Positions 1 to 64,000 of a DNA stretch of 64,000 nt are shown piece after piece. Within the stretch, counting starts at the first letter, position 1, and every line of letters begins with the position of its first letter. A program made the translations under genes and the position numbers. This DNA comes from Candidatus Dojkabacteria bacterium (lineage in GTDB: Bacteria; Patescibacteriota; Dojkabacteria; SC72), in NCBI GenBank assembly GCA_050950165.1, contig JBMNHC010000001.1, positions 453,744-517,743 on the forward strand. Reading direction: 5' to 3'. Below the pieces are notes generated by a model. It was given only the letters and a program-made list of their open reading frames with translations, was not told where the DNA came from and searched no databases.

Positions 1-45
1 ACAGTACATTTCAATGCTATTATATCTCTTTTTACCTTAGCCATA
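1..45 (-). CDS. rpmG: ribosomal protein L33 (5' end only; gene runs off the window start)
   Basis: Reverse complement of 1..45 reads ATG GCT AAG GTA AAA AGA GAT ATA ATA GCA TTG AAA TGT ACT = MAKVKRDIIALKCT. This matches the L33 N-terminal pattern (MAKxxRxxIxLxCTxC). Only 15 codons are visible. Confidence 0.4.
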
Positions 46-163
46 TTCTTTGAGAACCGAATTAATAATTAAGATATTATGGGAAATACAAAGTATTATA
101 TGTAAATATTTACAGTAGGTCAAATGGCTTTAGGCATAAATGTTTACATAGGTTTCTTCTATC

Positions 164-1087
164 ATGTTTCTTTCTATGCTATTATTTAATATATTTAAAC
201 TTTTATCTGGTTTATGTATGGAGAAAGGAAGGGAGGGCTTAAGTATGGATGAAGCTGTGGAGGTGGTAAAGAATACTATGGATCGGGTACCTGAAATTGA
301 TAGGAGAGAGTTTTTGAAGGGGTCTGCTTTTGTAATTGGAGTGGCAGTCCTTTCAGCTTGTGGTATTAATTTAGAAGAGTTAGGGGAAGAAGGAGATGTA
401 AATACACAGCCTGAAATTGTTCCAGATATTCCAAAAGAAGATGTTAGTGAGCCTGTGCTAGAGGGAATAGAGGCAGAGTACGCAGAGTGGGGATATACCT
501 TGGTTAAAGAGCCTTTTAAGTTAGATACAAGTAAATTTGTATTAGGTGCTCCTAATTTTAATACAGCTCTTTCCGAAGGATTTAACTTTGGTCCAATTAA
601 TGAAGAGGGTAAGTCATATACATTGCAGTATGGTGATGAGAGTAGGGTGGTTACATATTTGCACTACACAGGGCAGAAGCCTCCAGTTGTTGGTGAGATA
701 TTGCCTTTGATATATAAATTGCCAGAGGGTGCTAAACAGAAGGGTTTAAAGGTTGCTCCTTATGCAATCTCTAATCCAGAGAATGTTTCTGAGAATGTAG
801 TATTTGATTCTGAATCAGAATACTACATTATTCCTATTATCACTTCAGGTTCTAATAGTGGGGTAGTTCCTGTAACTAGTAATGGAGAGATAGTGAATTC
901 ATATTATAAAGCTTTTGAGATAAAGGTAGATCCTGTATCTCAAAATCCTGAAGGTTATACTTCTTGGGCACTACTTAGACAGAACAATGAGAAGATCATT
1001 GTCGAGGGTGTTGTAAACAATACTGATGCAAAAATGTATGTTGATTTCAGAAATGCTCCTCAGGAGATTATAGATATATATTCTTAA
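164..1087 (+). CDS. putative secreted lipoprotein with a Tat-like signal (hypothetical)
   Basis: The ORF contains DRREFLKGSAFVIGVAVLSACG: a twin-arginine-like RRxFLK motif, a hydrophobic region, and a lipobox L-S-A-C. The true start is probably the internal Met at ~245 (MDEAVEV...). No recognisable catalytic family. Confidence 0.5.
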   Translation: MFLSMLLFNIFKLLSGLCMEKGREGLSMDEAVEVVKNTMDRVPEIDRREFLKGSAFVIGVAVLSACGINLEELGEEGDVNTQPEIVPDIPKEDVSEPVLEGIEAEYAEWGYTLVKEPFKLDTSKFVLGAPNFNTALSEGFNFGPINEEGKSYTLQYGDESRVVTYLHYTGQKPPVVGEILPLIYKLPEGAKQKGLKVAPYAISNPENVSENVVFDSESEYYIIPIITSGSNSGVVPVTSNGEIVNSYYKAFEIKVDPVSQNPEGYTSWALLRQNNEKIIVEGVVNNTDAKMYVDFRNAPQEIIDIYS

Positions 1088-1092
1088 AAGAG

Positions 1093-1166
1093 AGCTGGAT
1101 CTGAGAGTCGAACTCAGGACCTCATTCTTACCATGAATGTGCTCTAACCAACTGAGCTAATCCAGC
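1093..1166 (-). tRNA. tRNA-Thr (anticodon GGT)
   Basis: Manual cloverleaf on the reverse complement: GCTGGAT acceptor stem, TTCGACT T-loop, anticodon stem CATTC/GAATG with loop ATGGTAA giving anticodon GGT. Confidence 0.75.
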
Positions 1167-1216
1167 ATAGAAAGGATTATACTAACAAACTAAGTATTTA
1201 ACAATTTTAATCTCTT

Positions 1217-1951
1217 CTACTTCTCTTTAAGAGTTGCAGTTCTTTTTAGGAACAGAATCCAAAGAGGTATAGTTAATGCAACAAGAGCGAGTGCTAATGC
1301 TGGAGCTTCAGGTGTAGAGGAAAGAATTTCTTTATTAGTAGAGAGTATATAGTTGGTTAATTGGTATGTTGCAATTGGGATTGTGATTAATCCGATTACA
1401 CTATAAACGATTAATGATACAAAGAGATATACCTTGTTTAACCATAGGTATCTATCCTTACTCTTAATTCTAGAGAGTGCAAATTGATGCATAGCAAAGA
1501 GTATTACCATAGATACGAATACAGTTATTCCATTTATTAAATCAGTTTTCTGTATCTCTGTATCAAAGCAGTAAGTAGAACCTTTGTATACAACTGGTTC
1601 TCCTGTATGACATTCTTTAAACTCTTCTGGTTTTAGAGTAGGATCATACAGTTTTGCATCTTCAAAGACTTCTGCTTGATAGAGAGAGTATGAGAAGGGT
1701 ACATCAAATTTGTATGATAGAGCTGCTCTAATAGCGATTGTAGCACCAACAATTCCAATAATCATAGATAAAAAGAGTATTAGGTATAGATATGTTTGAA
1801 AGAGTAGTCTAGTTGTTACTTTGAATTCTCCTGCTTTACTACTTTCTTTTGCTTTTATAGATTGAACTATAATATACACAATAGCACCAACTACAGTAGC
1901 ACCCACAACTGTTGTAGTTATCATAATGATAAGTCCTAACATATCGCTCAT
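1217..1951 (-). CDS. polytopic membrane protein, hypothetical
   Basis: 244-aa ORF with about 6 hydrophobic helices. No conserved catalytic motif recognised. Confidence 0.5.
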   Translation of the reverse strand: MSDMLGLIIMITTTVVGATVVGAIVYIIVQSIKAKESSKAGEFKVTTRLLFQTYLYLILFLSMIIGIVGATIAIRAALSYKFDVPFSYSLYQAEVFEDAKLYDPTLKPEEFKECHTGEPVVYKGSTYCFDTEIQKTDLINGITVFVSMVILFAMHQFALSRIKSKDRYLWLNKVYLFVSLIVYSVIGLITIPIATYQLTNYILSTNKEILSSTPEAPALALALVALTIPLWILFLKRTATLKEK

Positions 1952-2021
1952 AGAGAGTTCTTTTTAATTTATATATTAAAAAGTATACACAAGAGGAAAA
2001 ATATTTTAACAGTATAGAGAG

Positions 2022-2104
2022 TGCAGGGAACTGGATTTGAACCAGTGAATCCCGAAGGAGTCGGTTTTACAGACCGATGCGTTTGACCGCTCCGCCATCC
2101 CTGC
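2022..2104 (-). tRNA. tRNA-Tyr (anticodon GTA), long variable arm
   Basis: Reverse complement: GCAGGGA acceptor stem, anticodon stem ATCGG/CCGAT with loop CTGTAAA (anticodon GTA), long variable arm, T-loop GGTTCAAATCC. Confidence 0.75.
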
Positions 2105-2108
2105 ACAT

Positions 2109-2185
2109 TGGAGCCGAAGGAGAGATTCGAACTCTCGACCTATTGTTTACAAAACAATTGCTCTGACCAACTGAGCTACTTCGGC
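2109..2185 (-). tRNA. tRNA-Thr (anticodon TGT), CCA encoded
   Basis: Reverse complement: GCCGAAG acceptor stem, anticodon stem ATTGT/ACAAT with loop TTTGTAA (anticodon TGT), T-arm GAGAG TTCGAAT CTCTC, 3' CTTCGGC-T-CCA. Only 4 nt separate it from tRNA-Tyr. Confidence 0.75.
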
Positions 2186-2435
2186 CTTTACAATCGCAAG
2201 TTTAATATATACTGAAAATATAGTCAATAAAAAAGCCCAGTCGGAGAGGGATCATAGAGCTCAAACCGATTAGGTGGATATCCTCAACTTAAACCCAAGG
2301 GTCTAAGCGATTTTGGAAATCCGAGCTCTTGCTTGTAGAGCTATGAAACCTCTTTACCCAACCAGGCCATTCATATTCTACAATATTTAGAAGAGGGTGT
2401 ACAGATTATATATTACTGCTTAACAACGATATTTC

Positions 2436-3101
2436 TTAAAACCCTAATATTTTTAGTAAAGTGGAGAGAGTATTACTGATGAAAGAGAAAAGAAGCTTAG
2501 AGATTGGTGAGAAAGGGAGAATAATAATCAGTATTAAAATTATGGAGTATCTCTCTAATAGCTCCCAGTAGTATCTAAGCTTAGGAGGAAGTATTGCTCT
2601 AACAATTTTATGACCATCTAAAGGAGGTATCGGTATTAAATTAAATACAGCGAGTGCGATATTAATAGTGGCAAATGAGTATAGTAAGAATACTATAAGA
2701 GGGCTTGTGTTGGATGGTAGTACCATATGTAGTAGACCTGTAAGTAATGCTAGTAAAAGGTTAGATAGTGGACCTGCAAGTGCTACGATTGCTGTGTGGA
2801 GTTCTCTTTTTGTAAAATTATACTCATTTATTGGAACAGGTTTGCTCCAACCAAATCTAAAAAGAATCATAAATATTGCCCCTATTGGATCTATATGCTT
2901 TAGAGGATTAAGTGTTAATCTACCTTCTGCCTTAGCTGTTGCATCTCCTAACTTGTAAGCAGTATATGCATGAGCATACTCATGTACTGTTGCAGCTACC
3001 AATATTGATGGTATCGCTACCATTATCCAATACATATATTCAGTTATCCAAGAAAAATCTATCATAATCTTGATAAAAAGGAATCTTTTTGATAATATCA
3101 C
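2436..3101 (-). CDS. M50-family site-2 protease-like zinc metalloprotease
   Basis: HEYAHAY (HExxH) inside a TM helix, a downstream LDG motif (IPIPPLDGHK), and multiple TM segments. Confidence 0.7.
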   Translation of the reverse strand: MILSKRFLFIKIMIDFSWITEYMYWIMVAIPSILVAATVHEYAHAYTAYKLGDATAKAEGRLTLNPLKHIDPIGAIFMILFRFGWSKPVPINEYNFTKRELHTAIVALAGPLSNLLLALLTGLLHMVLPSNTSPLIVFLLYSFATINIALAVFNLIPIPPLDGHKIVRAILPPKLRYYWELLERYSIILILIIILPFSPISKLLFSFISNTLSTLLKILGF

Positions 3102-3131
3102 TTAGGTTCTAATTCTTCAATTAAGAAAGAT

Positions 3132-3344
3132 ATGGCAAAAGTTTGTGAATTGTGTGGAAAATCTACAACTGCTGGAAAAAGTATTCAGCATCATCACGCT
3201 ATCAAGTGGCGATATCGAGCACCTAAGAGTACTCGTGCATTTAAACCTAATCTAAGAAAGATTAAGGTTGATTTGGATGGAAAAGTGCAGAGTATATATA
3301 CCTGTATGAAGTGCTACAAAAGGCTTCAGAAAGATTCAGAGTAG
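3132..3344 (+). CDS. rpmB: ribosomal protein L28
   Basis: MAKVCELCGK...H....R.....KPNL matches the L28 N-terminal pattern. 70 aa, basic. Confidence 0.7.
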   Translation: MAKVCELCGKSTTAGKSIQHHHAIKWRYRAPKSTRAFKPNLRKIKVDLDGKVQSIYTCMKCYKRLQKDSE

Positions 3345-3402
3345 GTATTGTAAAAATTTCCTCGTATTGAGTAAATATTAGTGATAGAATCATTTAAATA
3401 AA

Positions 3403-4473
3403 GTGACTTGTTTTTTTATGTCTATTTTTAACTCAATTTGGGAACTGTTTACATATGATTTAGGTATAGATTTGGGGACAGCCAATACCATGGTTTACCT
3501 AAGAGGAGAAGGTATTGTTGTTTCTGAACCATCAGTTGTTGCTGTCGAGAAAAAGAGTAAGATGGTACTTGCTGTAGGTCAAGAAGCAAGAGAGATGATA
3601 GGGAGAACGCCAGCTAATATTGTTGCAGTAAGACCACTGAAGGATGGAGTAGTTTCTGATTTTGATACTACACAGGCCATGATATATCATTTCATACGTA
3701 GTGCGCATAAAAACTACATTAAAGGTTTTAAGATTCCAAGACCAAGAGTTGTTGTAGGTGTCCCTTCTTCTGTATCAGAGGTAGAGAGACAAGCTGTAAT
3801 AGATGCAGCAAAAACTGCGGGAGCAAGAGACGTCTTCATTGTGGAAGAATCTATGGCAGCTGCAATTGGGGTAGGATTACCGATAGAGGATGCTTCAGGT
3901 AGTATGATAGTGGATATTGGAGGTGGTACTACTGGAATAGCGATTCTTTCATTAGGAGATATTGTTGTAGATAATACAGTTAGGATAGCTGGTGATGAGA
4001 TAACGCAGGATATCATTAACTATGTTAGAGATAAGTATAATATTTTGATAGGTGATAGGACTGCAGAAGATATTAAGATAGAGATAGGTTCTGCTTCTCC
4101 TCTTAAAGATGAGAAAGAGGTTGAATTACAAGGTAGAGATCTTTTAACTGGTCTTCCTAAGTCTATCAACTTTAGTAGTATTGAAGCTCGTGAAGCAATT
4201 ATGGTCTCACTAGGACAGATAACTGAGGCAGTAAAAGATGCAATAGAGGATACACCTCCAGAACTTCTTAAAGATATTTTTAATGATGGTGTGTATGTAG
4301 CAGGAGGTGGTGCACTCATTAAAGGATTAGATAAATATTGGGAGGAGGAGCTTAATATTCCAATTAAGATAGTTGATGATCCTCTCTCTGCAGTTGCTAG
4401 GGGAACTGCATCTATGTTAGATCATATAGATTTACTTCAGAAGGTACAGAAATCTTGGGAAGAACTTATTTAA
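3403..4473 (+). CDS. mreB: rod shape-determining actin homolog MreB
   Basis: DLGIDLGTANT phosphate-1 motif, VVSEPSVVA, DIGGGTTGIAILS phosphate-2, VAGGGALIKGLD. Start may be the internal Met at 3418. Confidence 0.9.
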   Translation: MTCFFMSIFNSIWELFTYDLGIDLGTANTMVYLRGEGIVVSEPSVVAVEKKSKMVLAVGQEAREMIGRTPANIVAVRPLKDGVVSDFDTTQAMIYHFIRSAHKNYIKGFKIPRPRVVVGVPSSVSEVERQAVIDAAKTAGARDVFIVEESMAAAIGVGLPIEDASGSMIVDIGGGTTGIAILSLGDIVVDNTVRIAGDEITQDIINYVRDKYNILIGDRTAEDIKIEIGSASPLKDEKEVELQGRDLLTGLPKSINFSSIEAREAIMVSLGQITEAVKDAIEDTPPELLKDIFNDGVYVAGGGALIKGLDKYWEEELNIPIKIVDDPLSAVARGTASMLDHIDLLQKVQKSWEELI

Positions 4474-4487
4474 CTCTCTATACCTAG

Positions 4488-5303
4488 ATGTTTAAAGAGA
4501 TATCTAAAAGAAAAATAGTACAACCTTTTCTGTTTCTCTTGTTAGGTTTTTTCTTTCTCTTTCTAAGTAAGTTTAGTTTACTTGATACTGTTCGTTTTGC
4601 ATTCTCATATATATTTGAACCATTTTCATCTGTAGCACATGAGTGGCAAGGGTCTGTTACTAATTGGGGCTCTCTTCTTCTAGATGCATCTTCATATATT
4701 GAGGAGAATAGGGAGCTTAAAGAGGAGATATTAGAGATAAGGAGTAGTCAGAGTAATATACTTAATGTAGAAGAGTATGAGATTTTAAAAAAACAGAAAG
4801 GAATTATACGAGGGGAAGATAGGTATGTTTTAGCCAAGGTATTGGGTCATTCAGATCATGGAGAGATATTTTTAAATGTTGGTATAGATGATGGTGTTAA
4901 AGAGGGAGATATTGTTTCTTTAGGGAATGTTTTTCTAGGTATTGTTTCTACTGCTGATAAAGAGGGGGCATTGGTAAAACTTCCGATTAGTAGAGATAGT
5001 AGTTTTGAAGTAGCAATTCTTCCTGCTACTGTAGAAAAAACAGTTGTTTTAGATGGATATATTAAATCTAAAGGTGTAATTACAGGTAATTTAGATGGAA
5101 TAAGGGTAGAGAATATAGGTATTAACTCTGAAGTAGTAGATGGTGATATTGTGATTTTAAGAGATGAGCGCGTAGGAGAGATTCTTGTAGTAGGTAGGGT
5201 AATTGGTCTTTCAAAAAATCCTGCTTCTACATCTAAAACAGGTTTTGTATCTCCTATATATGATTTTGTTAATTTAATATCTGTATTTGTTAAAGTAGAT
5301 TAA
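4488..5303 (+). CDS. mreC: rod shape-determining protein MreC (probable)
   Basis: Immediately follows mreB. N-terminal TM, coiled-coil region, then a beta-rich C-terminal domain with Gly/Val-rich motifs (GDIVSLGNVFLGIVS; GDIVIL). Called on synteny plus architecture. Confidence 0.55.
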   Translation: MFKEISKRKIVQPFLFLLLGFFFLFLSKFSLLDTVRFAFSYIFEPFSSVAHEWQGSVTNWGSLLLDASSYIEENRELKEEILEIRSSQSNILNVEEYEILKKQKGIIRGEDRYVLAKVLGHSDHGEIFLNVGIDDGVKEGDIVSLGNVFLGIVSTADKEGALVKLPISRDSSFEVAILPATVEKTVVLDGYIKSKGVITGNLDGIRVENIGINSEVVDGDIVILRDERVGEILVVGRVIGLSKNPASTSKTGFVSPIYDFVNLISVFVKVD

Positions 5304-5304
5304 T

Positions 5305-5802
5305 ATGATAGAGATATTGCTTGGTACAGTAGGTATATTTGGAGTAGTCTTTCTAGAACATTTCTTCTGGGGTATCTCTGGTCTCTCAATATTTTTTCTT
5401 TTAGCAGTAAATACATGGGGTAGAATAGATTCGAGAGTTTTTGCTGTCTTTGGAATTCTTACCTCTTTAGCACTAGATGTGGTAGCACATCAGCCTCTCG
5501 GTTTTCATCTTGTAATGTTAGGTATACTTCTGCTTCTTTACTCTGTAATTAGCAATTTTGCTCAACTGGAGGGTAGAGTTAGTAGATATGTAGGGCTTTT
5601 CTTACTGTTTCTTTCTCTCTACTTTTTAGATTTAATCGTGCTTTCTTTGGTAAGTAGTAGTACATTTCCTCTTTTTACCTCAAATATTGTATTAAAGATT
5701 TTACTTAATACAGTAATTTCTACAGTAATATGCTTTGTAATAGATTTACTGTTTTCTGGCTTTAGAGAAGGTAAAGGGTTTGAAAAGATTAGATTAAAGT
5801 AA
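5305..5802 (+). CDS. mreD: MreD-like small polytopic membrane protein (probable)
   Basis: 165-aa all-TM protein sitting between mreC and the PBP2 gene. Called on synteny. Confidence 0.45.
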   Translation: MIEILLGTVGIFGVVFLEHFFWGISGLSIFFLLAVNTWGRIDSRVFAVFGILTSLALDVVAHQPLGFHLVMLGILLLLYSVISNFAQLEGRVSRYVGLFLLFLSLYFLDLIVLSLVSSSTFPLFTSNIVLKILLNTVISTVICFVIDLLFSGFREGKGFEKIRLK

Positions 5803-5808
5803 AAATAT

Positions 5809-7824
5809 ATGGAGATAAAGGTAGATAAAAAATTAAAAGAGAAAAGACTTACTCCTTCATCATCTAAATGGAGTGGTAGTAAAGGTGTTCCTTCTTTAAA
5901 AGAGAGATTTAAGAGAGAGTTAAAGAGAGGGTCTAAGATTTTAGATGTTTCTCCTTGGAACTTAATTTATGCATTTTTACTCTTCTTTGTTTTCTTCGGA
6001 ATATTAATTAGTAGTATTGCTCAGTTGCAGATAATTGAGGGGAGTGAGATGGCTATGAGGTCTGAGAGAAATAAGGTGAGGATTAGTAAGGTAATGGCTC
6101 CTAGAGGAATTATCTTTGATGCAGATGGTACTAAATTGGTAGAAAACCTTCCCTCTATGAACCTTTACCTTTCGCTAGAGCCATATTTGGATAAGAAGGG
6201 GGAGCTAGATAGTGAGAAATTAGAAGAGTCGCTAGATACCCTCGGGGGTATACTTGGAGATAGCTGGAAGAAGAGCGGATCTAGTGAAAACGAGGTGTAT
6301 GATTCTCTTCTGGATAGAGTATATTCAATATATTCATCATCACCATACTTTAGAAAGATATTAATTGCTCAAGATTTGGATAATGAGATGGTTATTAAAA
6401 TTAAAGCTAGATTTACAGATATATTAGGTTTGGATATAGATAATGGGAATAAAAGAAGATATATATATGATGAATACTTTACTCATATCTTAGGGTATAC
6501 AGGAGAAGCATCTAAAGCAGATATTGAGAAGTTCGAGTCAGTAGAGAGTGGAGATATTGTAGGTAAAACAGGAGTAGAGAGATATTACAATGAGCAGTTT
6601 CAAGGTGAGCATGGACAATTAGCACAAGAGATAGATGTTTTTGGTAGATCTGTTTCTGAAAAACCTTACCTTCTTAAAGAGGTTGTTGCAGGTAAAAATC
6701 TCTACCTTACTGTTAAGAAGGATATGCAGACTAAATTGTATGACCTTCTTGCAGAAGCTGTAGGAAGAGTAGGTGCTGCGGGAGGAGCAGGAGTTATTGA
6801 AGATGTTAGAAATGGAGAGATATTAGCCATTGTTAGCTATCCTGGATATGATGGTAATCTCTTTGTAGGTGGAATATCTCAAAGTGATTACTCTAGTTTG
6901 TTAAACAACAAACTTAATCCACTACTTAATCGTGCTCTTGCTGCTCAGATACCTCCAGGTTCTACATTCAAAACATTAGTTGCTGTAGGTGGATTGGATG
7001 CTAAGGTGATAACAAGAAACACAATATATGTTAGTAGAGCAGGATATTCCTTTTCTAATGGAGCACCATTTCAAGAGTTTAGAAAAAGTGTATACGGTCC
7101 TTTAAATGTAGTAGATGCACTCTCTGTTTCATCTAATATATATTTCTGTGAGCTAATTAGAAAATGGGATATGAATGAGTTAGTCCCATATCTAGAGAAA
7201 TTTGGTATAGGGAAGTATACAGGTATAGATATTCCTGGAGAAGCTCCTGGTAGAATGCCCTCTCCAGAAAACAAAATTAAGTTAGCTAATACAAGTAGTC
7301 CGTGGTTAGAACCGATATGGTATCCGGAAGGAGACTCCTGTAATGCAGTAATTGGACAAGGTATTACTCTTGTAACTCCAATTCAAATGTCTAACTGGAT
7401 GGCAGCAATAGCTAACGGTGGTACTTTGTATACCCCTCATGTAGCAAAGAAATTTGTAGATGAGAAAGGCTTTGAATATCCAGTAGAACCTACAGTTCTT
7501 TCCAATACGGGCGTATCCAAAGAAGTATTAGATATCGTCAAAAGAGGTATGTGGGGTACAGTAAATAGCTCAAGAGGAATAGTGAGTTCTCTTTCAAATG
7601 TGGGTACCTCTGTTGCAGCAAAAACAGGAACTGCAGAGTTCGGTAAGGTTAACGAGAAAGGTGTGTATGAAGATACTCACGCTTGGGTTGCAGGTTTCTT
7701 CCCGTATGAAAATCCTAGATATTCATTCTCAATATTTTTAGAAGACGGAGGTATGAGCAGTAACGCTTCCAAAGTAATGAGAGAGATGATTATCTGGATG
7801 GTAAACAACGGATTTGTTGATTAA
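5809..7824 (+). CDS. mrdA: penicillin-binding protein 2 (peptidoglycan D,D-transpeptidase)
   Basis: N-terminal TM; SxxK (PGSTFKT), SxN (SVSSNIYF) and KTG (AAKTGTAEF) transpeptidase motifs; position after mreBCD. Confidence 0.85.
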   Translation: MEIKVDKKLKEKRLTPSSSKWSGSKGVPSLKERFKRELKRGSKILDVSPWNLIYAFLLFFVFFGILISSIAQLQIIEGSEMAMRSERNKVRISKVMAPRGIIFDADGTKLVENLPSMNLYLSLEPYLDKKGELDSEKLEESLDTLGGILGDSWKKSGSSENEVYDSLLDRVYSIYSSSPYFRKILIAQDLDNEMVIKIKARFTDILGLDIDNGNKRRYIYDEYFTHILGYTGEASKADIEKFESVESGDIVGKTGVERYYNEQFQGEHGQLAQEIDVFGRSVSEKPYLLKEVVAGKNLYLTVKKDMQTKLYDLLAEAVGRVGAAGGAGVIEDVRNGEILAIVSYPGYDGNLFVGGISQSDYSSLLNNKLNPLLNRALAAQIPPGSTFKTLVAVGGLDAKVITRNTIYVSRAGYSFSNGAPFQEFRKSVYGPLNVVDALSVSSNIYFCELIRKWDMNELVPYLEKFGIGKYTGIDIPGEAPGRMPSPENKIKLANTSSPWLEPIWYPEGDSCNAVIGQGITLVTPIQMSNWMAAIANGGTLYTPHVAKKFVDEKGFEYPVEPTVLSNTGVSKEVLDIVKRGMWGTVNSSRGIVSSLSNVGTSVAAKTGTAEFGKVNEKGVYEDTHAWVAGFFPYENPRYSFSIFLEDGGMSSNASKVMREMIIWMVNNGFVD

Positions 7825-7884
7825 GAAAAATGTAAGAAAAAGATAGTAGTATATATATGAGAGGGTTTGACATATATTTAAACA

Positions 7885-10005
7885 TTGTGTATTTTTAGCT
7901 TCTGTATGGCAAAAGTTAAAAACAATTACAAAAATTTACTGATAGTGGAGTCTCCTGCTAAGGCAAAGACCATTAGTAAATTCTTGGGAGATGATTACAA
8001 GGTGATGGCGACTGTAGGGCATGTAATTGATCTGCCTAAGAGTAAACTAGGTGTTGATGTAGAGAATGAATATGAGCCTCAGTTTGAAACTATCTACGGT
8101 AAAGGAAAGATATTGAAGGAGCTTAAGGCCGCACTTCCTAAAGATGGGCAGGTATATCTAGCTATGGACCCAGACAGAGAGGGAGAAGCTATTGCGTGGC
8201 ATGTTAAGAATTTTCTTAAAGTTCCTAATGTAAAGAGGGCTACCTTCCATGAGATTACCAAAGAAGCTGTTCAAGAAGCTCTAGAGTCTAGCTCTGTTGT
8301 AAATGAGAATTTAGTTGAAGCTCAGAAGGCAAGAAGGGTGTTGGATAGGTTGGTTGGATACAAGATATCTGAACTACTTTGGAAGAAGATCTGGTACGGT
8401 CTTTCAGCTGGTCGAGTACAGTCTACTGCTTTGCGATTAATTGTAGAGAGAGAAGAAGAGAGAGAGAGTTTTGTTCCAAAAGAGTACTGGGAGTTTTTTG
8501 TTGATGTAGTAAAAGATAGTGAGAAGTTAAGAATTAAACTAGTTAAAAAAGATTCTAAAAAATATATTCCTAAAACAGGTAAAGAAGTAAATACTCTAAA
8601 AGAACTGTTAGGAGAGAGTAGGTATGTAGTTGTGGATATTACTAAGAAGGAGCAGAAGAAGAATCCATATCCTCCATATACAACATCTACACTACAACAG
8701 TCAGCAAACAATGTACTAGGGTACTCTGCAAAAAGAACAATGGCATTAGCTCAAACCCTCTATCAAGCAGGATATATTACATATATGAGAACAGATTCTG
8801 TGTCGCTTTCTAAGAAAGCCATTGGTCAAATACGAGATGTGATATTAAAAAAATACGGTAGGGAGTATCTGCCAGAATCAGCTAGATATTACAGAACCAA
8901 AAGTAAGAATGCCCAAGAGGCTCATGAGGCCATTAGACCTACAGATTTCAATATCTCTAAGAGTGAAATAGAGAGAAAGTTTGGTACCTTTGAAGCAAAG
9001 ATATATGACTTGATATGGAAAAGAGCAATATCGTCTCAGATGAATGAAAAGAGAGTAGAGAGTCTAGTTGTATATTTTGAACCAGAGGAAAAATTAAAAA
9101 ATATATATACATTCTCAGTAACAGCACAGAAAGTTCTCTTTGATGGATACAGAGTTGTATATGGAAGTAGTAAAGAGGATGAGCTGTTGCAAGAGATTAG
9201 TGGTATTGCTAAAGGAGAGATATTTGATAGGGAAAGATTTGTTACAGAACAAAAATTTACACAACCTAGGGCTAGATATACTGAGGCTTCTCTTGTTAAG
9301 AAATTAGAGGAGTTGGGTATTGGAAGACCTTCTACATATGCCACTATCATCAGTACAATACAGGCTCGTGACTATGTTTCTAAAGATGGAAAATATCTCT
9401 TCCCTAATGATATCGGTAGGGTAGTTACACATTTCCTTAAAAGTAATTTTAAGGACTTGGTAGATTACAAATATACTGCCTCTGTAGAAGAGAGGTTGGA
9501 TAAAATAGCGAGTGGTACTGTTAAATATGTTCCTTTCATTGATAAGGAGTACAAGCCTTTAATGGCAAGTATAGAGAGTGCAGATAGTAATGTTAAAAAA
9601 GAAGATGTAGTGATATTAGAGAAATCTAATGAGAAATGTACTGAGTGTGGCTCAGACATGGTAGTAAAATTAGGAAGGTATGGGAAGTTTCTTAGCTGTA
9701 GTAAATTTCCAGAGTGCAAAGGTATGAAAGATCTAAGTGGAGGAGAGGAGAATTTAGATTTTAAGAAATATGCAAGACCTAAAGAGTGTCCTGAGTGTAG
9801 TTCAGCATTGGTACTCAAAAACAGTAAATACGGTAAGTTCTGGGCATGTGAGAGATATCCAGAGTGTAAGGGGACACTCCCTCTTCTTCTGAATGAAGTT
9901 TGTCCAGAGTGTGGTAAGAATCTTGTAGAGAGAAGAAGTAAATGGGGTAAGACTTTCGTGGGGTGTAGTGGATATCCAGGATGTAAATATATTAAAAAGA
10001 GGTAA
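7885..10005 (+). CDS. topA: DNA topoisomerase I with C-terminal zinc-ribbon repeats
   Basis: Toprim LLIVESPAKAKTI, active-site region ITYMRTDS, and three C-terminal CxxC...CxxC zinc ribbons (CTECGS..., CPECSS..., CPECGK...). Confidence 0.9.
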   Translation: MCIFSFCMAKVKNNYKNLLIVESPAKAKTISKFLGDDYKVMATVGHVIDLPKSKLGVDVENEYEPQFETIYGKGKILKELKAALPKDGQVYLAMDPDREGEAIAWHVKNFLKVPNVKRATFHEITKEAVQEALESSSVVNENLVEAQKARRVLDRLVGYKISELLWKKIWYGLSAGRVQSTALRLIVEREEERESFVPKEYWEFFVDVVKDSEKLRIKLVKKDSKKYIPKTGKEVNTLKELLGESRYVVVDITKKEQKKNPYPPYTTSTLQQSANNVLGYSAKRTMALAQTLYQAGYITYMRTDSVSLSKKAIGQIRDVILKKYGREYLPESARYYRTKSKNAQEAHEAIRPTDFNISKSEIERKFGTFEAKIYDLIWKRAISSQMNEKRVESLVVYFEPEEKLKNIYTFSVTAQKVLFDGYRVVYGSSKEDELLQEISGIAKGEIFDRERFVTEQKFTQPRARYTEASLVKKLEELGIGRPSTYATIISTIQARDYVSKDGKYLFPNDIGRVVTHFLKSNFKDLVDYKYTASVEERLDKIASGTVKYVPFIDKEYKPLMASIESADSNVKKEDVVILEKSNEKCTECGSDMVVKLGRYGKFLSCSKFPECKGMKDLSGGEENLDFKKYARPKECPECSSALVLKNSKYGKFWACERYPECKGTLPLLLNEVCPECGKNLVERRSKWGKTFVGCSGYPGCKYIKKR

Positions 10006-10039
10006 GAATTTTTTAATTCTTGCTCTGTACAATATATCT

Positions 10040-10681
10040 ATGCTACCAAGAGAAAAATTTTTGCTTAAGGGAGTAGATGCACTCTCAGATATTGAATTAA
10101 TTGAGATATTAGTAGGTAGTGGTGTTAAAGGAGAGAGTTTTCAAAAGATATCAAGAAGAATATTAAGTACAGTAAAGGGTGAATTTGAAAACGAAGAATC
10201 TAATCTATTCAAATCTCTACTTAATATTCGTGGTGTAGGCTCTGTTGTCGCTATGAGAATACTAAGTGGTATGGAGTTAGGTAGAAGAATATATGGGGTT
10301 TTTAATGATGAGGTAGTTAGAATTACAAATGCTTCTGAAGCGTATGAGATATTCAAAGATATGGCTAAACTGAAAAGAGAACGAGTGGATATACTCTGTC
10401 TTAATTCTAGATTTGAGAAGATATTAAGAGAGACTGTTGCTTTGGGAAGTGTTAATAGGGCGAATATTTTACCTAGAGATATTCTCTATCCAGCTCTCAT
10501 CTCCAATTCTTCTTTTGTACTAATGGCACACAATCATCCATCAGGAGAGTCTAGTCCTAGTAGAGAAGATATTGAGCTTACAAAAAGAATTAACGATTCT
10601 TTAGAGTTAGTAGGGATACAGTTGCTAGACCATATTGTAATTGGTAGTAATGATTGGCACTCGATAGATATATCTGGTTGA
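10040..10681 (+). CDS. radC: RadC-family JAMM protein
   Basis: MLPREKFLLKGVDALSDIELIEILVGSG (HhH-like N-terminus) and JAMM motif HNHPSGESSPSREDIELTKRI. The ORF track starts at 9968 and overlaps the topA end; the internal Met at 10040 fits the family N-terminus. Ends in a TGA stop. Confidence 0.85.
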   Translation: MLPREKFLLKGVDALSDIELIEILVGSGVKGESFQKISRRILSTVKGEFENEESNLFKSLLNIRGVGSVVAMRILSGMELGRRIYGVFNDEVVRITNASEAYEIFKDMAKLKRERVDILCLNSRFEKILRETVALGSVNRANILPRDILYPALISNSSFVLMAHNHPSGESSPSREDIELTKRINDSLELVGIQLLDHIVIGSNDWHSIDISG

Positions 10682-10778
10682 AAAATAACTAAGATGGATA
10701 TATAATCAGAGTCGTATTTAATATATCTCACATATCTTTGGTATTTCCTGGATGAGAATATTCTCTCCACAAAGATAG

Positions 10779-11948
10779 GTGTTAAAAGGAAAAAGTATGG
10801 AAAAAGAAAAGAAAGTCTCTAAAAAGGATACTACTCCTAAGGCAAAGACTAAAAAGAAAGACCTTAAAGTAGAAATTCCAGAACTATTAACATTCCTCCA
10901 AGCAGGAGCTCACTTTGGGCATAAAAAGAGCGCATGGAATCCAAAAATGAACAAGTTTATCTACGAAACTAGAAACGGTGTTCATATTATCGATCTTGTT
11001 AAATCAAGAAAACTTCTAACAACAGCCTTGGAGATTTTAAATGAAGAAGTAGACAAAGGTAATATCTTAATCATTGGAACTAAAGGACAAGCTGCTGGAT
11101 TAGTAGAGAAGATGTCTAAAGAATCGGGAACATTCTACATTACCAAGAGATGGCCAGGAGGGCTCTTTACTAACTTTGATTGTATTAAAAAGAGTATTCA
11201 ATCTCTAGTTAGAATGGAAGAAGAGTTAGCATCAGGTGGTCAAGATTTGGTTAAGAAAGAGATTCTTCAGATGCAAAATGATGTAGCAAGATTAAATAGT
11301 GTGTATGAAGGTCTAAAGTTTATGGATGAACTACCTAGGATTTTGATAGTGATAGATAGTAAGGTAGAGAAGAACGCTATTAAAGAAGCTCGTATAGTGG
11401 GAGTACCAATTGTAGCATTAATAGATACAAACTGTGATCCAGATTTAATAGATTATCCAATTCCAGCAAATGATGACTCTATTAAAAGTATCTCCCTCTT
11501 TATATCTCTTTTTGGTGAAATCATTAAATCAGGTAAAAAGTCAGAATCATTAAGAGCATTAAGAAAAAATCATGAAGCAAATCTTGCAAACCTTAGAGCA
11601 AAGTACTTGGAAGAGAAAGAGAGAGAAGAGAAGATGGAAGAGGAAGAGAGACTAAGAATGAAAGCCATGAGAGAAGGAAAGACATATGTACAAACTTCAG
11701 GTGTAGTAAGAGTTGTTAAGAAAGAGAAGAATATGGAAGAAGAGTATGCAGCTGCAGAGGCAGTTAAGGCGGAGATTAGTTCTAAAAAAATCGAAGAGTT
11801 AGGACTCTCTGCTAGAGTAGAGAAAGCATTAGTGGAAGGTGGTATTAGTAAAGTAGAAGATTTGCTTGGTAAAGATAAAGAAGAGCTGCTAAGTATTAAA
11901 GGTATCGGTCCTAAGGCTGCAGAAGAGATATTAAAAGCTATTAAATAA
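10779..11948 (+). CDS. rpsB: ribosomal protein S2 with Lys-rich N-terminal and ~130-aa C-terminal extensions
   Basis: AGAHFGHKKSAWNPKM and ALIDTNCDPDLIDYPIPANDDS S2 core motifs. The C-terminal tail is E/K-rich and ends in an HhH-like GIGPKAAEEILKAIK. Confidence 0.9.
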   Translation: MLKGKSMEKEKKVSKKDTTPKAKTKKKDLKVEIPELLTFLQAGAHFGHKKSAWNPKMNKFIYETRNGVHIIDLVKSRKLLTTALEILNEEVDKGNILIIGTKGQAAGLVEKMSKESGTFYITKRWPGGLFTNFDCIKKSIQSLVRMEEELASGGQDLVKKEILQMQNDVARLNSVYEGLKFMDELPRILIVIDSKVEKNAIKEARIVGVPIVALIDTNCDPDLIDYPIPANDDSIKSISLFISLFGEIIKSGKKSESLRALRKNHEANLANLRAKYLEEKEREEKMEEEERLRMKAMREGKTYVQTSGVVRVVKKEKNMEEEYAAAEAVKAEISSKKIEELGLSARVEKALVEGGISKVEDLLGKDKEELLSIKGIGPKAAEEILKAIK

Positions 11949-11967
11949 TTTTGAATATATTAGGAAT

Positions 11968-12684
11968 ATGAGTATATCAGTAGAGGATATTAAATTACTT
12001 AGAGCAAAAACATCTGCAGGGATGGTTCTTTGTAAAGAAGCATTAGAAAAGAGTAATGGAGATATGCAGAAAGCAGTGGAGTATATAAATAGTAAGAGTG
12101 ATGTAATTACAAGACTACATAACCTTACTGGAGCTAAAATAGGGCATTGCAAACTTGTACTGGAGGAAACGGGTAGTGATTTTGAGAAAGCAGTAGAGTT
12201 AATTAAAGAGAGGGGATGGGATGAGCCGATAGAGCCAGAGGGTGAGGAAAAGAAGGGAGAGGGAGTTATAGATGTATATCTGCATGGTAAAGAGCAAAAG
12301 TTGGTAGCATTGGTAGAGGTTTCCTGTAAGACAGATTTTGTAGCTAGAAATGAAGACTTTAGATCTTTTGTTCATGAGATTGTACTCCAGATTGCTGCTA
12401 TGAAGCCTCAATATATTTCAAAAGATGATATCTCTTCTAAGAAACTAGATGAGTTAAAAGATGTATTTGAGAAAGAGGCTAAATCTGATGGTAAGCCTTC
12501 TAATATGTTAGAGAAGATAGTAGAGGGTAAGATGAATAAGTATGTAGAGGAGAACTGTTTACTAGAGCAGAAATGGTTTAAGGATGAGAGTAAGAAGATT
12601 CAGAATCTACTTGAAGAAGCAATTACCAAATTAGGAGAGCCTATCGAAGTTAAAAGAATGCTAGTTTGGGAATTTGGGAAGTAA
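11968..12684 (+). CDS. tsf: elongation factor Ts
   Basis: N-terminal UBA-like LRAKTSAGMVLCKEALEKSNGDMQKAVEYI; follows rpsB as in the canonical rpsB-tsf operon. Confidence 0.85.
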   Translation: MSISVEDIKLLRAKTSAGMVLCKEALEKSNGDMQKAVEYINSKSDVITRLHNLTGAKIGHCKLVLEETGSDFEKAVELIKERGWDEPIEPEGEEKKGEGVIDVYLHGKEQKLVALVEVSCKTDFVARNEDFRSFVHEIVLQIAAMKPQYISKDDISSKKLDELKDVFEKEAKSDGKPSNMLEKIVEGKMNKYVEENCLLEQKWFKDESKKIQNLLEEAITKLGEPIEVKRMLVWEFGK

Positions 12685-12688
12685 ATTT

Positions 12689-13345
12689 CTAGCTGTTTGA
12701 TAGTACAAGTAAGATATTTTCACCTTGGGTGTTTTGGTAAGGGTATATAGTGTGATTACCCCAGTTTATCTTCTTCGTTCTTCTTTTTATCAACTCAATT
12801 CCTTCAGATGAGTATATATACGGTATCATAAATGTATACCTAGAATTAAATGATGTACGAGCTACTTTTACCTGTCCAGTCACCTTGTCTTCAACCCCTA
12901 TCCTTACTATTGGTATATCTTTTAATCGTTTTCTGTCATTTGGTAGATGTAGTACTTCTTCCATATCTTTAACTTTATTCGATACAGCTTTTAGAAGAGT
13001 TGAGGGGCATCTAAGTAGTTCTAAACTAGTAATGTTTCTGTTTCCGTCAAATGATGGATATATTAATATCCTACTTTCCTCATCTCTTGGATCAGGTAGA
13101 GAGTGCCTTGCAGCGTGTACAAAAGGCTCTGTTTTGTAGTAGTCTCCATATTCACCTATTAAATTTATAAGAGATTCATTATTTTTATCTCCCTCAGTTA
13201 CAATTATCTCTGGTTGAAGTTGTTCAAATATATGAGTGTAATCAATATAGGATATGTCTGTGTTCTCATACTCAGCATTTAGTCTTTTCGTTAACTCTCC
13301 TGCCTCTGCAGGAATCTCTGTTTCTCGTATGTTTGCCTCTAGCAT
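12689..13345 (-). CDS. hypothetical protein (occupies the position where pyrH normally sits)
   Basis: 218-aa ORF with no signal peptide or TM and no recognisable motif. It is antisense to the surrounding rpsB-tsf / frr genes. Confidence 0.4.
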   Translation of the reverse strand: MLEANIRETEIPAEAGELTKRLNAEYENTDISYIDYTHIFEQLQPEIIVTEGDKNNESLINLIGEYGDYYKTEPFVHAARHSLPDPRDEESRILIYPSFDGNRNITSLELLRCPSTLLKAVSNKVKDMEEVLHLPNDRKRLKDIPIVRIGVEDKVTGQVKVARTSFNSRYTFMIPYIYSSEGIELIKRRTKKINWGNHTIYPYQNTQGENILLVLSNS

Positions 13346-13463
13346 ATATATTTCCTCTATAAGTTATCCCTGTATTATCCTTCTTTAGTAGGTTGTAAGT
13401 CAAGCATATTGAGATTTTAGTCTTTTTAGAATATTATGTATCATAATTTGAATAGTAAAAAAT

Positions 13464-14009
13464 ATGGATATTAATATATTTAAAACAAATATTCAGAAGT
13501 GTATAGATAACCTAGTAGAAGACCTCTCTCAGATTAGAACAGGGCGAGCTACTCCAGAGTTAATTCAAGATATTAATGTTAAAGCATACGGAACAGAAGC
13601 CCCTTTGAAAAACTATGCCACTATTAATATCTCAGATACTCGTTCTCTTCTTGTAACACCTTGGGACAAAGGTATAGTAGATAGTATTGTTAGTGGTATA
13701 TCTACTTCTAACTTAGGTTTTAGTGCATCAGTAGAGGGTGATCATATTAGAGTTAGTATTCCAGAGTTAACCGAAGAGAGAAGAAAAGAATATGTAAAGG
13801 TAATGAAGGATAGAATAGAGGATGCTAGAATTGCTGTTAGACAGGTTAGACAGAAATTTATGAAAGATATTGATGATTCTTTAGGTTCTGGATTTTCAGA
13901 AGATGATGCAGATAGATTAAGAGAAGAAGGAGAGAAGGTTGTTAAGGATGCAAATGGTAAAATAGAGGAGATAAAGGATAATAAAGAGAAAGACCTTATG
14001 TCATTTTAA
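13464..14009 (+). CDS. frr: ribosome recycling factor
   Basis: IRTGRATPELIQDINVKAYGTEAPLKNYATI...LTEERRKEYVK matches the RRF family along its full length. Confidence 0.9.
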   Translation: MDINIFKTNIQKCIDNLVEDLSQIRTGRATPELIQDINVKAYGTEAPLKNYATINISDTRSLLVTPWDKGIVDSIVSGISTSNLGFSASVEGDHIRVSIPELTEERRKEYVKVMKDRIEDARIAVRQVRQKFMKDIDDSLGSGFSEDDADRLREEGEKVVKDANGKIEEIKDNKEKDLMSF

Positions 14010-14020
14010 CCATTTTTACT

Positions 14021-15163
14021 ATGACCATATTAGTAAACATACTTCTTCTTCTTTTAGTAATTAGTCTTCTTACCTTCATACATGAGTTAGGTCATTTCTT
14101 AGCTGCTAAGATAGTAGGTGCTAAGGTCTTTGACTTCTCTGTGGGTTTCGGTCCTAAAATATTCTCAAAGAGAATAGGGGATACTACATACAACTTAAGA
14201 GTTTTACCATTCGGTGGTTTTGTAAAGATATTAGGAGATGGAGATCCTACTGAAAAGAAAGAGGATTTAAAGGATAAAGGTAATCTTAAAAACAAGAGTA
14301 AGCTATCTCAGATATTTGTAATGCTTGCAGGAGTATCTATGAATATGCTCTTGGCAGTAGTTTTGTATACCGTCTTTCTCTCTTCTTCTGCTTGGAGACT
14401 AAATATTACTAGTGAGTACAAAGATTTTGATGCTACAGGAGCAGATGTCAAAATAGAGAGAGTTTCAGATCTACCATATGAACTACTAAAAGAGGGAGGT
14501 GCTGTAGAGTCAGGTATGTATGAAAAAGGATATATCAAGAGTGTTAATGGAGAGAGTATAGATGGGTTTGTAGAGTTTAAAGAGTATCTTTCTAACTTTA
14601 AAGAGAAGGTTGTTGATTTAGAGGTGTGTAGTGAAGATTTAGCAAGATGTGAGATATTCCCTACATCTGTAGATAAAGATGGTAGGGTAGGTATGTATAT
14701 TGGAGAGAATTATTCTGTGTTTATAGATTATTCAAACAACAAGATATTTTCTGGTTTTGCACATAGTGTAAATGTACTTAGGTTAACAGGTAAGGTATTA
14801 GGTACTCTTCTTTCACAAGCAAGGCAGAGTGGTGACTATTCTACTCTTTCAAATACAGTTAGTGGTCCTGTGGGTATATATTTTGTAGTAGACTATTTTA
14901 AAACGTTAGGTATATTTGTATTTTTAGGAATAATTGCAGATCTTTCTCTTTCATTAGCAATAATTAATCTTTTCCCTATACCTGCATTAGATGGGGGTAG
15001 GGCTATGATATTGTTAATAGAGAGTATTGTTAGGAGGGATTTAAATGAGAAGGTAGAGAGTATAATTATTAATATTAGTTTTGTTTTCTTAATTCTTCTA
15101 ATTATCGCTATTATGTTTAAAGATATTTTTAATATAAAAGAATTGCAGAGTTGGTTTAGATAG
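14021..15163 (+). CDS. rseP: RseP-like M50 site-2 protease with PDZ-like insert
   Basis: HELGHFLAAK (HExxH) in TM1, FPIPALDGG (LDG motif), and a central soluble insert. Confidence 0.8.
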   Translation: MTILVNILLLLLVISLLTFIHELGHFLAAKIVGAKVFDFSVGFGPKIFSKRIGDTTYNLRVLPFGGFVKILGDGDPTEKKEDLKDKGNLKNKSKLSQIFVMLAGVSMNMLLAVVLYTVFLSSSAWRLNITSEYKDFDATGADVKIERVSDLPYELLKEGGAVESGMYEKGYIKSVNGESIDGFVEFKEYLSNFKEKVVDLEVCSEDLARCEIFPTSVDKDGRVGMYIGENYSVFIDYSNNKIFSGFAHSVNVLRLTGKVLGTLLSQARQSGDYSTLSNTVSGPVGIYFVVDYFKTLGIFVFLGIIADLSLSLAIINLFPIPALDGGRAMILLIESIVRRDLNEKVESIIINISFVFLILLIIAIMFKDIFNIKELQSWFR

Positions 15164-15333
15164 TATATCTTTTAAGTAAGAATATTTATTTACTGCTCTA
15201 ATGGCTATAAGATTAAATAAAACAACAAAGATAATACTTGCAATAGTAATATTAATTCTTTCTGTTGCTCTAGGTTATTTAATATGGAGAATTAATCAAC
15301 CAGAGAGATTAGATCCTACAGATAGTGATGCGG
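15143..15333 (+). repeat. 5' conserved unit of the tandem surface-protein cassette (copy 1). It overlaps the last 7 codons of rseP, the leader, and the signal-anchor coding region.
   Basis: 191 nt with a single mismatch to 17002..17192. Confidence 0.85.
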
Positions 15334-16985
15334 CATATCCTACTTGTCCAGGGGGGTGTAATTGGAATGTTGGGTTACAGGAGTGTATTGGAGGAAGGGG
15401 ATGTGTAAGTGTTTCAAGCACTGGATGTCCTAGTGGATTGGTTCTTAAGGGACATGTGTGTTGTGAAGAATGTACATCAAATGAACCTCCTGGTGAATGT
15501 GTGTACTACCCTGAAAGAAAAGTTCCTAATTGTCCAAATTGTGCTAAGGGATACTATAGTTGTTCTAAAGGGGTTTGTCAGCCCTGCCAACCTGATGCGG
15601 AGGGGCTAACTCTTGATGTTTGTAGATCCAGAGCCGATAGTAGGAATGGTGTGACAGTACCAGAATTGTGTAAAAAATCTCTTTCCTATTGGGGTTGTAG
15701 TCAGAGAAAAGATAATCCAGAACTATACGATTTAATTCAGATTCCTTGTAAAGATGAACCCCCTTCTGAACCAGACTGTGGAGAAGATTTGGAACCTAAG
15801 TCATTTGCGTTTAATAAGGCTAATACTGATGCTAGTAAGATAGGACCGTTTCCTGAAGATGGTAAAGTAGTATTCTTTTTTAAGAGTTTGTTGCCTGATG
15901 TAGCAGGAGGTGGTCCATATAGACCTAAAATATCATTTAAGGTAGTAAGTACTGATAGTACGAGGAATGGACAAACATATGTATACACACCCTCTGCTGA
16001 TGAAGAGAGGAAGGAGACAATCTTCGCTATTAAAGAAGGAGAGTATTTACTCTTAACAGACTCGGATGACAACAATAATCAGGGAAGTCCTGAGTGCGCT
16101 CCTACTGAGAATAATCCTAAATACAAATCTTTTGGATGGATAGCACCTAGTGGTGGTTTGTGTGGTTCAGGTCTGTTAGGTCCTCCTACTGAGGGTAATA
16201 GAGTGCCATATGACAAACCAAGTATTGCTGCGTTTAGAAGCAAGTCTGTGAGTCAAGGGTATAAAGAACTTCCTAAGGGAGAGCAGTGTTGGGCAGACTG
16301 GAGAGAGTGGCCTGGAGACTACGACTTTAATGATTACTTCTTAATGGTCTCATATGTTACAGAACCTAAATCTCTTCTAACTGCAGATATATCTGTAGAA
16401 AAAAGTGCAATTGAGTCATGTATAAATGAAGAAACAGAAAATCCAGAAGCAGAGTTAGCATATTCAATAACCATTACAAACAAAGGAGGAGTAGCAGGTA
16501 CTGTATCGAAAGTGGTGGATACATTAGATAGTAAGGTTGTAGCAGGGTCTGTATCTTCAATATCTGATTCAGGTTCTTACTCTGAAGGAAAAATTACTTG
16601 GAACTTTACTCCTGCTTTGAGTCTTGATGCCAATGGGGGTAAAAAGGTATTAACGTACAAAGTAAAAGTTGCAAAAGAAAATTTTGGTGAATACAAAAAT
16701 GTTGTGGTAGTGACAACCTCTACGGGAGAAGTGACTGCAGAGTACAGTATTGTTGCAGATTGTATAATTACAACACCAGATACACCAGATAAACCTGGAG
16801 AGAAAGTACCTCAAACAGGTCTCTTTGATCTAGTTCTTTCTAGAATAGCTGCAGGTGTAATATTAGTAATATTCGGTGTCTTTGTATACAACATACCTAA
16901 TACAGTATTTACTTTTCATTATCGTAAGAAGAAAATATCATATAAATATAGAGAAAAGTTTGAAAAGAGAATGACAGGTAATTAG
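15201..16985 (+). CDS. Cys-rich cell-surface protein, paralog A (signal-anchor, Cys-rich ectodomain, DUF11-like repeat domain, VPQTG sortase-like C-terminal sorting signal)
   Basis: N-terminal MAIRLNKTTKIILAIVILILSVALGYLIW. 40+ Cys in the first ~350 aa. AELAYSITITNKGGVAGTVSKVVDTLDSKV resembles the DUF11/conserved-repeat domain. C-terminus KVPQTGLFD, hydrophobic helix, then basic tail HYRKKK. Confidence 0.7.
   Translation: MAIRLNKTTKIILAIVILILSVALGYLIWRINQPERLDPTDSDAAYPTCPGGCNWNVGLQECIGGRGCVSVSSTGCPSGLVLKGHVCCEECTSNEPPGECVYYPERKVPNCPNCAKGYYSCSKGVCQPCQPDAEGLTLDVCRSRADSRNGVTVPELCKKSLSYWGCSQRKDNPELYDLIQIPCKDEPPSEPDCGEDLEPKSFAFNKANTDASKIGPFPEDGKVVFFFKSLLPDVAGGGPYRPKISFKVVSTDSTRNGQTYVYTPSADEERKETIFAIKEGEYLLLTDSDDNNNQGSPECAPTENNPKYKSFGWIAPSGGLCGSGLLGPPTEGNRVPYDKPSIAAFRSKSVSQGYKELPKGEQCWADWREWPGDYDFNDYFLMVSYVTEPKSLLTADISVEKSAIESCINEETENPEAELAYSITITNKGGVAGTVSKVVDTLDSKVVAGSVSSISDSGSYSEGKITWNFTPALSLDANGGKKVLTYKVKVAKENFGEYKNVVVVTTSTGEVTAEYSIVADCIITTPDTPDKPGEKVPQTGLFDLVLSRIAAGVILVIFGVFVYNIPNTVFTFHYRKKKISYKYREKFEKRMTGN
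16748..16904 (+). repeat. 3' conserved unit of the tandem surface-protein cassette (copy 1). Encodes IVADCIITTPDTPDKPGEKVPQTGLFD...VILVIFGVFVYNIPNT.
   Basis: 157 nt with 2 mismatches to 18448..18604. Confidence 0.85.
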
Positions 16986-17001
16986 GGTTTTAGATATTAA
17001 G

Positions 17002-17192
17002 TTGCAGAGTTAGTTTAGATAGTATATCTTTTAAGTAAGAATATTTATTTACTGCTCTAATGGCTATAAGATTAAATAAAACAACAAAGATAATACTTGC
17101 GATAGTAATATTAATTCTTTCTGTTGCTCTAGGTTATTTAATATGGAGAATTAATCAACCAGAGAGATTAGATCCTACAGATAGTGATGCGG
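17002..17192 (+). repeat. 5' conserved unit of the tandem surface-protein cassette (copy 2)
   Basis: Near-identical to 15143..15333, including the TTGCAGAGTT boundary. Confidence 0.85.
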
Positions 17193-18673
17193 GAGGTGGT
17201 TTTTCTAATGAACGGTGCAGAAAGAACAGCTGTAGTTGTAAAGATAAAAACGGGAATAGTATAACCTGTGAAAAGTATAATGAGGGGAATCCTGAGAATA
17301 AATGTTATCACCACATATGTAAAGATAGTAATGGCAATACTCTAGGAGGGGTTTTCTCGACAAACTCTGATTCAGATTCCGCGTGTCGCGATTGTGGATT
17401 TGATACAAAACCAAAAGAGGAAGGAGGAGAGTGTAATTTTGGGTCAGAATGTGCTGCTTGTCCTTGGCCAAAGGTAGCAAACTGTTCTAATCACAAATGT
17501 GGATGTATCCTTCCAGATCAAATACCTGCAGATCAATTACAATGTGGTTCTATAACACCATGTAATCCTCCAGCATGTCCTCAAGGAATGGTAGATTGTG
17601 GTACTTCTGCAGATAGTGAGGATAAAACAGGTTGTTCTGCTCAGGGATCGTGTATTGCTGAGTGTACAATATGTAAGAATAAATCTATAATATTTAGACA
17701 TTGTAAAGCTGCACCTACAAATGTTTGTGATGGAGGTAGTTGGATAGATAAACCTAGTGGTAATATTGACTATGGTAAGAGTATAACCTTTAGTGCTAAA
17801 GCTAAAGATTCAGATGGTATTAAGAGAGACAGTATTGTAGTTAAAAAAGGAACAGAAACATTATCCGAATGTAGTGGTGTAGAGAGTGTAAATTGTATTA
17901 AGTTAACAGAAGCAGCTACAGAGACAACTATTAGTGGAACATTAAGTACCCCTTCTAAGCAGTTAGCACCAGGTAACTATACTATCTCTATGAGCTGGAA
18001 AGACAAGAAAGATGTTGGTGGAGAAGCATGTGCATTAACTACATCTTTTGTAGTACTTGAAAAGCAAACTAATCCTGATTGGGAGATCTCTAAGTCTGTG
18101 GTAGAGCAATGTATTGATGATAGTACAGAAGATCCCAAAGCAGAGTTAACGTATACCATTGCTATTAAAAATACAGGAGATGGAGCGGGTCAGATATCCA
18201 AGATAGAGGATGTATTGGATGATAAGGTTCAAAGTAGCTTTGTTCAATCATCTTCTATTACCCCTCCAGGTAAATATGAGGGTGGAAAGATTATCTGGGA
18301 TTACATATCTTCCCCTCTCTCACTAGCAGCTGGAGAAAGTAAGGTATATACGTATAAGATACTTTTGGATAAAGAAAATTTTGAAACATATAGTAACACT
18401 GCAACATTGACTCCTGTAGGTTCTCCTTCTCTTTCTTCTTCTGCAAATATTGTTGCAGATTGTATAATTACAACACCAGATACACCAGATAAACCTGGAG
18501 AGAAAGTACCTCAAACAGGTCTCTTTGATTCAGTTCTTTCTAGAATAGCTGCAGGTGTAATATTAGTAATATTCGGTGTCTTTGTATACAACATACCTAA
18601 TACAATGTTTGCTAGTAAAGAACCATCCTACAAGTATAGAGATAGATTTGAAAGAAAAGTAGCAAACAGGTAA
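17060..18673 (+). CDS. Cys-rich cell-surface protein, paralog B (same architecture, different ectodomain)
   Basis: The first 44 aa and last ~52 aa are identical to paralog A. The middle has a different Cys pattern (CRKNSCSCKDKNGNSITC...). DUF11-like AELTYTIAIKNTGDGAGQISKIEDVLDDKV. C-terminus KVPQTGLFD + TM + basic tail. Confidence 0.7.
   Translation: MAIRLNKTTKIILAIVILILSVALGYLIWRINQPERLDPTDSDAGGGFSNERCRKNSCSCKDKNGNSITCEKYNEGNPENKCYHHICKDSNGNTLGGVFSTNSDSDSACRDCGFDTKPKEEGGECNFGSECAACPWPKVANCSNHKCGCILPDQIPADQLQCGSITPCNPPACPQGMVDCGTSADSEDKTGCSAQGSCIAECTICKNKSIIFRHCKAAPTNVCDGGSWIDKPSGNIDYGKSITFSAKAKDSDGIKRDSIVVKKGTETLSECSGVESVNCIKLTEAATETTISGTLSTPSKQLAPGNYTISMSWKDKKDVGGEACALTTSFVVLEKQTNPDWEISKSVVEQCIDDSTEDPKAELTYTIAIKNTGDGAGQISKIEDVLDDKVQSSFVQSSSITPPGKYEGGKIIWDYISSPLSLAAGESKVYTYKILLDKENFETYSNTATLTPVGSPSLSSSANIVADCIITTPDTPDKPGEKVPQTGLFDSVLSRIAAGVILVIFGVFVYNIPNTMFASKEPSYKYRDRFERKVANR
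18448..18604 (+). repeat. 3' conserved unit of the tandem surface-protein cassette (copy 2)
   Basis: Matches 16748..16904. Confidence 0.85.
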
Positions 18674-18721
18674 AATTGTATGATATAATCCAAACGCTTT
18701 AATTTGAAGGAGGTAAACCCC

Positions 18722-18922
18722 ATGGCAGTAATAGTTCATGCCAATGAAAATATAGATAGTGCTCTTAAAAGACTTCACAGAGAAGTAATGAGAGAGAAGA
18801 TTTTAGAAACATACAGAGAGAAAGCTTACAGAAGTAAGAAAGCTGACTTAGCTATCCAAAAGAGAAGAGAGTGGGCTAAAATGAAAAGAAGAAGAAGAAC
18901 TGCTGCAAGAAGGGCTAGGTAA
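18722..18922 (+). CDS. rpsU: ribosomal protein S21
   Basis: MAVIVHANENIDSALKRLHREV...RRRTAARRAR. A GGAGGT Shine-Dalgarno sits 8 nt upstream of the ATG at 18722. Confidence 0.85.
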   Translation: MAVIVHANENIDSALKRLHREVMREKILETYREKAYRSKKADLAIQKRREWAKMKRRRRTAARRAR

Positions 18923-18939
18923 ATTTTTACTTTTAATAT

Positions 18940-19383
18940 ATGTCCCTTTTAGAAGATATTCGCAAAGATATGTTTAGTGCTAGTAAGCAGGGTATATCTG
19001 CTGAAGTAGATATACTTAAGATGGCTCTTGCAGAGATTAAAAATGAGGAGATTAAAAAAGGTGAAAGTCTTTCTGATGATGAAGTCATTAAAGTCTTAAG
19101 AAGAGAGAGTAAAAAGATTGAAGATTCCATTGTTGAATTTACTAAAGCAGGAAGAGAAGATCTTGTTGTAAAAGAAAAAGCTCAATTTGATATCTTACAA
19201 AAATATCTACCAGCACTTTTGGATGAATCTAAGATAGAGGCTGTAGTTAAAGATGTAATATCTAAAATTGGTGCAGAAGGAATGAGAGATATGGGTAGAG
19301 TAATGGGTACTGTAATGAAAGAGTTAGAAGGTCAAGCAGATGGTAGAGTTGTTAAAGAAATTGTTCAGAAGCATCTTTCATAA
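18940..19383 (+). CDS. yqeY: GatB/YqeY-domain protein
   Basis: Full-length similarity to YqeY (MSLLE..DM....K...........V.................LSD.E.......E.KK..DS..EF...........K.......YLP). Confidence 0.8.
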   Translation: MSLLEDIRKDMFSASKQGISAEVDILKMALAEIKNEEIKKGESLSDDEVIKVLRRESKKIEDSIVEFTKAGREDLVVKEKAQFDILQKYLPALLDESKIEAVVKDVISKIGAEGMRDMGRVMGTVMKELEGQADGRVVKEIVQKHLS

Positions 19384-19826
19384 TGGAAGATATTTCAGTA
19401 GAGATATTTAATAGTGAATTGGTTTTAGAAATAGAGCCTACATTTAGTATCCCTTTTAGTGAGATAGAGAGAGCATACAAGAAAATATTTTCTAAATATG
19501 CTCTTAAGGATATTAATATTGTCTTTGTTAAATCTGAATATATTCAAGAGTTGAATAGACAGTACAGAGGAATAGATGCACCTACAGACGTTCTCTCATT
19601 TGAGATGGAGAGTAAGGTTAGTGGAGAGATATATATCTGTCCTGAATATATATATCTTACATTTCAAGAAACTCTCTTTGAAGAAGAGATACTCAGATTG
19701 ATAATTCATGGTACACTACATATATTAGGATATGACCATTTAGAGAGTATGAATGACTCTGTAGATGAACAGATGTTTAAAATACAGGAAGAATTACTTT
19801 TAAAGTTTAAACAGTTATGTTTTTAA
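19383..19826 (+). CDS. ybeY: rRNA maturation endoribonuclease YbeY
   Basis: HGTLHILGYDH zinc-binding motif; ~147 aa. Confidence 0.8.
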   Translation: MEDISVEIFNSELVLEIEPTFSIPFSEIERAYKKIFSKYALKDINIVFVKSEYIQELNRQYRGIDAPTDVLSFEMESKVSGEIYICPEYIYLTFQETLFEEEILRLIIHGTLHILGYDHLESMNDSVDEQMFKIQEELLLKFKQLCF

Positions 19827-20371
19827 TAGTAGGTTTAGGAAATGTTGGTAAGGAGTATATAGATACACCACACAACAGTGGATTTCTCTTTTTGGATATC
19901 TTAAGAGAAAGACTCTTGGATATATCTTCGTTACAGGTATCTGAGTGGATTAATGAAAAAAAACTTTTTCAATCTGAAATATGTAAGATTAAAAGAGATG
20001 GAGAAGTAATATTTTTACTTCAAAAACCTCTTACATATATGAATAGGTCTGGAGATGCAGTAAGAATGATAGTTGAGAAATTTGCTCCTAAAAGTATCAT
20101 ACTAGCTCATGATGATTTAGATATCCTACTAGGTAGATACAAGATAGGGGTAGAAAAGTCTCCTAAGGGTCACAGAGGCGTATTAAGTGTAGAAGAGGGT
20201 ATAGGGAGGAAGGATTTCTTAAGGGTGAGAATAGGGGTAGATAACAGAGGAGAGAGAGAGATCCCTGGTGAAGAGTATGTACTACAGAGATGTTCAGATG
20301 CAGAGCTTTCTGCTCTAACAGTTAGTGTTAAAAATGCAGTAGAAGAGTTACTCTCTACTTTTGAACTTTAA
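19817..20371 (+). CDS. pth: peptidyl-tRNA hydrolase
   Basis: LIVGLGNVGKEYIDTPHNSGF matches the Pth N-terminal signature (GLGNPG..Y..TRHN.GF). Confidence 0.8.
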   Translation: MFLIVGLGNVGKEYIDTPHNSGFLFLDILRERLLDISSLQVSEWINEKKLFQSEICKIKRDGEVIFLLQKPLTYMNRSGDAVRMIVEKFAPKSIILAHDDLDILLGRYKIGVEKSPKGHRGVLSVEEGIGRKDFLRVRIGVDNRGEREIPGEEYVLQRCSDAELSALTVSVKNAVEELLSTFEL

Positions 20372-21560
20372 TCTTACAATCTGTGTAATATTTAGATATC
20401 TCTTCTAAGGTATGTATTCTTACTCTCTTGTCTTCTTTCATTACAATTCCTACCTCTTCACTGTTTAAGAATATTCCAATATTTACAATCTCATCTTCTT
20501 TTAGAACAAAGAATAGAGAACCTGATGTAGTATTGTTGTTTAACTCATCTAGTAGGTTTTCCTTTGCAAGATATTCATAGAGTAGTCTGTCATATTTAAT
20601 ATCTACTCTGTATCCTTCAATGTTATACTCTTTGTGTGCAAAATCCTTTAGTACTGGCTCTATCACCATATTCTGATTTAAATATGCTTGGGATATTAAT
20701 CTGTATGAGTTTGTTGCTCCATATCTGTATTTAATCTCTTCCCAAAGATTTTCTCTGTTTGTTGTAAGACTTTTTGTATTTAAGATTTCATAGATATCTT
20801 CTACTAGTTTCTGTTTATTTGCATTTAAGATATTTCCTCTACCGTTATTTTTTGTATCGTAGTCCTTGTAATCGATAACGGTATCAAAATCACTATCATA
20901 TATTGTATGACCATCTTCTTTGTAAAGTATCTTGTTGTAAGTATTTTTGTTCATATACATGGTAAATGGAAGGATTAAAAGAGAGAGAGCTATGAGAGAG
21001 AGTAGGCAATATTTAAAGAATTTACTCTTTTTAAAAAAATATTTATACAGTAAAAAGAGAAAAAAAGAAATTATTACTATCTCTACAGCAAAAGATGGAG
21101 TAGAGAAATATTGGGCGAAGTAGTTCTGTCCAAAAATATTTCCTAAAAGAGTAATCTCTAGTCTAAGAGGTTGAAATATTTGAGAGGAGGAGAAGATAAT
21201 ATCTCCTAGAAGGTGTGAGAGTGTACCAATTAAGAATGAATTAATTAATATTGTAATGACTTTTCTGTTTAAGAGGAGTCTAAAATCTTTGTTAGCAAGC
21301 CTTTTTAGTAAAGCTAAGAGTAATTTTAGAAATACCCAGAGAGATACCCATAGGGGTATAGAGTGTGTGATTACTTGGTGATGAAGAAAAGTAGGTATAT
21401 TACTCATCGTGAGTACGAAGATATCAAAGTCTGGTAATATACCGAAAAAGAAAGAGAGAAGAATTACTGCAGTATGTTCTGCCTTAGTTAATTTCGATAT
21501 CTCTTTTTTCTGTACTACTTCATTTAGTAGTACACTTAAAGGTCCATGAGCTATATACAT
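20355..21560 (-). CDS. YdjM/DUF457-like membrane-bound metal-dependent hydrolase fused to a ~200-aa C-terminal soluble domain
   Basis: The N-terminal half has the YdjM-type pattern (PDFD; HHQVITHSIPLW; HLLGDIIF) across about 7 TM helices. The C-terminal half is hydrophilic and unassigned. Confidence 0.45.
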   Translation of the reverse strand: MYIAHGPLSVLLNEVVQKKEISKLTKAEHTAVILLSFFFGILPDFDIFVLTMSNIPTFLHHQVITHSIPLWVSLWVFLKLLLALLKRLANKDFRLLLNRKVITILINSFLIGTLSHLLGDIIFSSSQIFQPLRLEITLLGNIFGQNYFAQYFSTPSFAVEIVIISFFLFLLYKYFFKKSKFFKYCLLSLIALSLLILPFTMYMNKNTYNKILYKEDGHTIYDSDFDTVIDYKDYDTKNNGRGNILNANKQKLVEDIYEILNTKSLTTNRENLWEEIKYRYGATNSYRLISQAYLNQNMVIEPVLKDFAHKEYNIEGYRVDIKYDRLLYEYLAKENLLDELNNNTTSGSLFFVLKEDEIVNIGIFLNSEEVGIVMKEDKRVRIHTLEEISKYYTDCKIKVQK

Positions 21561-21621
21561 TCTTGTTTAATGTACAATATTATCTTTAGTATTCAATACT
21601 TACTTGGTAGAATAGCTTTGT

Positions 21622-24006
21622 ATGATTAAATCATTTTTAGAAGAATTTGGAAAGAAATTTTCTTCTATACAACTAATTGATGGACAGAATGTTGTAATCC
21701 CTAAAGGTTGTGAGGAGTTGGTAGCTGAGCTTCTTGGTAGAAAAAGTAAGAAAGCCATATGTATATTACCAGAAGATACAGATATATTACCTAAATATAT
21801 CTCAATTGATGTAGGGCAGAGATGGGAGAAGTCTCTTTTGTTAGATTTAGGATATACCTTTGTAGAGAGAGTATGGGGTAGTGGAGAGGTTGCTGTTCTT
21901 GGTGAGAGTATAGTTTTGTGGCCATTTAGTTCTAAGAATCTGTACAGGATTGTACTCTTTGGTGATGAGATAGAGAGTATTGAAAGATTAGAACCTGAAA
22001 GTAGAAAGAGAATTGAGCTGTTAGAGAGTGTTAATATCTTCTCTAATTTCTCTCCCTCATATATATCTAATGAGAATAGAGGGGATATTTTGACATTAAG
22101 GAGGGTAGAGAGCTCACTTCTGGATAGTCAGAGTATAGAATTGGGTATTAGAAAATTACCAGATTTAAGTAGGTATATTAATTTAAAAGCTACAATTAAC
22201 ATCCTAAGAGATTACAAGAAGAGAGGATATGTTGTTTGGTATTTAACTAAAGATCTTTTTAAATTTGATTCTTCATCAGAGATTCAGAAGCTTGTGGATA
22301 GGGTGTTTGAGGTTAACAATGTTGTAGAGAAGTCTTTGGAGAGAGGTTTTCTGTATGAGAAAGAGAAGATATTGGTTTTAACAGATATGGAGGTACTTGG
22401 AGAGCTAGATCTAGGTATATCTAAGTCTAGTAAGAAGATAGATAGGGCATCTGTGGAGCTTTTAAGAAAGATTAGGTTAGGAGATTTTGTAGTACATGAA
22501 GATCACGGTATTGGAAAGTTTGTAGGTACAGTTTCTAAAGAGGAGGGTGAATATATTGAGATTGCATATGCTGGTAGTGATAGATTGTTCGTTCCCCTCT
22601 ATTCATCTTCAAAGGTAATGAGGTATGTAGCTAGTGGTAAGTACCAGCCTAAGCTTACAGGTTTAAACAGTGGTTTTTGGAAAAGGACTTCTAAGAAGGC
22701 AAAAGAGGATGTTAGAAATATTGCTAAAGAACTTTTACAGATATATGCACTTAGAGAGGTTAGTAGGTGTAGTGCTGTGTTACAAAGTGAGAGAGAAAGA
22801 GATGAATATTGGAAGTTTGCAAATGAGTTTGAATTTGTAGATACAGAGGATCAATATATTGCAACTAAGCATATTGAAGAAGATTTTAAGAAAACAAGAC
22901 CGATGGATCGTCTACTTGTTGGAGATGTAGGTTTTGGTAAAACAGAGATAGCGATGAGAGCAGCTTTTGCTGTAGTAAATAGTGGTATGCAGGTTGTTGT
23001 ACTTGCTCCTACTACAGTTTTAGTAAATCAGCATCTTAGGGTATTTAGACAGAGATTTAAGAAATATCCGTTTAGGATAGAGGGGTTTTCTAGATTACAA
23101 AGTGATCAAGAGAGAGAAGATATATTGAAAGATTTAAGTAGTGGGAAGATAGATATATTGATAGGGACACATGCTCTTCTTTCTGAATCTGTTAAGTTTA
23201 AGAAATTAGGTTTGTTGGTAGTAGATGAAGAACAGAAATTTGGTGTAACACAGAAGGAGAAGTTGAAAGCAAAGAGAGTAGATACGCATGTTCTTTCAAT
23301 GACAGCTACCCCTATACCTAGAACTTTAAATATGTCTCTTCTTGGTATTAGAGATATCTCTGTACTAGCTATTGCTCCTCTTGGTAGGGTTGCCATTAAG
23401 AATGAATTTAATACTTTCTCATATGATGAGATAGAGAAAGCGATTCGAAGAGAGCTGGATAGGGATGGGCAAGTTTACTACCTGCACAACAGTATTGCAG
23501 ATATTGGGCTTGTAGAGCAGGAAATTAAAAGAAGGATTCCTAGTATGAAGGTAGAGGTAGCACATGGTAGACTCTCTGGAGAGAGATTGATAAAAGTAAT
23601 GGATGGATTTCAGGGAGGCAAGATAGATGTACTTTTGTGTACAACCATTATTGAAAACGGTTTAGATATATCTAATGCTAATACTTTGATAGTTGATGAT
23701 GTAAACAGGTTAGGTCTTTCTCAGCTTTACCAGATTAGAGGTAGGGTAGGTAGAGGTTCGAAAGAGGCGTATGCTTGTTTCTTCTATGATTCTCTAAAGG
23801 GAGATGCTCTACTTAGGCTTGAGGCAATTAAAGAATCTCAAGCGTTAGGTTCAGGTTTTCTACTTTCAAACAGAGATTTAGAAATTAGAGGTGCGGGAGA
23901 TATACTCGGTAGGAAACAGAGTGGCACTATTAACTCAATTGGTTACGGTTTGTATACACAGCTATTATCTGAAGCAGTAGAGGAGATAAAAGGGGGGAGT
24001 GTATAA
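21622..24006 (+). CDS. mfd: transcription-repair coupling factor Mfd (short form lacking the N-terminal UvrB-homology domains)
   Basis: CarD/TRCF RNAP-interaction domain (RLGDFVVHEDHGIGKFVG). SF2 helicase motifs: GDVGFGKTE (Walker A), VVDEEQKFG, SMTATPIPRT, QIRGRVGRG. C-terminal LEIRGAGDILGRKQSG. Only 794 aa. Confidence 0.7.
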   Translation: MIKSFLEEFGKKFSSIQLIDGQNVVIPKGCEELVAELLGRKSKKAICILPEDTDILPKYISIDVGQRWEKSLLLDLGYTFVERVWGSGEVAVLGESIVLWPFSSKNLYRIVLFGDEIESIERLEPESRKRIELLESVNIFSNFSPSYISNENRGDILTLRRVESSLLDSQSIELGIRKLPDLSRYINLKATINILRDYKKRGYVVWYLTKDLFKFDSSSEIQKLVDRVFEVNNVVEKSLERGFLYEKEKILVLTDMEVLGELDLGISKSSKKIDRASVELLRKIRLGDFVVHEDHGIGKFVGTVSKEEGEYIEIAYAGSDRLFVPLYSSSKVMRYVASGKYQPKLTGLNSGFWKRTSKKAKEDVRNIAKELLQIYALREVSRCSAVLQSERERDEYWKFANEFEFVDTEDQYIATKHIEEDFKKTRPMDRLLVGDVGFGKTEIAMRAAFAVVNSGMQVVVLAPTTVLVNQHLRVFRQRFKKYPFRIEGFSRLQSDQEREDILKDLSSGKIDILIGTHALLSESVKFKKLGLLVVDEEQKFGVTQKEKLKAKRVDTHVLSMTATPIPRTLNMSLLGIRDISVLAIAPLGRVAIKNEFNTFSYDEIEKAIRRELDRDGQVYYLHNSIADIGLVEQEIKRRIPSMKVEVAHGRLSGERLIKVMDGFQGGKIDVLLCTTIIENGLDISNANTLIVDDVNRLGLSQLYQIRGRVGRGSKEAYACFFYDSLKGDALLRLEAIKESQALGSGFLLSNRDLEIRGAGDILGRKQSGTINSIGYGLYTQLLSEAVEEIKGGSV

Positions 24007-24073
24007 AGGTTTTTAAATGTGTAAATATTTTTCACTTGTTAGTAAACGATATCTAGTCTAAGATGTACTCGCT

Positions 24074-25591
24074 ATGTCCACAGTCTTGTACAGAAAATAT
24101 AGAGCACAGAATTTTGATGAACTTTTAGGTCAAGATCACATAACTAAAATTCTAAAGAATGCAATTAAGAGTAATCAGCTCTCTCATGCATATCTTTTTG
24201 TAGGCTCTAGAGGAACAGGTAAGACTAGTACTGCTAGAATACTAGCTAAGGCTGTAAACTGTCTTGCACCTCTTTCAGATGGTAATCCTTGTAACAAGTG
24301 TGAGGTATGCAAAGGGATATCGGAGGGAACGTTTCTAGACTTGATAGAGATAGATGCTGCATCAAACAGGGGTATAGATCAGATTAGAGATCTTAAGGAG
24401 CGAATAGAGTTTTCTCCTTCACTTGGTAAGTACAAGGTATACATAATTGATGAGGTACATATGTTAACCAATGAGGCGTTTAATGCTCTCCTTAAGACCT
24501 TAGAGGAGCCTCCTGAACATATTATCTTCATACTGGCTACTACAGAGGGTTACAGGTTACCTGCTACGGTTCTTTCAAGATGCCAAAGATATGACTTTAA
24601 GCTTGGTAGTGATAACGAGGTAATGGAGATGCTTAAGTCTGTTGCAAAAAAAGAGAAGCTTAAGGTAGAGAAAGGAGCTCTAGAAGTATTAGTTAAAAAT
24701 GCAAGAGGAAGTTTTAGAGATGCTCTCTCTTTACTAGATGTTGTATATCATGGACAACCTACAGATGGTAGTAAGAGTGAGATTACTGAAAAAGAGGTAA
24801 GACAGGTATTAGGTATTCCAGAGATATATTTAGTGGAGGATCTACTAAGTGCACTTCTGCAAGGGAGTGCAATAGAGGCTTTAGAAAGTATTAAAAAACT
24901 AGAGGTTAGCGGGATGGGGTATTCACAATTTATTTCATACACATTAGAGATACTTAGGGAGGTATTGGTTGCTAAGCTTTCAGATTCTAAGGTTGAATAT
25001 TCTTTTGTAAAAGATATTACTCAGAGAGATTTAATAGAATTGATTAATGCTTTCATTAAAGTAGAGAGAGATCTTAAAGGTAGCTCTAACCATATTTTAA
25101 TATTACAGATGTTGATACCGACTTTTTGTCATGAAGAAAAAAAGAGAGGAACAATCTTAGAGAAAGAGAGTGAGAAGGTAGAGGTAGTAAATAGTGATGC
25201 AAATATTCTTAACCTAGAAGAGTTACGAAGTGGTTGGAAAGATATTGTGGAGAGGATAAAAATGCAGAATACTGCCCTTTCTGTATTTTTATCTTCATCT
25301 CGTGTAGCTGGTGTTAGTGGAGATACTGTTAGTATTGAAGTACCTTTTAAATTCTACAAAGAGAGAATAGAGGAGTATTCAAGTAAACAGGTAATTACAA
25401 ATTCCATTAATGAATTACTTGGTGTTAATTGTAGAATTAGTTGTACAGTTAATGCCTTGGTTAAGCCTAAGATAAAGTCTAGTGCTGATGTAGTATTAAA
25501 AAATGTACCAGTTTTTAAAAAGCAAGAGGAGAGAGCTAGTAAGAAGAAAGAGTTGAGTACAGAGGTTGAAGCAATATTTGCTGGTATGTAA
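24074..25591 (+). CDS. dnaX: DNA polymerase III subunit gamma/tau
   Basis: YRKYRAQNFDELLGQDHI...HAYLFVGSRGTGKTSTARILAKAVNC...CNKCEVC zinc module...IDEVHML. Confidence 0.9.
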   Translation: MSTVLYRKYRAQNFDELLGQDHITKILKNAIKSNQLSHAYLFVGSRGTGKTSTARILAKAVNCLAPLSDGNPCNKCEVCKGISEGTFLDLIEIDAASNRGIDQIRDLKERIEFSPSLGKYKVYIIDEVHMLTNEAFNALLKTLEEPPEHIIFILATTEGYRLPATVLSRCQRYDFKLGSDNEVMEMLKSVAKKEKLKVEKGALEVLVKNARGSFRDALSLLDVVYHGQPTDGSKSEITEKEVRQVLGIPEIYLVEDLLSALLQGSAIEALESIKKLEVSGMGYSQFISYTLEILREVLVAKLSDSKVEYSFVKDITQRDLIELINAFIKVERDLKGSSNHILILQMLIPTFCHEEKKRGTILEKESEKVEVVNSDANILNLEELRSGWKDIVERIKMQNTALSVFLSSSRVAGVSGDTVSIEVPFKFYKERIEEYSSKQVITNSINELLGVNCRISCTVNALVKPKIKSSADVVLKNVPVFKKQEERASKKKELSTEVEAIFAGM

Positions 25592-25648
25592 TCTCCCTTT
25601 TAAGGTATAATTCTGTAGAGAAGAATTTAAATTTATTCATACATTGGT

Positions 25649-25939
25649 ATGTTAAACCCCATTGAATTAATTAAGATGCAACAAGAGGCTAAAAAGATGC
25701 AGAACAAGATGAGAGAGAAGAAGATTAGTGGTGAGTCTAAAGATGGTATGGTTAAGATTTTCATGAATGGAGCTCAGGAGTTTGAGGATATATGGGTAGA
25801 TGATGATTTAATGGATAGTGAGATGATGGATAGGTTTAAGAAGGATATGAAAGAGGCTTTTAAAGACTATCAAAAGAATTTACAGAAGGAGATGGCTAAG
25901 GATATGGATATAGATCAGCTTAGAAATATACTTGGTTAA
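25649..25939 (+). CDS. ybaB: YbaB/EbfC nucleoid-associated protein
   Basis: Size and position between dnaX and recR (conserved dnaX-ybaB-recR arrangement); MQ..AKKMQ..M N-terminus. Confidence 0.75.
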   Translation: MLNPIELIKMQQEAKKMQNKMREKKISGESKDGMVKIFMNGAQEFEDIWVDDDLMDSEMMDRFKKDMKEAFKDYQKNLQKEMAKDMDIDQLRNILG

Positions 25940-26564
25940 TATGTCAGTATTACCTCTCTCCGTTGAAAATGTCATTAATGAACTTAGTAAGCTACCTGGA
26001 GTAGGTCCTAAATCTGCTGCAAGGATGGCTTACCACTATCTTAGATCACCAAACAGGGATGCATCTAAGTTAGGTCAGGCTTTGTTAGATATGGATAAGA
26101 ATACTCTCTTTTGTAAGAAGTGTTTTAATGTATCAGATAGTGAAGTGTGTAATATCTGCGGTAGTCCTAAAAGAGATAAGGGGAAACTTTGTATAGTGGA
26201 GGAACCACTAGATGTTGTAGCTTTTGAGAACTCATCCATTTTTGATGGTCTCTACTTTGTATTGGGAGGAGTAATATCTCCTGCAGAGGGAGTAGGAGCA
26301 GAGGAGTTAAGATTTAAAGAGTTAAAGAGGAGAGTATTAGAACTTCTAGAGGAGCAGGAGGAATTAGAGATAATTGTGGCAACAAATCCTAGTTTAGAAG
26401 GAGAGGCTACTGCTAGCTACATTCTAGACTTGTTTAATAGTGAGATGAAAGGTAGTAAAATTAAGATTACTAGATTAGCGATGGGTCTTCCTACCGGTGC
26501 AGATTTAGAGTATGCAGATAGGTTGACTCTTAAAAGAGCACTAGAGGGAAGGAGAGGGATTTAA
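25932..26564 (+). CDS. recR: recombination protein RecR
   Basis: HhH LSKLPGVGPKSAARMAYH, C4 zinc finger (CKKC...CNIC), Toprim LCIVEEPLDV. Confidence 0.9.
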   Translation: MVNMSVLPLSVENVINELSKLPGVGPKSAARMAYHYLRSPNRDASKLGQALLDMDKNTLFCKKCFNVSDSEVCNICGSPKRDKGKLCIVEEPLDVVAFENSSIFDGLYFVLGGVISPAEGVGAEELRFKELKRRVLELLEEQEELEIIVATNPSLEGEATASYILDLFNSEMKGSKIKITRLAMGLPTGADLEYADRLTLKRALEGRRGI

Positions 26565-26581
26565 AATATATACGAATATAT

Positions 26582-28024
26582 ATGAGATTGTATTCTACAT
26601 TGGATAGAAAAGTTGTTGAGATAGAGCCAATAGTTGAGGGAGAGATATCTATGTATAACTGTGGTCCTACAGTTTACAGTAGAATGCATGTTGGAAATAT
26701 TCGAGCATATGTTAGCTGGGATATTCTCCATAGAGCTTTTCTCTATCTAGGCTTTAAAGTAAAGAGAGTTATGAATTTTACTGATGTAGGGCATATGGTT
26801 GATGATGATGATTTTGGAGAAGACAAGGTAGAAAGAGCTGCATCTTTGTCAGGGCAAGATCCACTAGAGCTTTCTAATGGATATATAAGGACGGTATTAG
26901 AGGATTTCCATAGCTTACATATTCTTACTCCAAGTGGTGAGGTTGTTGATGTAGATATGGATCTTTCTAGACTAGAACAGTACGGTTGGGTAAGAGCTAC
27001 TTCATATATTGACTTGATGATAGAGAGAATTAAAGAGATGGAGCAAAGAGGGTATACATATGAGACAGATTTAGCAGTATATTTCGATGTTACAAAGATA
27101 GATGACTATACAATATTTACTGGTCAACAGTTAGAAGAGAAGAGTATTGCATCTAGAGAAGGGATTGAGGTAGATGCTCAGAAGAGAAATCCTGCAGATT
27201 TTGTTCTCTGGATGAAAAGGGTTGGTAAGTATGCAAACCATTTAATGCATTGGTCTTCTCCTTGGGGAGATGGTTTTCCTGGTTGGCATATTGAGTGTTC
27301 TGTAATGGGGGTAGAGAAGCTTGGTGAGCACTTTGATATTCACACAGGAGGGGTAGACCATATGTCTGTTCATCATCCAAATGAGAGGGCTCAAAATATC
27401 GGTTTTTGTGGTCATCCTGTTGTTAAATATTGGATTCACAATGAGTTCATAGTGGACAGTGATGATGGTAAACTTTCTAAAAGCAAAGGTGATGCTCCTA
27501 CACTTCCAGAGTTAGTTGAGCTAGGATATGATCCTTTAGATGTAAGGTATCTGTTGGCATCTGTAAACTACAGAGTACAGCTAAGATTTTCTAAAGAGTC
27601 TTTGGATGGAGCTAGGAGTGCTAGATTAAAGATGTTTAAGAGAGTACTAGCTTTAAAAGAGGTAAGTAAGGGTAGTGGTAATATTTTGGTTGAGTACAAA
27701 GAGAGATTTAAGAAAGCGTTAAATGATAATCTAAATATGTCTGAGGTATTTGCAATATTAAATGATTTACTAAAGTCTCAAAACAGCACGGAAGATATTC
27801 TTGCTACTGTATATGACTTTGATAGAGTATTAGGTTTCGATTTAGAAAATATTAAAGATGAACAGGAGAGATTACCAGAGGATGTAGAGGAGCTAGTTAA
27901 TCAGAGAGAGGTAGCAAGAGAGAGTAAGGATTTTGAGGAGTCGGATAGACTACGAGATTTAATTTTAGAGAAGGGCTACAGAGTACTGGATACTTCAGAC
28001 GGTCAGGTAGTGGAAAAGATTTAG
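26582..28024 (+). CDS. cysS: cysteinyl-tRNA synthetase
   Basis: MYNCGPTVYSRMHVGNIRAYVSWD (HIGH-region), WHIECS zinc site, KLSKSKGD (KMSKS). Confidence 0.9.
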   Translation: MRLYSTLDRKVVEIEPIVEGEISMYNCGPTVYSRMHVGNIRAYVSWDILHRAFLYLGFKVKRVMNFTDVGHMVDDDDFGEDKVERAASLSGQDPLELSNGYIRTVLEDFHSLHILTPSGEVVDVDMDLSRLEQYGWVRATSYIDLMIERIKEMEQRGYTYETDLAVYFDVTKIDDYTIFTGQQLEEKSIASREGIEVDAQKRNPADFVLWMKRVGKYANHLMHWSSPWGDGFPGWHIECSVMGVEKLGEHFDIHTGGVDHMSVHHPNERAQNIGFCGHPVVKYWIHNEFIVDSDDGKLSKSKGDAPTLPELVELGYDPLDVRYLLASVNYRVQLRFSKESLDGARSARLKMFKRVLALKEVSKGSGNILVEYKERFKKALNDNLNMSEVFAILNDLLKSQNSTEDILATVYDFDRVLGFDLENIKDEQERLPEDVEELVNQREVARESKDFEESDRLRDLILEKGYRVLDTSDGQVVEKI

Positions 28025-28027
28025 GAT

Positions 28028-28927
28028 ATGAATACACAGTCTACATCTACAATATCAATAGAGAGGGATGAAGAGCAGAGAGTAGGTAAGGTACTTCTTT
28101 CTAATGGTTGGTCTGAAGAGGTAGATAGAAATGAGTATGTAAAAGCAAGGTACAGGAGTCCTTTAGGTTCTGTTGCAATACTGTATAGTAGTGGTAAGTT
28201 GGTATTTCAGGGTAAGCAAGATTTTAATTCTTTAATATTAGATATTAAACAGGAATCTTCAGAAGAGAGTTCTTCTTTTGTAGACCATATTGGAGTAGAT
28301 GAGGTAGGTAAAGGAGATTACTTTGGTCCTCTAGTTGTAGTTAGTTGTTTTGTAGATAGAGAGTTTGAAAAAAGAATCTCTCTTTTAGGGTTTGGAGATT
28401 CTAAGAGGTTTTCGGATAGGAAGATATTAGAACTTTTTAAAGAGATAGAGGAGTATCCTTACTACTTTAGCTCTGTAGTTGTACCTGCTGAGTACAACAG
28501 ATTAGTACTGGAGTATGGTAATGTTGCTGTACTACTTGCAAAGCAGCATAGTATTGTAATAGAGAAGGGGCTTTCTAAATTAAAATTAGATGGAGTGGAG
28601 TGTAAGCGAGTGGTAATAGATCAGTTTTCTTCGTCAAAAGATAGGGTAAGAAAAGAGTTAGGAGAGTTGGGTAGTAGGGTAGAGTTAATTCAATTTCACA
28701 AAGGTGAGTCAGATCTAGCTGTAGCTGCAGCTTCTATAATAGCGAGAGCCATATTTTTAAAAGAGTGGGAGAAGATGAATGAGAGATATGATTTAGTATT
28801 TCCTAAGGGTGCAACTAGTGTAGTAGAGTTTGGTAAGGAGTTTGTATCTAAGTATGGTGAAGATGAGCTTAGGAATGTAGCAAAGATTGGATTTAGAACA
28901 ACAGATGAGATATTAAAACTCTTTTAG
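28028..28927 (+). CDS. rnhC: ribonuclease HIII-like (RNase HII-family catalytic domain with N-terminal extra domain)
   Basis: HIGVDEVGKGDYFGPLVVV catalytic DEVG(R/K)G motif preceded by an ~85-aa N-domain containing ...SGKLVFQGK, typical of RNase HIII. Confidence 0.7.
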   Translation: MNTQSTSTISIERDEEQRVGKVLLSNGWSEEVDRNEYVKARYRSPLGSVAILYSSGKLVFQGKQDFNSLILDIKQESSEESSSFVDHIGVDEVGKGDYFGPLVVVSCFVDREFEKRISLLGFGDSKRFSDRKILELFKEIEEYPYYFSSVVVPAEYNRLVLEYGNVAVLLAKQHSIVIEKGLSKLKLDGVECKRVVIDQFSSSKDRVRKELGELGSRVELIQFHKGESDLAVAAASIIARAIFLKEWEKMNERYDLVFPKGATSVVEFGKEFVSKYGEDELRNVAKIGFRTTDEILKLF

Positions 28928-29805
28928 TTTTTCTTCTTATCTTCTTTCAAGGATTTAATAAGTAGTACTGTAGTTATGGATATTGATAGTAGGATTATTA
29001 ATTCTACTGTATAGCTATTTATTGTTGTTTCTGTATTTATACTTGTACTATCTAGTCCACTAGAGAAGTTACCGATAGCTACTCTCTTGTAGAGTATGTC
29101 TGAAATATGCCACTGTTTTACAGTTAATTCTTCTTGTAAGCTATCTTTAGGGTAAAGTTTTTTAGAGTCTCTGTTTATAAAAAGGTATTTAGGTTTGTAG
29201 TTTCCCTTACTATTAAACACTTCTATTCTTCCAATAGGGGCTAATACATAGTTAGAGTTATTCTGTATGGTATATTTAATTTTTAGTGGAGAGATGAACG
29301 GTATCCCTTTCTGAACGACATCTATCTTTGCTGTAAAGTCTGATGTAGTAATACCTTTAACTTGGTCATCTCTATCTACAATGTGTAGTACTACTAGTTG
29401 TGATACAGCCTTATTTATATACACGCTATCCTTCTCTGTTACCTCAGAGAGCACTAATATATTGAAGTAGGTTCCTTTTTCTAAGTTCTCAACAGGATAT
29501 ATTTCATAAGGTATTTCTTTTTTACTGTTTGCTTTAACAACAAATGTATCTGTATCTACCTTTAGAAAGATATTTTTACTATCTTTAATAATTTCATCAT
29601 CTTTATAGTTATAGTCATTTGTACTTAAGAGTATCTCAATATCTTTATCTTGAGTATTTTCGATAATAACGGAGCTTAGTTTTCTCTCTCCTTGTGATAG
29701 AGAGAGTTCATTTACTGCAGGAAAGAGAGTAGTAGCATGTACAGAAGATATACCCAGAAGGGTATAAAGGAATATTGATATACCGATTGTTTTGATTAGT
29801 TTCAT
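28924..29805 (-). CDS. surface-cluster protein 4: signal peptide + Ig-like ectodomain + C-terminal TM anchor (hypothetical)
   Basis: Signal peptide MKLIKTIGISIFLYTLLGISSVHA. C-terminal LIILLSISITTVLLIKSLKEDKKKN. Last gene of the 4-gene minus-strand operon. Confidence 0.5.
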   Translation of the reverse strand: MKLIKTIGISIFLYTLLGISSVHATTLFPAVNELSLSQGERKLSSVIIENTQDKDIEILLSTNDYNYKDDEIIKDSKNIFLKVDTDTFVVKANSKKEIPYEIYPVENLEKGTYFNILVLSEVTEKDSVYINKAVSQLVVLHIVDRDDQVKGITTSDFTAKIDVVQKGIPFISPLKIKYTIQNNSNYVLAPIGRIEVFNSKGNYKPKYLFINRDSKKLYPKDSLQEELTVKQWHISDILYKRVAIGNFSSGLDSTSINTETTINSYTVELIILLSISITTVLLIKSLKEDKKKN

Positions 29806-30764
29806 TTCTTTCTCATTCTCCTCTTACTAGTTCTTACTATTATAGCAGTAAGAAGTATGAGAAGAATAGCAAGGATAAGTTTCCATGGTATTATCCAGAA
29901 TGTGGTTTCTTCTGTTAATACAGCAAACCCAGGTTGGAAACTTCTGTATGTGACAAAGAGTTTAGCTTTAAGAGGACCCAATGCTATCTTCTTTGATGGG
30001 GAAAGATATCCTTGTTGACTCCAGTTGTCTATGTAATTACCGAGGTTATCTCTTAGTAAGCTCTGTCTATTTCTATTAAAGGGAACTCTAGCTACTTCCT
30101 GCTTGAAGATGTTTTCTATAACTATCTCACCTGCAGGGGTAATATGTGTATCTCCTAAGTTTTTAATCTGTGTTATGAGGTCTACATCTACTTTCTCATA
30201 TGTCTTTTTATCTGTAACAAATCTTAGTAGCTCTGCACTCTCTACAAACTCATCTCCTACTTGTAAGAGGATAGGGGTTCCTGCTGCTAAGTTTGTATAG
30301 GTTACAGTTCCCTGTTGTTGTGGTGCTGATTGTGATATTAAAAATATCTGAGTATTGTACTCTCCATTTGTAATATCTAGCGGTACATTAATAGTATATT
30401 TTAACTTTGTATTTTTATTCGGTTCTAAAAATAGAGATTCTTTATCAATTGTAACCCACTTTGAAGCAGAGTAGAGAGCTTTACTATCTTCCTCTTCAGT
30501 TAATATTACTGCTGTTCCTGGTTGATTCTCTATCTGTTTAAATGATCTAACATATATGTTGTATGTATCTGCACTCTGAGATAGGTTCCAAAAGACTAGT
30601 TCTTCTGAATATGTTCCTCCTGGTTTTACTTTTAGTACTTTGTAAGTAGGAGAGACACCGATAGAAAGAGGACTCTGTGCAAAAGTAGGCGTTAGGCCTA
30701 AACAGAGTAAAAGTATGGGCAGTATTAATATTTTATTATATTCCTTTAAGCGTTTTAGTATCAT
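29802..30764 (-). CDS. surface-cluster protein 3: signal peptide + PapD/Ig-like N-domain + C-terminal TM anchor with poly-basic tail (hypothetical)
   Basis: Signal peptide ...LLCLGLTPTFAQS. SIGVSPTYKVLKVKPGGTYSEELVFWNLS resembles a chaperone/Ig-fold first strand. C-terminal WKLILAILLILLTAIIVRTSKRRMRKK. Confidence 0.5.
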   Translation of the reverse strand: MILKRLKEYNKILILPILLLCLGLTPTFAQSPLSIGVSPTYKVLKVKPGGTYSEELVFWNLSQSADTYNIYVRSFKQIENQPGTAVILTEEEDSKALYSASKWVTIDKESLFLEPNKNTKLKYTINVPLDITNGEYNTQIFLISQSAPQQQGTVTYTNLAAGTPILLQVGDEFVESAELLRFVTDKKTYEKVDVDLITQIKNLGDTHITPAGEIVIENIFKQEVARVPFNRNRQSLLRDNLGNYIDNWSQQGYLSPSKKIALGPLKAKLFVTYRSFQPGFAVLTEETTFWIIPWKLILAILLILLTAIIVRTSKRRMRKK

Positions 30765-30774
30765 TATTTAACTA

Positions 30775-31857
30775 TTAGTAGTAACCACCACATATGAAGG
30801 TGATTGTTTCTTGGTATGAACCTGCAACAGCTGATGCCCCAGCTCTTGCTCCGTATGTTATTGTTGCACTCTCAGCAGAAGCCTGAGCTCCATTTTGAGA
30901 AAGTATTAACTTTGCAGCAGAAGAGGTTCTATCTATTGTTCCAAATGTTCCAAGTGTACTGTCAGAGAAAGATGCAGGTACTACTGCACCAGTAGGTTGA
31001 GAAACTGTAATTCCAAATCCTTCACTTCCAGCAACAGTCAAGTCTATTGTATCGTTAGGGCCAGAGGGTATTAAATATGTAGTAGCAGAACTTTTCCAAA
31101 GACCTGCATCTCCAGATGTTCCATTCCCTGTACCGTAGACAGCCCAGTAGTATCCACTAGTGGCTGTAGTTGAGATTGAGTTTGTTGCTGTTGCGTAGTT
31201 ACCACCAGGATAGAGGGTACCTAGATTAACAGCATTTCCTGTTATTGAACATCCTACACTAGGAGCCGAAGATACTATAGCAGATACTACTACTTGATCA
31301 CTTGTTAGCAATTGGATCTTAAATGTCATTGAATCTGCTGTAGTTCCTTGGAATGCTGTGACGATAACATCATGAACACCAGCTGCACTGTTTGTACCAA
31401 GAACTCCTAAATTACCTGCAATCTTTACGCCGTATGTAGTTCCTCCAGTTAAAGCAGTCAAACCAGTAATCGTTATTGTATCAGATGTTCCAGTTGAACC
31501 TTGGCTACATGTAGCAGAGAGAGTTCCAGGAAGAGCTGCATCTATTGCCCATCCTGTAGAAGCTAAATCAACTTCAGAAGATGAAACACCTGTAGCTGTT
31601 AAGGATCCTGCAGTTCTACACCATGTGGTATCTCCTGCATCTGGAAATTCGATAGTTATTGTTCCTCCTGTTGGAATAGTGGTAGTGGTGTTGATAGCTA
31701 GAACATATTCGATACCTGTTGCAATATTTGTTTGTATCCTATTCATGTATAGGTATACATTTGCTAATGTTGCAGCGTGCGAAGAGTAATGGAGAAGAAG
31801 TGCTGATACAACAGCAATAAAGATGGTAGGTATTACAACTCTAATTATATTCTTCAC
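30775..31857 (-). CDS. surface-cluster protein 2: secreted Thr/Gly/Ser/Ala-rich beta-rich protein (hypothetical)
   Basis: Signal peptide ...LLHYSSHAATLA. About 45% T+G+S+A. No TM. Ends ...ICGGYY. Confidence 0.5.
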   Translation of the reverse strand: MKNIIRVVIPTIFIAVVSALLLHYSSHAATLANVYLYMNRIQTNIATGIEYVLAINTTTTIPTGGTITIEFPDAGDTTWCRTAGSLTATGVSSSEVDLASTGWAIDAALPGTLSATCSQGSTGTSDTITITGLTALTGGTTYGVKIAGNLGVLGTNSAAGVHDVIVTAFQGTTADSMTFKIQLLTSDQVVVSAIVSSAPSVGCSITGNAVNLGTLYPGGNYATATNSISTTATSGYYWAVYGTGNGTSGDAGLWKSSATTYLIPSGPNDTIDLTVAGSEGFGITVSQPTGAVVPASFSDSTLGTFGTIDRTSSAAKLILSQNGAQASAESATITYGARAGASAVAGSYQETITFICGGYY

Positions 31858-31943
31858 TTTTTAGGCAGATTAAATTTATGATTAAAATAGAAATTCTATC
31901 TACAGCTTATATACAGAATTTTATAATGTCAAGGGGTTTCAAT

Positions 31944-33143
31944 CTAATATCTAGGTACCAAAACTAAGGTTATGGATTCTTGATAATCTGAAGCAGGTGT
32001 GTATGAAGTTCCTGGTTTTGCAATAACCTTTAAAGCCATTCTACCTGAGACTATGGGAGCACTACCATCATATATTTTTTTAGGAGATGTACTTATTTCT
32101 CCTACTGAGTTAATAGTACCTGAGTAGTTTGTAGTGGCAGATATTACACCGAAGAGTGGAGAACTGTTGTCATATGCAATATATTCACTTTGAAGACCGA
32201 AGCCAGATTGTACTTGATCTAAGTTAGCAGTAGCAGACACAATCTTTTCTAAAGTAGTAGGGCTGTACAATCCTCCGTACAATCCTTTTCCCATTATCGC
32301 AAATCCTCCTTCTGAACTTGTTTCAGCGTCCATCCATATTCTGTCTCCAGCTGTAATAGCTGCAGATCCTCCTATCAATTCATATGCTCCTGTGAATGAA
32401 ATATTGTAAGGGGGAGAACTTTCTGCTGTTTGTCCACTACTTCCTGCAATATCAATATCGAAAAAGAGAGAACCTACAGCTGTAGTAGCAGAGCTTACTG
32501 GTCCTGCCTCTGTTTGAGTAAAATCTCCTTTAAGAGCAAATATCTTAATGTAGTAAGTTTTACTTGCTTCTAATCCTTGAATATTGAATACCTCTGTTTC
32601 CCAGTCTTCCTTTGTCATGAAATCAGAGATGTTGTGTGTACTTGCACTCTCTGGCATAAAGGTAGATGCATCAATATATCTAATATCTGATACAAAATTG
32701 TCCAAAGAAATCATTAACGCATAAAGGGTGTCTGTGGGGTTTCCTTGAGTATTAATTTCAAATCTTGCCTTGTTGTAGCATCCTCCTGTACCACATATTG
32801 CTACCATACCACCACTACTTAACTCAGTAGGTCCAGTGGTACAACTAGAAGATCCTGAAGTGGTAGTTTCAAAACATGATGCTATTGGAACAGCAGGTAA
32901 GAATGCTACCTCAGGGCTTGTTCCTAGTTTGTAAGATGTAGAATATGTTCTTGGATTACTAGATATCATTCCTACACCAAGTAGGGCAGAGTAGTTTCCA
33001 CTAGCACTCTCTACAATTCCTCCTCCTTGGGTTGTAGCTCCCACTATCTTAAAGTTTGTAGAGTCTAGCTCTTCAGCAACGACCTTCATAGGCAAGATTA
33101 AAAGAAGGAGTAGTGGAAGGAGTTTGAGGTTCTTAATATTCAT
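31944..33143 (-). CDS. surface-cluster protein 1: secreted Ser/Thr/Gly-rich protein (hypothetical)
   Basis: Signal peptide MNIKNLKLLPLLLLLILPMKVVA. No TM. Ends ...LVLVPRY. First gene of the operon. Confidence 0.5.
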   Translation of the reverse strand: MNIKNLKLLPLLLLLILPMKVVAEELDSTNFKIVGATTQGGGIVESASGNYSALLGVGMISSNPRTYSTSYKLGTSPEVAFLPAVPIASCFETTTSGSSSCTTGPTELSSGGMVAICGTGGCYNKARFEINTQGNPTDTLYALMISLDNFVSDIRYIDASTFMPESASTHNISDFMTKEDWETEVFNIQGLEASKTYYIKIFALKGDFTQTEAGPVSSATTAVGSLFFDIDIAGSSGQTAESSPPYNISFTGAYELIGGSAAITAGDRIWMDAETSSEGGFAIMGKGLYGGLYSPTTLEKIVSATANLDQVQSGFGLQSEYIAYDNSSPLFGVISATTNYSGTINSVGEISTSPKKIYDGSAPIVSGRMALKVIAKPGTSYTPASDYQESITLVLVPRY

Positions 33144-33224
33144 ATTAAAATGATATTGGAGATATTACTGGTAGTCAAATGAGAGAAAAAAGGTATAAGG
33201 CGTGATATAATTGGGGACTTTGTT

Positions 33225-33311
33225 GGAGAGATGACAGAGTGGTCGAATGTGACGGTCTTGAAAACCGTTGTACGAGTCTTCGTACCGTGGGTTCGAATCC
33301 CACTCTCTCCG
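33225..33311 (+). tRNA. tRNA-Ser (anticodon TGA), long variable arm
   Basis: GGAGAGA acceptor stem, anticodon stem ACGGT/ACCGT with loop CTTGAAA (anticodon TGA), long variable arm, GGGTTCGAATCCC T-arm. Confidence 0.8.
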
Positions 33312-33339
33312 TTTTAATAACTTTTGTATCTCTCTAGAT

Positions 33340-34179
33340 ATGTCTCAGAAGGGTAGGGATAAAGAACAGAGTATGTTTAATGGATTAAACATACCTGATA
33401 GAGTTAGTATTGATGAATTTGTTGAGAAGTTAGTATCAAGATTAAGTGGATCGTTTGAGAAAGAGATTAAGAGACAGATCGCTAGATTAACAGTGGAGTA
33501 CAAGAGGGATAAGCAGGATACAGTAAATACAGGTATTACAGCTAGGGCAGAAGAGAGAGCAAAAGAGTGGATATGTCCTAGAATTCCTAGTTGGGTTAAC
33601 TCTGACCATCTAACAGTACTGGGTCTTGTTGCTGCATTTATCATAGTAGCTGGTTTCATCTTAGGGTTTAATAACAGAATATATCTTCTTCTAGTTGTAT
33701 TAGGTTTGTTTCTTAATTGGTTTGGAGATTCATTTGATGGTAGTTTAGCTAGATACAGAAAAAAGACTAGACCTAACTACGGCTACTATATAGATCATAT
33801 GATAGATGCAATTGTAGTAATGATTCTTGCAATAGGGTTGGGTATATCAGGTTTTGCTAGAATAGATGTTGCACTACTGTTTGCTCTTGTATATTTGGGA
33901 TTAATGATACATGTAGAGCTAGTAACATATGTACAGAATACTTTTAAGTACTCTTTCGGTGTAGTAGGACCTACTGAGATGAGAATAGTAGGGGTTTTCA
34001 TTACAATATATATGTACTTTGCACCTATAAAGTACTACTTTGTACAAGGTTATCAAATCTCTCAATATGATATTGCAATATTGGCTCTTTCCATCGCTAT
34101 GTTTGTTGTTCTCATTATTAATATCCTAAAAAAAGGTATTGAGCTTGATAGGATGGATAGGAAAAGGTGGAAGAGTTAA
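33340..34179 (+). CDS. CDP-alcohol phosphatidyltransferase family protein
   Basis: DSFDGSLARYRKKTRPNYGYYIDHMIDAI matches D-G-x2-A-R-x8-G-x3-D-x3-D. Multiple TM helices. The ORF-track start (33268) lies inside tRNA-Ser, so it is trimmed to the Met at 33340. Confidence 0.75.
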   Translation: MSQKGRDKEQSMFNGLNIPDRVSIDEFVEKLVSRLSGSFEKEIKRQIARLTVEYKRDKQDTVNTGITARAEERAKEWICPRIPSWVNSDHLTVLGLVAAFIIVAGFILGFNNRIYLLLVVLGLFLNWFGDSFDGSLARYRKKTRPNYGYYIDHMIDAIVVMILAIGLGISGFARIDVALLFALVYLGLMIHVELVTYVQNTFKYSFGVVGPTEMRIVGVFITIYMYFAPIKYYFVQGYQISQYDIAILALSIAMFVVLIINILKKGIELDRMDRKRWKS

Positions 34180-34238
34180 GTACTTTGTAATCTCTAATAT
34201 ATATCCTTGTTAGTATCTAAAATTAGTTAGGTACTTAA

Positions 34239-35384
34239 ATGAGGTATATACTTTTTCTCTTTTTACTACTTCTGTTTCCATCTTTTACTTACGCTGATGA
34301 TTTCCATGAGAGTGGAGATTCCTTTGTAAATGATTTCAGAGATGCACTAGGGTATGGGTATCGAACTTTACCTTTGCAAGGCAAATGCCCTATGTGTGTA
34401 GAGTTTAATCTAGAAGATGTTAAGGGTAGTAGTGTTGAATACATATTAAACAATGTAGGGCTTTTTGATATTACAAGTAGAGATCCAAAGTTTGGATTAA
34501 TACGTAATCCTCAGAGATATACATCGTTAGATCTTCCACCTTTTGCAAATGCTTCTTTCATATATTGGTATCTAAATGAAGCAGATCATAGTGTACAGAT
34601 AGAAAAGATTAAGGTATTTCTTTCTAGATATGATAGTAGTTTAGGAGATTTAAGAAATGTTTTGTTTGTAAATGGTCATTTTGAAGAGATACCCACAAGG
34701 GTATTGTTCGATATATACCCAAGAGCAGGAATTGTTAAAGAGTACGAAGGTTTAGGGATAGTGGGGCAAGGAAAAGGAGGATCTTTAATTCTAGATTCTC
34801 TGTTTGTTAAACCAACTGTATATTTTAGTCATTGGGAGCTATCTGTATCTAACAAGAAAGGATATATTCGTGTATATGTAAAGAACAGCTCTGATTACTT
34901 AGAGAGAAAAATTACATATTCTCACCAAGAATATTCTTCTACTAGAGATTTTCTTCCTAATGAGACATATGTATATGAGTATGAGGTTGATATTGAAGAG
35001 AATAGTTCTGTAGGTTTTGCATCTATTCATAATCCGAATAGCAGAAAAGAGTGTATTGGTTTTGGAGAACATCTAGAATCCAACTTTATTGGAGAATCTG
35101 CAGTTGTTGTGGGAGTTAGAAAAGAGGGAGAGATTCTTTATCCATATGTGTCTTCACGACTTAAACCTTGGGGAGAGGCATTTTGTATTAACAGATTAGC
35201 TCATACAGTTCACTCTATGGTAATTAGATATGCAGAAGAGGAAGAGGTTAAGGGTGTAGAGAGTACAGAGAGTATAGATATTGTATCATTGCCTAAAACA
35301 GCAAAATTATCAATTTTACTATCTACACTACCTTTACTTGTTGTAGTTAGTGGAGTTTGGTACTATCTAAAAAGGGAAATATAA
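34239..35384 (+). CDS. secreted, C-terminally anchored hypothetical protein
   Basis: Signal peptide MRYILFLFLLLLFPSFTYA. C-terminal ...SLPKTAKLSILLSTLPLLVVVSGVWYYLKREI (LPKTA followed by TM and a basic tail). Confidence 0.45.
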   Translation: MRYILFLFLLLLFPSFTYADDFHESGDSFVNDFRDALGYGYRTLPLQGKCPMCVEFNLEDVKGSSVEYILNNVGLFDITSRDPKFGLIRNPQRYTSLDLPPFANASFIYWYLNEADHSVQIEKIKVFLSRYDSSLGDLRNVLFVNGHFEEIPTRVLFDIYPRAGIVKEYEGLGIVGQGKGGSLILDSLFVKPTVYFSHWELSVSNKKGYIRVYVKNSSDYLERKITYSHQEYSSTRDFLPNETYVYEYEVDIEENSSVGFASIHNPNSRKECIGFGEHLESNFIGESAVVVGVRKEGEILYPYVSSRLKPWGEAFCINRLAHTVHSMVIRYAEEEEVKGVESTESIDIVSLPKTAKLSILLSTLPLLVVVSGVWYYLKREI

Positions 35385-35386
35385 TT

Positions 35387-36790
35387 ATGAAGATACATTT
35401 TAAAATCCCTTCCTATGTTCAAAAAGTAGGAAGGATATTAACAAAAGAGGGATATGATGTATATCTTGTTGGTGGAGCATTAAGAGATATTGTGATGGGT
35501 AAGACTCCTCATGACTATGATTTAGCAACTAATGCTCTTCCAGATGAGATGTTGGAGATATTTCCTAAGTCTGTTTCTACTGGAGCTAAGTTCGGTACAA
35601 TCTTAGTTCTTGTTAATGATGAGAGTGGAGAGAGTCAACAAGTAGAAGTCACTACATTTAGAAGTGAGTCTGACTATATAGATGGTAGGTGGCCAAGTAA
35701 GGTTGAGTTTGTAAATGATATTGATTTGGATTTAGGTAGGAGAGATTTCACTATCAATGCAATGGCTTTAGATTTAAGTACAAATTTAGAAGATGAGTCT
35801 GCAAGTGAGTGGAATATCCATGATCCTTTTGGTGGTATAACGGATATTAATTTAAAGTTAGTTAGAGCAGTAGGTACTCCGATAGAGAGGTTTAAAGAGG
35901 ATGGTTTAAGAACTTTTAAGGCTTGTAGATTGGCTTCTCAACTGGAATTTGAGATTGAAAAAGAAACATTTGATGCAATTAAAGAGGCTCTTCCTGTTGC
36001 TAAACAGGTCTCTATGGAGAGAATACGAGATGAATTTATGAAATTACTTCTTAATTCACCTAAGCCCTCTGTAGGGATAGAGTTGATGAGAGAGAGTGGG
36101 CTACTTAGTATCTTCTTACCAGAGTTAGTAGAAGGGTATGGAGTAGAGCAGAAGCTGTATCATGTACACGATGTATATTGGCATAGCTTAAATACTTGTG
36201 ATAAGGCAGAGGATAGTGTGAAGTTAGCTGCTCTTCTTCATGATATTGCAAAGCCTAGAACAGATATGGGTAATGGTCATTTCTATGGTCACGATACAGT
36301 GGGTGCAGAGATGGTAGAGGATATAATGAAGAGAATGAGGTTTCCTAAATCAGAGATAGAGAGAGTAAAGTCTTTAGTTAGAAACCATATGTTCTACTAT
36401 CCTCACCTAGATGAGAGAAGAGGTAAAGATATTCCTCTTACACAGTGGAGTGATTCAGCAGTTAGAAGATTTTTAAAGAGAGTGGGTCAGGAGAATGTAG
36501 AAGATCTCTTTAAATTAAGGATTGCAGATGCTTCATCTAATCCTAGTACTCTTTTTAAGCCCGAAGAGATTGAAGAGCTACAGAAGCATATTTCAAAGGT
36601 AAGACAAGAGGATATGGCATTAAAGATTACAGATTTAGATATTAATGGAGAGGATTTAAAGAGAATAGGTATTAAACCTGGTAAGAGAATGGGTGAGATA
36701 TTAAATATATTACTAGATATGGTAATAGAGGATCCATTGCTTAATACAAAAGAGAAGCTATTAGAACTAGCTAAGGGTATACCTAAGTAA
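35387..36790 (+). CDS. cca: CCA-adding tRNA nucleotidyltransferase (pol-beta head + HD domain)
   Basis: GGALRDIVMGKTPHDYDLAT nucleotidyltransferase head; RDFTINAMA; HD domain HSLNTCDK...LLHDIAKP. Start taken at MKIHFK to avoid overlap with the upstream gene. Confidence 0.8.
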   Translation: MKIHFKIPSYVQKVGRILTKEGYDVYLVGGALRDIVMGKTPHDYDLATNALPDEMLEIFPKSVSTGAKFGTILVLVNDESGESQQVEVTTFRSESDYIDGRWPSKVEFVNDIDLDLGRRDFTINAMALDLSTNLEDESASEWNIHDPFGGITDINLKLVRAVGTPIERFKEDGLRTFKACRLASQLEFEIEKETFDAIKEALPVAKQVSMERIRDEFMKLLLNSPKPSVGIELMRESGLLSIFLPELVEGYGVEQKLYHVHDVYWHSLNTCDKAEDSVKLAALLHDIAKPRTDMGNGHFYGHDTVGAEMVEDIMKRMRFPKSEIERVKSLVRNHMFYYPHLDERRGKDIPLTQWSDSAVRRFLKRVGQENVEDLFKLRIADASSNPSTLFKPEEIEELQKHISKVRQEDMALKITDLDINGEDLKRIGIKPGKRMGEILNILLDMVIEDPLLNTKEKLLELAKGIPK

Positions 36791-36794
36791 TCGA

Positions 36795-36845
36795 CAGAAC
36801 ACCCCATAGTTATGTATGTTTAAGGTTCCCCTTTATTCTTTTTAA
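36795..36845 (+). repeat. short intergenic repeat, copy 1 (CAGAACACCCCATAGT ... ATGTATGTTTAAGGTTCCCCTTTAtTCTTTTT)
   Basis: Shares two blocks (16 nt and ~33 nt) with 62725..62830. Sits 4 nt after the cca stop codon. Confidence 0.7.
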
Positions 36846-36924
36846 AGTATCTATTACCCTAGACCAGAGCATCTCCTTGTTGTATTATTTATATATACTA
36901 ATTTAAACTGCTTACTGCTCAACA

Positions 36925-38352
36925 ATGAAGATACAATTCCTAGGTGCTACAAGAACAGTAACGGGTTCTTGCTATTATATAGATACTGGAACCTTTAAAT
37001 TTTTGGTTGATTGTGGTGCTTTCCAAGGTAAAGATGAATTAGAGAAATTAAACTATGAACCATTTCCTTTTGATCCTGCCTCTATAGATGCAATATTTCT
37101 TACTCACGCTCACTATGACCACTGTGGAAGAATCCCCATATTAGTTAAGCAAGGTTTTAAAGGTAGAATATTCTCTACACAACCAACTAGAGATTTAGCT
37201 AGAATTGTTCTACTTGATGCTGCTAATTTGCAAAGGGAGTCATATGAGAAATGGACTGTTAGAAGTAGAGAGGAGAGTGAGCAGAAGGAGCTTTCTGAGG
37301 AAGGTTCTTTGTATGAACAGAGGAAACCTCTCTTTTCAGAAAGTGATGTAGAAAGTATGATGCAGTTGTTTGAGGTATATCCCTACGGTGCTTCTGTTAA
37401 CTTACACAATGGTGTTGAGTTTAGATTTAGAGATGCTGGGCATATTTTAGGCTCCGCTATTATGGAGTTTTGGGTAAAAACAGATGCAGGTAGAGAGAGA
37501 AAGATTGTATTTTCTGGAGACTTAGGTCAGCCTGGAGCAAGAATTGTAAGAGATCCAGACTTAATTAGAGAAGCAGACTATGTAATATGTGAGTCTACAT
37601 ATGGTAATAGGTTGCACAAAAACAAAGATGAGACTGTACTAGAACTTCTCTCTATACTAAAACAGGCACAAGAAGAGGGTGGTAATGTATTAATTCCATC
37701 TTTTGCAATTGAGAGAACACAAGAAGTTTTGTATGAGATTAATCTGTTTGTAGAAAACAAATTACTAGATCCAATGCCTGTATATTTAGATAGCCCTATG
37801 GCTTCTAGGGCTACTGCTATTTTCAGGCAGTATCCTACCTTCTATGATGAAGATGCTAGAAGATTACTTGATAAGGGAGATGATCCTTTTAATTTCCCTG
37901 GATTAGAAAAGATAGAGTCTGTTGAAGATTCTAAAAGATTAGTATCTAAAAATGGTGTTGTAATTATTGCTGGTAGTGGGATGTGTACTGGTGGGAGAAT
38001 AGTTCACCACATTAAGAATCATATATATAAGCCTAGTACTCATATGATTTTTGTTGGGTATCAGGTGGAGGGAACACTTGGTAGGAAGTTAGTGGATGGT
38101 GAAAAGGATATTAAAGTTATGGGTAAACCTGTTGAAGTTCATGCAAAGATACATACATTGGGAGGTTTCTCTGCTCATGCTGACCAGAGAGACCTAAGAT
38201 ATTGGTTAAGAAGCTTCGGTCATACCCCTAAGAAGATATTCATTACACACGGTGATGAAGAGATTGCCATCGGTTTTGCTACAAATATTAAGAGTGAATT
38301 AAATATTGAAACAGATGTTCCTAAATTAAATGAGGTATTTGAATTAAAGTAA
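36925..38352 (+). CDS. metallo-beta-lactamase / beta-CASP family ribonuclease (RNase J / CPSF-like)
   Basis: MKIQFLGATRTVTGSCYY N-terminus and HAHYDHCGRIP (HxHxDH). beta-CASP-type downstream His/Asp motifs. 475 aa. Confidence 0.7.
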   Translation: MKIQFLGATRTVTGSCYYIDTGTFKFLVDCGAFQGKDELEKLNYEPFPFDPASIDAIFLTHAHYDHCGRIPILVKQGFKGRIFSTQPTRDLARIVLLDAANLQRESYEKWTVRSREESEQKELSEEGSLYEQRKPLFSESDVESMMQLFEVYPYGASVNLHNGVEFRFRDAGHILGSAIMEFWVKTDAGRERKIVFSGDLGQPGARIVRDPDLIREADYVICESTYGNRLHKNKDETVLELLSILKQAQEEGGNVLIPSFAIERTQEVLYEINLFVENKLLDPMPVYLDSPMASRATAIFRQYPTFYDEDARRLLDKGDDPFNFPGLEKIESVEDSKRLVSKNGVVIIAGSGMCTGGRIVHHIKNHIYKPSTHMIFVGYQVEGTLGRKLVDGEKDIKVMGKPVEVHAKIHTLGGFSAHADQRDLRYWLRSFGHTPKKIFITHGDEEIAIGFATNIKSELNIETDVPKLNEVFELK

Positions 38353-39296
38353 TGGATATACAGAAGATTTTAGGTATTGAAAAAGATATTAAAGATTTGA
38401 ACATTCAAGGAGCAACCAATGTTGCCATTGCTACCTTGGAAGGTATGAAGATATATATCTATGAATCTGAACAGAGTGATCCAGATCTGTTTTACAAAGA
38501 GCTAATGGAGGTTGGACAGAGATTGGCTAATGCAAGAGAGAATGAGCCTTTAGCTAGAAATGGTGTAGGGTATATTAAATATATGTACAAACAGAAGAAT
38601 ATTGATTTACATGATATTAAAAGTATGAAACAAGCTCTTGATGGGTTCTGTGAGCAGTTTCTTACAATGATTGCGGACAGTAAAAGATCTATCATTGAAC
38701 AGTGTGTTCCTAGATTGAAGTTTTTTGAGAATGTTCTTACTCACTGTCACTCTTCTACAGCTCTTGCAGTGATAAAGGGTATAGGGGAGGGGAAGGATTC
38801 TTTTGATGTAGTATGTACTGAATCTAGACCTAGATACCAGGGTAGAAAGACTGCTAGAAGTCTTTTGAATGAAGGCATTTCTACTACTATGATTGTTGAT
38901 AGTGCAGTTGAATCTTTTATCATTGGAAGAGGATCTGTTCCTATCGATACTATCTTTATCGGTAGTGATCAGATAACAATGAGTGGATATTGTATAAATA
39001 AGATAGGGAGTTGGGGAATAGCTATGAGTGCATACCATGCTAGTAAGCCTGTATATGTTGTTTCACCACTTTTAAAGGTAGACCCTAGTATTGGAGTAAA
39101 TGATTTAGTAATTGAAGTGAGGGAAGATAGAGAGCTATGGCCTGATGCACCCAAAGACCTTATGATTTACAATCCTGCTTTTGAGGTTGTTGATAGGGAT
39201 TTAGTTACTGGTTTTTTGACCGAATTTGGTATAGTAAAGCCTAGGGAGATAGCTGATATTATTCGTGCTAAATATGCATGGCTTTTTGAAACTTAA
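38352..39296 (+). CDS. eIF-2B alpha/beta/delta-family isomerase, probable ribose-1,5-bisphosphate isomerase
   Basis: eIF2B-family fold length (314 aa), with a conserved ...CTESRP..QG...A..L...GI..T. core. It is immediately followed by an AMP-phosphorylase-type gene. MtnA-type methylthioribose-1-P isomerase cannot be excluded from sequence alone. Confidence 0.6.
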   Translation: MDIQKILGIEKDIKDLNIQGATNVAIATLEGMKIYIYESEQSDPDLFYKELMEVGQRLANARENEPLARNGVGYIKYMYKQKNIDLHDIKSMKQALDGFCEQFLTMIADSKRSIIEQCVPRLKFFENVLTHCHSSTALAVIKGIGEGKDSFDVVCTESRPRYQGRKTARSLLNEGISTTMIVDSAVESFIIGRGSVPIDTIFIGSDQITMSGYCINKIGSWGIAMSAYHASKPVYVVSPLLKVDPSIGVNDLVIEVREDRELWPDAPKDLMIYNPAFEVVDRDLVTGFLTEFGIVKPREIADIIRAKYAWLFET

Positions 39297-39314
39297 TTTA
39301 AAATTTTAACTAGA

Positions 39315-40823
39315 ATGTCACTTTATCTAAAGAGCAAAAAGATTGATCTAGGAGCAGGTAAGGACCTGTTCGTTGTAGTGCATCAAAGTGATGCAGATGA
39401 CCTTGGGATCACTGAGGGAGAGGTAGTATTGTTAGGCTACAGGGACGTAGAACTTTACGTAAAAGTTATAATTACAGATAGTGAGGTAGGTGTAGGAGAA
39501 GTAGGTCTCTATGAGGAAATAACGGAGGAATATCACATACCAGAGAGTGCTAAGGTGATGATAGATATCCCTAACGCTAGTAAATCTCTAGAAGCTATTA
39601 AGAAAAAGATATCGGGTCTTAGACTTAATGAAGAGGAAGTACTCTCAATTATGGAAGATATTGGTTCTAGGAAGCTAAAGGAAACAGAAGTTGCGTTTTT
39701 TGTCTCTACTTTCTTTAACCCTGGTTTTAACAATGATGAGATTAAATGGATGGCTAAGGGTATGGCCGAATCAGGAGAGATATTGGACTTCAAATATATT
39801 AAGAATAACAAGGAGTTGGTAGTAGACAAACACTCCATAGGAGGAACTGCGGGTAAGGGTATTACCCCAACTCTAGTACCTATGCTTGCTGCTACTGGCT
39901 TGGTAGTTCCTAACAGTTCCACGCGAGCCATTACATCTCCTGCAGGCACGACAGATATTTTAGAGTGTGTAATGCCTGTTGCTCTTGACAAGAAAAAGGT
40001 ATACGAGGTTGTTGGTAAGGTAGGTGCATGTATGGTATGGGGAGGGTCACTGTATTTAGCTCCAGCTGATGATGAAATCATTAATGTAGAAAGGTCTCTT
40101 AAGATTCAAGAGTTTCAGAAGGTTCTAGTTAGTATTGTTGCTAAGAAAATCGCTATGGGTGTCACATCAGTTCTGATTGATCTGCCATATGGCAAAGGAA
40201 CCAAGTTAGAGAGACCTGACGACTTAGAATTTCTCGAAAGAGAGTTTGAGAAACTATTCAAAGAATTTAATATTAAATGTGTAACATTCAGAAGAGTAGT
40301 TAAAGGTCCTGATGGTAATGGAATCGGTCCAACTTTGGAGATGAGAGACTGTTTGAGGATATTAGAAAGAGATGAGAAACGCCCATTAGAGATGGAAGAG
40401 GTCGTGATAGGGATGGCAGGGGAGATATTTGAGCACAACGGTAAGGCTAAGAAAGGGGAGGGTAAGAAACTTGCACAAGAATTGTTAGATTCAGGTAAAG
40501 CATTAAAGAAGTTCTGGGAGATTGCAAAAGCTCAAGGTGCTAAAAAGGTGGTTAAGGCCAACGAATTAGAAGGTGGTAAACTAACACACGAGGTATTAGC
40601 TCCAAAGGACTTTGATATTAAATATATATGTACTAGAGAGATTGTAGAGATAGCAAGAGCTCTGGGTACACCTAAAATTAAAGATGCAGGTATATATCTA
40701 GAGAAGATGCCAGGAGAGAGCATTAAGAAAGGAGAGGTGTTAATGACCCTATTTGCAACTACACAGGACAGGTTAGATGATGGAATTAAGGCTGTTGATT
40801 TGAGTAAACTTTACGAGATTTAG
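39315..40823 (+). CDS. AMP phosphorylase / thymidine-phosphorylase-family protein (archaeal-type, ~500 aa)
   Basis: KHSIGGTAGKGITPTLVPMLAATGLVVPNSSTRAITSPAGTTDILE matches the pyrimidine-nucleoside phosphorylase core (KHSTGGVGD...). The N-terminal ~80-aa extension and ~500-aa length are typical of AMP phosphorylases. Confidence 0.7.
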   Translation: MSLYLKSKKIDLGAGKDLFVVVHQSDADDLGITEGEVVLLGYRDVELYVKVIITDSEVGVGEVGLYEEITEEYHIPESAKVMIDIPNASKSLEAIKKKISGLRLNEEEVLSIMEDIGSRKLKETEVAFFVSTFFNPGFNNDEIKWMAKGMAESGEILDFKYIKNNKELVVDKHSIGGTAGKGITPTLVPMLAATGLVVPNSSTRAITSPAGTTDILECVMPVALDKKKVYEVVGKVGACMVWGGSLYLAPADDEIINVERSLKIQEFQKVLVSIVAKKIAMGVTSVLIDLPYGKGTKLERPDDLEFLEREFEKLFKEFNIKCVTFRRVVKGPDGNGIGPTLEMRDCLRILERDEKRPLEMEEVVIGMAGEIFEHNGKAKKGEGKKLAQELLDSGKALKKFWEIAKAQGAKKVVKANELEGGKLTHEVLAPKDFDIKYICTREIVEIARALGTPKIKDAGIYLEKMPGESIKKGEVLMTLFATTQDRLDDGIKAVDLSKLYEI

Positions 40824-42639
40824 TTCTCTTAGCTAGTTTAGTAATTACATTCAAAAGTAATATTAATAGTCCTAATACTAGTAGTATGGGAAGGAGTATT
40901 ATTATTGATTTCCCTATCACTGTAGTTTTGATAAAAGTATTTATTCCATCTATTGCACTACTACTATCTCCTTCCTCTACCGATGTAATGTCTGAGTACT
41001 CTAAAAGAGTCTCTTGGTTAGGTACAGACTCTACTGCATATATTGAGACAGAGTAGTTAGAAAAATCCTCATTATTTGCATTATCAGCAGAATATATCTT
41101 TATATTAGTAATCTTTTCATCAAAGAAAGTCTCCCAAAGTACTTTCTCAATATTCTGTCCAATTAACATATTCTCTCCCTCTACAGTAGGATCTACACTC
41201 AACCAACCGTACTCTGGAATCCATATATGTACCCATTGATGTCTACTGTTTCCTTCAGTATCACTCTTCTCTTTTGTTACTAAATTAGAATATCCTAGTG
41301 CTGCTCTCGCAGGAACACCCTGTGCTCTTAGTATTGCAATCATAGAGTCTGCATACTCCATACATACAGATGCTTCTCCTTGTAATGCAGCCCTAGCTCC
41401 CATTCTCTCATTCTTGCTATTTGCCTTCTGCTCATCATACTCTAATTTACTATTAATATATCTATAATCATTTTTGATTAACTCCATAATGGTACTACTT
41501 TGATCAAGAAGCTTTTTAGCTTCACTTGCAATGTAGATATCTGTACTCTCCCAGTATTTAGTAGGAGTTGTATATTTTTTTAATTCATTTTTCTCCTTAA
41601 TCTTACTGAAATATTCACCCAAGCTATACTCAGGTATCGCTCTTCTGTTCTCATAGCTGTCTTGCTTTAGCCATATATATCCTGTTACTAATATCTCACT
41701 ACTTTTGTTTGCTGCAACCTCAAACCTTGCCACCATATTCCCCTCACTATCCTTAGTTAACTTAACTGGAGTAGGATATATTCTCTCTATCTTTACTCTC
41801 TGATTAACCTCTCCAAAATCTCTAGGTAAAGAAAACTCATATATATTTGTTGAGAGAGCACCAATTAGGGAAGAATATTTGTCTGGAACAATACTGTCTG
41901 TTTTAGGTGTTTTGTACTTTAGCTCAAACCTATATATCTGCTCTGTACCAAACTCTAGTGTAGGAGAGTGCTCAATCCTATCCTTTGCAGAAAATGAATA
42001 TATATTGTTAGTAAGTGTTTGTTCTAGTTTGAACTCTTTAGGAAATACTCTTACTAAAGGTTGTATATCTTTCTCTGTGATAATCTTTAAGTCATATGAG
42101 AGAGATGTTTTTGTTCCACTCTTTTCATCTTTCTGAACAAACGGAGTGTCTTTGTAGAGTGCAGGAGCAAAAAGTATTGTATGATTGTAATTCCTTTTTA
42201 CCAAATCATGAGTCTTGTACTCTACAAATATTTTGTATGGAGAACTTAGTGTAGTTTCTTTGTAGTTAGGAACTTTTAAATACATACCCTCTCCATCTTT
42301 TAGTTGCTCTAAGGTGTAGGTAAGGTTTCTCTTTGATGTAGGATCTATTACCTTCAACGAATCTTTCTTGTACTGTCTCTCTAGCTGTATCTCATGTGCT
42401 TTACTAGTAGGTAGATCAGGGATATGGAATATCTTCTCTCCCTCCATTGAGTAAAAATATTTACTGTTTCTTACCTCTCTAATATATGTAGTTTGTACTA
42501 GTACAAAATCTTGCCCCGTTTGATACCTAATGGTCGTATTGTTTTGTATATTAAAATCATATGTTTGAGCATATATAGAGGTAGGGATAGTAAAGAGCAG
42601 AACTATTAGGAATAAATATTTTAAAAATTTTTCTTGCAT
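40786..42639 (-). CDS. transglutaminase-like cysteine-protease superfamily protein, secreted with C-terminal TM anchor
   Basis: Signal peptide ...IPTSIYAQT. Cys-His-Asp core: CMEYADSMIAILRAQGVPARAALGY ... HQWVHIWIPEYGWLSVDPT. C-terminal IIILLPILLVLGLLILLLNVITKLAKRTKSRK. Confidence 0.65.
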   Translation of the reverse strand: MQEKFLKYLFLIVLLFTIPTSIYAQTYDFNIQNNTTIRYQTGQDFVLVQTTYIREVRNSKYFYSMEGEKIFHIPDLPTSKAHEIQLERQYKKDSLKVIDPTSKRNLTYTLEQLKDGEGMYLKVPNYKETTLSSPYKIFVEYKTHDLVKRNYNHTILFAPALYKDTPFVQKDEKSGTKTSLSYDLKIITEKDIQPLVRVFPKEFKLEQTLTNNIYSFSAKDRIEHSPTLEFGTEQIYRFELKYKTPKTDSIVPDKYSSLIGALSTNIYEFSLPRDFGEVNQRVKIERIYPTPVKLTKDSEGNMVARFEVAANKSSEILVTGYIWLKQDSYENRRAIPEYSLGEYFSKIKEKNELKKYTTPTKYWESTDIYIASEAKKLLDQSSTIMELIKNDYRYINSKLEYDEQKANSKNERMGARAALQGEASVCMEYADSMIAILRAQGVPARAALGYSNLVTKEKSDTEGNSRHQWVHIWIPEYGWLSVDPTVEGENMLIGQNIEKVLWETFFDEKITNIKIYSADNANNEDFSNYSVSIYAVESVPNQETLLEYSDITSVEEGDSSSAIDGINTFIKTTVIGKSIIILLPILLVLGLLILLLNVITKLAKRTKSRKVYSNQQP

Positions 42640-42715
42640 GTAGATATATTACTTTAGATTTCTTTAAAAGAGTAGTGGGTGATATAATGCGAAGATTAAT
42701 ATATTTAATATATAT

Positions 42716-43840
42716 ATGAGTAAAGTTGTTAGATCACATACACTTTCACTAGGGATAGTGGGATTGCCTAATGCAGGAAAATCTTCTCTTTTTAATGCAC
42801 TAACGAAAAAGGCTGTACCTGCAGAAAACTTTCCATTCTGCACTATAGATAAAAATATTGGGGTAGTAGAGATACCAGATGAGAGATTAGGTAAGCTTGC
42901 TAAGTTTTACGATGCTTTAAAAGTAGTTCCTTCTACAATGACTTTTGTAGATATTGCAGGATTAGTAAAAGGAGCTTCTAAGGGGGAAGGATTGGGTAAT
43001 CAGTTCCTCTCTCATATTAGGGAGGTAGATGTCATAGTGTATCTTCTTAGAGCATTTCGAAGTGATGAGATTGTACATGTATATAGTAGTGTGGATCCAG
43101 TTAGGGATTTTGAGATAGTGCAATCAGAGTTAATCCTTAAGGATTTAGAAGTAGTAGAGAAGAGATTAGCTCTAGCCAGAAAAGAGAGTAGGTCTAGTAG
43201 TGAGCAGTTAACTAAACAAGAAGTAGAGGTGTTAGAGAAGGTAGTTAAATCTCTAAATGAGGGTGTCCCAGTTATAGAGATGAAATTAGAGGAAGAAGAG
43301 ATAGAGAGGATAGATTCTCTTTTCTTACTTACAGCTAAAGAGAGGGTATTTGTTCTCAACTGTAAGGAGGGATTGGATAGTGAGAGAATTTTAGAGTGGG
43401 AGAGAGAATTAGCAAAGATATCAGGAGATAGTGAAATGAGATATATATTAAGAGTAGATGTTAATCTACTCTCAGATTTGGCAGATATGAAAGAGGATGA
43501 GTTTAAGGAGTATGTAGATCTTCTTGGTAGTAGACCTGCTACTGTAGAGGATGTAATTATGTGTGCATACAGGAGGCTTAATCTAATTACCTTCTATACT
43601 GGTTCAAAAAAAGAGTGCAACTCATGGAGTATAGAGGGAGGTGCTTCTGTAAAAAATGCAGCAGGAGTAATACATACTGACTTAGCAAAGAACTTCATAA
43701 CTGCAGATGTAGTTAATGTAGATGAGATGATAGAGGTAGGGGGATTTAATAAGGCAAAAGAGTCTGGGTTAGTCAAAAATCACGGTAAAGAATATATCGT
43801 TAGAGATGGTGATTATATAGTAGTACTAGCAAATAGTTAA
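42716..43840 (+). CDS. ychF: ribosome-binding ATPase YchF (Obg family, TGS C-terminal domain)
   Basis: LSLGIVGLPNAGKSSLFNALT (G1), DIAGLVKGAS (G3), C-terminal TGS domain. Confidence 0.9.
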   Translation: MSKVVRSHTLSLGIVGLPNAGKSSLFNALTKKAVPAENFPFCTIDKNIGVVEIPDERLGKLAKFYDALKVVPSTMTFVDIAGLVKGASKGEGLGNQFLSHIREVDVIVYLLRAFRSDEIVHVYSSVDPVRDFEIVQSELILKDLEVVEKRLALARKESRSSSEQLTKQEVEVLEKVVKSLNEGVPVIEMKLEEEEIERIDSLFLLTAKERVFVLNCKEGLDSERILEWERELAKISGDSEMRYILRVDVNLLSDLADMKEDEFKEYVDLLGSRPATVEDVIMCAYRRLNLITFYTGSKKECNSWSIEGGASVKNAAGVIHTDLAKNFITADVVNVDEMIEVGGFNKAKESGLVKNHGKEYIVRDGDYIVVLANS

Positions 43841-43910
43841 TAGAATTGTCTTTCTCTCTTTTTTCTGCTAAAATTCCACTCGCATTGATATTAATTTAAT
43901 AGTTTGTTTT

Positions 43911-44270
43911 TTGATGTCTACAGATAGAGTAAAAAAGGTAAAGAATTATGAAATGATGATAGTACTTAAACCATTATTACCAGATGATTTGAGGAAAAGT
44001 ATTCATAAGGAGTTTGTTTCAATGATTGAGAAAGAAGGTGGAGAGGTATTAGATGTAGATGTATGGGGTAAGAGATACCTAGCATACAAGATAGACGGTC
44101 ATAGTGAGGGGTACTACATAGTTTACAATTTCAAATCTAGTCCTAGTTTAATCAATGAGATGAAGAGAGTATTGCATTTAAGGCAAGAGATATTACGCTT
44201 TATGATTGTAGAAGAGGATCATCCTGAGCAGATAGGGACTAGAATCAAGAAAAAAGAGATTGAGGTTTAG
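43911..44270 (+). CDS. rpsF: ribosomal protein S6
   Basis: NYEMMIVLKP...WGKRYLAYKIDGHSEGYY pattern; precedes ssb-rpsR as in the canonical operon. Confidence 0.8.
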   Translation: MMSTDRVKKVKNYEMMIVLKPLLPDDLRKSIHKEFVSMIEKEGGEVLDVDVWGKRYLAYKIDGHSEGYYIVYNFKSSPSLINEMKRVLHLRQEILRFMIVEEDHPEQIGTRIKKKEIEV

Positions 44271-44333
44271 TTCAGTATTTTTTAAAAATTAGTTGGTAAT
44301 ATTTAAATAAGTTAAATTTATAATATATATACA

Positions 44334-44801
44334 ATGTCAGCAAGGTCTTTAAATAAAGTTCAGTTGATAGGGAACTTAACAAGGGAACCAGAGTTAAGGT
44401 ATACAACCTCTGGAACACCTGTAGCAACCTTCGGTTTAGCTACAAACAAATCTTGGAAGGATCAAGATGGTAATATGAAAGAGGTTGCAGAATTTCACAA
44501 TATTGTAGCTTGGAATAAGATGGCAGAGATTTGCCAACAGCTTTTAGCAAAGGGAATGAAGGTATACATTGAAGGATCTCTAACAACTAGGTCATGGGAA
44601 GCAGAAGATGGTTCAACTAGATACAAGACAGAGATTAGAGTAAATGATATGATTCTTCTTGATAGCAAAGGAAAGACTGCAGCAGGAGCATCTGAGCAGT
44701 CAGAACCTGCAGTAGAGGAAGAGGTTGCTCAAGAGGAGGAAGTAGATGAGGAGCCTGTTGCTAATGAAGATCCTCTTGAGGATACTGATTTACCATTTTA
44801 A
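44334..44801 (+). CDS. ssb: single-stranded DNA-binding protein
   Basis: OB-fold N-terminus (LNKVQLIGNLTREPELRYT.SG..VA.F.LATN), acidic tail ending in DLPF. Confidence 0.85.
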   Translation: MSARSLNKVQLIGNLTREPELRYTTSGTPVATFGLATNKSWKDQDGNMKEVAEFHNIVAWNKMAEICQQLLAKGMKVYIEGSLTTRSWEAEDGSTRYKTEIRVNDMILLDSKGKTAAGASEQSEPAVEEEVAQEEEVDEEPVANEDPLEDTDLPF

Positions 44802-44820
44802 TTTATAGCTTACAGAGTAG

Positions 44821-45165
44821 ATGAGTGATATTGATGAGAAAAAAGTAGAAGCCCCAACACTAGAAGATGTCTTTGATGATCGTAGTGTTGTAGAAGAGGA
44901 GGGAGATGAGTCTTACGGAGGTAAGAAAAAAGCAAGGAGAAGGAGAAAGATAGTGCAGAATCTAACCTGTTCTCTCTGTGACTCTGGAGTTAAGAATATC
45001 TCTTACAAAGATGTATATCAGCTTAAAAAGTTTACATCTGTTAGAGGTAAAATCATCGCAACAGAAAAATCAGGTGCTTGTCACAAGCATCAGAAGCAAT
45101 TAACAAGAGCTATCAAGAGAGCAAGATATATGGCTCTTCTACCATATGTAGCTAAAGAGAGCTAG
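44821..45165 (+). CDS. rpsR: ribosomal protein S18 with N-terminal acidic/basic extension
   Basis: ...YKDVYQLKKFTSVRGKIIATEKSGACHKHQKQLTRAIKRARYMALLPY matches the S18 core. Confidence 0.8.
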   Translation: MSDIDEKKVEAPTLEDVFDDRSVVEEEGDESYGGKKKARRRRKIVQNLTCSLCDSGVKNISYKDVYQLKKFTSVRGKIIATEKSGACHKHQKQLTRAIKRARYMALLPYVAKES

Positions 45166-45186
45166 AATATTGTATTGAGTTTGTAA

Positions 45187-45214
45187 AGAGGCTAGAGATA
45201 GCCTCTTTTTTTTC
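45187..45214 (+). terminator. rho-independent terminator after rpsR
   Basis: AGAGGCTA-GAGA-TAGCCTCT hairpin (8-bp stem) followed by TTTTTTTT. Confidence 0.7.
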
Positions 45215-45260
45215 TCCCTTTGTTTTCAAAATATCCTTTTACTGGTAAACTGAATACATA

Positions 45261-46631
45261 ATGAGTACTACACAGATACTACAAAAGAATGCATATTTAG
45301 TGGTATTAATTAAAGACAACCATATGTTTGCTAATTTAGCATATACAGATTTTTCTTCACAGAAGACATATCTACTCTCAGATATTACAGATCTTTCAGC
45401 TCTTAAGTTTAGAATGGATGATGTTGTATTTAGTAAAAATTTCTGGTTTGAATATTTTGATGCACTAGAGAAAGAATTTGGATGGAATATTGTTGATAGA
45501 AGATGGGGAGAAGTATTTAAGATTGTGGATTTTGAAGATGAAGGAGAAGGAGTTAGTGGTATTAAGATATTGGTAGATGATGACCAACCTTTTTTTAATA
45601 ATATCTTTACCTCTTTGAAAGAGTTTTCTAAAGATATTGTACTTAGAGTAGCAGACGAGAGATATATACAGGTGTTAATGGAGGAACTAAGAGTAAGGCT
45701 TGGATATGATGACCTGTTATGGGTAGATATGGACTTAGCTCATTTCTCTGTTTTTAGAACTTACGAAAGAGAGAGTCCCTTAGGTATCTTTTCTAAAGAT
45801 GCAAAAAAGGAGAGAGGTTTCTTTAAATCTAAAATCTCTTGGAGTAGTGAAATAGGGTTGATTGATTCAATAAAGAATTCTAAATTAAGAGCCTTTCTTT
45901 CATCTGAGTATAACTTTGAGGATTTAGTAGATAAATGGGCTAACTTTGTAGCTAATACTCCTGATTTAATAGTGGACCCTGTACTAGATGACCTTCTTCG
46001 TTCTTTTGCTACAATACAGAATCTCTCTATGAAGGAAGAAAACAGAGAAAAGTTTGATGCTTTCGGAAGAGGTAAGAGTGCAGTTATACTAACAGGTAAG
46101 CTAGCTAAGCTATTAAGAAAGAGAGATCTGTTTTTGTCATTAATAGATGGTTTTGAGCTAGAGGGTATCTTTGATCTCTACTTAGATGTAGAGAATAGGA
46201 TACTTTCATACGGTAAGGATTTAGTAGAGGGTTCTGAAGCAGAAAATATAATGGTAATTAAAGGAGATATCTTGCCTGGTGCATACAAAGTTGTTATTCC
46301 TGAAGTTAATGTTAGTAAGGGTAAGAACAGGGTTCTCTTTTCTGCAAAAATATCTTCTCAAGATTTTGAAGAACGAGATATATATGCACTTAATCCTAGT
46401 TTAGAGATATTTACAATACCTAATGTTGTTAACAAAGTAGTAGTAGAAGGAGCTCTTAAAAATGGTGCTGTACTTACTCATTTTAGTACAACAGATGTAT
46501 CCTTTGTATCTACAAGAGGTGGAGTAAGATATGATGGTTTAGTAGTAGACTGTAGAATCAGACCCATTATTTACGGTCCTAGTGCTAAGGAGAACAAGAT
46601 AAAATTACAAAGTTGGGGAGATGGAAATTAG
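45261..46631 (+). CDS. hypothetical cytoplasmic protein (456 aa), no recognisable family
   Basis: Long uninterrupted ORF with no TM or signal peptide and acidic patches (DFEDEGEG). Overlaps the next ORF by 11 nt, which suggests translational coupling. Confidence 0.45.
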   Translation: MSTTQILQKNAYLVVLIKDNHMFANLAYTDFSSQKTYLLSDITDLSALKFRMDDVVFSKNFWFEYFDALEKEFGWNIVDRRWGEVFKIVDFEDEGEGVSGIKILVDDDQPFFNNIFTSLKEFSKDIVLRVADERYIQVLMEELRVRLGYDDLLWVDMDLAHFSVFRTYERESPLGIFSKDAKKERGFFKSKISWSSEIGLIDSIKNSKLRAFLSSEYNFEDLVDKWANFVANTPDLIVDPVLDDLLRSFATIQNLSMKEENREKFDAFGRGKSAVILTGKLAKLLRKRDLFLSLIDGFELEGIFDLYLDVENRILSYGKDLVEGSEAENIMVIKGDILPGAYKVVIPEVNVSKGKNRVLFSAKISSQDFEERDIYALNPSLEIFTIPNVVNKVVVEGALKNGAVLTHFSTTDVSFVSTRGGVRYDGLVVDCRIRPIIYGPSAKENKIKLQSWGDGN

Positions 46632-47631
46632 AAGTAGAATGTTAGAACCGTACAAAGACTATCAATTTAGTATTCCTCTAGATGGAAGAGAGAGAGTATA
46701 TGTTAAGGCTGGAAGTACAATATCTAGTGGAGATAAATTATTTGAGAGTTTGAGTAGCGGTAGTAAAAAATCTCTCTATTTACCTAAGATATTAGAGTGT
46801 AAAGTTGAAAATATACCAAGCTGTATGAGTAGGATAGATGGAGAGTATGTAGAAGAGGGTGAAGTTATTGCAAGAAGAGTAAGAAGAGGAGGTCTTAGTA
46901 TATTAGAGGTTCTTGCTCCAGTTTCAGGGATATTAGATTTTAGAAAAATTAGCAAAGGATATATTGATATATTAGGAGAGGAGAGTAGTAATATATTTGT
47001 TAGTGATTTTAATGGATATATTACTGCTGTGAATCCTAATGATGGTATTGTTGTTAAAGCAGATGCCCTCTCTATTGATGTTGTTGCTACTACAAAAGAG
47101 CAAGAGAAATATTTTGGTAAACTAGAGATAATTGAAGATGGAAACAGTATTATCACAGAAGGTGTGTTAGCTGATGATTACTCTGGTAAGATTGTATGGG
47201 TAGGTCCTTATCTTTATGACAGAGTTGCTTATGAACTATTCGAAAGAGGAGCTACAGCTATTCTTACATACGCTATCTCTTACTTACAATTTAGGGAGAT
47301 GGGATTACCCATTGCAGTAGTAGGTGGCTTTGGTTCTGTACACTGCGATACTAGATTTATTAACAACCTAGTTACCTTGCGTAATCGTTTGGTCATATTA
47401 GATGGTTATGAGAATCAACTCTTTGTAATTGCTAAATCAGATAAAAAGAGTAGAGAGTGGTTTGTAAAAGACTATATCAATCAACTAGTTATATCCAGAG
47501 CTCCCTCTACTTATGGATATATAGGGAAGGTGGTAGATATCCAAGGTAATTCTGGGTATCTCTATGTTGATTTTGATAAAAAAGGTCAATCTTTACTACA
47601 TATCGGTGTATTAGATTTTATAGATTTGTAA
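46621..47631 (+). CDS. hypothetical cytoplasmic protein (336 aa), possible barrel-sandwich / lipoyl-like hybrid motifs
   Basis: RERVYVKAGSTISSGDKLFE ... GEVIARRVRRGGLSILEVLAPVSGILD resemble the two half-sites of a biotinyl/lipoyl-like barrel-sandwich hybrid. Otherwise unassigned. Confidence 0.4.
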   Translation: MEIRSRMLEPYKDYQFSIPLDGRERVYVKAGSTISSGDKLFESLSSGSKKSLYLPKILECKVENIPSCMSRIDGEYVEEGEVIARRVRRGGLSILEVLAPVSGILDFRKISKGYIDILGEESSNIFVSDFNGYITAVNPNDGIVVKADALSIDVVATTKEQEKYFGKLEIIEDGNSIITEGVLADDYSGKIVWVGPYLYDRVAYELFERGATAILTYAISYLQFREMGLPIAVVGGFGSVHCDTRFINNLVTLRNRLVILDGYENQLFVIAKSDKKSREWFVKDYINQLVISRAPSTYGYIGKVVDIQGNSGYLYVDFDKKGQSLLHIGVLDFIDL

Positions 47632-47655
47632 TCGTAGGTTAGGGGTAATATAATT

Positions 47656-48906
47656 TTGGGAGCCTATTTTATTTTTCATCTTTCTACCACTGTGAGTAAA
47701 AGTACACAAGGAAAAAGAAATATATGGATAGTTGTTTTAATAGTAATATCATTTTCTTTAGGGATATTTTTTGGAAGACAGGTTGATGCACCTTCACTAG
47801 ATACTCTGCTTACTGCCAAATCTAAAGTAGATCTAGATCTCTTTTGGGAAGTATGGCGAGTTATGGATAGTAAGTATGTAGAGAAGGATAAAGTTACAGA
47901 CGAAGAGAAGATGTATGGTGCCATTAAAGGAATGGTAGATTCATATGGAGATCCTGCAACTGTTTTTCTAACTCCTAAAGAGACTGAAGAGTTTGAAGAT
48001 ATGAGTAGTGGTAAGTATTTTGAAGGTATAGGAGCAGAGCTTGGGTATAGAGATGGTGCAATTGTAGTTGTCTCTCCCTTAGATGGCTCTCCTGCAAAAG
48101 CTGCAGGAGTTAAAGCAGGTGACTACATTCTTGCTGTAGATGACTATGAAGTTAAGAGTGGAGATAATATATATAGTATTGTGGACAAAATTAGAGGAGA
48201 GGCAGGTACCGTTGTATTACTTAAGGTATTGCATTTAAATGAATTAAAGCCAGTTGAGATAGAGATTGTAAGAGGAGAGATTACTGTTCCAAGTATGACT
48301 CTCTCCTTTATTGGTCCTAACAAATCCATTGCTTTAATAGATATTGCAAGATTTACTGAGGCTTCATATCTAATATGGAGTGAGAATTGGAATAATGTAG
48401 TAGATGAGGTAGTTCAAAGTGGAGTAAAGAAGATAATTATTGATCTAAGAAGTAATCCTGGAGGTTTTTTTGATGCAGCAGTATATGCAGCTGAAGACTT
48501 TTTAGCATCAGATACATTAATAGCACAGCAACAAGATGGTAAAGGTAAAGTTCAAGATTTCCTTTCTAAGAAAGACGGTAGACTAAAAGGCAAAGAAGTA
48601 GTTGTTCTTGTAGATATGGGTAGTGCTTCTGCTTCAGAGATATTTGCAGGTGCACTACAGCAAAACAAAGTAGCAAAGATATTAGGAACAGAGACCTATG
48701 GTAAGGGTACAGCTCAGAATATTTTAGAGTTGTATGGTGGGTCTAGTTTGCATATTACCACTCTAAAATGGCTTCTTCCTGATGGTAAATGGTTAAACAG
48801 GGAAAATCCCGTTGTTCCTGATATTGAAGTAGAAAACAGTAATGAGGATTTCTTAAAAGGTTTTGATAGGCAACTAGATGAAGCAATTAAATTGCTAAGT
48901 AAATAA
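47656..48906 (+). CDS. ctpA: S41 C-terminal processing (tail-specific) peptidase with PDZ domain
   Basis: N-terminal TM anchor; PDZ region; VVLVDMGSASASEIFAGALQ (catalytic Ser) and TYGKGTAQ (catalytic Lys). Confidence 0.75.
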   Translation: MGAYFIFHLSTTVSKSTQGKRNIWIVVLIVISFSLGIFFGRQVDAPSLDTLLTAKSKVDLDLFWEVWRVMDSKYVEKDKVTDEEKMYGAIKGMVDSYGDPATVFLTPKETEEFEDMSSGKYFEGIGAELGYRDGAIVVVSPLDGSPAKAAGVKAGDYILAVDDYEVKSGDNIYSIVDKIRGEAGTVVLLKVLHLNELKPVEIEIVRGEITVPSMTLSFIGPNKSIALIDIARFTEASYLIWSENWNNVVDEVVQSGVKKIIIDLRSNPGGFFDAAVYAAEDFLASDTLIAQQQDGKGKVQDFLSKKDGRLKGKEVVVLVDMGSASASEIFAGALQQNKVAKILGTETYGKGTAQNILELYGGSSLHITTLKWLLPDGKWLNRENPVVPDIEVENSNEDFLKGFDRQLDEAIKLLSK

Positions 48907-48927
48907 ATTCAGTTTAAATAACTAAAT

Positions 48928-50088
48928 ATGAATAAAGTAGTAGGAGAGAAAAAGAAAGCTTTTGGGAAGCTATCCAAGTATAAACATTTGAGAGTAATGG
49001 GGGTATCTCTAGTAATTGTTACAATGTTTCTTCTTCTTGCAGTATCTATAATTTTAATACTAAGAGTGTCTCCTGAATTGCAACGAATATTTTTAAATCA
49101 AAATATATCTCAAGATGACAAAGAGAGACCAGTTATCAATATTACTGAGAGAGAAAATGTAATTGTAGATGTAGTAAAACAATCTAGTGAGTCTGTGGTC
49201 AGTATTGCAATTACAACACTATCTCTTAAACAAGGAGAGGGGATAGTAGATACGGTAAATAATATAGGTACAGGTTTTGTTGTAGATAGTAGTGGAATTA
49301 TTATCACTAATCAGCATGTAGTTTCAGATAATGATGCAGTATATACAGTCATTACTAATAGTGGTAAGGAGTATACAGTTGTAGAGATAGTAAGAGATGA
49401 TAGTAATGATATTGCTGTACTTAAAATAGATGCTAAGGATTTGAAAGCTTTAGAATTGGGAGATTCAGATAACCTTTTAGTAGGTCAAACAGTAATAGCG
49501 ATAGGTACACCACTAGGTGAATATGCAGGTAGTGTCACCACTGGAGTAATTAGCGGTTTAAAGAGGTCTGTAAAGACCTCTTCTGGATGGTTTGGTGCAA
49601 CTAGTAAGGTATATGAGAATGTAATTCAAACAGATGCAGCAGTTAATCCTGGGAACTCTGGAGGTCCACTCATTAGTACAGAGGGCAAGGTGGTTGGTAT
49701 TAACTTTGCTACTAGCTCTGGTGCAGATAATATCTCTTTTGCACTACCTGTAAATACAGTAAAGCAGAGACTTGAGGAGTACAGAACATATGGTAAATTT
49801 ATCAAACCGTATGTAGGTATTTCATATCAGATGATATCTGAGTATGAAGCTCTTTACTACAAAGATGTAGTAGCAGGAGCATTGGTTATCAATGTTGATC
49901 CAAAAGGCCCTGCTGCTAAAGCTGGTATTGAAAGAGGAGATATAGTTGTAAAGATTAACAAACAAAAAGTAGAGGGTTCTTTTGCTTCTTTAGTACAATC
50001 TTTTAAGGTAGGGCAAGAGGTAGAGATAGAGCTATGGCAGAGTGGAAAGAGTAGGGTAGTAAAGGTAACCTTAGAAGAAGCTAAATAG
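48928..50088 (+). CDS. htrA: HtrA/DegP-family trypsin-like serine protease with a C-terminal PDZ domain
   Basis: N-terminal TM; His region ITNQHVV; Asp DIAVLKI; NPGNSGGPL catalytic Ser; C-terminal PDZ (GALVINVDPKGPAAKAGIERGDIVVKIN). Confidence 0.8.
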   Translation: MNKVVGEKKKAFGKLSKYKHLRVMGVSLVIVTMFLLLAVSIILILRVSPELQRIFLNQNISQDDKERPVINITERENVIVDVVKQSSESVVSIAITTLSLKQGEGIVDTVNNIGTGFVVDSSGIIITNQHVVSDNDAVYTVITNSGKEYTVVEIVRDDSNDIAVLKIDAKDLKALELGDSDNLLVGQTVIAIGTPLGEYAGSVTTGVISGLKRSVKTSSGWFGATSKVYENVIQTDAAVNPGNSGGPLISTEGKVVGINFATSSGADNISFALPVNTVKQRLEEYRTYGKFIKPYVGISYQMISEYEALYYKDVVAGALVINVDPKGPAAKAGIERGDIVVKINKQKVEGSFASLVQSFKVGQEVEIELWQSGKSRVVKVTLEEAK

Positions 50089-50887
50089 AGAGTATAAATC
50101 TCTCTTTGTTAAAGCAATCTGTTTCAACAGTATACTTCAAATCAGGTAGATACTTTTTAAAAAGAGTAAGAGTCTCTTCTACTATCGTCTCTTCCGTTTC
50201 TATATATAAAATAAAGTCTTTTATACATTTTTTCTTAATCTGTTCAAGTAGTCTCTCATATATCTCTAGACCACTACTTCCACCATCTAGTGCAAGCTTA
50301 GGTTCAAAATCTAATACACTTTTATCTAATTTTTTGTAAACAGATGTTGGAATATATGGTAAGTTTGCAATTAACAGAGTAGTTCCTTTTAGTATAGGCA
50401 GATCTTCTATCAGATCTGTTTTAATCCACTCTATACTTTCATTAGTTAAGAGTTTTTCATTTTCTTTTGCTATTTTTAATGCATTAGAAGATATCTCTGT
50501 AGCAAAGATGTTAGGAAATATACTCTCTCTGTTTAAAAGTTTCTTTAATGATATTGCTATACAACCACTACCTGTACCTATATCTACAATATTTTCAATA
50601 TTATATCTCTTAATTAACTCTATCGAGTTGTAAACTAACTGCTCTGTTTCAATCCTAGGAATTAATGTATCTTCTGTGACAAGAAACTTACTATTACAAA
50701 ACTGAGCATACCCTCTTATATACTCCCAAGGCTCTCCATCTTGTAGCCTTCTTAAAACACTCTCTTTATCTGTACTGTTCTCTTCCAGATATTCAACTAT
50801 CTCTATAGCTATACGTTTAGAATCAGGGTATTTAATCTGATCTAGAAATTCTTTAATATTAAATATCTGAGAGAGTTTATTTTGCAT
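50081..50887 (-). CDS. prmC: release-factor glutamine N5-methyltransferase PrmC/HemK
   Basis: SAM-binding DIGTGSGCIA, substrate motif NLPYIP (NPPY variant), position immediately downstream of prfA. Confidence 0.75.
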   Translation of the reverse strand: MQNKLSQIFNIKEFLDQIKYPDSKRIAIEIVEYLEENSTDKESVLRRLQDGEPWEYIRGYAQFCNSKFLVTEDTLIPRIETEQLVYNSIELIKRYNIENIVDIGTGSGCIAISLKKLLNRESIFPNIFATEISSNALKIAKENEKLLTNESIEWIKTDLIEDLPILKGTTLLIANLPYIPTSVYKKLDKSVLDFEPKLALDGGSSGLEIYERLLEQIKKKCIKDFILYIETEETIVEETLTLFKKYLPDLKYTVETDCFNKERFILSI

Positions 50888-51986
50888 TATTTAATATCTC
50901 TAACTGTATTCCTTCTCGTATATCATTAATCATCTCCTCTAACTCTCCACTTAAAACCGCCTCAATATTGTGCCAAGATTTTTTTATTCTATGATCAGTA
51001 ATTCTGTTTTGTGGAAAGTTGTAAGTTCTAATCTTTTCAGCTCTCATAGCACTACCTATCTGAGAAGATCTAAGAGAAGACCTTTTTTCTTGTTCCTCCT
51101 GTCTTTTCTTTTCATAGAGTCTAGATCTAAGAAGAGCCATAGCTTTCTCTTTGTTCTGACTCTGATGCTTTGTCTCTTGGCAACTAACTACGATGTTAGA
51201 AGGGTAGTGAGTAATTCTAACAGCTGAATCTGTTCTGTTTACACACTGACCACCTGCACCAGATGCTCTCATTACATCGATTCTAATATCTTCTGGATTA
51301 ATCTCAATATCTATCTCTTTTGCTTCAGGAAGTATTGCTACAGATGCAGTTGATGTATGTATTCTTCCTGATGCTTCTGTTGTAGGTACTCTTTGGACTC
51401 TGTGTACACCACTTTCGTATTTTAATTTTTTATACACATTCTTCCCATTTATCTGTGCTACTACCTCTTTGTACCCACCACTTTCAGTAATATTACTCTC
51501 AATTATCTGTATATCCCATCCATTTCTTTCTGAGTAGTTCTTATACATCCTAAAAAGGTCTGCAGCAAACAAACTAGCCTCATCGCCACCAGCACCTGCT
51601 CTAATCTCTAATATTGCCGATCTACTATCATCTTCATCTTGAAACTCTCTCTCTATCTGTATCTTCTTTATCTCTTCTTCAATGGAATTAATCTTTTCCT
51701 CAATATCTACCAATTCAACCTTTGCCATCTCTAGTAGCTCTTTGTCATCTTCTTGCTTTAATATCTCCTGTGTATCTTCATACTTCTTAATTTCGGCAAG
51801 GATATTATCGATATGCATAGAGAGTAGGGAGTAGTAGTTTAAATCAATACTCAACTTAGAGATATTCTCTCCTGTTGTATGAGCAAGACTCATCTTTCTC
51901 TCTAAGTCTTCTTTCTCTTGTTTAGCATTGCTTTTAAGATATTTTTCTTTCAGTGCTGTAATCTCCATCTTTATGGATAATATCAT
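50877..51986 (-). CDS. prfA: peptide chain release factor 1
   Basis: GGQ motif (SGAGGQCVNRTDSAVRITH) and a PxT-type tripeptide region (RVPTTE) rather than SPF, which indicates RF1. Confidence 0.85.
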   Translation of the reverse strand: MILSIKMEITALKEKYLKSNAKQEKEDLERKMSLAHTTGENISKLSIDLNYYSLLSMHIDNILAEIKKYEDTQEILKQEDDKELLEMAKVELVDIEEKINSIEEEIKKIQIEREFQDEDDSRSAILEIRAGAGGDEASLFAADLFRMYKNYSERNGWDIQIIESNITESGGYKEVVAQINGKNVYKKLKYESGVHRVQRVPTTEASGRIHTSTASVAILPEAKEIDIEINPEDIRIDVMRASGAGGQCVNRTDSAVRITHYPSNIVVSCQETKHQSQNKEKAMALLRSRLYEKKRQEEQEKRSSLRSSQIGSAMRAEKIRTYNFPQNRITDHRIKKSWHNIEAVLSGELEEMINDIREGIQLEILNNAK

Positions 51987-52010
51987 GTTAAAAAATATTT
52001 TTGGAGTGTT

Positions 52011-52346
52011 TTACTTAGAGATATTTGCGTTGGCAAGCATATCTTTGAGTGTAAGAGTAGATGAAGATTTAATAGAGGTATCTCTTTTAGCTTTTCTCTC
52101 TTGCATCTTCTCTCTTTTGCTCTTAAAAGACATCTTAGATGCTTTCTGTGCTCTCTCTTCAAATTTCTTTACAACATTGTCAGTATCAACGATTTTTTGT
52201 TCTCCAGTATAGAAGGGGTGACACTTTGAACAGAGTTCTATGTTTAGAGTATCTACCTCTAATGTAGAACCTGTTTCAATGGTATTGCCACATGAGCAAA
52301 CAATCTTTAAATTCTTATTGTATTTAGGATGAATATCTCTTTTCAT
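52011..52346 (-). CDS. rpmE: ribosomal protein L31 with C-terminal Lys/Glu-rich extension
   Basis: MKRDIHPKY...CSCG...CSKCHPFYTG matches L31. Sits upstream of prfA, as commonly found. Confidence 0.8.
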   Translation of the reverse strand: MKRDIHPKYNKNLKIVCSCGNTIETGSTLEVDTLNIELCSKCHPFYTGEQKIVDTDNVVKKFEERAQKASKMSFKSKREKMQERKAKRDTSIKSSSTLTLKDMLANANISK

Positions 52347-52418
52347 AACGGGTAGAATTATAACAGATGAGGATATGTGTGTCTAGGGTTATTAGATTAC
52401 TAAACCCTGTTTGATAGC

Positions 52419-53540
52419 TTAATCAGAGAAAGCCTTACTCAGAAGATCTAGCTCTTTGCCTAATCTCCAGTAAGATACTCCTAAAAGATTACTCTCTTTT
52501 GCTAGTTTTATTCTCTCTAATACACCCTCTTCTGTTTGGTAGAATAGGGTACATGTAGCTCCATCTGAACATTTGTACTGTGCATATCCTTCTGCAATAT
52601 CTTTTTTGTACTCTCTTTGAATATTGCTATTCTTTAATATATTAGCAACAGAAGTTTCTGTTAATGCAGATGCTTTTGTATCTTTCCAAAGATATGCATA
52701 GAGATGTACTCCTAAAGATATTTTTTTAGAATCTATTCTCTCCTTTGCATACTCTATGACATCTTCCATCCAGTTAATGGGAGCAATTGGACCAGCTGTA
52801 GTAGAAGTTTGTAGTGTAAAATCATATGTCATTATCTTTATCCTATCCGCTATCTTATCGATTCTTTCCCAATCTTGTACAGCAAGAGTATCCTGAGTAC
52901 CATCTCTTATTTTTGCAACTACTGTTACAGAGAGTATTTTCTCTTTAGCATGTAGAGCTGTTTTCAGATCTGTTAAGAATTTAAAATATCCTTCTTTCTC
53001 AGAAGAGTATATCTTTTCATAGTCTATATCTACTCCATCAAAGTTGTACTTCTCTACCTCTTTTAATATCTCACTTATATGTTTTTCAATATATGCCTCT
53101 GACTGTAGTAGGGATCTCATCACTTTAAAATCGTAAGAGCCAACAGTAGGTATTACCTCTATATATTTTTTTGTTGCAAAAGAGAGTAGCTTCTGTACAG
53201 ATTGTTCAGAAGGTTTTCTATTTAGTAAAGTACCATCACTATTTACTCCGTAAAATACAGGATTAATCTCCCCTATATCTCCTTTATACTTTTCTAAACT
53301 AGAATATCCATTCTCAAAATCCCAAGCAGGAATCCATGCAGAGTGTAAAAAAGATGGAACATTTTCTACTACTTGAGGAGGGTCTTTCTTCTCTTCTTTT
53401 ACCTGTTCTATATTTGTGTCTTTTTTTATCTCAGGAATATCTTCTTTAATCTTGTTTTTGTTTGAAAGAAAGAACGAAAGAAGTAGTATTGATACTGAGA
53501 GTATTGCACTAATTAAAAGAAGTGTATTTTCTTTTTTCAT
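52419..53540 (-). CDS. glycoside hydrolase family 18-like protein, N-terminally membrane anchored
   Basis: N-terminal TM. FDGVDIDYE matches the GH18 DxxDxDxE catalytic motif. A conserved YWR... sits near the C-terminus. Confidence 0.6.
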   Translation of the reverse strand: MKKENTLLLISAILSVSILLLSFFLSNKNKIKEDIPEIKKDTNIEQVKEEKKDPPQVVENVPSFLHSAWIPAWDFENGYSSLEKYKGDIGEINPVFYGVNSDGTLLNRKPSEQSVQKLLSFATKKYIEVIPTVGSYDFKVMRSLLQSEAYIEKHISEILKEVEKYNFDGVDIDYEKIYSSEKEGYFKFLTDLKTALHAKEKILSVTVVAKIRDGTQDTLAVQDWERIDKIADRIKIMTYDFTLQTSTTAGPIAPINWMEDVIEYAKERIDSKKISLGVHLYAYLWKDTKASALTETSVANILKNSNIQREYKKDIAEGYAQYKCSDGATCTLFYQTEEGVLERIKLAKESNLLGVSYWRLGKELDLLSKAFSD

Positions 53541-53657
53541 CTTAATAAATTATACTACACTAAAGAAAAAAGAGGAGATTGAAATCTCTGAATACCCAAC
53601 TACTCTAGGTTAGCGGGATTGATTTTTTCTGAGTAAGAAAATATACTAATATTACTT

Positions 53658-53879
53658 ATGAAATATCCAAAGAGAATACAAAACAGGGTGAGTAGGATAG
53701 AGGGACAGATAGGTGGGATTAAAAGGATGATTAATACGGAGGTCTCTGAAGAGAAAGTAATGATTCAGCTACAAGCTGTAATATCTTCGTTGGAGAGTTT
53801 AAAGTTAGAACTACTTAAGAAGCAGATGAAGGATAGTTTTATAGAAAATATTAAAAAATCCTTATCTGTATCTGAGTAG
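53658..53879 (+). CDS. CsoR/RcnR/FrmR-family metal-sensing transcriptional repressor (DUF156)
   Basis: RVSRIEGQIGGIKRMIN ... QLQAVISSLESLKLELL matches the RIEGQ.RGI.RM...D..C.....Q..A...AL pattern, but this protein lacks the usual sensing Cys. Confidence 0.55.
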   Translation: MKYPKRIQNRVSRIEGQIGGIKRMINTEVSEEKVMIQLQAVISSLESLKLELLKKQMKDSFIENIKKSLSVSE

Positions 53880-53934
53880 TAATCTGATATACTTAGGTGT
53901 GTACTGTCCAATAATATGAATATATACTTAAGAG

Positions 53935-54582
53935 ATGAAAATAAAGAGTTTAGGTTGGTCTACCTTTCAATTAACAGTTGGTGATACTACATTAGTAACA
54001 GATCCTCTTTCATTAAAAGATAGTGGGTTTAGTTTTAATAAGATGAAATGTGATGTAGTTATATTCTCAGAGAAGGAGCTCTTTGGTAAAGAGGATATAT
54101 TAAAAGAGAAAGGGTTAGAAAAGAAGGTAGAGCCTGATCACAGAGATACTATTATTGAAATATCGTCTCCTGGAGAGTTTGAAGTAGGTGGTCTTATGAT
54201 TAGAAGGGATGTAGATTCTCCTTTCTATATTATAGATGAGGGGAAGCTTAGGGTTGTGTATATGGGGTTGGTTGATAACAGTTTGGATGTTGGTACTACT
54301 AAGGATTTGGGAGATGTAGATGTTCTTATCCTCCCTATAGGGAATGGGTCTCTTTTTCCTGATTACGATAGAATAGAGAAGGTTATTAGAAATGTAGATC
54401 CTACAATATTGCTACCTTCTGCTTACAAAAAGAATGGTTTAAAAATTGGTAGTGATATGAAGAGTAGGGAGGATTTTATCAAATTCTTCGGTTTTACAAA
54501 TGTTAGAGACGAGTCATATCTTAATGTTGTTCCTGTTGCAGAGAGTGAGAACAAAAATATGGAGGTAATATTTCTTAATTAA
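53935..54582 (+). CDS. hypothetical protein (215 aa)
   Basis: ORF with no TM; MKIKSLGWSTFQLTVGDTTLVTDP resembles the first strand of an MBL-like fold, but no HxHxDH motif is present. Confidence 0.35.
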   Translation: MKIKSLGWSTFQLTVGDTTLVTDPLSLKDSGFSFNKMKCDVVIFSEKELFGKEDILKEKGLEKKVEPDHRDTIIEISSPGEFEVGGLMIRRDVDSPFYIIDEGKLRVVYMGLVDNSLDVGTTKDLGDVDVLILPIGNGSLFPDYDRIEKVIRNVDPTILLPSAYKKNGLKIGSDMKSREDFIKFFGFTNVRDESYLNVVPVAESENKNMEVIFLN

Positions 54583-54588
54583 AAATAT

Positions 54589-55905
54589 ATGGAGAGAGTA
54601 CCACCACAAAATTTAGAAGCAGAGAAGTCTGTATTAGGTTCTGTACTTCTGGACAAAGATGCTTTAATTAATGTCTCTGGTTGGTTACTTCCTGAACATT
54701 TCTATGACGAGAGACACTCCATCATATATCAAAATATATTAGAACTTTTTGAGAGTGGTTTACCTATTGATTTAGTAACGGTCTCTGATAGGTTAAAGAA
54801 GAAAAAGGTTTTAACTAAGGTAGGTGGTAGAGCATATCTAACAGAGCTAGCTTCTTTTGTTCCTACATCTGCTCATGCACAAGAGTATGGCAATATTGTT
54901 AAAGAGAATGCAACTAGAAGAGGGTTAATATCTTCTGCAGCTGAAATTACTAAGCTTTCAATGGATGAGAGTGTAGATATTGCAGAGGTTGTAGATAGGT
55001 CTGAGACTTTGCTTTTTAGTGTTGCTCAAGAGGGTATTAGGAATAACTTTGTTCATGTAAAAGAACTTCTTAAAGATGCATATGAGAGGGCTGCTCATGC
55101 AACTAGTTCTGATGATTACTCTGGTATCTCTACTGGTTTTAAAGAGATTGATATTTTACTTGGGGGTTTTCAAAAATCAGACCTAATTATTCTTGCTGCT
55201 AGACCTTCTGTTGGTAAAACGTCACTTGCACTAGATATGATGAGACATGCGTCTTTAGTAGAGAAGAAGAATGTAGCATTTTTCTCATTGGAGATGTCCA
55301 ATATGCAGATTATGGATCGTTTACTAGGTATGCAATCTGGTATTCCTTTCTGGGAGATTAGAACTAACAAATTAGATGATGAGAAGATTGTTAAGTTAGC
55401 AAATACAATGGGTGAGTTAGGAGATGCCAATCTCTTTGTTGATGATAGTGCTGGACAGCATATTAATCAGGTAAGAACGAAAGCGAGAAGGTTAGCTTTA
55501 GAGCACGGTGTCGATATTATCTTTGTTGACTATCTTCAACTTATGAGAGGAAGTAGTAAAGAGAGTAGAACATTGGAGGTTTCAGAGGTGTCTCAAGGTT
55601 TAAAGAATCTTGCTAAGGAGCTAAATATTCCTGTAGTTGCTCTTTCTCAACTATCTCGTGCAATTGAGCAGAGGCAGAGCAGAAGACCTCAGCTATCTGA
55701 CTTGAGAGAGTCTGGCTCTATTGAGCAGGATGCTGATGTTGTAATATTTTTGGATAGGGAAGAGACTTGGAATCCTGATACAGAAAAGAAGGGTGTTGCA
55801 GATGTCTTTATTGCTAAGCATAGGAATGGTCCTACTGGTTTGATAGAGTTGGCCTTTGTTAAGGATATTGCTAGTTTTAGAAATTTGTATAAAGGGACTA
55901 AATAG
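54589..55905 (+). CDS. dnaB: replicative DNA helicase DnaB
   Basis: N-terminal PPQNLEAEKSVLGSVL, Walker A AARPSVGKTSLALDM, Walker B IIFVDYLQLM, SQLSRAIEQR arginine-finger region. Confidence 0.9.
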   Translation: MERVPPQNLEAEKSVLGSVLLDKDALINVSGWLLPEHFYDERHSIIYQNILELFESGLPIDLVTVSDRLKKKKVLTKVGGRAYLTELASFVPTSAHAQEYGNIVKENATRRGLISSAAEITKLSMDESVDIAEVVDRSETLLFSVAQEGIRNNFVHVKELLKDAYERAAHATSSDDYSGISTGFKEIDILLGGFQKSDLIILAARPSVGKTSLALDMMRHASLVEKKNVAFFSLEMSNMQIMDRLLGMQSGIPFWEIRTNKLDDEKIVKLANTMGELGDANLFVDDSAGQHINQVRTKARRLALEHGVDIIFVDYLQLMRGSSKESRTLEVSEVSQGLKNLAKELNIPVVALSQLSRAIEQRQSRRPQLSDLRESGSIEQDADVVIFLDREETWNPDTEKKGVADVFIAKHRNGPTGLIELAFVKDIASFRNLYKGTK

Positions 55906-55946
55906 TGTGTACATAGTTGGGTTTGTTGGGATATAATACGGGGTAG

Positions 55947-56030
55947 GGTCGAGTGGTGGAACTGGCAGACACGCGGGACTCAAAATCCCGTACTAGCAAT
56001 AGTATGAGGGTTCAACTCCCTCCTCGACCA
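55947..56030 (+). tRNA. tRNA-Leu (anticodon CAA), long variable arm
   Basis: GGTCGAG/CTCGACC acceptor stem, anticodon stem CGGGA/TCCCG with loop CTCAAAA (anticodon CAA), long variable arm, GAGGGTTCAACTCCCTC T-arm. Confidence 0.8.
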
Positions 56031-56057
56031 TATATTTAAATATTTAATTAAAAAGAG

Positions 56058-56792
56058 ATGAACTTAGAAAATATAATTCTAGATTTCTTTAATTTTGTTG
56101 GTAATGTTAACTTCAATCTGTTTGGTATTGTTTTAGCACTATTAATACTTGTATTTTGGATAGTTTTAATTGGATGGGTATGGATAGATTCTGCAGAGAG
56201 GACATCTAACAAGCAGTGGAGATTAGCTTATCTCTTCTTAGTTATATTCTTTAATATACCTGGATTAATAATATATTTCATAATTAGACCTTCTGAGACA
56301 ATTGAACAGGTATATTGGGAAGATTTAGAGAGAAGATATCTTAAGTATGAGACAGCAGAGTTAGGAGATTGTTCTAAGTGTGGTAGTCAATTACTTCCAG
56401 GATATGTATTCTGCGTAAATTGTGGTAATGAGATTAAAAGAAAGTGTCCTAATTGTCAGATTTTAATTATAAAGGGAGTAAAGTTTTGTCCTCATTGTGG
56501 TACTCAAGTTGCTGAGAAAGCTACTCAACAAGAGCAACCTAGTGTGGAGGTAATGGAGCAACAGATACTTGCTAACAAGGAGCATATGGTAGATACAGTT
56601 GAGTCAGATAAACTTAGATACAAACAGAGAGGGGACTTCATTGTAAAGCTAGGTGATGTTGTAATTGGGGGATGGAAGAAGCTAACAGGGGCTGAAAAGA
56701 AAGAAGATGAACAGAAGAGTGAGCAAGATGTTGTTAAGAGTGAGAGAGTAGATAAAAAGAAGAGAAAGAAGAAGAAGAGAAGAAAAAAGTAA
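56058..56792 (+). CDS. membrane protein with cytoplasmic double zinc-ribbon and poly-Lys/Arg tail (hypothetical)
   Basis: Two N-terminal TM helices, then CSKCGSQ...CVNCGNE...CPNCQ...CPHCGTQ (two CxxC pairs x2). C-terminal KKKRKKKKRRKK. Confidence 0.45.
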   Translation: MNLENIILDFFNFVGNVNFNLFGIVLALLILVFWIVLIGWVWIDSAERTSNKQWRLAYLFLVIFFNIPGLIIYFIIRPSETIEQVYWEDLERRYLKYETAELGDCSKCGSQLLPGYVFCVNCGNEIKRKCPNCQILIIKGVKFCPHCGTQVAEKATQQEQPSVEVMEQQILANKEHMVDTVESDKLRYKQRGDFIVKLGDVVIGGWKKLTGAEKKEDEQKSEQDVVKSERVDKKKRKKKKRRKK

Positions 56793-56834
56793 TTTTTGAT
56801 AAAATGGTAGTATTAATGTATTAGGAGTACTGCT

Positions 56835-57641
56835 GTGTTAGGTTGGTTTTCTACTATTAAGAGTTTTATCATGGGAATTAACCCACTGTTTGTTCTTCTG
56901 TTTGTATTTTTTGTTGGTCTTTATGTATTCTGGAGGGGTAGTGCTGAGTCTAGAAAGAATAGGTCTTCTGTATTTGATATGTTTTTTATATCCGGTTTTC
57001 TAAGTTCAGTAGTTGGTAGAGTAGTTTATATCATTGTGGAGTGGGCTAAGTTCTCATCTTTCATATGGTATTGGATCCCTTATGAAAAATATGGAGAGAA
57101 GATATTCCTCTTTAGATTACTTCCGTGGAGATTTTTTGCTATCTGGGATGGTGGACTAGTCATACTTGCTATGTTTGTATCTATGATTATTTTTATGACT
57201 ATCTATGCATTAGTAATTAAAAAATGGAAATGGAAACATATGTTCTTCCCTATATATTTCTCATCTTCTATGATGTTGGGTCTAACATTTGTTTTAACAG
57301 GTGTTGCAGATGAGTTTACAGATTGGATATATAAGGGGGTGATATTAATTTCATTCTTAGTAGTATTTTTTGTTCTATACAAGGTTATATATATAATAGT
57401 GAAGAAACCTTTAAGAGAGAAACTCCTTATTGGATATCTAGGTCTTTTAATAACATGGATATCTTCAGCATATATTGCGTATATATATATAGTAGATGAT
57501 CTCTCAGTGTATGAGGATGTACTTCTTCTGATATTTGTACTTTGGTCATTGGTAATGGGAATATTCTTCTTAATTGATTTAAGAAGGCCTAATTTAAAAA
57601 TAGAGACAAGATCCACGATTAGATCAGTCAGTATTTCTTAG
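56835..57641 (+). CDS. lgt: prolipoprotein diacylglyceryl transferase (divergent)
   Basis: SGFLSSVVGRVVYIIV and AIWDGGLVILAM align to the E. coli Lgt motifs GFLGVFLGGRIGYVLF and RVWDGGMSFHGG. ~7 TM helices. Adjacent to lspA. Confidence 0.5.
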   Translation: MLGWFSTIKSFIMGINPLFVLLFVFFVGLYVFWRGSAESRKNRSSVFDMFFISGFLSSVVGRVVYIIVEWAKFSSFIWYWIPYEKYGEKIFLFRLLPWRFFAIWDGGLVILAMFVSMIIFMTIYALVIKKWKWKHMFFPIYFSSSMMLGLTFVLTGVADEFTDWIYKGVILISFLVVFFVLYKVIYIIVKKPLREKLLIGYLGLLITWISSAYIAYIYIVDDLSVYEDVLLLIFVLWSLVMGIFFLIDLRRPNLKIETRSTIRSVSIS

Positions 57642-57642
57642 T

Positions 57643-58041
57643 ATGAGAGTAGGTAGATATATATTAGTAATTTCTCTTTTAATATCTTTTATTAATTTTT
57701 GCTTACCGTATGTTTTAGATATCGAATGTATTGAGAATAGGGGTGTTGCTTTTGGTTTAGTTATTGAAAAGGTTTGGATATTTATTCTAATTGTTCTTCT
57801 TTTACTTCTCTTTCTTAGTTTTATCACAAGAGGAATTCTTAGGTATCTATTTTTCAGTATTGTTGTACTAGGTATGACTAATCTAGTAGAGAGATTAATT
57901 AATGGATATATCTGTGATTACATTACTTTCTTTAATCTTTCTATTAACTTAGTGGATATATCCCTTACTATCTTGGTAATATTTACTATTCTAATTCTTT
58001 TAAAAGGAGGCTATGGAGATACAGATAGAGAGAGAAAGTGA
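57643..58041 (+). CDS. lspA: lipoprotein signal peptidase II
   Basis: ENRGVAFGL (N.GAAFG motif) and NLVERLINGYICDYITF...NLVDISLTI (GN..DR...G.VVDF....FNvAD). 4 TM helices. Confidence 0.6.
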   Translation: MRVGRYILVISLLISFINFCLPYVLDIECIENRGVAFGLVIEKVWIFILIVLLLLLFLSFITRGILRYLFFSIVVLGMTNLVERLINGYICDYITFFNLSINLVDISLTILVIFTILILLKGGYGDTDRERK

Positions 58042-58978
58042 TGGTAAGAGGGTAGATATATATCTTTTTGAGCTTTTAAACAGAGAGGGTATATATATTA
58101 CGAGAAATATTGTACAGAATTTCTTGTCTAAGGGGTGCAAAGTAAATGGTAAAGGTTGTAAAAAGTCTTACAAGTTGAAAGAAGGAGATCTATTCTCTGT
58201 AGATATTGCATATTGGAAAGAGTTAATATCCAATTTGGATTTGAGTGAGAAGATATTACCACAGAAAGGTAATTTAGATATTAGGTATGAGGATAGTGAT
58301 TTAATTGTTCTGTACAAACCTAAGGGTTTAATTGTACATCCTGGTGTAGGGAATGTGGATGGTACATTAGCCAATCATATCCGCCACTATTTAGAGTTTA
58401 AAGGTGAGTATGACAAACTAGTCGAGAGAGGAGGGATTGTTCATAGATTGGATAAGGGGGTTAGTGGTTTAATGGTTGTTGCTAAGAACAAAAGGATACA
58501 GGAATATTTAAAAAGTCTTTTCAAAAATCGAGAGGTAATTAAGATATATAGGGCTAGGGTGGAGGTAGTAGGTAATGGTTCTAAGTATACAGAATTTGAA
58601 CAGAATATTGATATCAAAAAATATCTTTTAGAGATGAATATATCTTTTGAACCTTGGAAAGAGTGGACTAATGTGAGAGGATATATCGGTAGATCAAGAA
58701 AAAACAGGTATAAGATGGAGTTTAGACCGTATGAGTTTGTTGGTTCTAAGTATGCTCTAAGCTATATCCTAAAGTCTACAGATGAGGTGTTGATAAAGAT
58801 AGAGACAGGAAGAATGCATCAAATTAGAGCTACACTGGAGTATTTTAATCTGCATATTCTAGGAGACTCTCTATACGGTACAACAAAAGAAGATGAAAAA
58901 AGAGATGGTATGGAATTGGAGTCAGTTCTCTTAAGTTTTAAGAGTGTAGATGGTAATAGATTAACTTTTAGAGTTTAG
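58013..58978 (+). CDS. rluD: RluA-family 23S rRNA pseudouridine synthase (RluD-like, N-terminal S4 domain)
   Basis: HRLDKGVSGLMVVAKN catalytic Asp motif; N-terminal S4-like RVDIYLFELL. Confidence 0.8.
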   Translation: MEIQIERESDGKRVDIYLFELLNREGIYITRNIVQNFLSKGCKVNGKGCKKSYKLKEGDLFSVDIAYWKELISNLDLSEKILPQKGNLDIRYEDSDLIVLYKPKGLIVHPGVGNVDGTLANHIRHYLEFKGEYDKLVERGGIVHRLDKGVSGLMVVAKNKRIQEYLKSLFKNREVIKIYRARVEVVGNGSKYTEFEQNIDIKKYLLEMNISFEPWKEWTNVRGYIGRSRKNRYKMEFRPYEFVGSKYALSYILKSTDEVLIKIETGRMHQIRATLEYFNLHILGDSLYGTTKEDEKRDGMELESVLLSFKSVDGNRLTFRV

Positions 58979-58980
58979 TA

Positions 58981-60189
58981 ATGGTAAAAAGAGCAAAAAG
59001 ATATAAAGGGACTAAAAGTAAGTTTGTTTTTAATTTCAATTTTAACTGGAAAAGGTTCTCTGTTATTCTTCTGTTTGTTTTAATATCTGCATTTACTATT
59101 TATAGATATTTTGAGTTTGTTAACATTCAACTTAAAGATCCCGTTAAGGAGTATGAAACAGTACAATATCTTTTGAGAAGATATCCAGACTCTTTTAAAA
59201 GGACTCTTGTAGTGTTTGAAGATGAAGAGGAGGGAGAGGAAAAGGTAAAGCATGTGTATCTTTATGCGCATAACTCTGTAAAGAATATGTCTGTTTTAAT
59301 ATATATTCCTAATTGGGTTCTCTATACAGGAATGGAGGGTGACTTTGGTAGTGCTGTAGCGATTGCAGGTTTTAGATATGCAGGAGAGTTTAAACAACAG
59401 GGTAGGGGTGTAGAGTATGCTATTTGGCAGTTAGAGGAGCTTTTGGGTATGAAGATAGATGAGTATATCTGGTTTGATTCTAGTTCTTTCTTAGCTTTTA
59501 AAGAGGGTTTAGGAGATATCTCTCCTAATACTTCTTTTGCACAATATTACAAAAATGGAGGTGAGATATCAGATAGTGTGTTTTTCTTTAATAGCTTTGT
59601 GTCTAAATTAAATTGGTTTAACCTGTTATTTTCAGATAGTAGGTTTAGTAATTTTAATCCTACAATATATTCTTCCTACTTTACCTTTCCTCAAGTTATT
59701 GCAGAACTAAGAAAGATTAATACTAGTATTTTAAATATAAAGCCTTATGTAATTGATTTAGGTCTTTCACAATATCTTCTTCAAAAGGAGTACGAGGAAG
59801 AAGGTGGTATTAAAAACTATCTTCTACCTCAGGCATTTGATACTGTTTGGAGAGAGAAAACAGAGAGAATGTATGAGAAAGAGATGGAGAGAGAGAGAGT
59901 TAGAATCGAGGTTTACAATGGAAGTAATATCTCGGGTAAAGCGTATTCATTTGGTAGAAAGATTTCTAATTCAGGAGCAGAGGTAGTTAGGTTTGATAAT
60001 GCACCGTCTGTAGAGGATAGTACAAAATTCTATGTTCCTAATATGCAAGATTTTGATTACTCATTTAAAGTAGTAGAGGATCTGTTTCCTGGTAAGTATG
60101 AACTTATTGAAGGTAGACCTTCTTTTATGACAACAGGAGATATTGTCATTATCTTAGGTAAAGATATATCTACGATGTTTTCATTCTAG
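58981..60189 (+). CDS. LytR-CpsA-Psr (LCP) family protein with LytR_C domain
   Basis: N-terminal TM. Central LCP-like region (VLIYIPNW...GFRYAGEF). C-terminal RIEVYNGSNISGKAYSFGRKISNSGAEVVRFDNAP matches the LytR C-terminal domain pattern. Confidence 0.5.
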   Translation: MVKRAKRYKGTKSKFVFNFNFNWKRFSVILLFVLISAFTIYRYFEFVNIQLKDPVKEYETVQYLLRRYPDSFKRTLVVFEDEEEGEEKVKHVYLYAHNSVKNMSVLIYIPNWVLYTGMEGDFGSAVAIAGFRYAGEFKQQGRGVEYAIWQLEELLGMKIDEYIWFDSSSFLAFKEGLGDISPNTSFAQYYKNGGEISDSVFFFNSFVSKLNWFNLLFSDSRFSNFNPTIYSSYFTFPQVIAELRKINTSILNIKPYVIDLGLSQYLLQKEYEEEGGIKNYLLPQAFDTVWREKTERMYEKEMERERVRIEVYNGSNISGKAYSFGRKISNSGAEVVRFDNAPSVEDSTKFYVPNMQDFDYSFKVVEDLFPGKYELIEGRPSFMTTGDIVIILGKDISTMFSF

Positions 60190-60224
60190 GGTTATTTAAA
60201 ATATCTCATTTCTAATGTAGAATA

Positions 60225-62714
60225 TTGATTACTATGTTAACTGTTTTAGGAATTTTACTTTTACTTTCTCTAATCTTTGTTCTTTTTGTACTTTTTGTTG
60301 TAAACAGGAAGAAAGAAGAGGAGATAGATATGTTAGAAGAGATACGAAATCCTCTAGTTATGCAGATACTTGTTCCTAGAGAGAATGATAAGACACCTCT
60401 TGCAGCAGAGCAGATGTTTGCCTCTATTCATGGTATTTTAGGTGATTCTATTAAATCTTTTGATCTGATTAGTTTTGAGATCTCATCTAGTGGAGATGAG
60501 GGTATTAAATTCTATGTTGTAATTCCTCAGCATCTTGCTAAGTTTGTAGAGGGTCAGATATATGCTCAGTATCCTAACGCAGATATTACATATACCACGG
60601 ATTACTGTGAGAGGAAGAATTCAGAGATGAAACTTTTTGTAACTACTGGGGAGGTAGAGCTAGAGAAGGATTTTATCTTTCCAATTAAAACGTTTAGAAA
60701 CTTTGAAGTTGATCCTTTGGCAGCAATTACAGGAGCGGTTTCAGACTTAAAGCTAGGAGAGCATGCTTGGATTCAGATTATTGTTAGACCTGTTTCTAAC
60801 TATTGGCAGGGTAGTTCTAAAAAATATATTATGGCAATTAGAGAGGGTAAGAATCCTTACGGAGAGAGTTTCTGGGACAAAATATCTTTACTTTTACAGA
60901 GTATAGGGAAGAGTCTTTCTGAAAGTAGTAGTAGTGAGCCACAAAGAAAAGAGGTTGTAAAATTAGAGCCTGGGCAGGAGGAAGAGCTTTCGGAGATTGA
61001 AAACAAGATGTTAAAGTTAGGTTTTGAGTTTTGTATTAGGGTTGTTACAAAGGCACCTACACAGATAGAGTCGGAGCAGATATTGAGAGATATTGTAGCT
61101 AGTTTTAAACAGTTTACTACAGCACATTTGAATAGTTTTGTACACTCTGTTCCTACTAAGGATGGAGTGGAGATGTATGCTGACTTTATCAAAAGATATC
61201 TCTCTAGGGAGACGGTAGATATATTGAATATTGAGGAGTTAGCTTCTCTTTACCATATGCCTAATATTTCAGTAGAGACTCCCAATATTGCATGGAGTAG
61301 GTCTAAGAAGTTAGAGCCTCCTATGAATCTTCCTAAGGCAGTTGATGATGGTGTTACTGTTTTTGCGGAAACAGATTACAGAGGAGCAAAGGAAGAGTTT
61401 GGTATTAAGAGAGAGGATAGGAGGAAGCATTTTTACATTTTAGGAAAAACAGGTGTAGGTAAGTCTACTGTATTTAAGAACATGTTTATCTCTGACATAC
61501 TCAGAGGTGAGGGAGCATGTATTGTAGATCCTCACGGTGAGCTAGTAGAAGAGTTGTTAGACTTTATTCCTCCTGAGAGAGTAGAGGATGTAATATATTT
61601 TAATCCTACAGATACACAATATCCAATAGGTTTTAACCTTTTAGAGTTAGAGGATAAGTCTCAGAGAGATTTAATAGCGGATGGTGTTGTAGAGGTGTTT
61701 AAGAAGCAGTTTGGAGATTCCTGGGGTCCTAGATTGCAATATATTTTGACTAATACTGTAGCTACTGCACTGGAGGCACAAAATACTACACTTCTTTCTG
61801 TGCCTCGTCTGCTTACAGATAAAAACTACCGTAAATTTATCCTAAAGCATGTAGATGATCCGATATTAATAAAGTTCTGGGAGGATGAGTTTGCTCAGAT
61901 GAGTCAGAATCAGAAACTTTTAGCAGAGGCTATCTCTCCGATACAAAACAAGGTGGGTCGTTTTATCTCTTCTGCTGTAACAAGGAATATAATAGGGCAG
62001 GTTAAGTCTACGATAGATTTGAGAGAGATAATGGATAGTAAAAAGATTTTGCTTGTTAATCTTGCACAGGGTAGGCTTGGTGAGGAGACAGCGTCTCTTC
62101 TTGGGGGTATGATAATTACTAGGTTACAATCTACAGCTCTTGAGAGAGTGGATATGCCTGCGGATGAGAGAAATGACTTTTTCTTGTTTGTAGATGAGTT
62201 TCAGAATTTTGCAACAGATTCTTTTGCTAAGATTCTTTCAGAGGCAAGAAAGTTTAGGTTAGATCTTTGTATGACTAATCAATATATTGATCAGCTTCCT
62301 TTAACTGTTAGACAAGCGATATTTGGTAATGTTGGTACTTTGGGTTCTTTTGTAGTTAGTCAGTCGGATGCAGCTGTACTTGAGAAGGAGTTTGCTCCTA
62401 ATGTGTCTTCTGCTGATTTAGTTTCTTTAGATGCTCACTCCATGTACATTAAGTTATGTATTGATGGTATGACATCAAATACTTTTAGTGCTAGGTCTTT
62501 GCCTCCTAGGTTTGAGCCTTTTGGCCTTAGAGAGAGGGTAGTTGCTCACTCTAGAGAGATGTATGGTGTTCCTAAGGAGGTAATTGAAGAGAAGATTGTT
62601 AGGTGGAGTAATCAGGCATATAGTGAGAAGGGTAATAGGTCGGTTGCAAAGAAAGAGAAGGTGTCTGTTAAAAAGCAGGATGATGGTCAGTATGAGATAG
62701 AGATTAAGGAGTAA
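60225..62714 (+). CDS. membrane-anchored P-loop NTPase of the TraG/VirD4/HerA (DUF87-like) superfamily
   Basis: N-terminal TM (MITMLTVLGILLLLSLIFVLFVLFVV). Walker A HFYILGKTGVGKST followed by IVDPHGE. Walker B FFLFVDEFQNF. 829 aa. Confidence 0.55.
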   Translation: MITMLTVLGILLLLSLIFVLFVLFVVNRKKEEEIDMLEEIRNPLVMQILVPRENDKTPLAAEQMFASIHGILGDSIKSFDLISFEISSSGDEGIKFYVVIPQHLAKFVEGQIYAQYPNADITYTTDYCERKNSEMKLFVTTGEVELEKDFIFPIKTFRNFEVDPLAAITGAVSDLKLGEHAWIQIIVRPVSNYWQGSSKKYIMAIREGKNPYGESFWDKISLLLQSIGKSLSESSSSEPQRKEVVKLEPGQEEELSEIENKMLKLGFEFCIRVVTKAPTQIESEQILRDIVASFKQFTTAHLNSFVHSVPTKDGVEMYADFIKRYLSRETVDILNIEELASLYHMPNISVETPNIAWSRSKKLEPPMNLPKAVDDGVTVFAETDYRGAKEEFGIKREDRRKHFYILGKTGVGKSTVFKNMFISDILRGEGACIVDPHGELVEELLDFIPPERVEDVIYFNPTDTQYPIGFNLLELEDKSQRDLIADGVVEVFKKQFGDSWGPRLQYILTNTVATALEAQNTTLLSVPRLLTDKNYRKFILKHVDDPILIKFWEDEFAQMSQNQKLLAEAISPIQNKVGRFISSAVTRNIIGQVKSTIDLREIMDSKKILLVNLAQGRLGEETASLLGGMIITRLQSTALERVDMPADERNDFFLFVDEFQNFATDSFAKILSEARKFRLDLCMTNQYIDQLPLTVRQAIFGNVGTLGSFVVSQSDAAVLEKEFAPNVSSADLVSLDAHSMYIKLCIDGMTSNTFSARSLPPRFEPFGLRERVVAHSREMYGVPKEVIEEKIVRWSNQAYSEKGNRSVAKKEKVSVKKQDDGQYEIEIKE

Positions 62715-62724
62715 TATAGAATTG

Positions 62725-62830
62725 CAGAACACCCCATAGTATGATATAATGCCATATATTCAATATCTTAGTATGTTCAATAGGGGAACTTTTTACATAT
62801 GTATGTTTAAGGTTCCCCTTTAGTCTTTTA
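62725..62830 (+). repeat. short intergenic repeat, copy 2 (longer form, with an internal AGGGGAAC...GTTCCCCT hairpin and a TATAAT-like box)
   Basis: Shares CAGAACACCCCATAGT and ATGTATGTTTAAGGTTCCCCTTTA blocks with 36795..36845. An extra ~65-nt insert contains GATATAAT and the first hairpin arm (62782..62789), pairing with 62812..62819. Confidence 0.7.
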
Positions 62831-62881
62831 AGATATATATCCTTTGTGATAGAATAGTGTGTTAATATTGTATTTCTGTAT

Positions 62882-63661
62882 ATGTCAGGACATTCTAAGT
62901 GGTCTACGATTAGACATAAAAAAGCAATTAATGATGCTAAAAAAGGCAAGATTTTTTCTAAACTCTCTACACAGATAACTCATGCAGCTAGACAAGGTGG
63001 AGCTGATCCACAGATGAATCCTAGTTTAAGATTGTATGTTGATAAAGCTAAAAGTGTGGGATTTCCTGTTGATAGTATAGAGAGGGCAATTGCTAAAGGA
63101 GTAGGTGAAGGAGGAGGTCTTTCTTTTGAAGAAGTAGTGTATGAAGGTTTCGGTCCTCATGGAGTACAACTTCTAATTGATACTTTGACGGATAATAAGA
63201 ATAGGACTGTTTCAGATTTAAGAAAACTACTTGAAGAAGTAGGTGGTACTCTTAGTGCTGAAGGTTCAGTTTCTTGGAATTTTGATACAAAGGGATTAGT
63301 AATACTTAAAGCTGGTCGTATGCAAGAGGCAGAAAAATATGGTCAGGAGGATACATATATTGCAGAGGATAGGGAGAAAGTGATGTTAGATGTAATGGAT
63401 ATTGAGGGTGTTGAAGATATTAAGGAGATAGATATTGATGGTGTAGAAGGGTTAGAAGTATATACCTCTTACAATGCACTAGCTAAAGTTAGAGATGCAA
63501 TCTCTGATTTAGGGTATGTTGTAGAAGAGGCAGAGATAGTTAAAGAGTCAAAGACTAAAAAGAGATTAGAAGGTAAAGAGCTAGAAGATGTGAAGAGTGC
63601 ATTAGAGAGAATAGAGGACAGTGATGATGTACAGAGTGTGTGGAGTGATTTAGAAGAGTAG
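62882..63661 (+). CDS. yebC: YebC/PmpR-family transcriptional regulatory protein
   Basis: MSGHSKWSTIRHKKAINDAKKGKIFSKL N-terminus is diagnostic of YebC. Confidence 0.85.
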   Translation: MSGHSKWSTIRHKKAINDAKKGKIFSKLSTQITHAARQGGADPQMNPSLRLYVDKAKSVGFPVDSIERAIAKGVGEGGGLSFEEVVYEGFGPHGVQLLIDTLTDNKNRTVSDLRKLLEEVGGTLSAEGSVSWNFDTKGLVILKAGRMQEAEKYGQEDTYIAEDREKVMLDVMDIEGVEDIKEIDIDGVEGLEVYTSYNALAKVRDAISDLGYVVEEAEIVKESKTKKRLEGKELEDVKSALERIEDSDDVQSVWSDLEE

Positions 63662-63678
63662 AAAGTGTAAAATATACT

Positions 63679-64000
63679 ATGAGAATATTAGGGATAGATC
63701 CAGGGCTCGCTATTGTAGGTTGGTCTGTTGTTGATTTTGATAAAAAGGGAAATCACAGTGCAGTAGATTTTGGTGCTATTCTTACAAAGAAGGATATGAG
63801 TGTTGGAGAGAGATTACAAGAGATATATGATGATCTTAATCATATTGTTGATAAATTTAAGCCAGATTGTTGTGGGTTAGAGACTCTCCTCTTTTATAAC
63901 AATGCTAGAACAGCTATGGTTGTAGGAGAGGCAAGGGGTATAGTGAGACTTGTTTTGCAGAGAGCTAATATCCCTGTTTATGAGTTTACTCCTTTGCAGG
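63679..64000 (+). CDS. ruvC: Holliday-junction resolvase RuvC (3' end outside the window)
   Basis: MRILGIDPGLAIVGWSVVDF catalytic Asp region. Follows yebC, as commonly found. Confidence 0.8.
   Translation, partial: MRILGIDPGLAIVGWSVVDFDKKGNHSAVDFGAILTKKDMSVGERLQEIYDDLNHIVDKFKPDCCGLETLLFYNNARTAMVVGEARGIVRLVLQRANIPVYEFTPLQ

Follow-up and report, generated by a model that had tools for sequence, protein, structure and literature searches.

The window, a 64,000-nt stretch of Candidatus Dojkabacteria DNA, carries two adjacent genes whose products probably make RuBP in the archaeal-type AMP (pentose-bisphosphate) pathway, with RuBisCO presumably encoded elsewhere in the genome and NMPs proposed to come from a nuclease. 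The nuclease gene and the pair form one tight, strictly conserved operon (Table 1). An earlier note on this DNA had described the pair as archaeal-type genes in a bacterial context. That context is the Dojkabacteria (WS6, CPR/Patescibacteria), for which papers of 2016-2019 describe this very pathway; the core finding is therefore not new. The fresh point is that the gene for a predicted RNA-degrading nuclease is tightly joined into the salvage operon.

Table 1. Features of the operon and its upstream region, in window coordinates
Feature	Position	Strand	Length	Remark
Spacer 5' of the operon	36791-36924	+	134 nt	likely promoter region
Predicted beta-CASP metallo-beta-lactamase ribonuclease gene (TTHA0252-like)	36925-38352	+	475 aa	first in operon
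Stop/start overlap TAATG at the nuclease/isomerase junction	38350-38354	+		sequence reading; suggests translational coupling
Putative ribose-1,5-bisphosphate isomerase gene, CPR type, IF-2B family	38352-39296	+	314 aa	
Putative AMP (nucleoside-monophosphate) phosphorylase homologue, thymidine-phosphorylase family	39315-40823	+	502 aa	has N-terminal domain

Organization and conservation of the operon

All three genes lie where the earlier note had placed them, exact to the base. The isomerase and phosphorylase genes are 18 nt apart, and the 3' end of the phosphorylase gene overlaps a convergent transglutaminase-like gene by 38 nt. The gene upstream of the nuclease encodes a CCA-adding/poly(A) polymerase-family enzyme (Pfam). 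Sigma-70-like hexamer pairs were found in the upstream spacer at 36791-36820 and 36860-36888, a number not above chance for the region.

Across 75-80 Dojkabacteria species, the median gap is 2 nt between nuclease and isomerase (75 loci) and 18 nt between isomerase and phosphorylase. The spacer that separates the CCA-adding enzyme gene from the nuclease gene varies from 31 to 6750 nt in relatives, while the downstream junctions remain tight. One locus, L064, has lost the usual flanks and still has the three-gene set. The trio is thus found as one operon in about 75 Dojkabacteria species, even with rearranged flanks, which goes beyond the literature. Gene order is conserved throughout the phylum over a block of about 10 kb that runs from the CCA-adding enzyme to YchF, and inheritance of that order may explain in part why the nuclease lies next to the pair. 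The synteny of the window is shared by HGW-Dojkabacteria-1 (L007, 84% identity) and GW2011_GWE2_33_157 (L013, 77% identity), both genomes from published CPR studies.

The phosphorylase resembles AMP phosphorylases

The phosphorylase contains Glycos_trans_3N (PF02885), Glycos_transf_3 (PF00591) and PYNP_C (PF07831), all above the Pfam cut-off, and so has the helical bundle, a/b domain and C-terminal domain that make up the core of the thymidine-phosphorylase family. Among NCBIfam models it passes the umbrella subfamily PRK04350 (437.4 bits, cut-off 434). Its score on AMP_phos (TIGR03327, EC 2.4.2.57) is 425.3 bits, under the equivalog cut-off of 535, and is equalled by that on the function-unknown ARCH_P_rylase (TIGR02645; 421.7 bits, cut-off 434.6). 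The thymidine/pyrimidine-nucleoside models TIGR02643 and TIGR02644 gave 132 bits (cut-off 571) and 192 bits (cut-off 409). A DPANN-like homologue (L126) passes the AMP_phos cut-off with 542.9 bits. The best solved relative is Tk-AMPpase (4GA5/4GA6), matched at full length with 285 bits and 37% identity overall, versus 108 bits for the best PyNP. These rankings agree with the earlier claim that the protein is AMPpase-like and not an ordinary DeoA/PyNP.

The N-terminal extension claimed for this protein of about 500 aa is present as a domain of ~85-90 residues. The alignment with Tk-AMPpase runs from residue 8 of the query and residue 6 of the chain onward, and the NCBIfam archaeal-type models match from residue 5-8 on. 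PyNP alignments begin at about residue 90; DeoA and PyNP, at about 435 aa, are without the N-terminal domain. The active-site loop reads RAITSPAGT, compared with RAITSAAGT in Tk and RGLGHTGGT in TP/PyNP. K172/H173/S174, S202, T212, S273 and K277 align with PyNP K81/H82/S83, S110, T120, S183 and K187, which we take to be the TP-family phosphate/base ligands. The identical protein MGI6423451.1 is named 'thymidine phosphorylase' at NCBI. Taken by its matches, the protein is a putative AMP phosphorylase that would convert NMP and phosphate to free base and R15P.

The isomerase keeps most R15P ligands and lacks the archaeal AMP-activator site

The isomerase belongs to the IF-2B family (PF01008, 180 bits, E 5e-53). 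Its top NCBIfam model is TIGR00511 (ribulose_e2b2), which ranks first with 173.6 bits even though this is under the equivalog cut-off of 314.1. MtnA (TIGR00512) follows with 125 bits against a cut-off of 279. R15P isomerases 5YFJ/3A11 lead the PDB ranking with 129 bits versus 84 bits for the best MtnA. An R15P-isomerase-like protein, not MtnA, had been proposed, and this assignment stands.

Ligand residues were taken from the R15Pi list in PMC5789824 (Ph numbering). The catalytic residues Cys132 and Asp206 (Ph Cys135 and Asp204) are invariant in 74 orthologues, but do not discriminate because MtnA has both too. Equally invariant among the 74 are the 5-phosphate ligands Ser134 and Lys242 (Ph Ser137 and Lys240) and the sugar ligands Asn216 and Lys217 (Ph Asn214 and Lys215). 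Three of the four 1-phosphate ligands (Ph Arg22, Arg65, Gln166 and Lys215) are kept; Arg22 is replaced by Gln in 74/74 orthologues. Since isomerase (IF-2B) domains fused to RuBisCO have the same Gln, the substitution is probably compatible with function. A lineage-specific IQGAT motif is also common to the window isomerase and the domains physically fused to RuBisCO. The gene therefore reads as a candidate CPR-type R15P isomerase, which would convert R15P to RuBP.

The allosteric AMP-activator site (Ph Arg124, Arg190, Lys194, Asn209, Arg229, Trp231 and Asp290) is described as invariant among R15Pi enzymes. It is not conserved here: R190 is changed to E, W231 to P, D290 to T and K194 to I/V, and R229 is variable. 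Absence of the archaeal site from this isomerase goes beyond the literature, and the enzyme may work without the AMP feed-forward activation that regulates its archaeal counterpart.

The first gene encodes a predicted beta-CASP ribonuclease

Lactamase_B, Beta-Casp and RMMBL domains (Pfam) together span residues 13-466 of the nuclease. The best solved relative is the T. thermophilus ribonuclease TTHA0252 (311 bits, both segments), and the MBL motif HxHxDH is present (THAHYDH, aligned to THAHLDH of TTHA0252). Like the TTHA0252 type, the protein has MBL, beta-CASP and RMMBL and lacks both KH and RNase J C-terminal domains. TTHA0252 is described as an RNase with 5'-3' exonuclease and probably also endonuclease activity (PMC4229858). 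Domains and motif thus suggest a TTHA0252-type enzyme with predicted RNase activity. No N-terminal signal sequence was evident in the translation, judged by eye, so the nuclease is probably cytoplasmic.

The NCBIfam list for this protein is topped by cas14_MBL_CASP (NF045584, 427 bits), and its PDB matches include Cas14 structures (232 bits). We wondered whether it might be the type VII CRISPR effector nuclease Cas14. However, the score is far under the 800-bit cut-off, the match is limited to the nuclease module (profile positions 1-435 of 612), and TTHA0252 scores higher. No CRISPR-like repeat array was found in the window and no cas genes among the neighbours of the nuclease. The Cas14 reading was rejected as having a negligible chance of being correct.

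RuBisCO in the window and in related genomes

The window had been reported to lack a RuBisCO gene, and a six-frame motif search of it indeed found nothing, while tblastn probing with form II and form III sequences yielded noise only (E at least 0.07). None was found within ±10 kb of the operon in 84 Dojkabacteria loci. Two close relatives, HGW-Dojkabacteria-1 and GW2011_GWE2_33_157, are published RuBisCO carriers; the closest complete relative has two RuBisCOs and another close relative has one. PMC5113843 states that every RuBisCO-bearing CPR genome examined also had the AMPpase and isomerase genes, and that WS6 genomes are without nucleotide biosynthesis. In CPR, deoA and e2b2 are passed on vertically, while RuBisCO has a patchy distribution and moves by lateral transfer (PMC6389311), so a genome without RuBisCO is conceivable.

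Proposed pathway and alternatives

The TTHA0252-like beta-CASP 5'-3' exoribonuclease would degrade RNA to 5'-NMPs. The phosphorylase would convert nucleoside 5'-monophosphate and phosphate to free base and ribose-1,5-bisphosphate (R15P), which the isomerase would convert to ribulose-1,5-bisphosphate (RuBP). A form III-like or II/III RuBisCO, presumably encoded elsewhere in the genome, would turn RuBP into two 3-phosphoglycerates, and these would enter lower glycolysis to yield ATP. A wider proposal is that the nuclease is a dedicated, coupled first step, that the operon leads from RNA to RuBP, that nuclease and phosphorylase are an old bacterial module, and that the CPR isomerase has lost AMP activation. 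We offer it tentatively, as a proposal that falls a little short of an even chance. If true, Dojkabacteria would carry a three-gene catabolic operon for RNA to 5'-NMP to R15P to RuBP.

Ordinary bacterial salvage, by MtnA and a thymidine/pyrimidine-nucleoside phosphorylase (DeoA/Pdp), would share both superfamilies and the isomerase Cys/Asp with the pathway enzymes; it would also fit the NCBI name and the failure of both proteins to reach the AMPpase and R15Pi equivalog cut-offs. It is nevertheless very improbable, as MtnA scores below R15Pi (125 versus 174 bits), TP/PyNP models score below archaeal-type models (132-192 versus 425-437 bits), and the PDB rankings agree with the AMPpase and R15Pi placement. 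The isomerase also has invariant Ser and Lys ligands for the 5-phosphate, residues for which MtnA would have no use, and its clade contains RuBisCO fusions; the phosphorylase has both the AMPpase N-terminal domain and the AMPpase-type loop. Accompanying mtn genes, which the earlier note had named as a sign of methionine salvage, are absent from the window. Alternatively, the pair might work without RuBisCO, with RNA yielding free bases and R15P for nucleotide salvage and RuBP not being the end point. The lack of RuBisCO in the window and within ±10 kb of the operon at 84 loci, the sparse RuBisCO of CPR beside vertically inherited deoA/e2b2, and the missing nucleotide biosynthesis of WS6 would all suit this reading. 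So would the nuclease/phosphorylase pair of Proteobacteria, which is joined by a gene for a Prs-like kinase instead of an isomerase; that cluster may recycle RNA into bases and R15P for salvage. Yet the R15P/RuBP ligands are under strict conservation, the 1-phosphate Arg22 to Gln change apart, close relatives carry RuBisCO, and every RuBisCO-bearing CPR genome examined has both genes. To our knowledge RuBP is the only product of R15P isomerase, and we know of no consumer of RuBP except RuBisCO. Salvage without RuBisCO is accordingly considered quite unlikely, and the pathway ending in RuBisCO is preferred.

More serious, though still on the unlikely side, is the view that the beta-CASP protein is a general mRNA-decay/RNA-processing nuclease, a neighbour by inherited gene order with no part in supplying the pathway. 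In Thermus, TTHA0252 influences mRNA levels globally (PMC4229858), the upstream CCA-adding/poly(A) polymerase-family enzyme is another RNA-metabolism gene, and synteny extends over the 10-kb block. Furthermore, AMPpase loci of Thermococcales and DPANN-like genomes have no adjacent beta-CASP gene. Inherited order fits less well with an overlap or few-nt gap kept in ~75 species while the CCA-nuclease spacer reaches 6.7 kb, or with retention of the trio in L064 after flank loss. Distant Proteobacteria also have the same pairing, with 4-nt overlaps. The chemistry fits supply of the pathway because an exo-RNase releases 5'-NMPs, the substrate class of the phosphorylase. The tentative link that the earlier note drew to the nuclease is thus strengthened by operon structure and conservation.

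Comparison with known systems

The Thermococcus kodakarensis pathway consists of AMP phosphorylase, R15P isomerase and form III RuBisCO (Sato 2007 and Aono 2012/2015, cited in PMC5113843). Both window enzymes have their best matches in the same two families, and the phosphorylase N-terminal domain and the isomerase catalytic and 5-phosphate ligands are shared. Identity is only 37% for the phosphorylase and ~28% for the isomerase. Unlike the window, Thermococcales have dispersed genes, with AMPpase found without adjoining isomerase, RuBisCO or beta-CASP (~40 loci). The archaeal isomerase also differs in having the AMP-activator site and Arg22, which is Gln in the window.

As the earlier note stated, the pathway with RuBisCO is reported in candidate-phyla bacteria (PMC5113843, PMC6389311). 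The CPR/Dojkabacteria AMP pathway (PMC5113843, PMC6389311, PMC5520028) is like the window in phylum, orthologous genes and proposed role. That role is conversion of nucleotide ribose to RuBP, 3-PGA and ATP (Wrighton 2016, PMC5113843; Jaffe 2019, PMC6389311; Hernsdorf 2017, PMC5520028), and the AMP pathway with RNA-derived ribose as fuel was proposed for WS6 (PMC5113843, PMC6389311, PMC9868632). The searched text of PMC5113843, PMC6389311 and PMC5520028 mentions neither the operon of three genes nor its beta-CASP gene; in that of PMC5113843, 'operon' and 'synten' are absent. Our literature search found no paper joining 'beta-CASP' with 'AMP phosphorylase'. In form III-c RuBisCO loci (Jaffe 2019), e2b2, RuBisCO and deoA are consecutive or fused. 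The form III-c fusion proteins P0254 and P0256 resemble the window in their CPR-type isomerase, IQGA(T/S) motif and lost AMP site. In contrast to those loci, the window has no RuBisCO between or near the pair, and its operon begins with a nuclease gene.

An independent parallel comes from Proteobacteria, where a beta-CASP/phosphorylase pair occurs in L129 and in 45/48 plasmid records. There the order is MBL/beta-CASP RNA metallo-hydrolase, thymidine phosphorylase family protein, ribose-phosphate pyrophosphokinase, and the cluster is carried by plasmids and chromids, in many cases within copper/heavy-metal islands. In common with the window, a TTHA0252-like beta-CASP gene is paired with an archaeal-type 500-aa phosphorylase gene; in Proteobacteria it lies directly upstream of that gene and overlaps it by 4 nt, and the nuclease is 35% identical to that of the window. 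The proteobacterial phosphorylase differs in belonging clearly to TIGR02645 (ARCH_P_rylase; 567-595 bits), and the third gene is Prs-like where the window has R15P isomerase. That the pair recurs in Proteobacteria, there accompanied by a PRPP-synthetase-like gene, goes beyond the literature.

Organization and conservation of the gene cluster

The nuclease, isomerase and phosphorylase genes are ORFs located exactly where the earlier note had placed them, and the nuclease gene is directly upstream of the isomerase gene as it had claimed, with the stop codon of the former overlapping the start codon of the latter (TAATG). The isomerase and phosphorylase genes are separated by 18 nt. At its 3′ end the phosphorylase gene runs 38 nt into the 3′ end of a convergent gene, whose transglutaminase-like product is membrane-anchored by appearance; the convergent arrangement is kept phylum-wide. 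G+C content is ~35%. A scan for promoters and terminators revealed no signal exceeding chance.

Features of the window, with positions in nucleotides
Feature	Position	Strand	Product and remarks
Ribosomal protein S2	10779-11948	+	389 aa; C-terminal extension matches RNA polymerase alpha C-terminal domain / helix-hairpin-helix (PF03118, PF14520)
Two adjoining paralogous DUF11-repeat proteins	15201-18673	+	594 and 537 aa
Four consecutive ORFs	28924-33143	-	293-399 aa; no Pfam match; at least one with a signal-peptide-like N-terminus
tRNA-Ser(tga)	33224-33312
CDP-alcohol phosphatidyltransferase, mechanical ORF	33268-34179		Begins with TTG at 33268
Beta-CASP/MBL nuclease	36925-38352	+	475 aa; Pfam Lactamase_B, Beta-Casp, RMMBL
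Isomerase	38352-39296	+	314 aa; Pfam IF-2B
Phosphorylase	39315-40823	+	502 aa; three thymidine-phosphorylase-family domains (Pfam)
Transglutaminase-like protein, convergent	40786-42639	-	617 aa
Overlap of the phosphorylase and transglutaminase-like genes	40786-40823		Final 38 nt of phosphorylase gene

Orthologues of the phosphorylase were found in 80 Dojkabacteria species representatives (56-87% identity). The gene order hypothetical, CCA-adding enzyme, beta-CASP nuclease, isomerase, phosphorylase, convergent transglutaminase-like protein and YchF is held in relatives down to 56% identity. Gap sizes were determined by precise ORF calling at 75-80 loci. The nuclease-isomerase gap has a median of 2 nt (minimum -4) and the isomerase-phosphorylase gap a median of 18 nt, while the spacer between the CCA gene and the nuclease gene ranges from 31 to 6750 nt. 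The few outliers at the two junctions within the trio look like frameshifts. At one locus, L064, the trio is intact though the usual flanks are absent.

Elsewhere in the window, the fusion of S2 with an alpha-C-terminal-domain-like extension is unusual. The mechanical start of the CDP-alcohol phosphatidyltransferase ORF lies inside the tRNA-Ser gene, so the real start must be downstream. Both the DUF11-repeat proteins and the products of the four consecutive ORFs probably belong to the cell-surface proteins that CPR typically have. An 829-aa protein with TrwB/HerA-type (type IV coupling protein-like) ATPase domains is encoded at 60225-62714 (+) in a region that is otherwise housekeeping.

Family assignment of the phosphorylase and isomerase

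An NCBI protein, MGI6423451.1 ('MAG: thymidine phosphorylase [Candidatus Dojkabacteria bacterium]'), matches the phosphorylase at 100% identity; many Dojkabacteria orthologues bear the JGI name 'AMP phosphorylase'. To choose between an ordinary nucleoside phosphorylase (DeoA) and the AMP phosphorylase (AMPpase) proposed in the earlier note, scores against NCBIfam models were compared. The archaeal-type umbrella model PRK04350 was passed (437.4 bits, cut-off 434), while TIGR03327 AMP_phos (425.3 bits, cut-off 535) and TIGR02645 ARCH_P_rylase (421.7 bits, cut-off 434.6) were not reached. In contrast, genuine thymidine and pyrimidine-nucleoside phosphorylase (PyNP) models gave only 132-192 bits against cut-offs of 409-571. 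The archaeal-type models all align from residue 5-8, so the N-terminal extension is covered. Among solved structures, Thermococcus kodakarensis AMPpase (4GA5/4GA6) matched residues 8-491 with 285 bits at 37% overall identity, whereas the best PyNP structure gave 108 bits in an alignment beginning at about residue 90. The loop RAITSPAGT resembles RAITSAAGT of the T. kodakarensis enzyme rather than RGLGHTGGT of PyNP. The family's classical ligands for phosphate and base, with roles as assigned in PyNP, are kept in the alignment. Because of these scores, structural matches, loop and ligands, the protein is placed by sequence in the archaeal-type AMPpase/ARCH_P_rylase family and not with DeoA, in a divergent lineage outside the reach of the curated equivalog.

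The isomerase likewise resembles ribose-1,5-bisphosphate isomerase (R15Pi) rather than the methionine-salvage isomerase MtnA. Its top NCBIfam model is TIGR00511 (R15P isomerase) with 173.6 bits, under the cut-off of 314, versus 95-135 bits for MtnA models. In the PDB the Pyrococcus horikoshii and T. kodakarensis R15P isomerases rank at 124-129 bits, versus at most 84 for MtnA and at most 71 for eIF2B-alpha. Ligand residues known from the P. horikoshii structures (PMC5789824) were located in an alignment of 74 Dojkabacteria orthologues. The catalytic Cys and Asp, the Ser and Lys side chains contacting the 5-phosphate, and the sugar ligands Asn and Lys are all invariant, as are 3/4 of the 1-phosphate ligands; the fourth, Arg22, is Gln in 74/74 orthologues. 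The allosteric AMP site, said to be absolutely conserved in R15Pi (PMC5789824), is unconserved (R190 to E, W231 to P, D290 to T, others variable).

Two representative IF-2B-RuBisCO fusions, P0254 and P0256, served as a control; fusions of this type were described by Jaffe et al. (PMC6389311). Gln in place of Arg22 and missing AMP-binding residues are also seen in RuBisCO-fused isomerase domains. In both fusions the isomerase domain carries IQGA(T/S), the motif of the window isomerase, and has likewise lost the AMP site. Because of this shared motif and loss, the window protein is assigned as a putative CPR-type R15P isomerase with relatives physically tied to RuBisCO.

RuBisCO in the window and in relatives

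The claim that the window lacks a RuBisCO gene held. A six-frame motif search was empty and, because its pattern would miss form III motifs, the search was repeated by tblastn, where probes of forms III and II both returned noise only. The rest of the window is housekeeping, with no mtn, glycolytic or CRISPR genes. Two relatives bear on the source genome. L007, which is HGW-Dojkabacteria-1, has the same synteny, a phosphorylase 84% identical to that of the window, and both II/III and III-like RuBisCO (Hernsdorf et al. 2017, PMC5520028). L013 is WS6-4 of Table 1 in Wrighton et al. 2016 and has III-like RuBisCO (PMC5113843). Because these close relatives carry RuBisCO, it is quite likely encoded elsewhere in the source genome.

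Two protein searches, each giving its best 120 matches, looked for a RuBisCO beyond the window, and none of the matches listed lay on a contig as long as a Dojkabacteria contig. The form II/III probe was authentic M. burtonii RbcL, checked against PDB 5MAC; its best 120 matches were all at least 77% identical and were archaeal, DPANN or unnamed proteins. The III-like profile was built from a putative III-like clade obtained by exhaustive representative search, composition and tree analysis, and cluster and context look-ups; only DPANN proteins were among its best 120 matches. P0199, a bacterial II/III RuBisCO, was dropped as a probe because its contig has TIM and FBP aldolase, unlike WS6. P0261 (1265 aa), considered as a triple fusion with isomerase and phosphorylase, actually has its RuBisCO large subunit at residues 438-860, between an unassigned N-terminus of 430 aa and an APH-like phosphotransferase (kinase) domain at the C-terminus.

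The nuclease and its pairing with the phosphorylase

Hydrolytic 5′-3′ exo-RNases of the beta-CASP family release nucleoside 5′-monophosphates. The best solved relative of the nuclease (311 bits) is Thermus thermophilus TTHA0252, reported to act as a 5′-3′ exo-RNase, probably also as an endo-RNase, and to influence mRNA levels globally (PMC4229858). A Cas14/type VII reading was rejected on NCBIfam scoring, and the window has no CRISPR repeats. Judged by eye, the N-terminus lacks a signal sequence and the nuclease is therefore probably cytoplasmic. Nucleoside 5′-monophosphates released by it would be of the class that AMPpase uses; AMP, CMP and UMP are listed as substrates of that enzyme (PMC5113843). 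The exoribonuclease of the same operon may thus be the source of nucleoside monophosphates for the pathway.

A metagenome scan led by the T. kodakarensis AMPpase sequence was used to distinguish inherited synteny from a functional link. About 40 Thermococcales and two DPANN-like AMPpase loci had no adjoining beta-CASP, isomerase or RuBisCO gene. At a bacterial locus, L129, a beta-CASP gene overlaps by 4 nt a 500-aa phosphorylase gene, whose product is a clear TIGR02645 member, followed by a Prs-like gene. On proteobacterial plasmids the same gene order is annotated as 'MBL fold/beta-CASP RNA metallo-hydrolase - thymidine phosphorylase family protein - ribose-phosphate pyrophosphokinase'. The nuclease gene is immediately upstream on the same strand in 45/48 proteobacterial records common to both top-60 match lists, many of which are copies of one island though several alpha- and betaproteobacterial genera are included. 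Window and Sphingobium nucleases are 35% identical over their full length. Recurrence of the pairing in distant bacteria supports a putative functional coupling of nuclease and phosphorylase, and the pairing appears wider than CPR.

The overlapping three-gene cluster (L129:96-3264; L167, NZ_CP115780.1; L168, NZ_CP084400.1 78910-82798) recurs on plasmids and chromids of Proteobacteria. Its products are an RNA metallo-hydrolase of the beta-CASP type, an archaeal-type 'thymidine phosphorylase family' protein of 500 aa (TIGR02645) and a Prs-like ribose-phosphate pyrophosphokinase (PRK07199). Genes for copper P-type ATPases, multicopper oxidases and CueR are frequent neighbours. A literature search returned no paper pairing beta-CASP with AMP phosphorylase or describing a beta-CASP-phosphorylase-Prs cluster.

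Comparison with known AMP pathways

The observation of an archaeal-type gene pair is confirmed and its interpretation as AMP salvage is supported. In CPR bacteria, Dojkabacteria among them, the archaeal-type AMP pathway is textbook knowledge; the view is that it allows organisms with such tiny genomes to use the ribose of scavenged nucleotides as fuel. The core finding was therefore known before, and nothing is added to it here. What is of residual interest is the exoribonuclease-bearing three-gene operon, the wider bacterial nuclease/phosphorylase module, and a CPR isomerase without the AMP-activator site. What the analysis adds, modestly, is a concrete and testable proposal for the origin of the nucleoside monophosphates. 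If confirmed, the nuclease and phosphorylase pairing would define an RNA-catabolic module and give the first functional handle on the 'beta-CASP - phosphorylase - Prs' cluster common on proteobacterial plasmids.

Wrighton et al. 2016 gave the phylum its name and produced the first closed WS6 genome; they found both AMP-pathway homologues in all RuBisCO-bearing CPR genomes, with isomerase residues checked (PMC5113843). WS6 lacks upper glycolysis and nucleotide synthesis and was proposed to live on the ribose of others' RNA via this pathway (PMC5113843). CPR deoA (phosphorylase) and e2b2 (isomerase) genes are vertically inherited, and RuBisCO forms II/III, III-like and III-c are laterally acquired (Jaffe et al. 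2019, PMC6389311). Later MAG studies routinely annotate the AMP pathway (PMC9868632).

What the first reader, a model, noticed from the sequence alone, without database searches (positions are those of the whole stretch)
62725..62830. Small repeated intergenic element placed right after stop codons at two loci; the longer copy carries a hairpin and a TATAAT box
CAGAACACCCCATAGT and ATGTATGTTTAAGGTTCCCCTTTA(t/g)TCTTTT occur at 36795-36845 (4 nt after the cca stop) and at 62725-62830 (10 nt after the ATPase stop). In the second copy, a ~65-nt insert separates the two blocks. It supplies GATATAAT and an AGGGGAAC arm (62782-62789) that pairs with GTTCCCCT (62812-62819) across a 22-nt loop, followed by a T-rich run. 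The first copy has only the 3' arm plus the T-tract. This could be a terminator/attenuator module, a small RNA gene, or the remnant of a miniature mobile element or insertion site (direct-repeat-like blocks flanking an insert). In a genome this compact, a repeated non-coding element is unexpected.
Basis: seen in the sequence. Interest (0 to 1): 0.5.

Follow-up and report, generated by a model that had tools for sequence, protein, structure and literature searches.

The report
Repeated promoter–hairpin insertion in Dojkabacteria
About 100 bases of non-coding DNA sit right at the ends of two genes in one species of a tiny-genome (CPR) bacterium; the full copy has a strong promoter followed by a terminator hairpin and the other copy has lost both, so this is a real but small, species-private repeat and not a conserved system.

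Summary
Block A (16 nt) and block B (25 nt) occur exactly twice. They abut at 36795-36835 and are split by 57 nt at 62725-62822. Chance is excluded.

The genome is a Candidatus Dojkabacteria (CPR) MAG. Relatives with the same gene order have spacers of 32-34 nt (cca–MBL RNase) and 66-67 nt (ATPase–yebC), against 134 and 167 nt here. Both copies are therefore lineage-specific insertions of about 100 nt. The first lies inside the last two codons of cca and supplies a new stop codon.

The long copy is a compact cassette:
- a -35-like TTGCAG, then 17 nt, then TGATATAAT, this genome's consensus extended -10 (4 of 4 occurrences are intergenic);
- a 38-nt hairpin (-18 to -21 kcal/mol) inside a 74-nt palindrome;
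- a U-rich tail.

This hairpin is one of only two terminator-like structures after 60 gene ends. The short copy lacks the -10 box and the left arm and does not fold.

I found no further copy in 78 kb, in GTDB genomes, JGI metagenomes, viral contigs, phages or plasmids. I also found no TIR, TSD, transposase or Rfam match.

The best reading is a low-copy duplicated intergenic element whose intact copy terminates transcription and may produce a ~72-nt RNA. Interest is modest.

The parts
36781..36878 (+). Insertion 1 (98 nt, ±1 nt), lying inside the last two codons of cca. It supplies the new C-terminal codons (A)CCT AAG and the stop TAA (36788-36790). The old GTTGTAaTAT (Leu codon plus stop) survives as non-coding DNA at 36879.
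   Evidence: Alignment with three relatives whose cca–MBL spacer is 32-34 nt.
36791..36796 (+). TCGACA, a -35-like hexamer at the 5' edge of copy 1. It has no matching consensus -10 box in this copy.
   Evidence: plus comparison with copy 2 and L008.
36795..36810 (+). Block A, copy 1.
   Evidence: Exact match.
36811..36835 (+). Block B, copy 1. It corresponds to the right half of the hairpin (loop plus 3' arm) and is unpaired here.
   Evidence: Exact match. The fold is not better than shuffles.
36836..36854 (+). T-rich tail of copy 1 (TTCTTTTTAAAGTATCTAT), partly similar to the tail of copy 2.
62715..62840 (+). Copy 2, the full-length element. It accounts for the ~100 nt of extra spacer after the ATPase stop codon. 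The 3' limit lies between 62823 and 62840.
   Evidence: The relatives' ATPase–yebC spacer is 66-67 nt against 167 nt here.
62722..62727 (+). TTGCAG, a -35-like hexamer 17 nt upstream of TATAAT. This region is a hot spot of strain differences.
   Evidence: Read from the sequence. L008 carries 5 differences within 11 nt here.
62725..62740 (+). Block A, copy 2. It forms the promoter spacer.
62741..62797 (+). The 57-nt piece that copy 1 lacks. It holds the -10 box, the start of the predicted transcript and the 5' arm of the hairpin.
62742..62750 (+). TGATATAAT, an extended -10 promoter box.
   Evidence: The same 9-mer occurs 4 times in the window. All four are on the + strand and intergenic. Two of the others lie 12 nt before tRNA-Ser and 28 nt before ychF.
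62757..62829 (+). Predicted ~72-nt transcript, from the inferred start to the end of the U-rich tract. This is an inference only.
   Evidence: Geometry of the promoter and the hairpin.
62782..62819 (+). Core hairpin: 11 bp, a 2x2 internal loop, 4 bp and a 4-nt apical loop.
   Evidence: -21.1 kcal/mol, z = -5.0. -18.0 kcal/mol for 62783-62818. Inverted repeat I1.
62763..62836 (+). Extended imperfect palindrome, formed by an outer stem (62763-71 / 62828-36) around the core hairpin.
   Evidence: -26.9 kcal/mol, the strongest fold of any spacer; I4. The only weak Rfam matches are miRNA-precursor models, which score long hairpins; all are far below their gathering scores.
62819..62829 (+). U-rich tail TTTAGTCTTTT following the stem.
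62798..62822 (+). Block B, copy 2 (loop, 3' arm and the first T residues).
62847..62855 (+). TGATAGAAT, yebC's own extended -10 box, 27 nt before the ATG. It is not part of the element. It corresponds to TGGTAAAAT in the relatives.

Best explanation
This is a lineage-specific, low-copy intergenic insertion element of about 110-125 nt. It was copied into two very short spacers of a Candidatus Dojkabacteria genome, each time right at a stop codon.

The intact copy (62715-62840) is a compact promoter → hairpin → U-tract cassette. Its hairpin most likely acts as a Rho-independent terminator. That would insulate the yebC-ruvCAB genes, which keep their own promoter, from read-through out of the upstream ATPase gene. 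Its consensus promoter probably fires into the same hairpin and would give a ~72-nt hairpin RNA as a by-product.

The second copy (36781-36878) lacks the 57 nt that carry the -10 box and the left arm. It is an inactive remnant that does not block cca→MBL RNase read-through.

Shown: common origin, insertion status, the sequence signals, and absence elsewhere. Inferred: termination, transcription, and the way the sequence was copied (transposition versus ectopic copying).
For: - Common origin: 16 + 25 nt are identical and colinear, and shuffles give 0 matches for block B.
- Insertion status: three relatives (83-88% identical MBL protein) have a 32-34-nt cca–MBL spacer. The ancestral ...ATG TTG TAA TAT... 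can still be recognised on both sides of a 98-nt insert. Two relative lineages (72-73% identical YebC) have a 66-67-nt ATPase–yebC spacer. All other spacers in both neighbourhoods match the relatives in length.
- Terminator: the hairpin is -18 to -21 kcal/mol with z = -5 and is followed by TTTAGTCTTTT. It is one of only two terminator-like structures in non-coding DNA after 60 gene ends; the other is a textbook terminator after rpsR.
- Promoter: all 4 occurrences of TGATATAAT are intergenic and on the + strand, although 94.5% of the window is coding. Two of the others sit just upstream of tRNA-Ser and ychF.
- Copy 1 does not fold. In the relatives cca and the MBL gene are 34 nt apart, consistent with co-transcription.
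- Both loci are reproduced by independent assemblies.
Against: - Only two copies were seen in 78 kb, and the rest of the 725-kb genome could not be searched.
- No TIR, TSD or transposase was found, so mobility is unproven.
- The relatives manage without a terminator at this position.
- The U-tract is interrupted (UUUAGUCUUUU) and the stem has an internal loop.
- There are no expression data.
- The strain comparison (0.9% divergence) is too shallow to show selection on the hairpin: there is 1 change, in the loop.
Confidence: 0.5

Rival explanations
1. Copy 2 is a genuine small-RNA gene. It would have its own σ70 promoter and a ~72-nt hairpin RNA ending at an intrinsic terminator, and the RNA (trans- or cis-acting) would be the selected product. 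Copy 1 would be a dead paralogue.
For: A rare consensus promoter and a rare terminator lie 31 nt apart in the right order and orientation. If only intergenic DNA is considered, the chance of a TGATATAAT within 60 nt upstream of a given hairpin is roughly 7% (my estimate). The promoter serves no obvious purpose if the hairpin exists only to stop ATPase transcripts.
Against: The sequence is absent from all relatives and from all collections searched. There is no Rfam match, no covariation data and no identified target. The second copy is decayed. A stand-alone RNA gene would still need a mobile-element-like event to land inside the last codons of cca.
Confidence: 0.2
2. This is a one-off ectopic duplication with no function. 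A stretch of the ATPase–yebC spacer, possibly starting at the ATPase stop codon, would have been copied once into the end of cca by illegitimate recombination or template switching, with 7-nt and 57-nt losses plus filler DNA. The promoter- and terminator-like features would be incidental.
For: Only two copies were found, with no TIR or TSD. There is possible homology through the stop codon: AGTAAT|CGAC in copy 1 against AGTAAT[ATAGAAT]CGAC in L008. The shared tail overlaps what looks like ancestral spacer (TCTTTT...) at locus 2. The last 25 nt of insertion 1 match nothing.
Against: This does not explain where the ~100 extra nt at locus 2 came from. A perfect consensus extended -10 box together with the strongest intergenic hairpin of the window is unlikely to be incidental. 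The clustered strain differences in block A suggest exchange with another copy.
Confidence: 0.2
3. Blocks A and B are a shared cis-regulatory site (an operator or leader/attenuator) that co-regulates the two downstream genes, the MBL-fold RNase and yebC.
For: Both copies lie upstream of a co-directional gene. YebC is a DNA-binding regulator.
Against: 41 identical nt is far more than an operator needs and points to recent copying. Relatives lack it entirely. The distances to the start codons differ (89 against 59 nt from the end of block B). yebC keeps its ancestral promoter downstream of the hairpin.
Confidence: 0.05
4. The two copies are attL/attR-type direct repeats bounding a 26-kb integrated island.
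For: They are direct repeats in the same orientation, 25.9 kb apart.
Against: Relatives that lack the repeats keep MBL and yebC in the same orientation and 26.8 kb apart on two contigs (coordinates). The interval holds housekeeping genes (rpsF-ssb-rpsR, dnaB, prfA, ychF and others) and no integrase.
Confidence: 0.01

Closest known systems
Correia elements (CREE) of Neisseria (compared from my own knowledge, not tested here)
   Same: They are intergenic elements of about 100-155 nt, often next to gene ends. They form long hairpins in RNA, carry promoter and terminator-like signals, and exist in long forms and internally deleted forms about 50 nt shorter.
   Different: Correia elements have 26-bp terminal inverted repeats, a TA target duplication and hundreds of copies. 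Here no TIR or TSD was found and there are two copies in 78 kb.
REP/BIME elements and their RAYT transposases (compared from my own knowledge)
   Same: They are imperfect palindromes placed just after stop codons in transcribed spacers, and they can stabilise or terminate transcripts.
   Different: REPs are 20-40 nt, carry a conserved GTAG-type 5' tetranucleotide, are highly repeated and co-occur with a RAYT gene. None of these features was seen here.
Rickettsia palindromic elements (RPE) (compared from my own knowledge)
   Same: They are small palindromic repeats that persist in a reduced genome and can insert within reading frames. Copy 1 here sits inside the last two codons of cca.
   Different: RPEs are usually in-frame insertions that get translated, and they form families of dozens of copies. 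Here the element brings its own stop codon and is otherwise non-coding.
Canonical Rho-independent terminator
   Same: A G+C-rich stem followed by a T-rich run, in the sense orientation after a stop codon.
   Different: The stem-loop is long (38 nt with an internal loop), the T-run is interrupted, a consensus promoter lies immediately upstream, and it is a recent insertion that orthologous spacers lack.

Membership tests
MITE (miniature inverted-repeat transposable element) | Terminal inverted repeats at both ends | tested here: not met
   The inverted repeats found are internal (the hairpin arms and the outer stem). None joins the two ends of either insertion (ends defined).
MITE (miniature inverted-repeat transposable element) | Target-site duplication flanking the insert | tested here: not met
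   At locus 1, comparison of the empty and filled sites shows only a 1-nt ambiguity (T) and no duplication. At locus 2 no repeat flanks the insert.
MITE (miniature inverted-repeat transposable element) | Many dispersed copies and a related autonomous IS | tested here: inconclusive
   There are 2 copies in 78 kb and no transposase among the genes of the window. The remaining ~650 kb of the genome could not be read.
REP/BIME | A short (20-40 nt) palindrome with a conserved 5' GTAG-like tetranucleotide, high copy number and a RAYT gene | tested here: not met
   The hairpin is 38 nt but lacks the motif, is present intact only once, and no Y1-transposase gene lies in the window. A genome-wide RAYT search was not possible.
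Rho-independent terminator | A stable G+C-rich stem-loop immediately followed by a U-tract, downstream of and in sense to a gene | tested here: met
   62783-62818 folds at -18.0 kcal/mol with tail TTTAGTCTTT, 68 nt after the ATPase stop. The caveats are the interrupted U-tract and the absence of any functional test.
σ70 extended -10 promoter | TGnTATAAT with a -35-like box at 17±1 nt | tested here: met
   TGATATAAT lies at 62742-62750 and TTGCAG lies 17 nt upstream of TATAAT. The identical 9-mer precedes tRNA-Ser, ychF and rpsU. Activity was not tested.
Any Rfam RNA family | Covariance-model score at or above the gathering threshold | tested here: not met
   Only tRNAs pass in the window. The E-value searches of both loci give only noise hits (miRNA-precursor and rli24 models), 15-20 bits against thresholds of 75-100.
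Prophage/island att sites | The DNA between the repeats is absent from relatives that lack the repeats | tested here: not met
   Relatives keep the same spacing (26.8 kb) and orientation.
Integron attC site | R''/R' core sites RYYYAAC ... GTTRRRY at the base of the palindrome | tested here: not met
   The arms read GGGGAAC / GTTCCCC, so the purine/pyrimidine pattern is wrong. No integrase lies adjacent.
Diversity-generating retroelement VR/TR pair | Repeats that differ at adenines, with VR inside a gene's 3' end and a reverse transcriptase nearby | tested here: not met
   The shared blocks are identical and lie after the stop codons. The upstream coding ends are not similar. No RT lies in the window.

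The most novel reading that the evidence does not exclude
The element could be an active, minimal mobile cassette in a CPR bacterium. It would be a self-contained promoter → hairpin-RNA → terminator unit that brings its own stop codon, inserts at the 3' ends of genes without TIRs or target duplications, and exchanges sequence between copies. The clustered differences in block A between strains would be a trace of that exchange. This would be a new kind of non-autonomous element, or a mobile sRNA gene, in ultra-small genomes.
Probability: 0.1. Interest if true: 0.55.

Novelty: new member of a known kind. Interest (0 to 1): 0.28.

Why it matters
The significance is modest. It shows that a ~0.7-Mb, 94%-coding CPR genome with a median spacer of 21 nt still acquires and keeps repeated non-coding insertions. 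It also shows that such an insertion can deliver ready-made transcription signals: the genome's consensus extended -10 promoter and one of its very few intrinsic terminators.

On the practical side, it gives a working definition of promoter (TGATATAAT) and terminator signals for Dojkabacteria, a presence/absence marker for strain typing, and a concrete ~72-nt candidate RNA to look for in metatranscriptomes. Full-text searches of the open literature found no paper on MITE-like or REP-like repeats in CPR/Patescibacteria or on Dojkabacteria small RNAs.

Tried and rejected
- **Chance similarity.** Rejected.
- **Further copies.**
  - blastn-short of both spacers and of the 57-nt piece against the window, L007, L034 and the relatives' loci found none. 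The 18-nt hit at 3440 lies inside the mreB start and is chance.
  - The exact 18-mer GTTTAAGGTTCCCCTTTA gave 6 hits in GTDB genomes and 3 in JGI metagenomes. All are unrelated taxa with no flank similarity.
  - In viral contigs block B and the left arm gave 0 hits. Block A gave 13 hits, about what chance predicts, with unrelated flanks.
  - Phage and plasmid BLAST found nothing.
- **Spurious-ORF trick.** A protein search with the open antisense frame of the element, meant to catch other copies called as genes, found no candidate.
- **Rfam.** Nothing.
- **att-site / island idea.** Rejected by synteny.
- **Small-protein or type I toxin idea.** A 24-codon ORF lies at 62749-62823 (MPYIQYLSMFNRGTFYICMFKVPL). 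It has no Shine-Dalgarno sequence, its ATG overlaps the -10 box, it has no transmembrane-length hydrophobic run, and the frame is not kept in copy 1. Rejected.
- **Homology beyond the blocks.** The tails beyond ~36854/62840 and the upstream coding ends are not significantly similar.
- **57-nt deletion by slippage between TATG repeats.** The predicted product is one T short of copy 1, so this is not supported.
- **Transposase, RAYT, RT or integrase in the window.** None. All 58 or so genes are housekeeping or unknown.
- **Walking further along the source genome.** Not possible with the look-up rules. Only -10 kb (L034) and +4.3 kb (L007) could be added.

Full report
**Observation.**
- Block A (CAGAACACCCCATAGT) lies at 36795-36810 and 62725-62740.
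- Block B is 25 nt once a shared leading T is counted (TATGTATGTTTAAGGTTCCCCTTTA). It lies at 36811-36835 and 62798-62822.
- In copy 1 the blocks abut. In copy 2 they are separated by 57 nt (62741-62797).
- A 24-nt piece of block B never recurs in 100 dinucleotide shuffles.
- blastn extends the block B match to 32 nt at 97%. Beyond ~36854/62840 and upstream of the blocks the similarity is no better than shuffles.
- No other copy exists in the window, in 10 kb upstream (L034) or in 4.3 kb downstream (L007).
- Logan assemblies of SRR31061296 reproduce both loci without a single difference, so the repeat is not an assembly artefact.

**Organism and context.** YebC and MBL-hydrolase homologues place the window in Candidatus Dojkabacteria (WS6, CPR). 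The MBL protein is identical to NCBI MGI6423449.1, on a 724,554-nt contig. The window is ~94.5% coding with a median spacer of 21 nt. Once small genes (rpsU, a CsoR-like ORF) and tRNAs are accounted for, the two element-bearing spacers (134 and 167 nt) are the longest truly non-coding spacers between co-directional protein genes.

**Both copies are insertions.** Gene order is conserved in relatives.
- Locus 1: three lineages with 83-88% identical MBL protein have a cca–MBL spacer of only 32-34 nt.
- The nucleotide alignment shows the ancestral ...GGT ATG TTG TAA TAT(T/C)TATATATA... split between GGTAT and GTTGTA by 98 nt (36781-36878).
- The CCA enzyme's C-terminus therefore changed from ...RML* to ...GIPK*. 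The element supplies the new stop codon, and the old Leu-stop sequence survives as non-coding DNA at 36879.
- Locus 2: two lineages with 72-73% identical YebC have a 66-67-nt ATPase–yebC spacer. It contains only an extended -10 box (TGGTAAAAT) that corresponds to TGATAGAAT at 62847 in the window.
- All other spacers in both neighbourhoods have the same lengths as in the relatives. The ~100-nt expansions are therefore specific to the element.
- The 26 kb between the copies keeps the same length and orientation in relatives that lack the repeats (coordinates). It is filled with housekeeping genes, which rules out att sites of an island.

**Anatomy of the long copy.**
- *Promoter.* TGATATAAT (62742-62750) is a perfect extended -10 box, with TTGCAG 17 nt upstream of TATAAT. 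The same 9-mer occurs four times in the window, always on the + strand and always intergenic. The other three lie 12 nt before tRNA-Ser, 28 nt before ychF and ahead of rpsU. It is evidently this genome's consensus promoter.
- *Hairpin.* It starts thirty-one nt downstream of the -10 box and spans 62782-62819 (11 bp, internal loop, 4 bp, tetraloop). Its energy is -21.1 kcal/mol with z = -5.0. It is wrapped by an outer 8-9-bp stem (62763-71 / 62828-36). The 80-nt fold (-26.9 kcal/mol) is the strongest of any spacer. The tail is TTTAGTCTTTT.
- *Rarity.* In my own survey of 60 gene ends, only two hairpin-plus-T-tail structures lie in non-coding DNA: a textbook terminator after rpsR (45185-45208) and this one.
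- *Short copy.* Copy 1 lacks exactly the -10 box, the transcript start and the left arm, and it does not fold better than shuffles.

**What it is not.**
- It matches no Rfam family.
- It has no TIR or TSD.
- No transposase, RAYT, RT or integrase gene lies in the window.
- It has no attC core sites and no DGR signature.
- It has no credible small ORF.
- Exact-word scans of GTDB species genomes, JGI metagenomes and IMG/VR, and BLAST against phages and plasmids, found only chance hits.
- A protein-space search for spurious ORFs spanning other copies found nothing.
- Full-text literature searches found no paper on such repeats in CPR/Patescibacteria or on Dojkabacteria small RNAs.

**Strain comparison.** A 99.1%-identical strain (L008, ENA ERZ21942150) carries the full element at locus 2, with one change in the hairpin loop. 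It also has five differences within 11 nt in the -35-like box and the 5' part of block A.
- L008 shares TCGAC with window copy 1. Window copy 2 shares AGAACACCCC with copy 1.
- This mosaic suggests gene conversion among copies, perhaps with a third copy I could not see, or a local mutational hot spot. It remains unexplained.
- Copy 1 may also be homologous to locus 2 through the stop codon (AGTAAT|CGAC against AGTAAT[ATAGAAT]CGAC). That would hint that copy 1 was copied from locus 2, but six bases are too few to decide.

**Interpretation.** My best reading (confidence ~0.5) is a low-copy, lineage-private intergenic insertion element.
- Its intact copy works as an intrinsic terminator, or insulator, between the ATPase gene and the yebC-ruvCAB genes.
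- Its promoter probably also produces a ~72-nt hairpin RNA.
- The copy at the end of cca is an internally deleted remnant. Losing the hairpin there fits the need to keep transcribing the MBL RNase gene, which in relatives sits 34 nt behind cca with no promoter of its own. That last point is an inference.

The main rivals are a genuine sRNA gene (0.2) and a functionless one-off ectopic duplication (0.2). A shared operator (0.05), att sites and chance are unlikely or excluded.

The closest known kinds are Correia-type, REP-type and RPE-type small palindromic repeats. The element behaves like them but fails their defining tests (TIR/TSD, GTAG motif, copy number). I therefore file it only as a new member of the general kind 'small intergenic repeat carrying transcription signals'.

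**Verdict.** It is small in scale, private to one species, and of modest interest unless the whole genome shows it to be an active family or transcriptomics shows an abundant RNA.

Noticed in passing
window 10779-11948 (+): Ribosomal protein S2 (residues 40-251) appears fused to a C-terminal RNA-polymerase alpha CTD / helix-hairpin-helix domain (residues 330-389). The independent gene call on L034 has the same architecture.
   Followed up: no
window 15143-18673: Two tandem DUF11-domain paralogues (15201-16985 and 17060-18673) share near-identical DNA blocks inside otherwise diverged genes: 15143-15333 = 17002-17192 (99%) and 16748-16913 = 18448-18613 (97%). This suggests gene conversion.
   Followed up: partly
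L008 1632-1642 = window 62722-62733: Between two strains that differ by 0.9% overall, five differences fall within 11 nt. The cluster covers the -35-like box and the 5' part of block A. Possible causes are a gene-conversion tract from another copy or a mutational hot spot.
   Followed up: partly
window 45185-45213: A textbook intrinsic terminator (AAAGAGGCTAGAGATAGCCTCTTT + TTTTT) follows rpsR. Apart from the element it is the only terminator-like structure found after 60 gene ends, so such terminators seem rare in this genome.
   Followed up: partly
window 18681, 33203, 42680, 62742: TGATATAAT occurs four times, always intergenic and on the + strand. Looser TGnTAnAAT boxes sit 9-37 nt before many start codons. 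This gives a usable promoter consensus for this Dojkabacteria genome.
   Followed up: partly
window 18704-18922 and 53658-53879: Two apparently long spacers hold small genes: rpsU (S21, 72 aa) and a 73-aa CsoR/RcnR-like ORF. The strong hairpin at 53807-53886 lies inside and overlaps the end of the second one.
   Followed up: partly
L009 6817-7284; L012 6871-7491: Relatives carry an extra 155-206-aa ORF with no Pfam match between yebC and ruvC. The window genome lacks it; its yebC–ruvC spacer is 18 nt.
   Followed up: no
L021, L022, L024, L026, L028 (IMG/VR contigs): In one group of viral contigs, block A's sequence (AACACCCCATAGT) forms the 5' arm of a terminator hairpin (...ACTATTGGGTGTTTTT). 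The number of hits fits chance and the flanks are unrelated to the element.
   Followed up: yes
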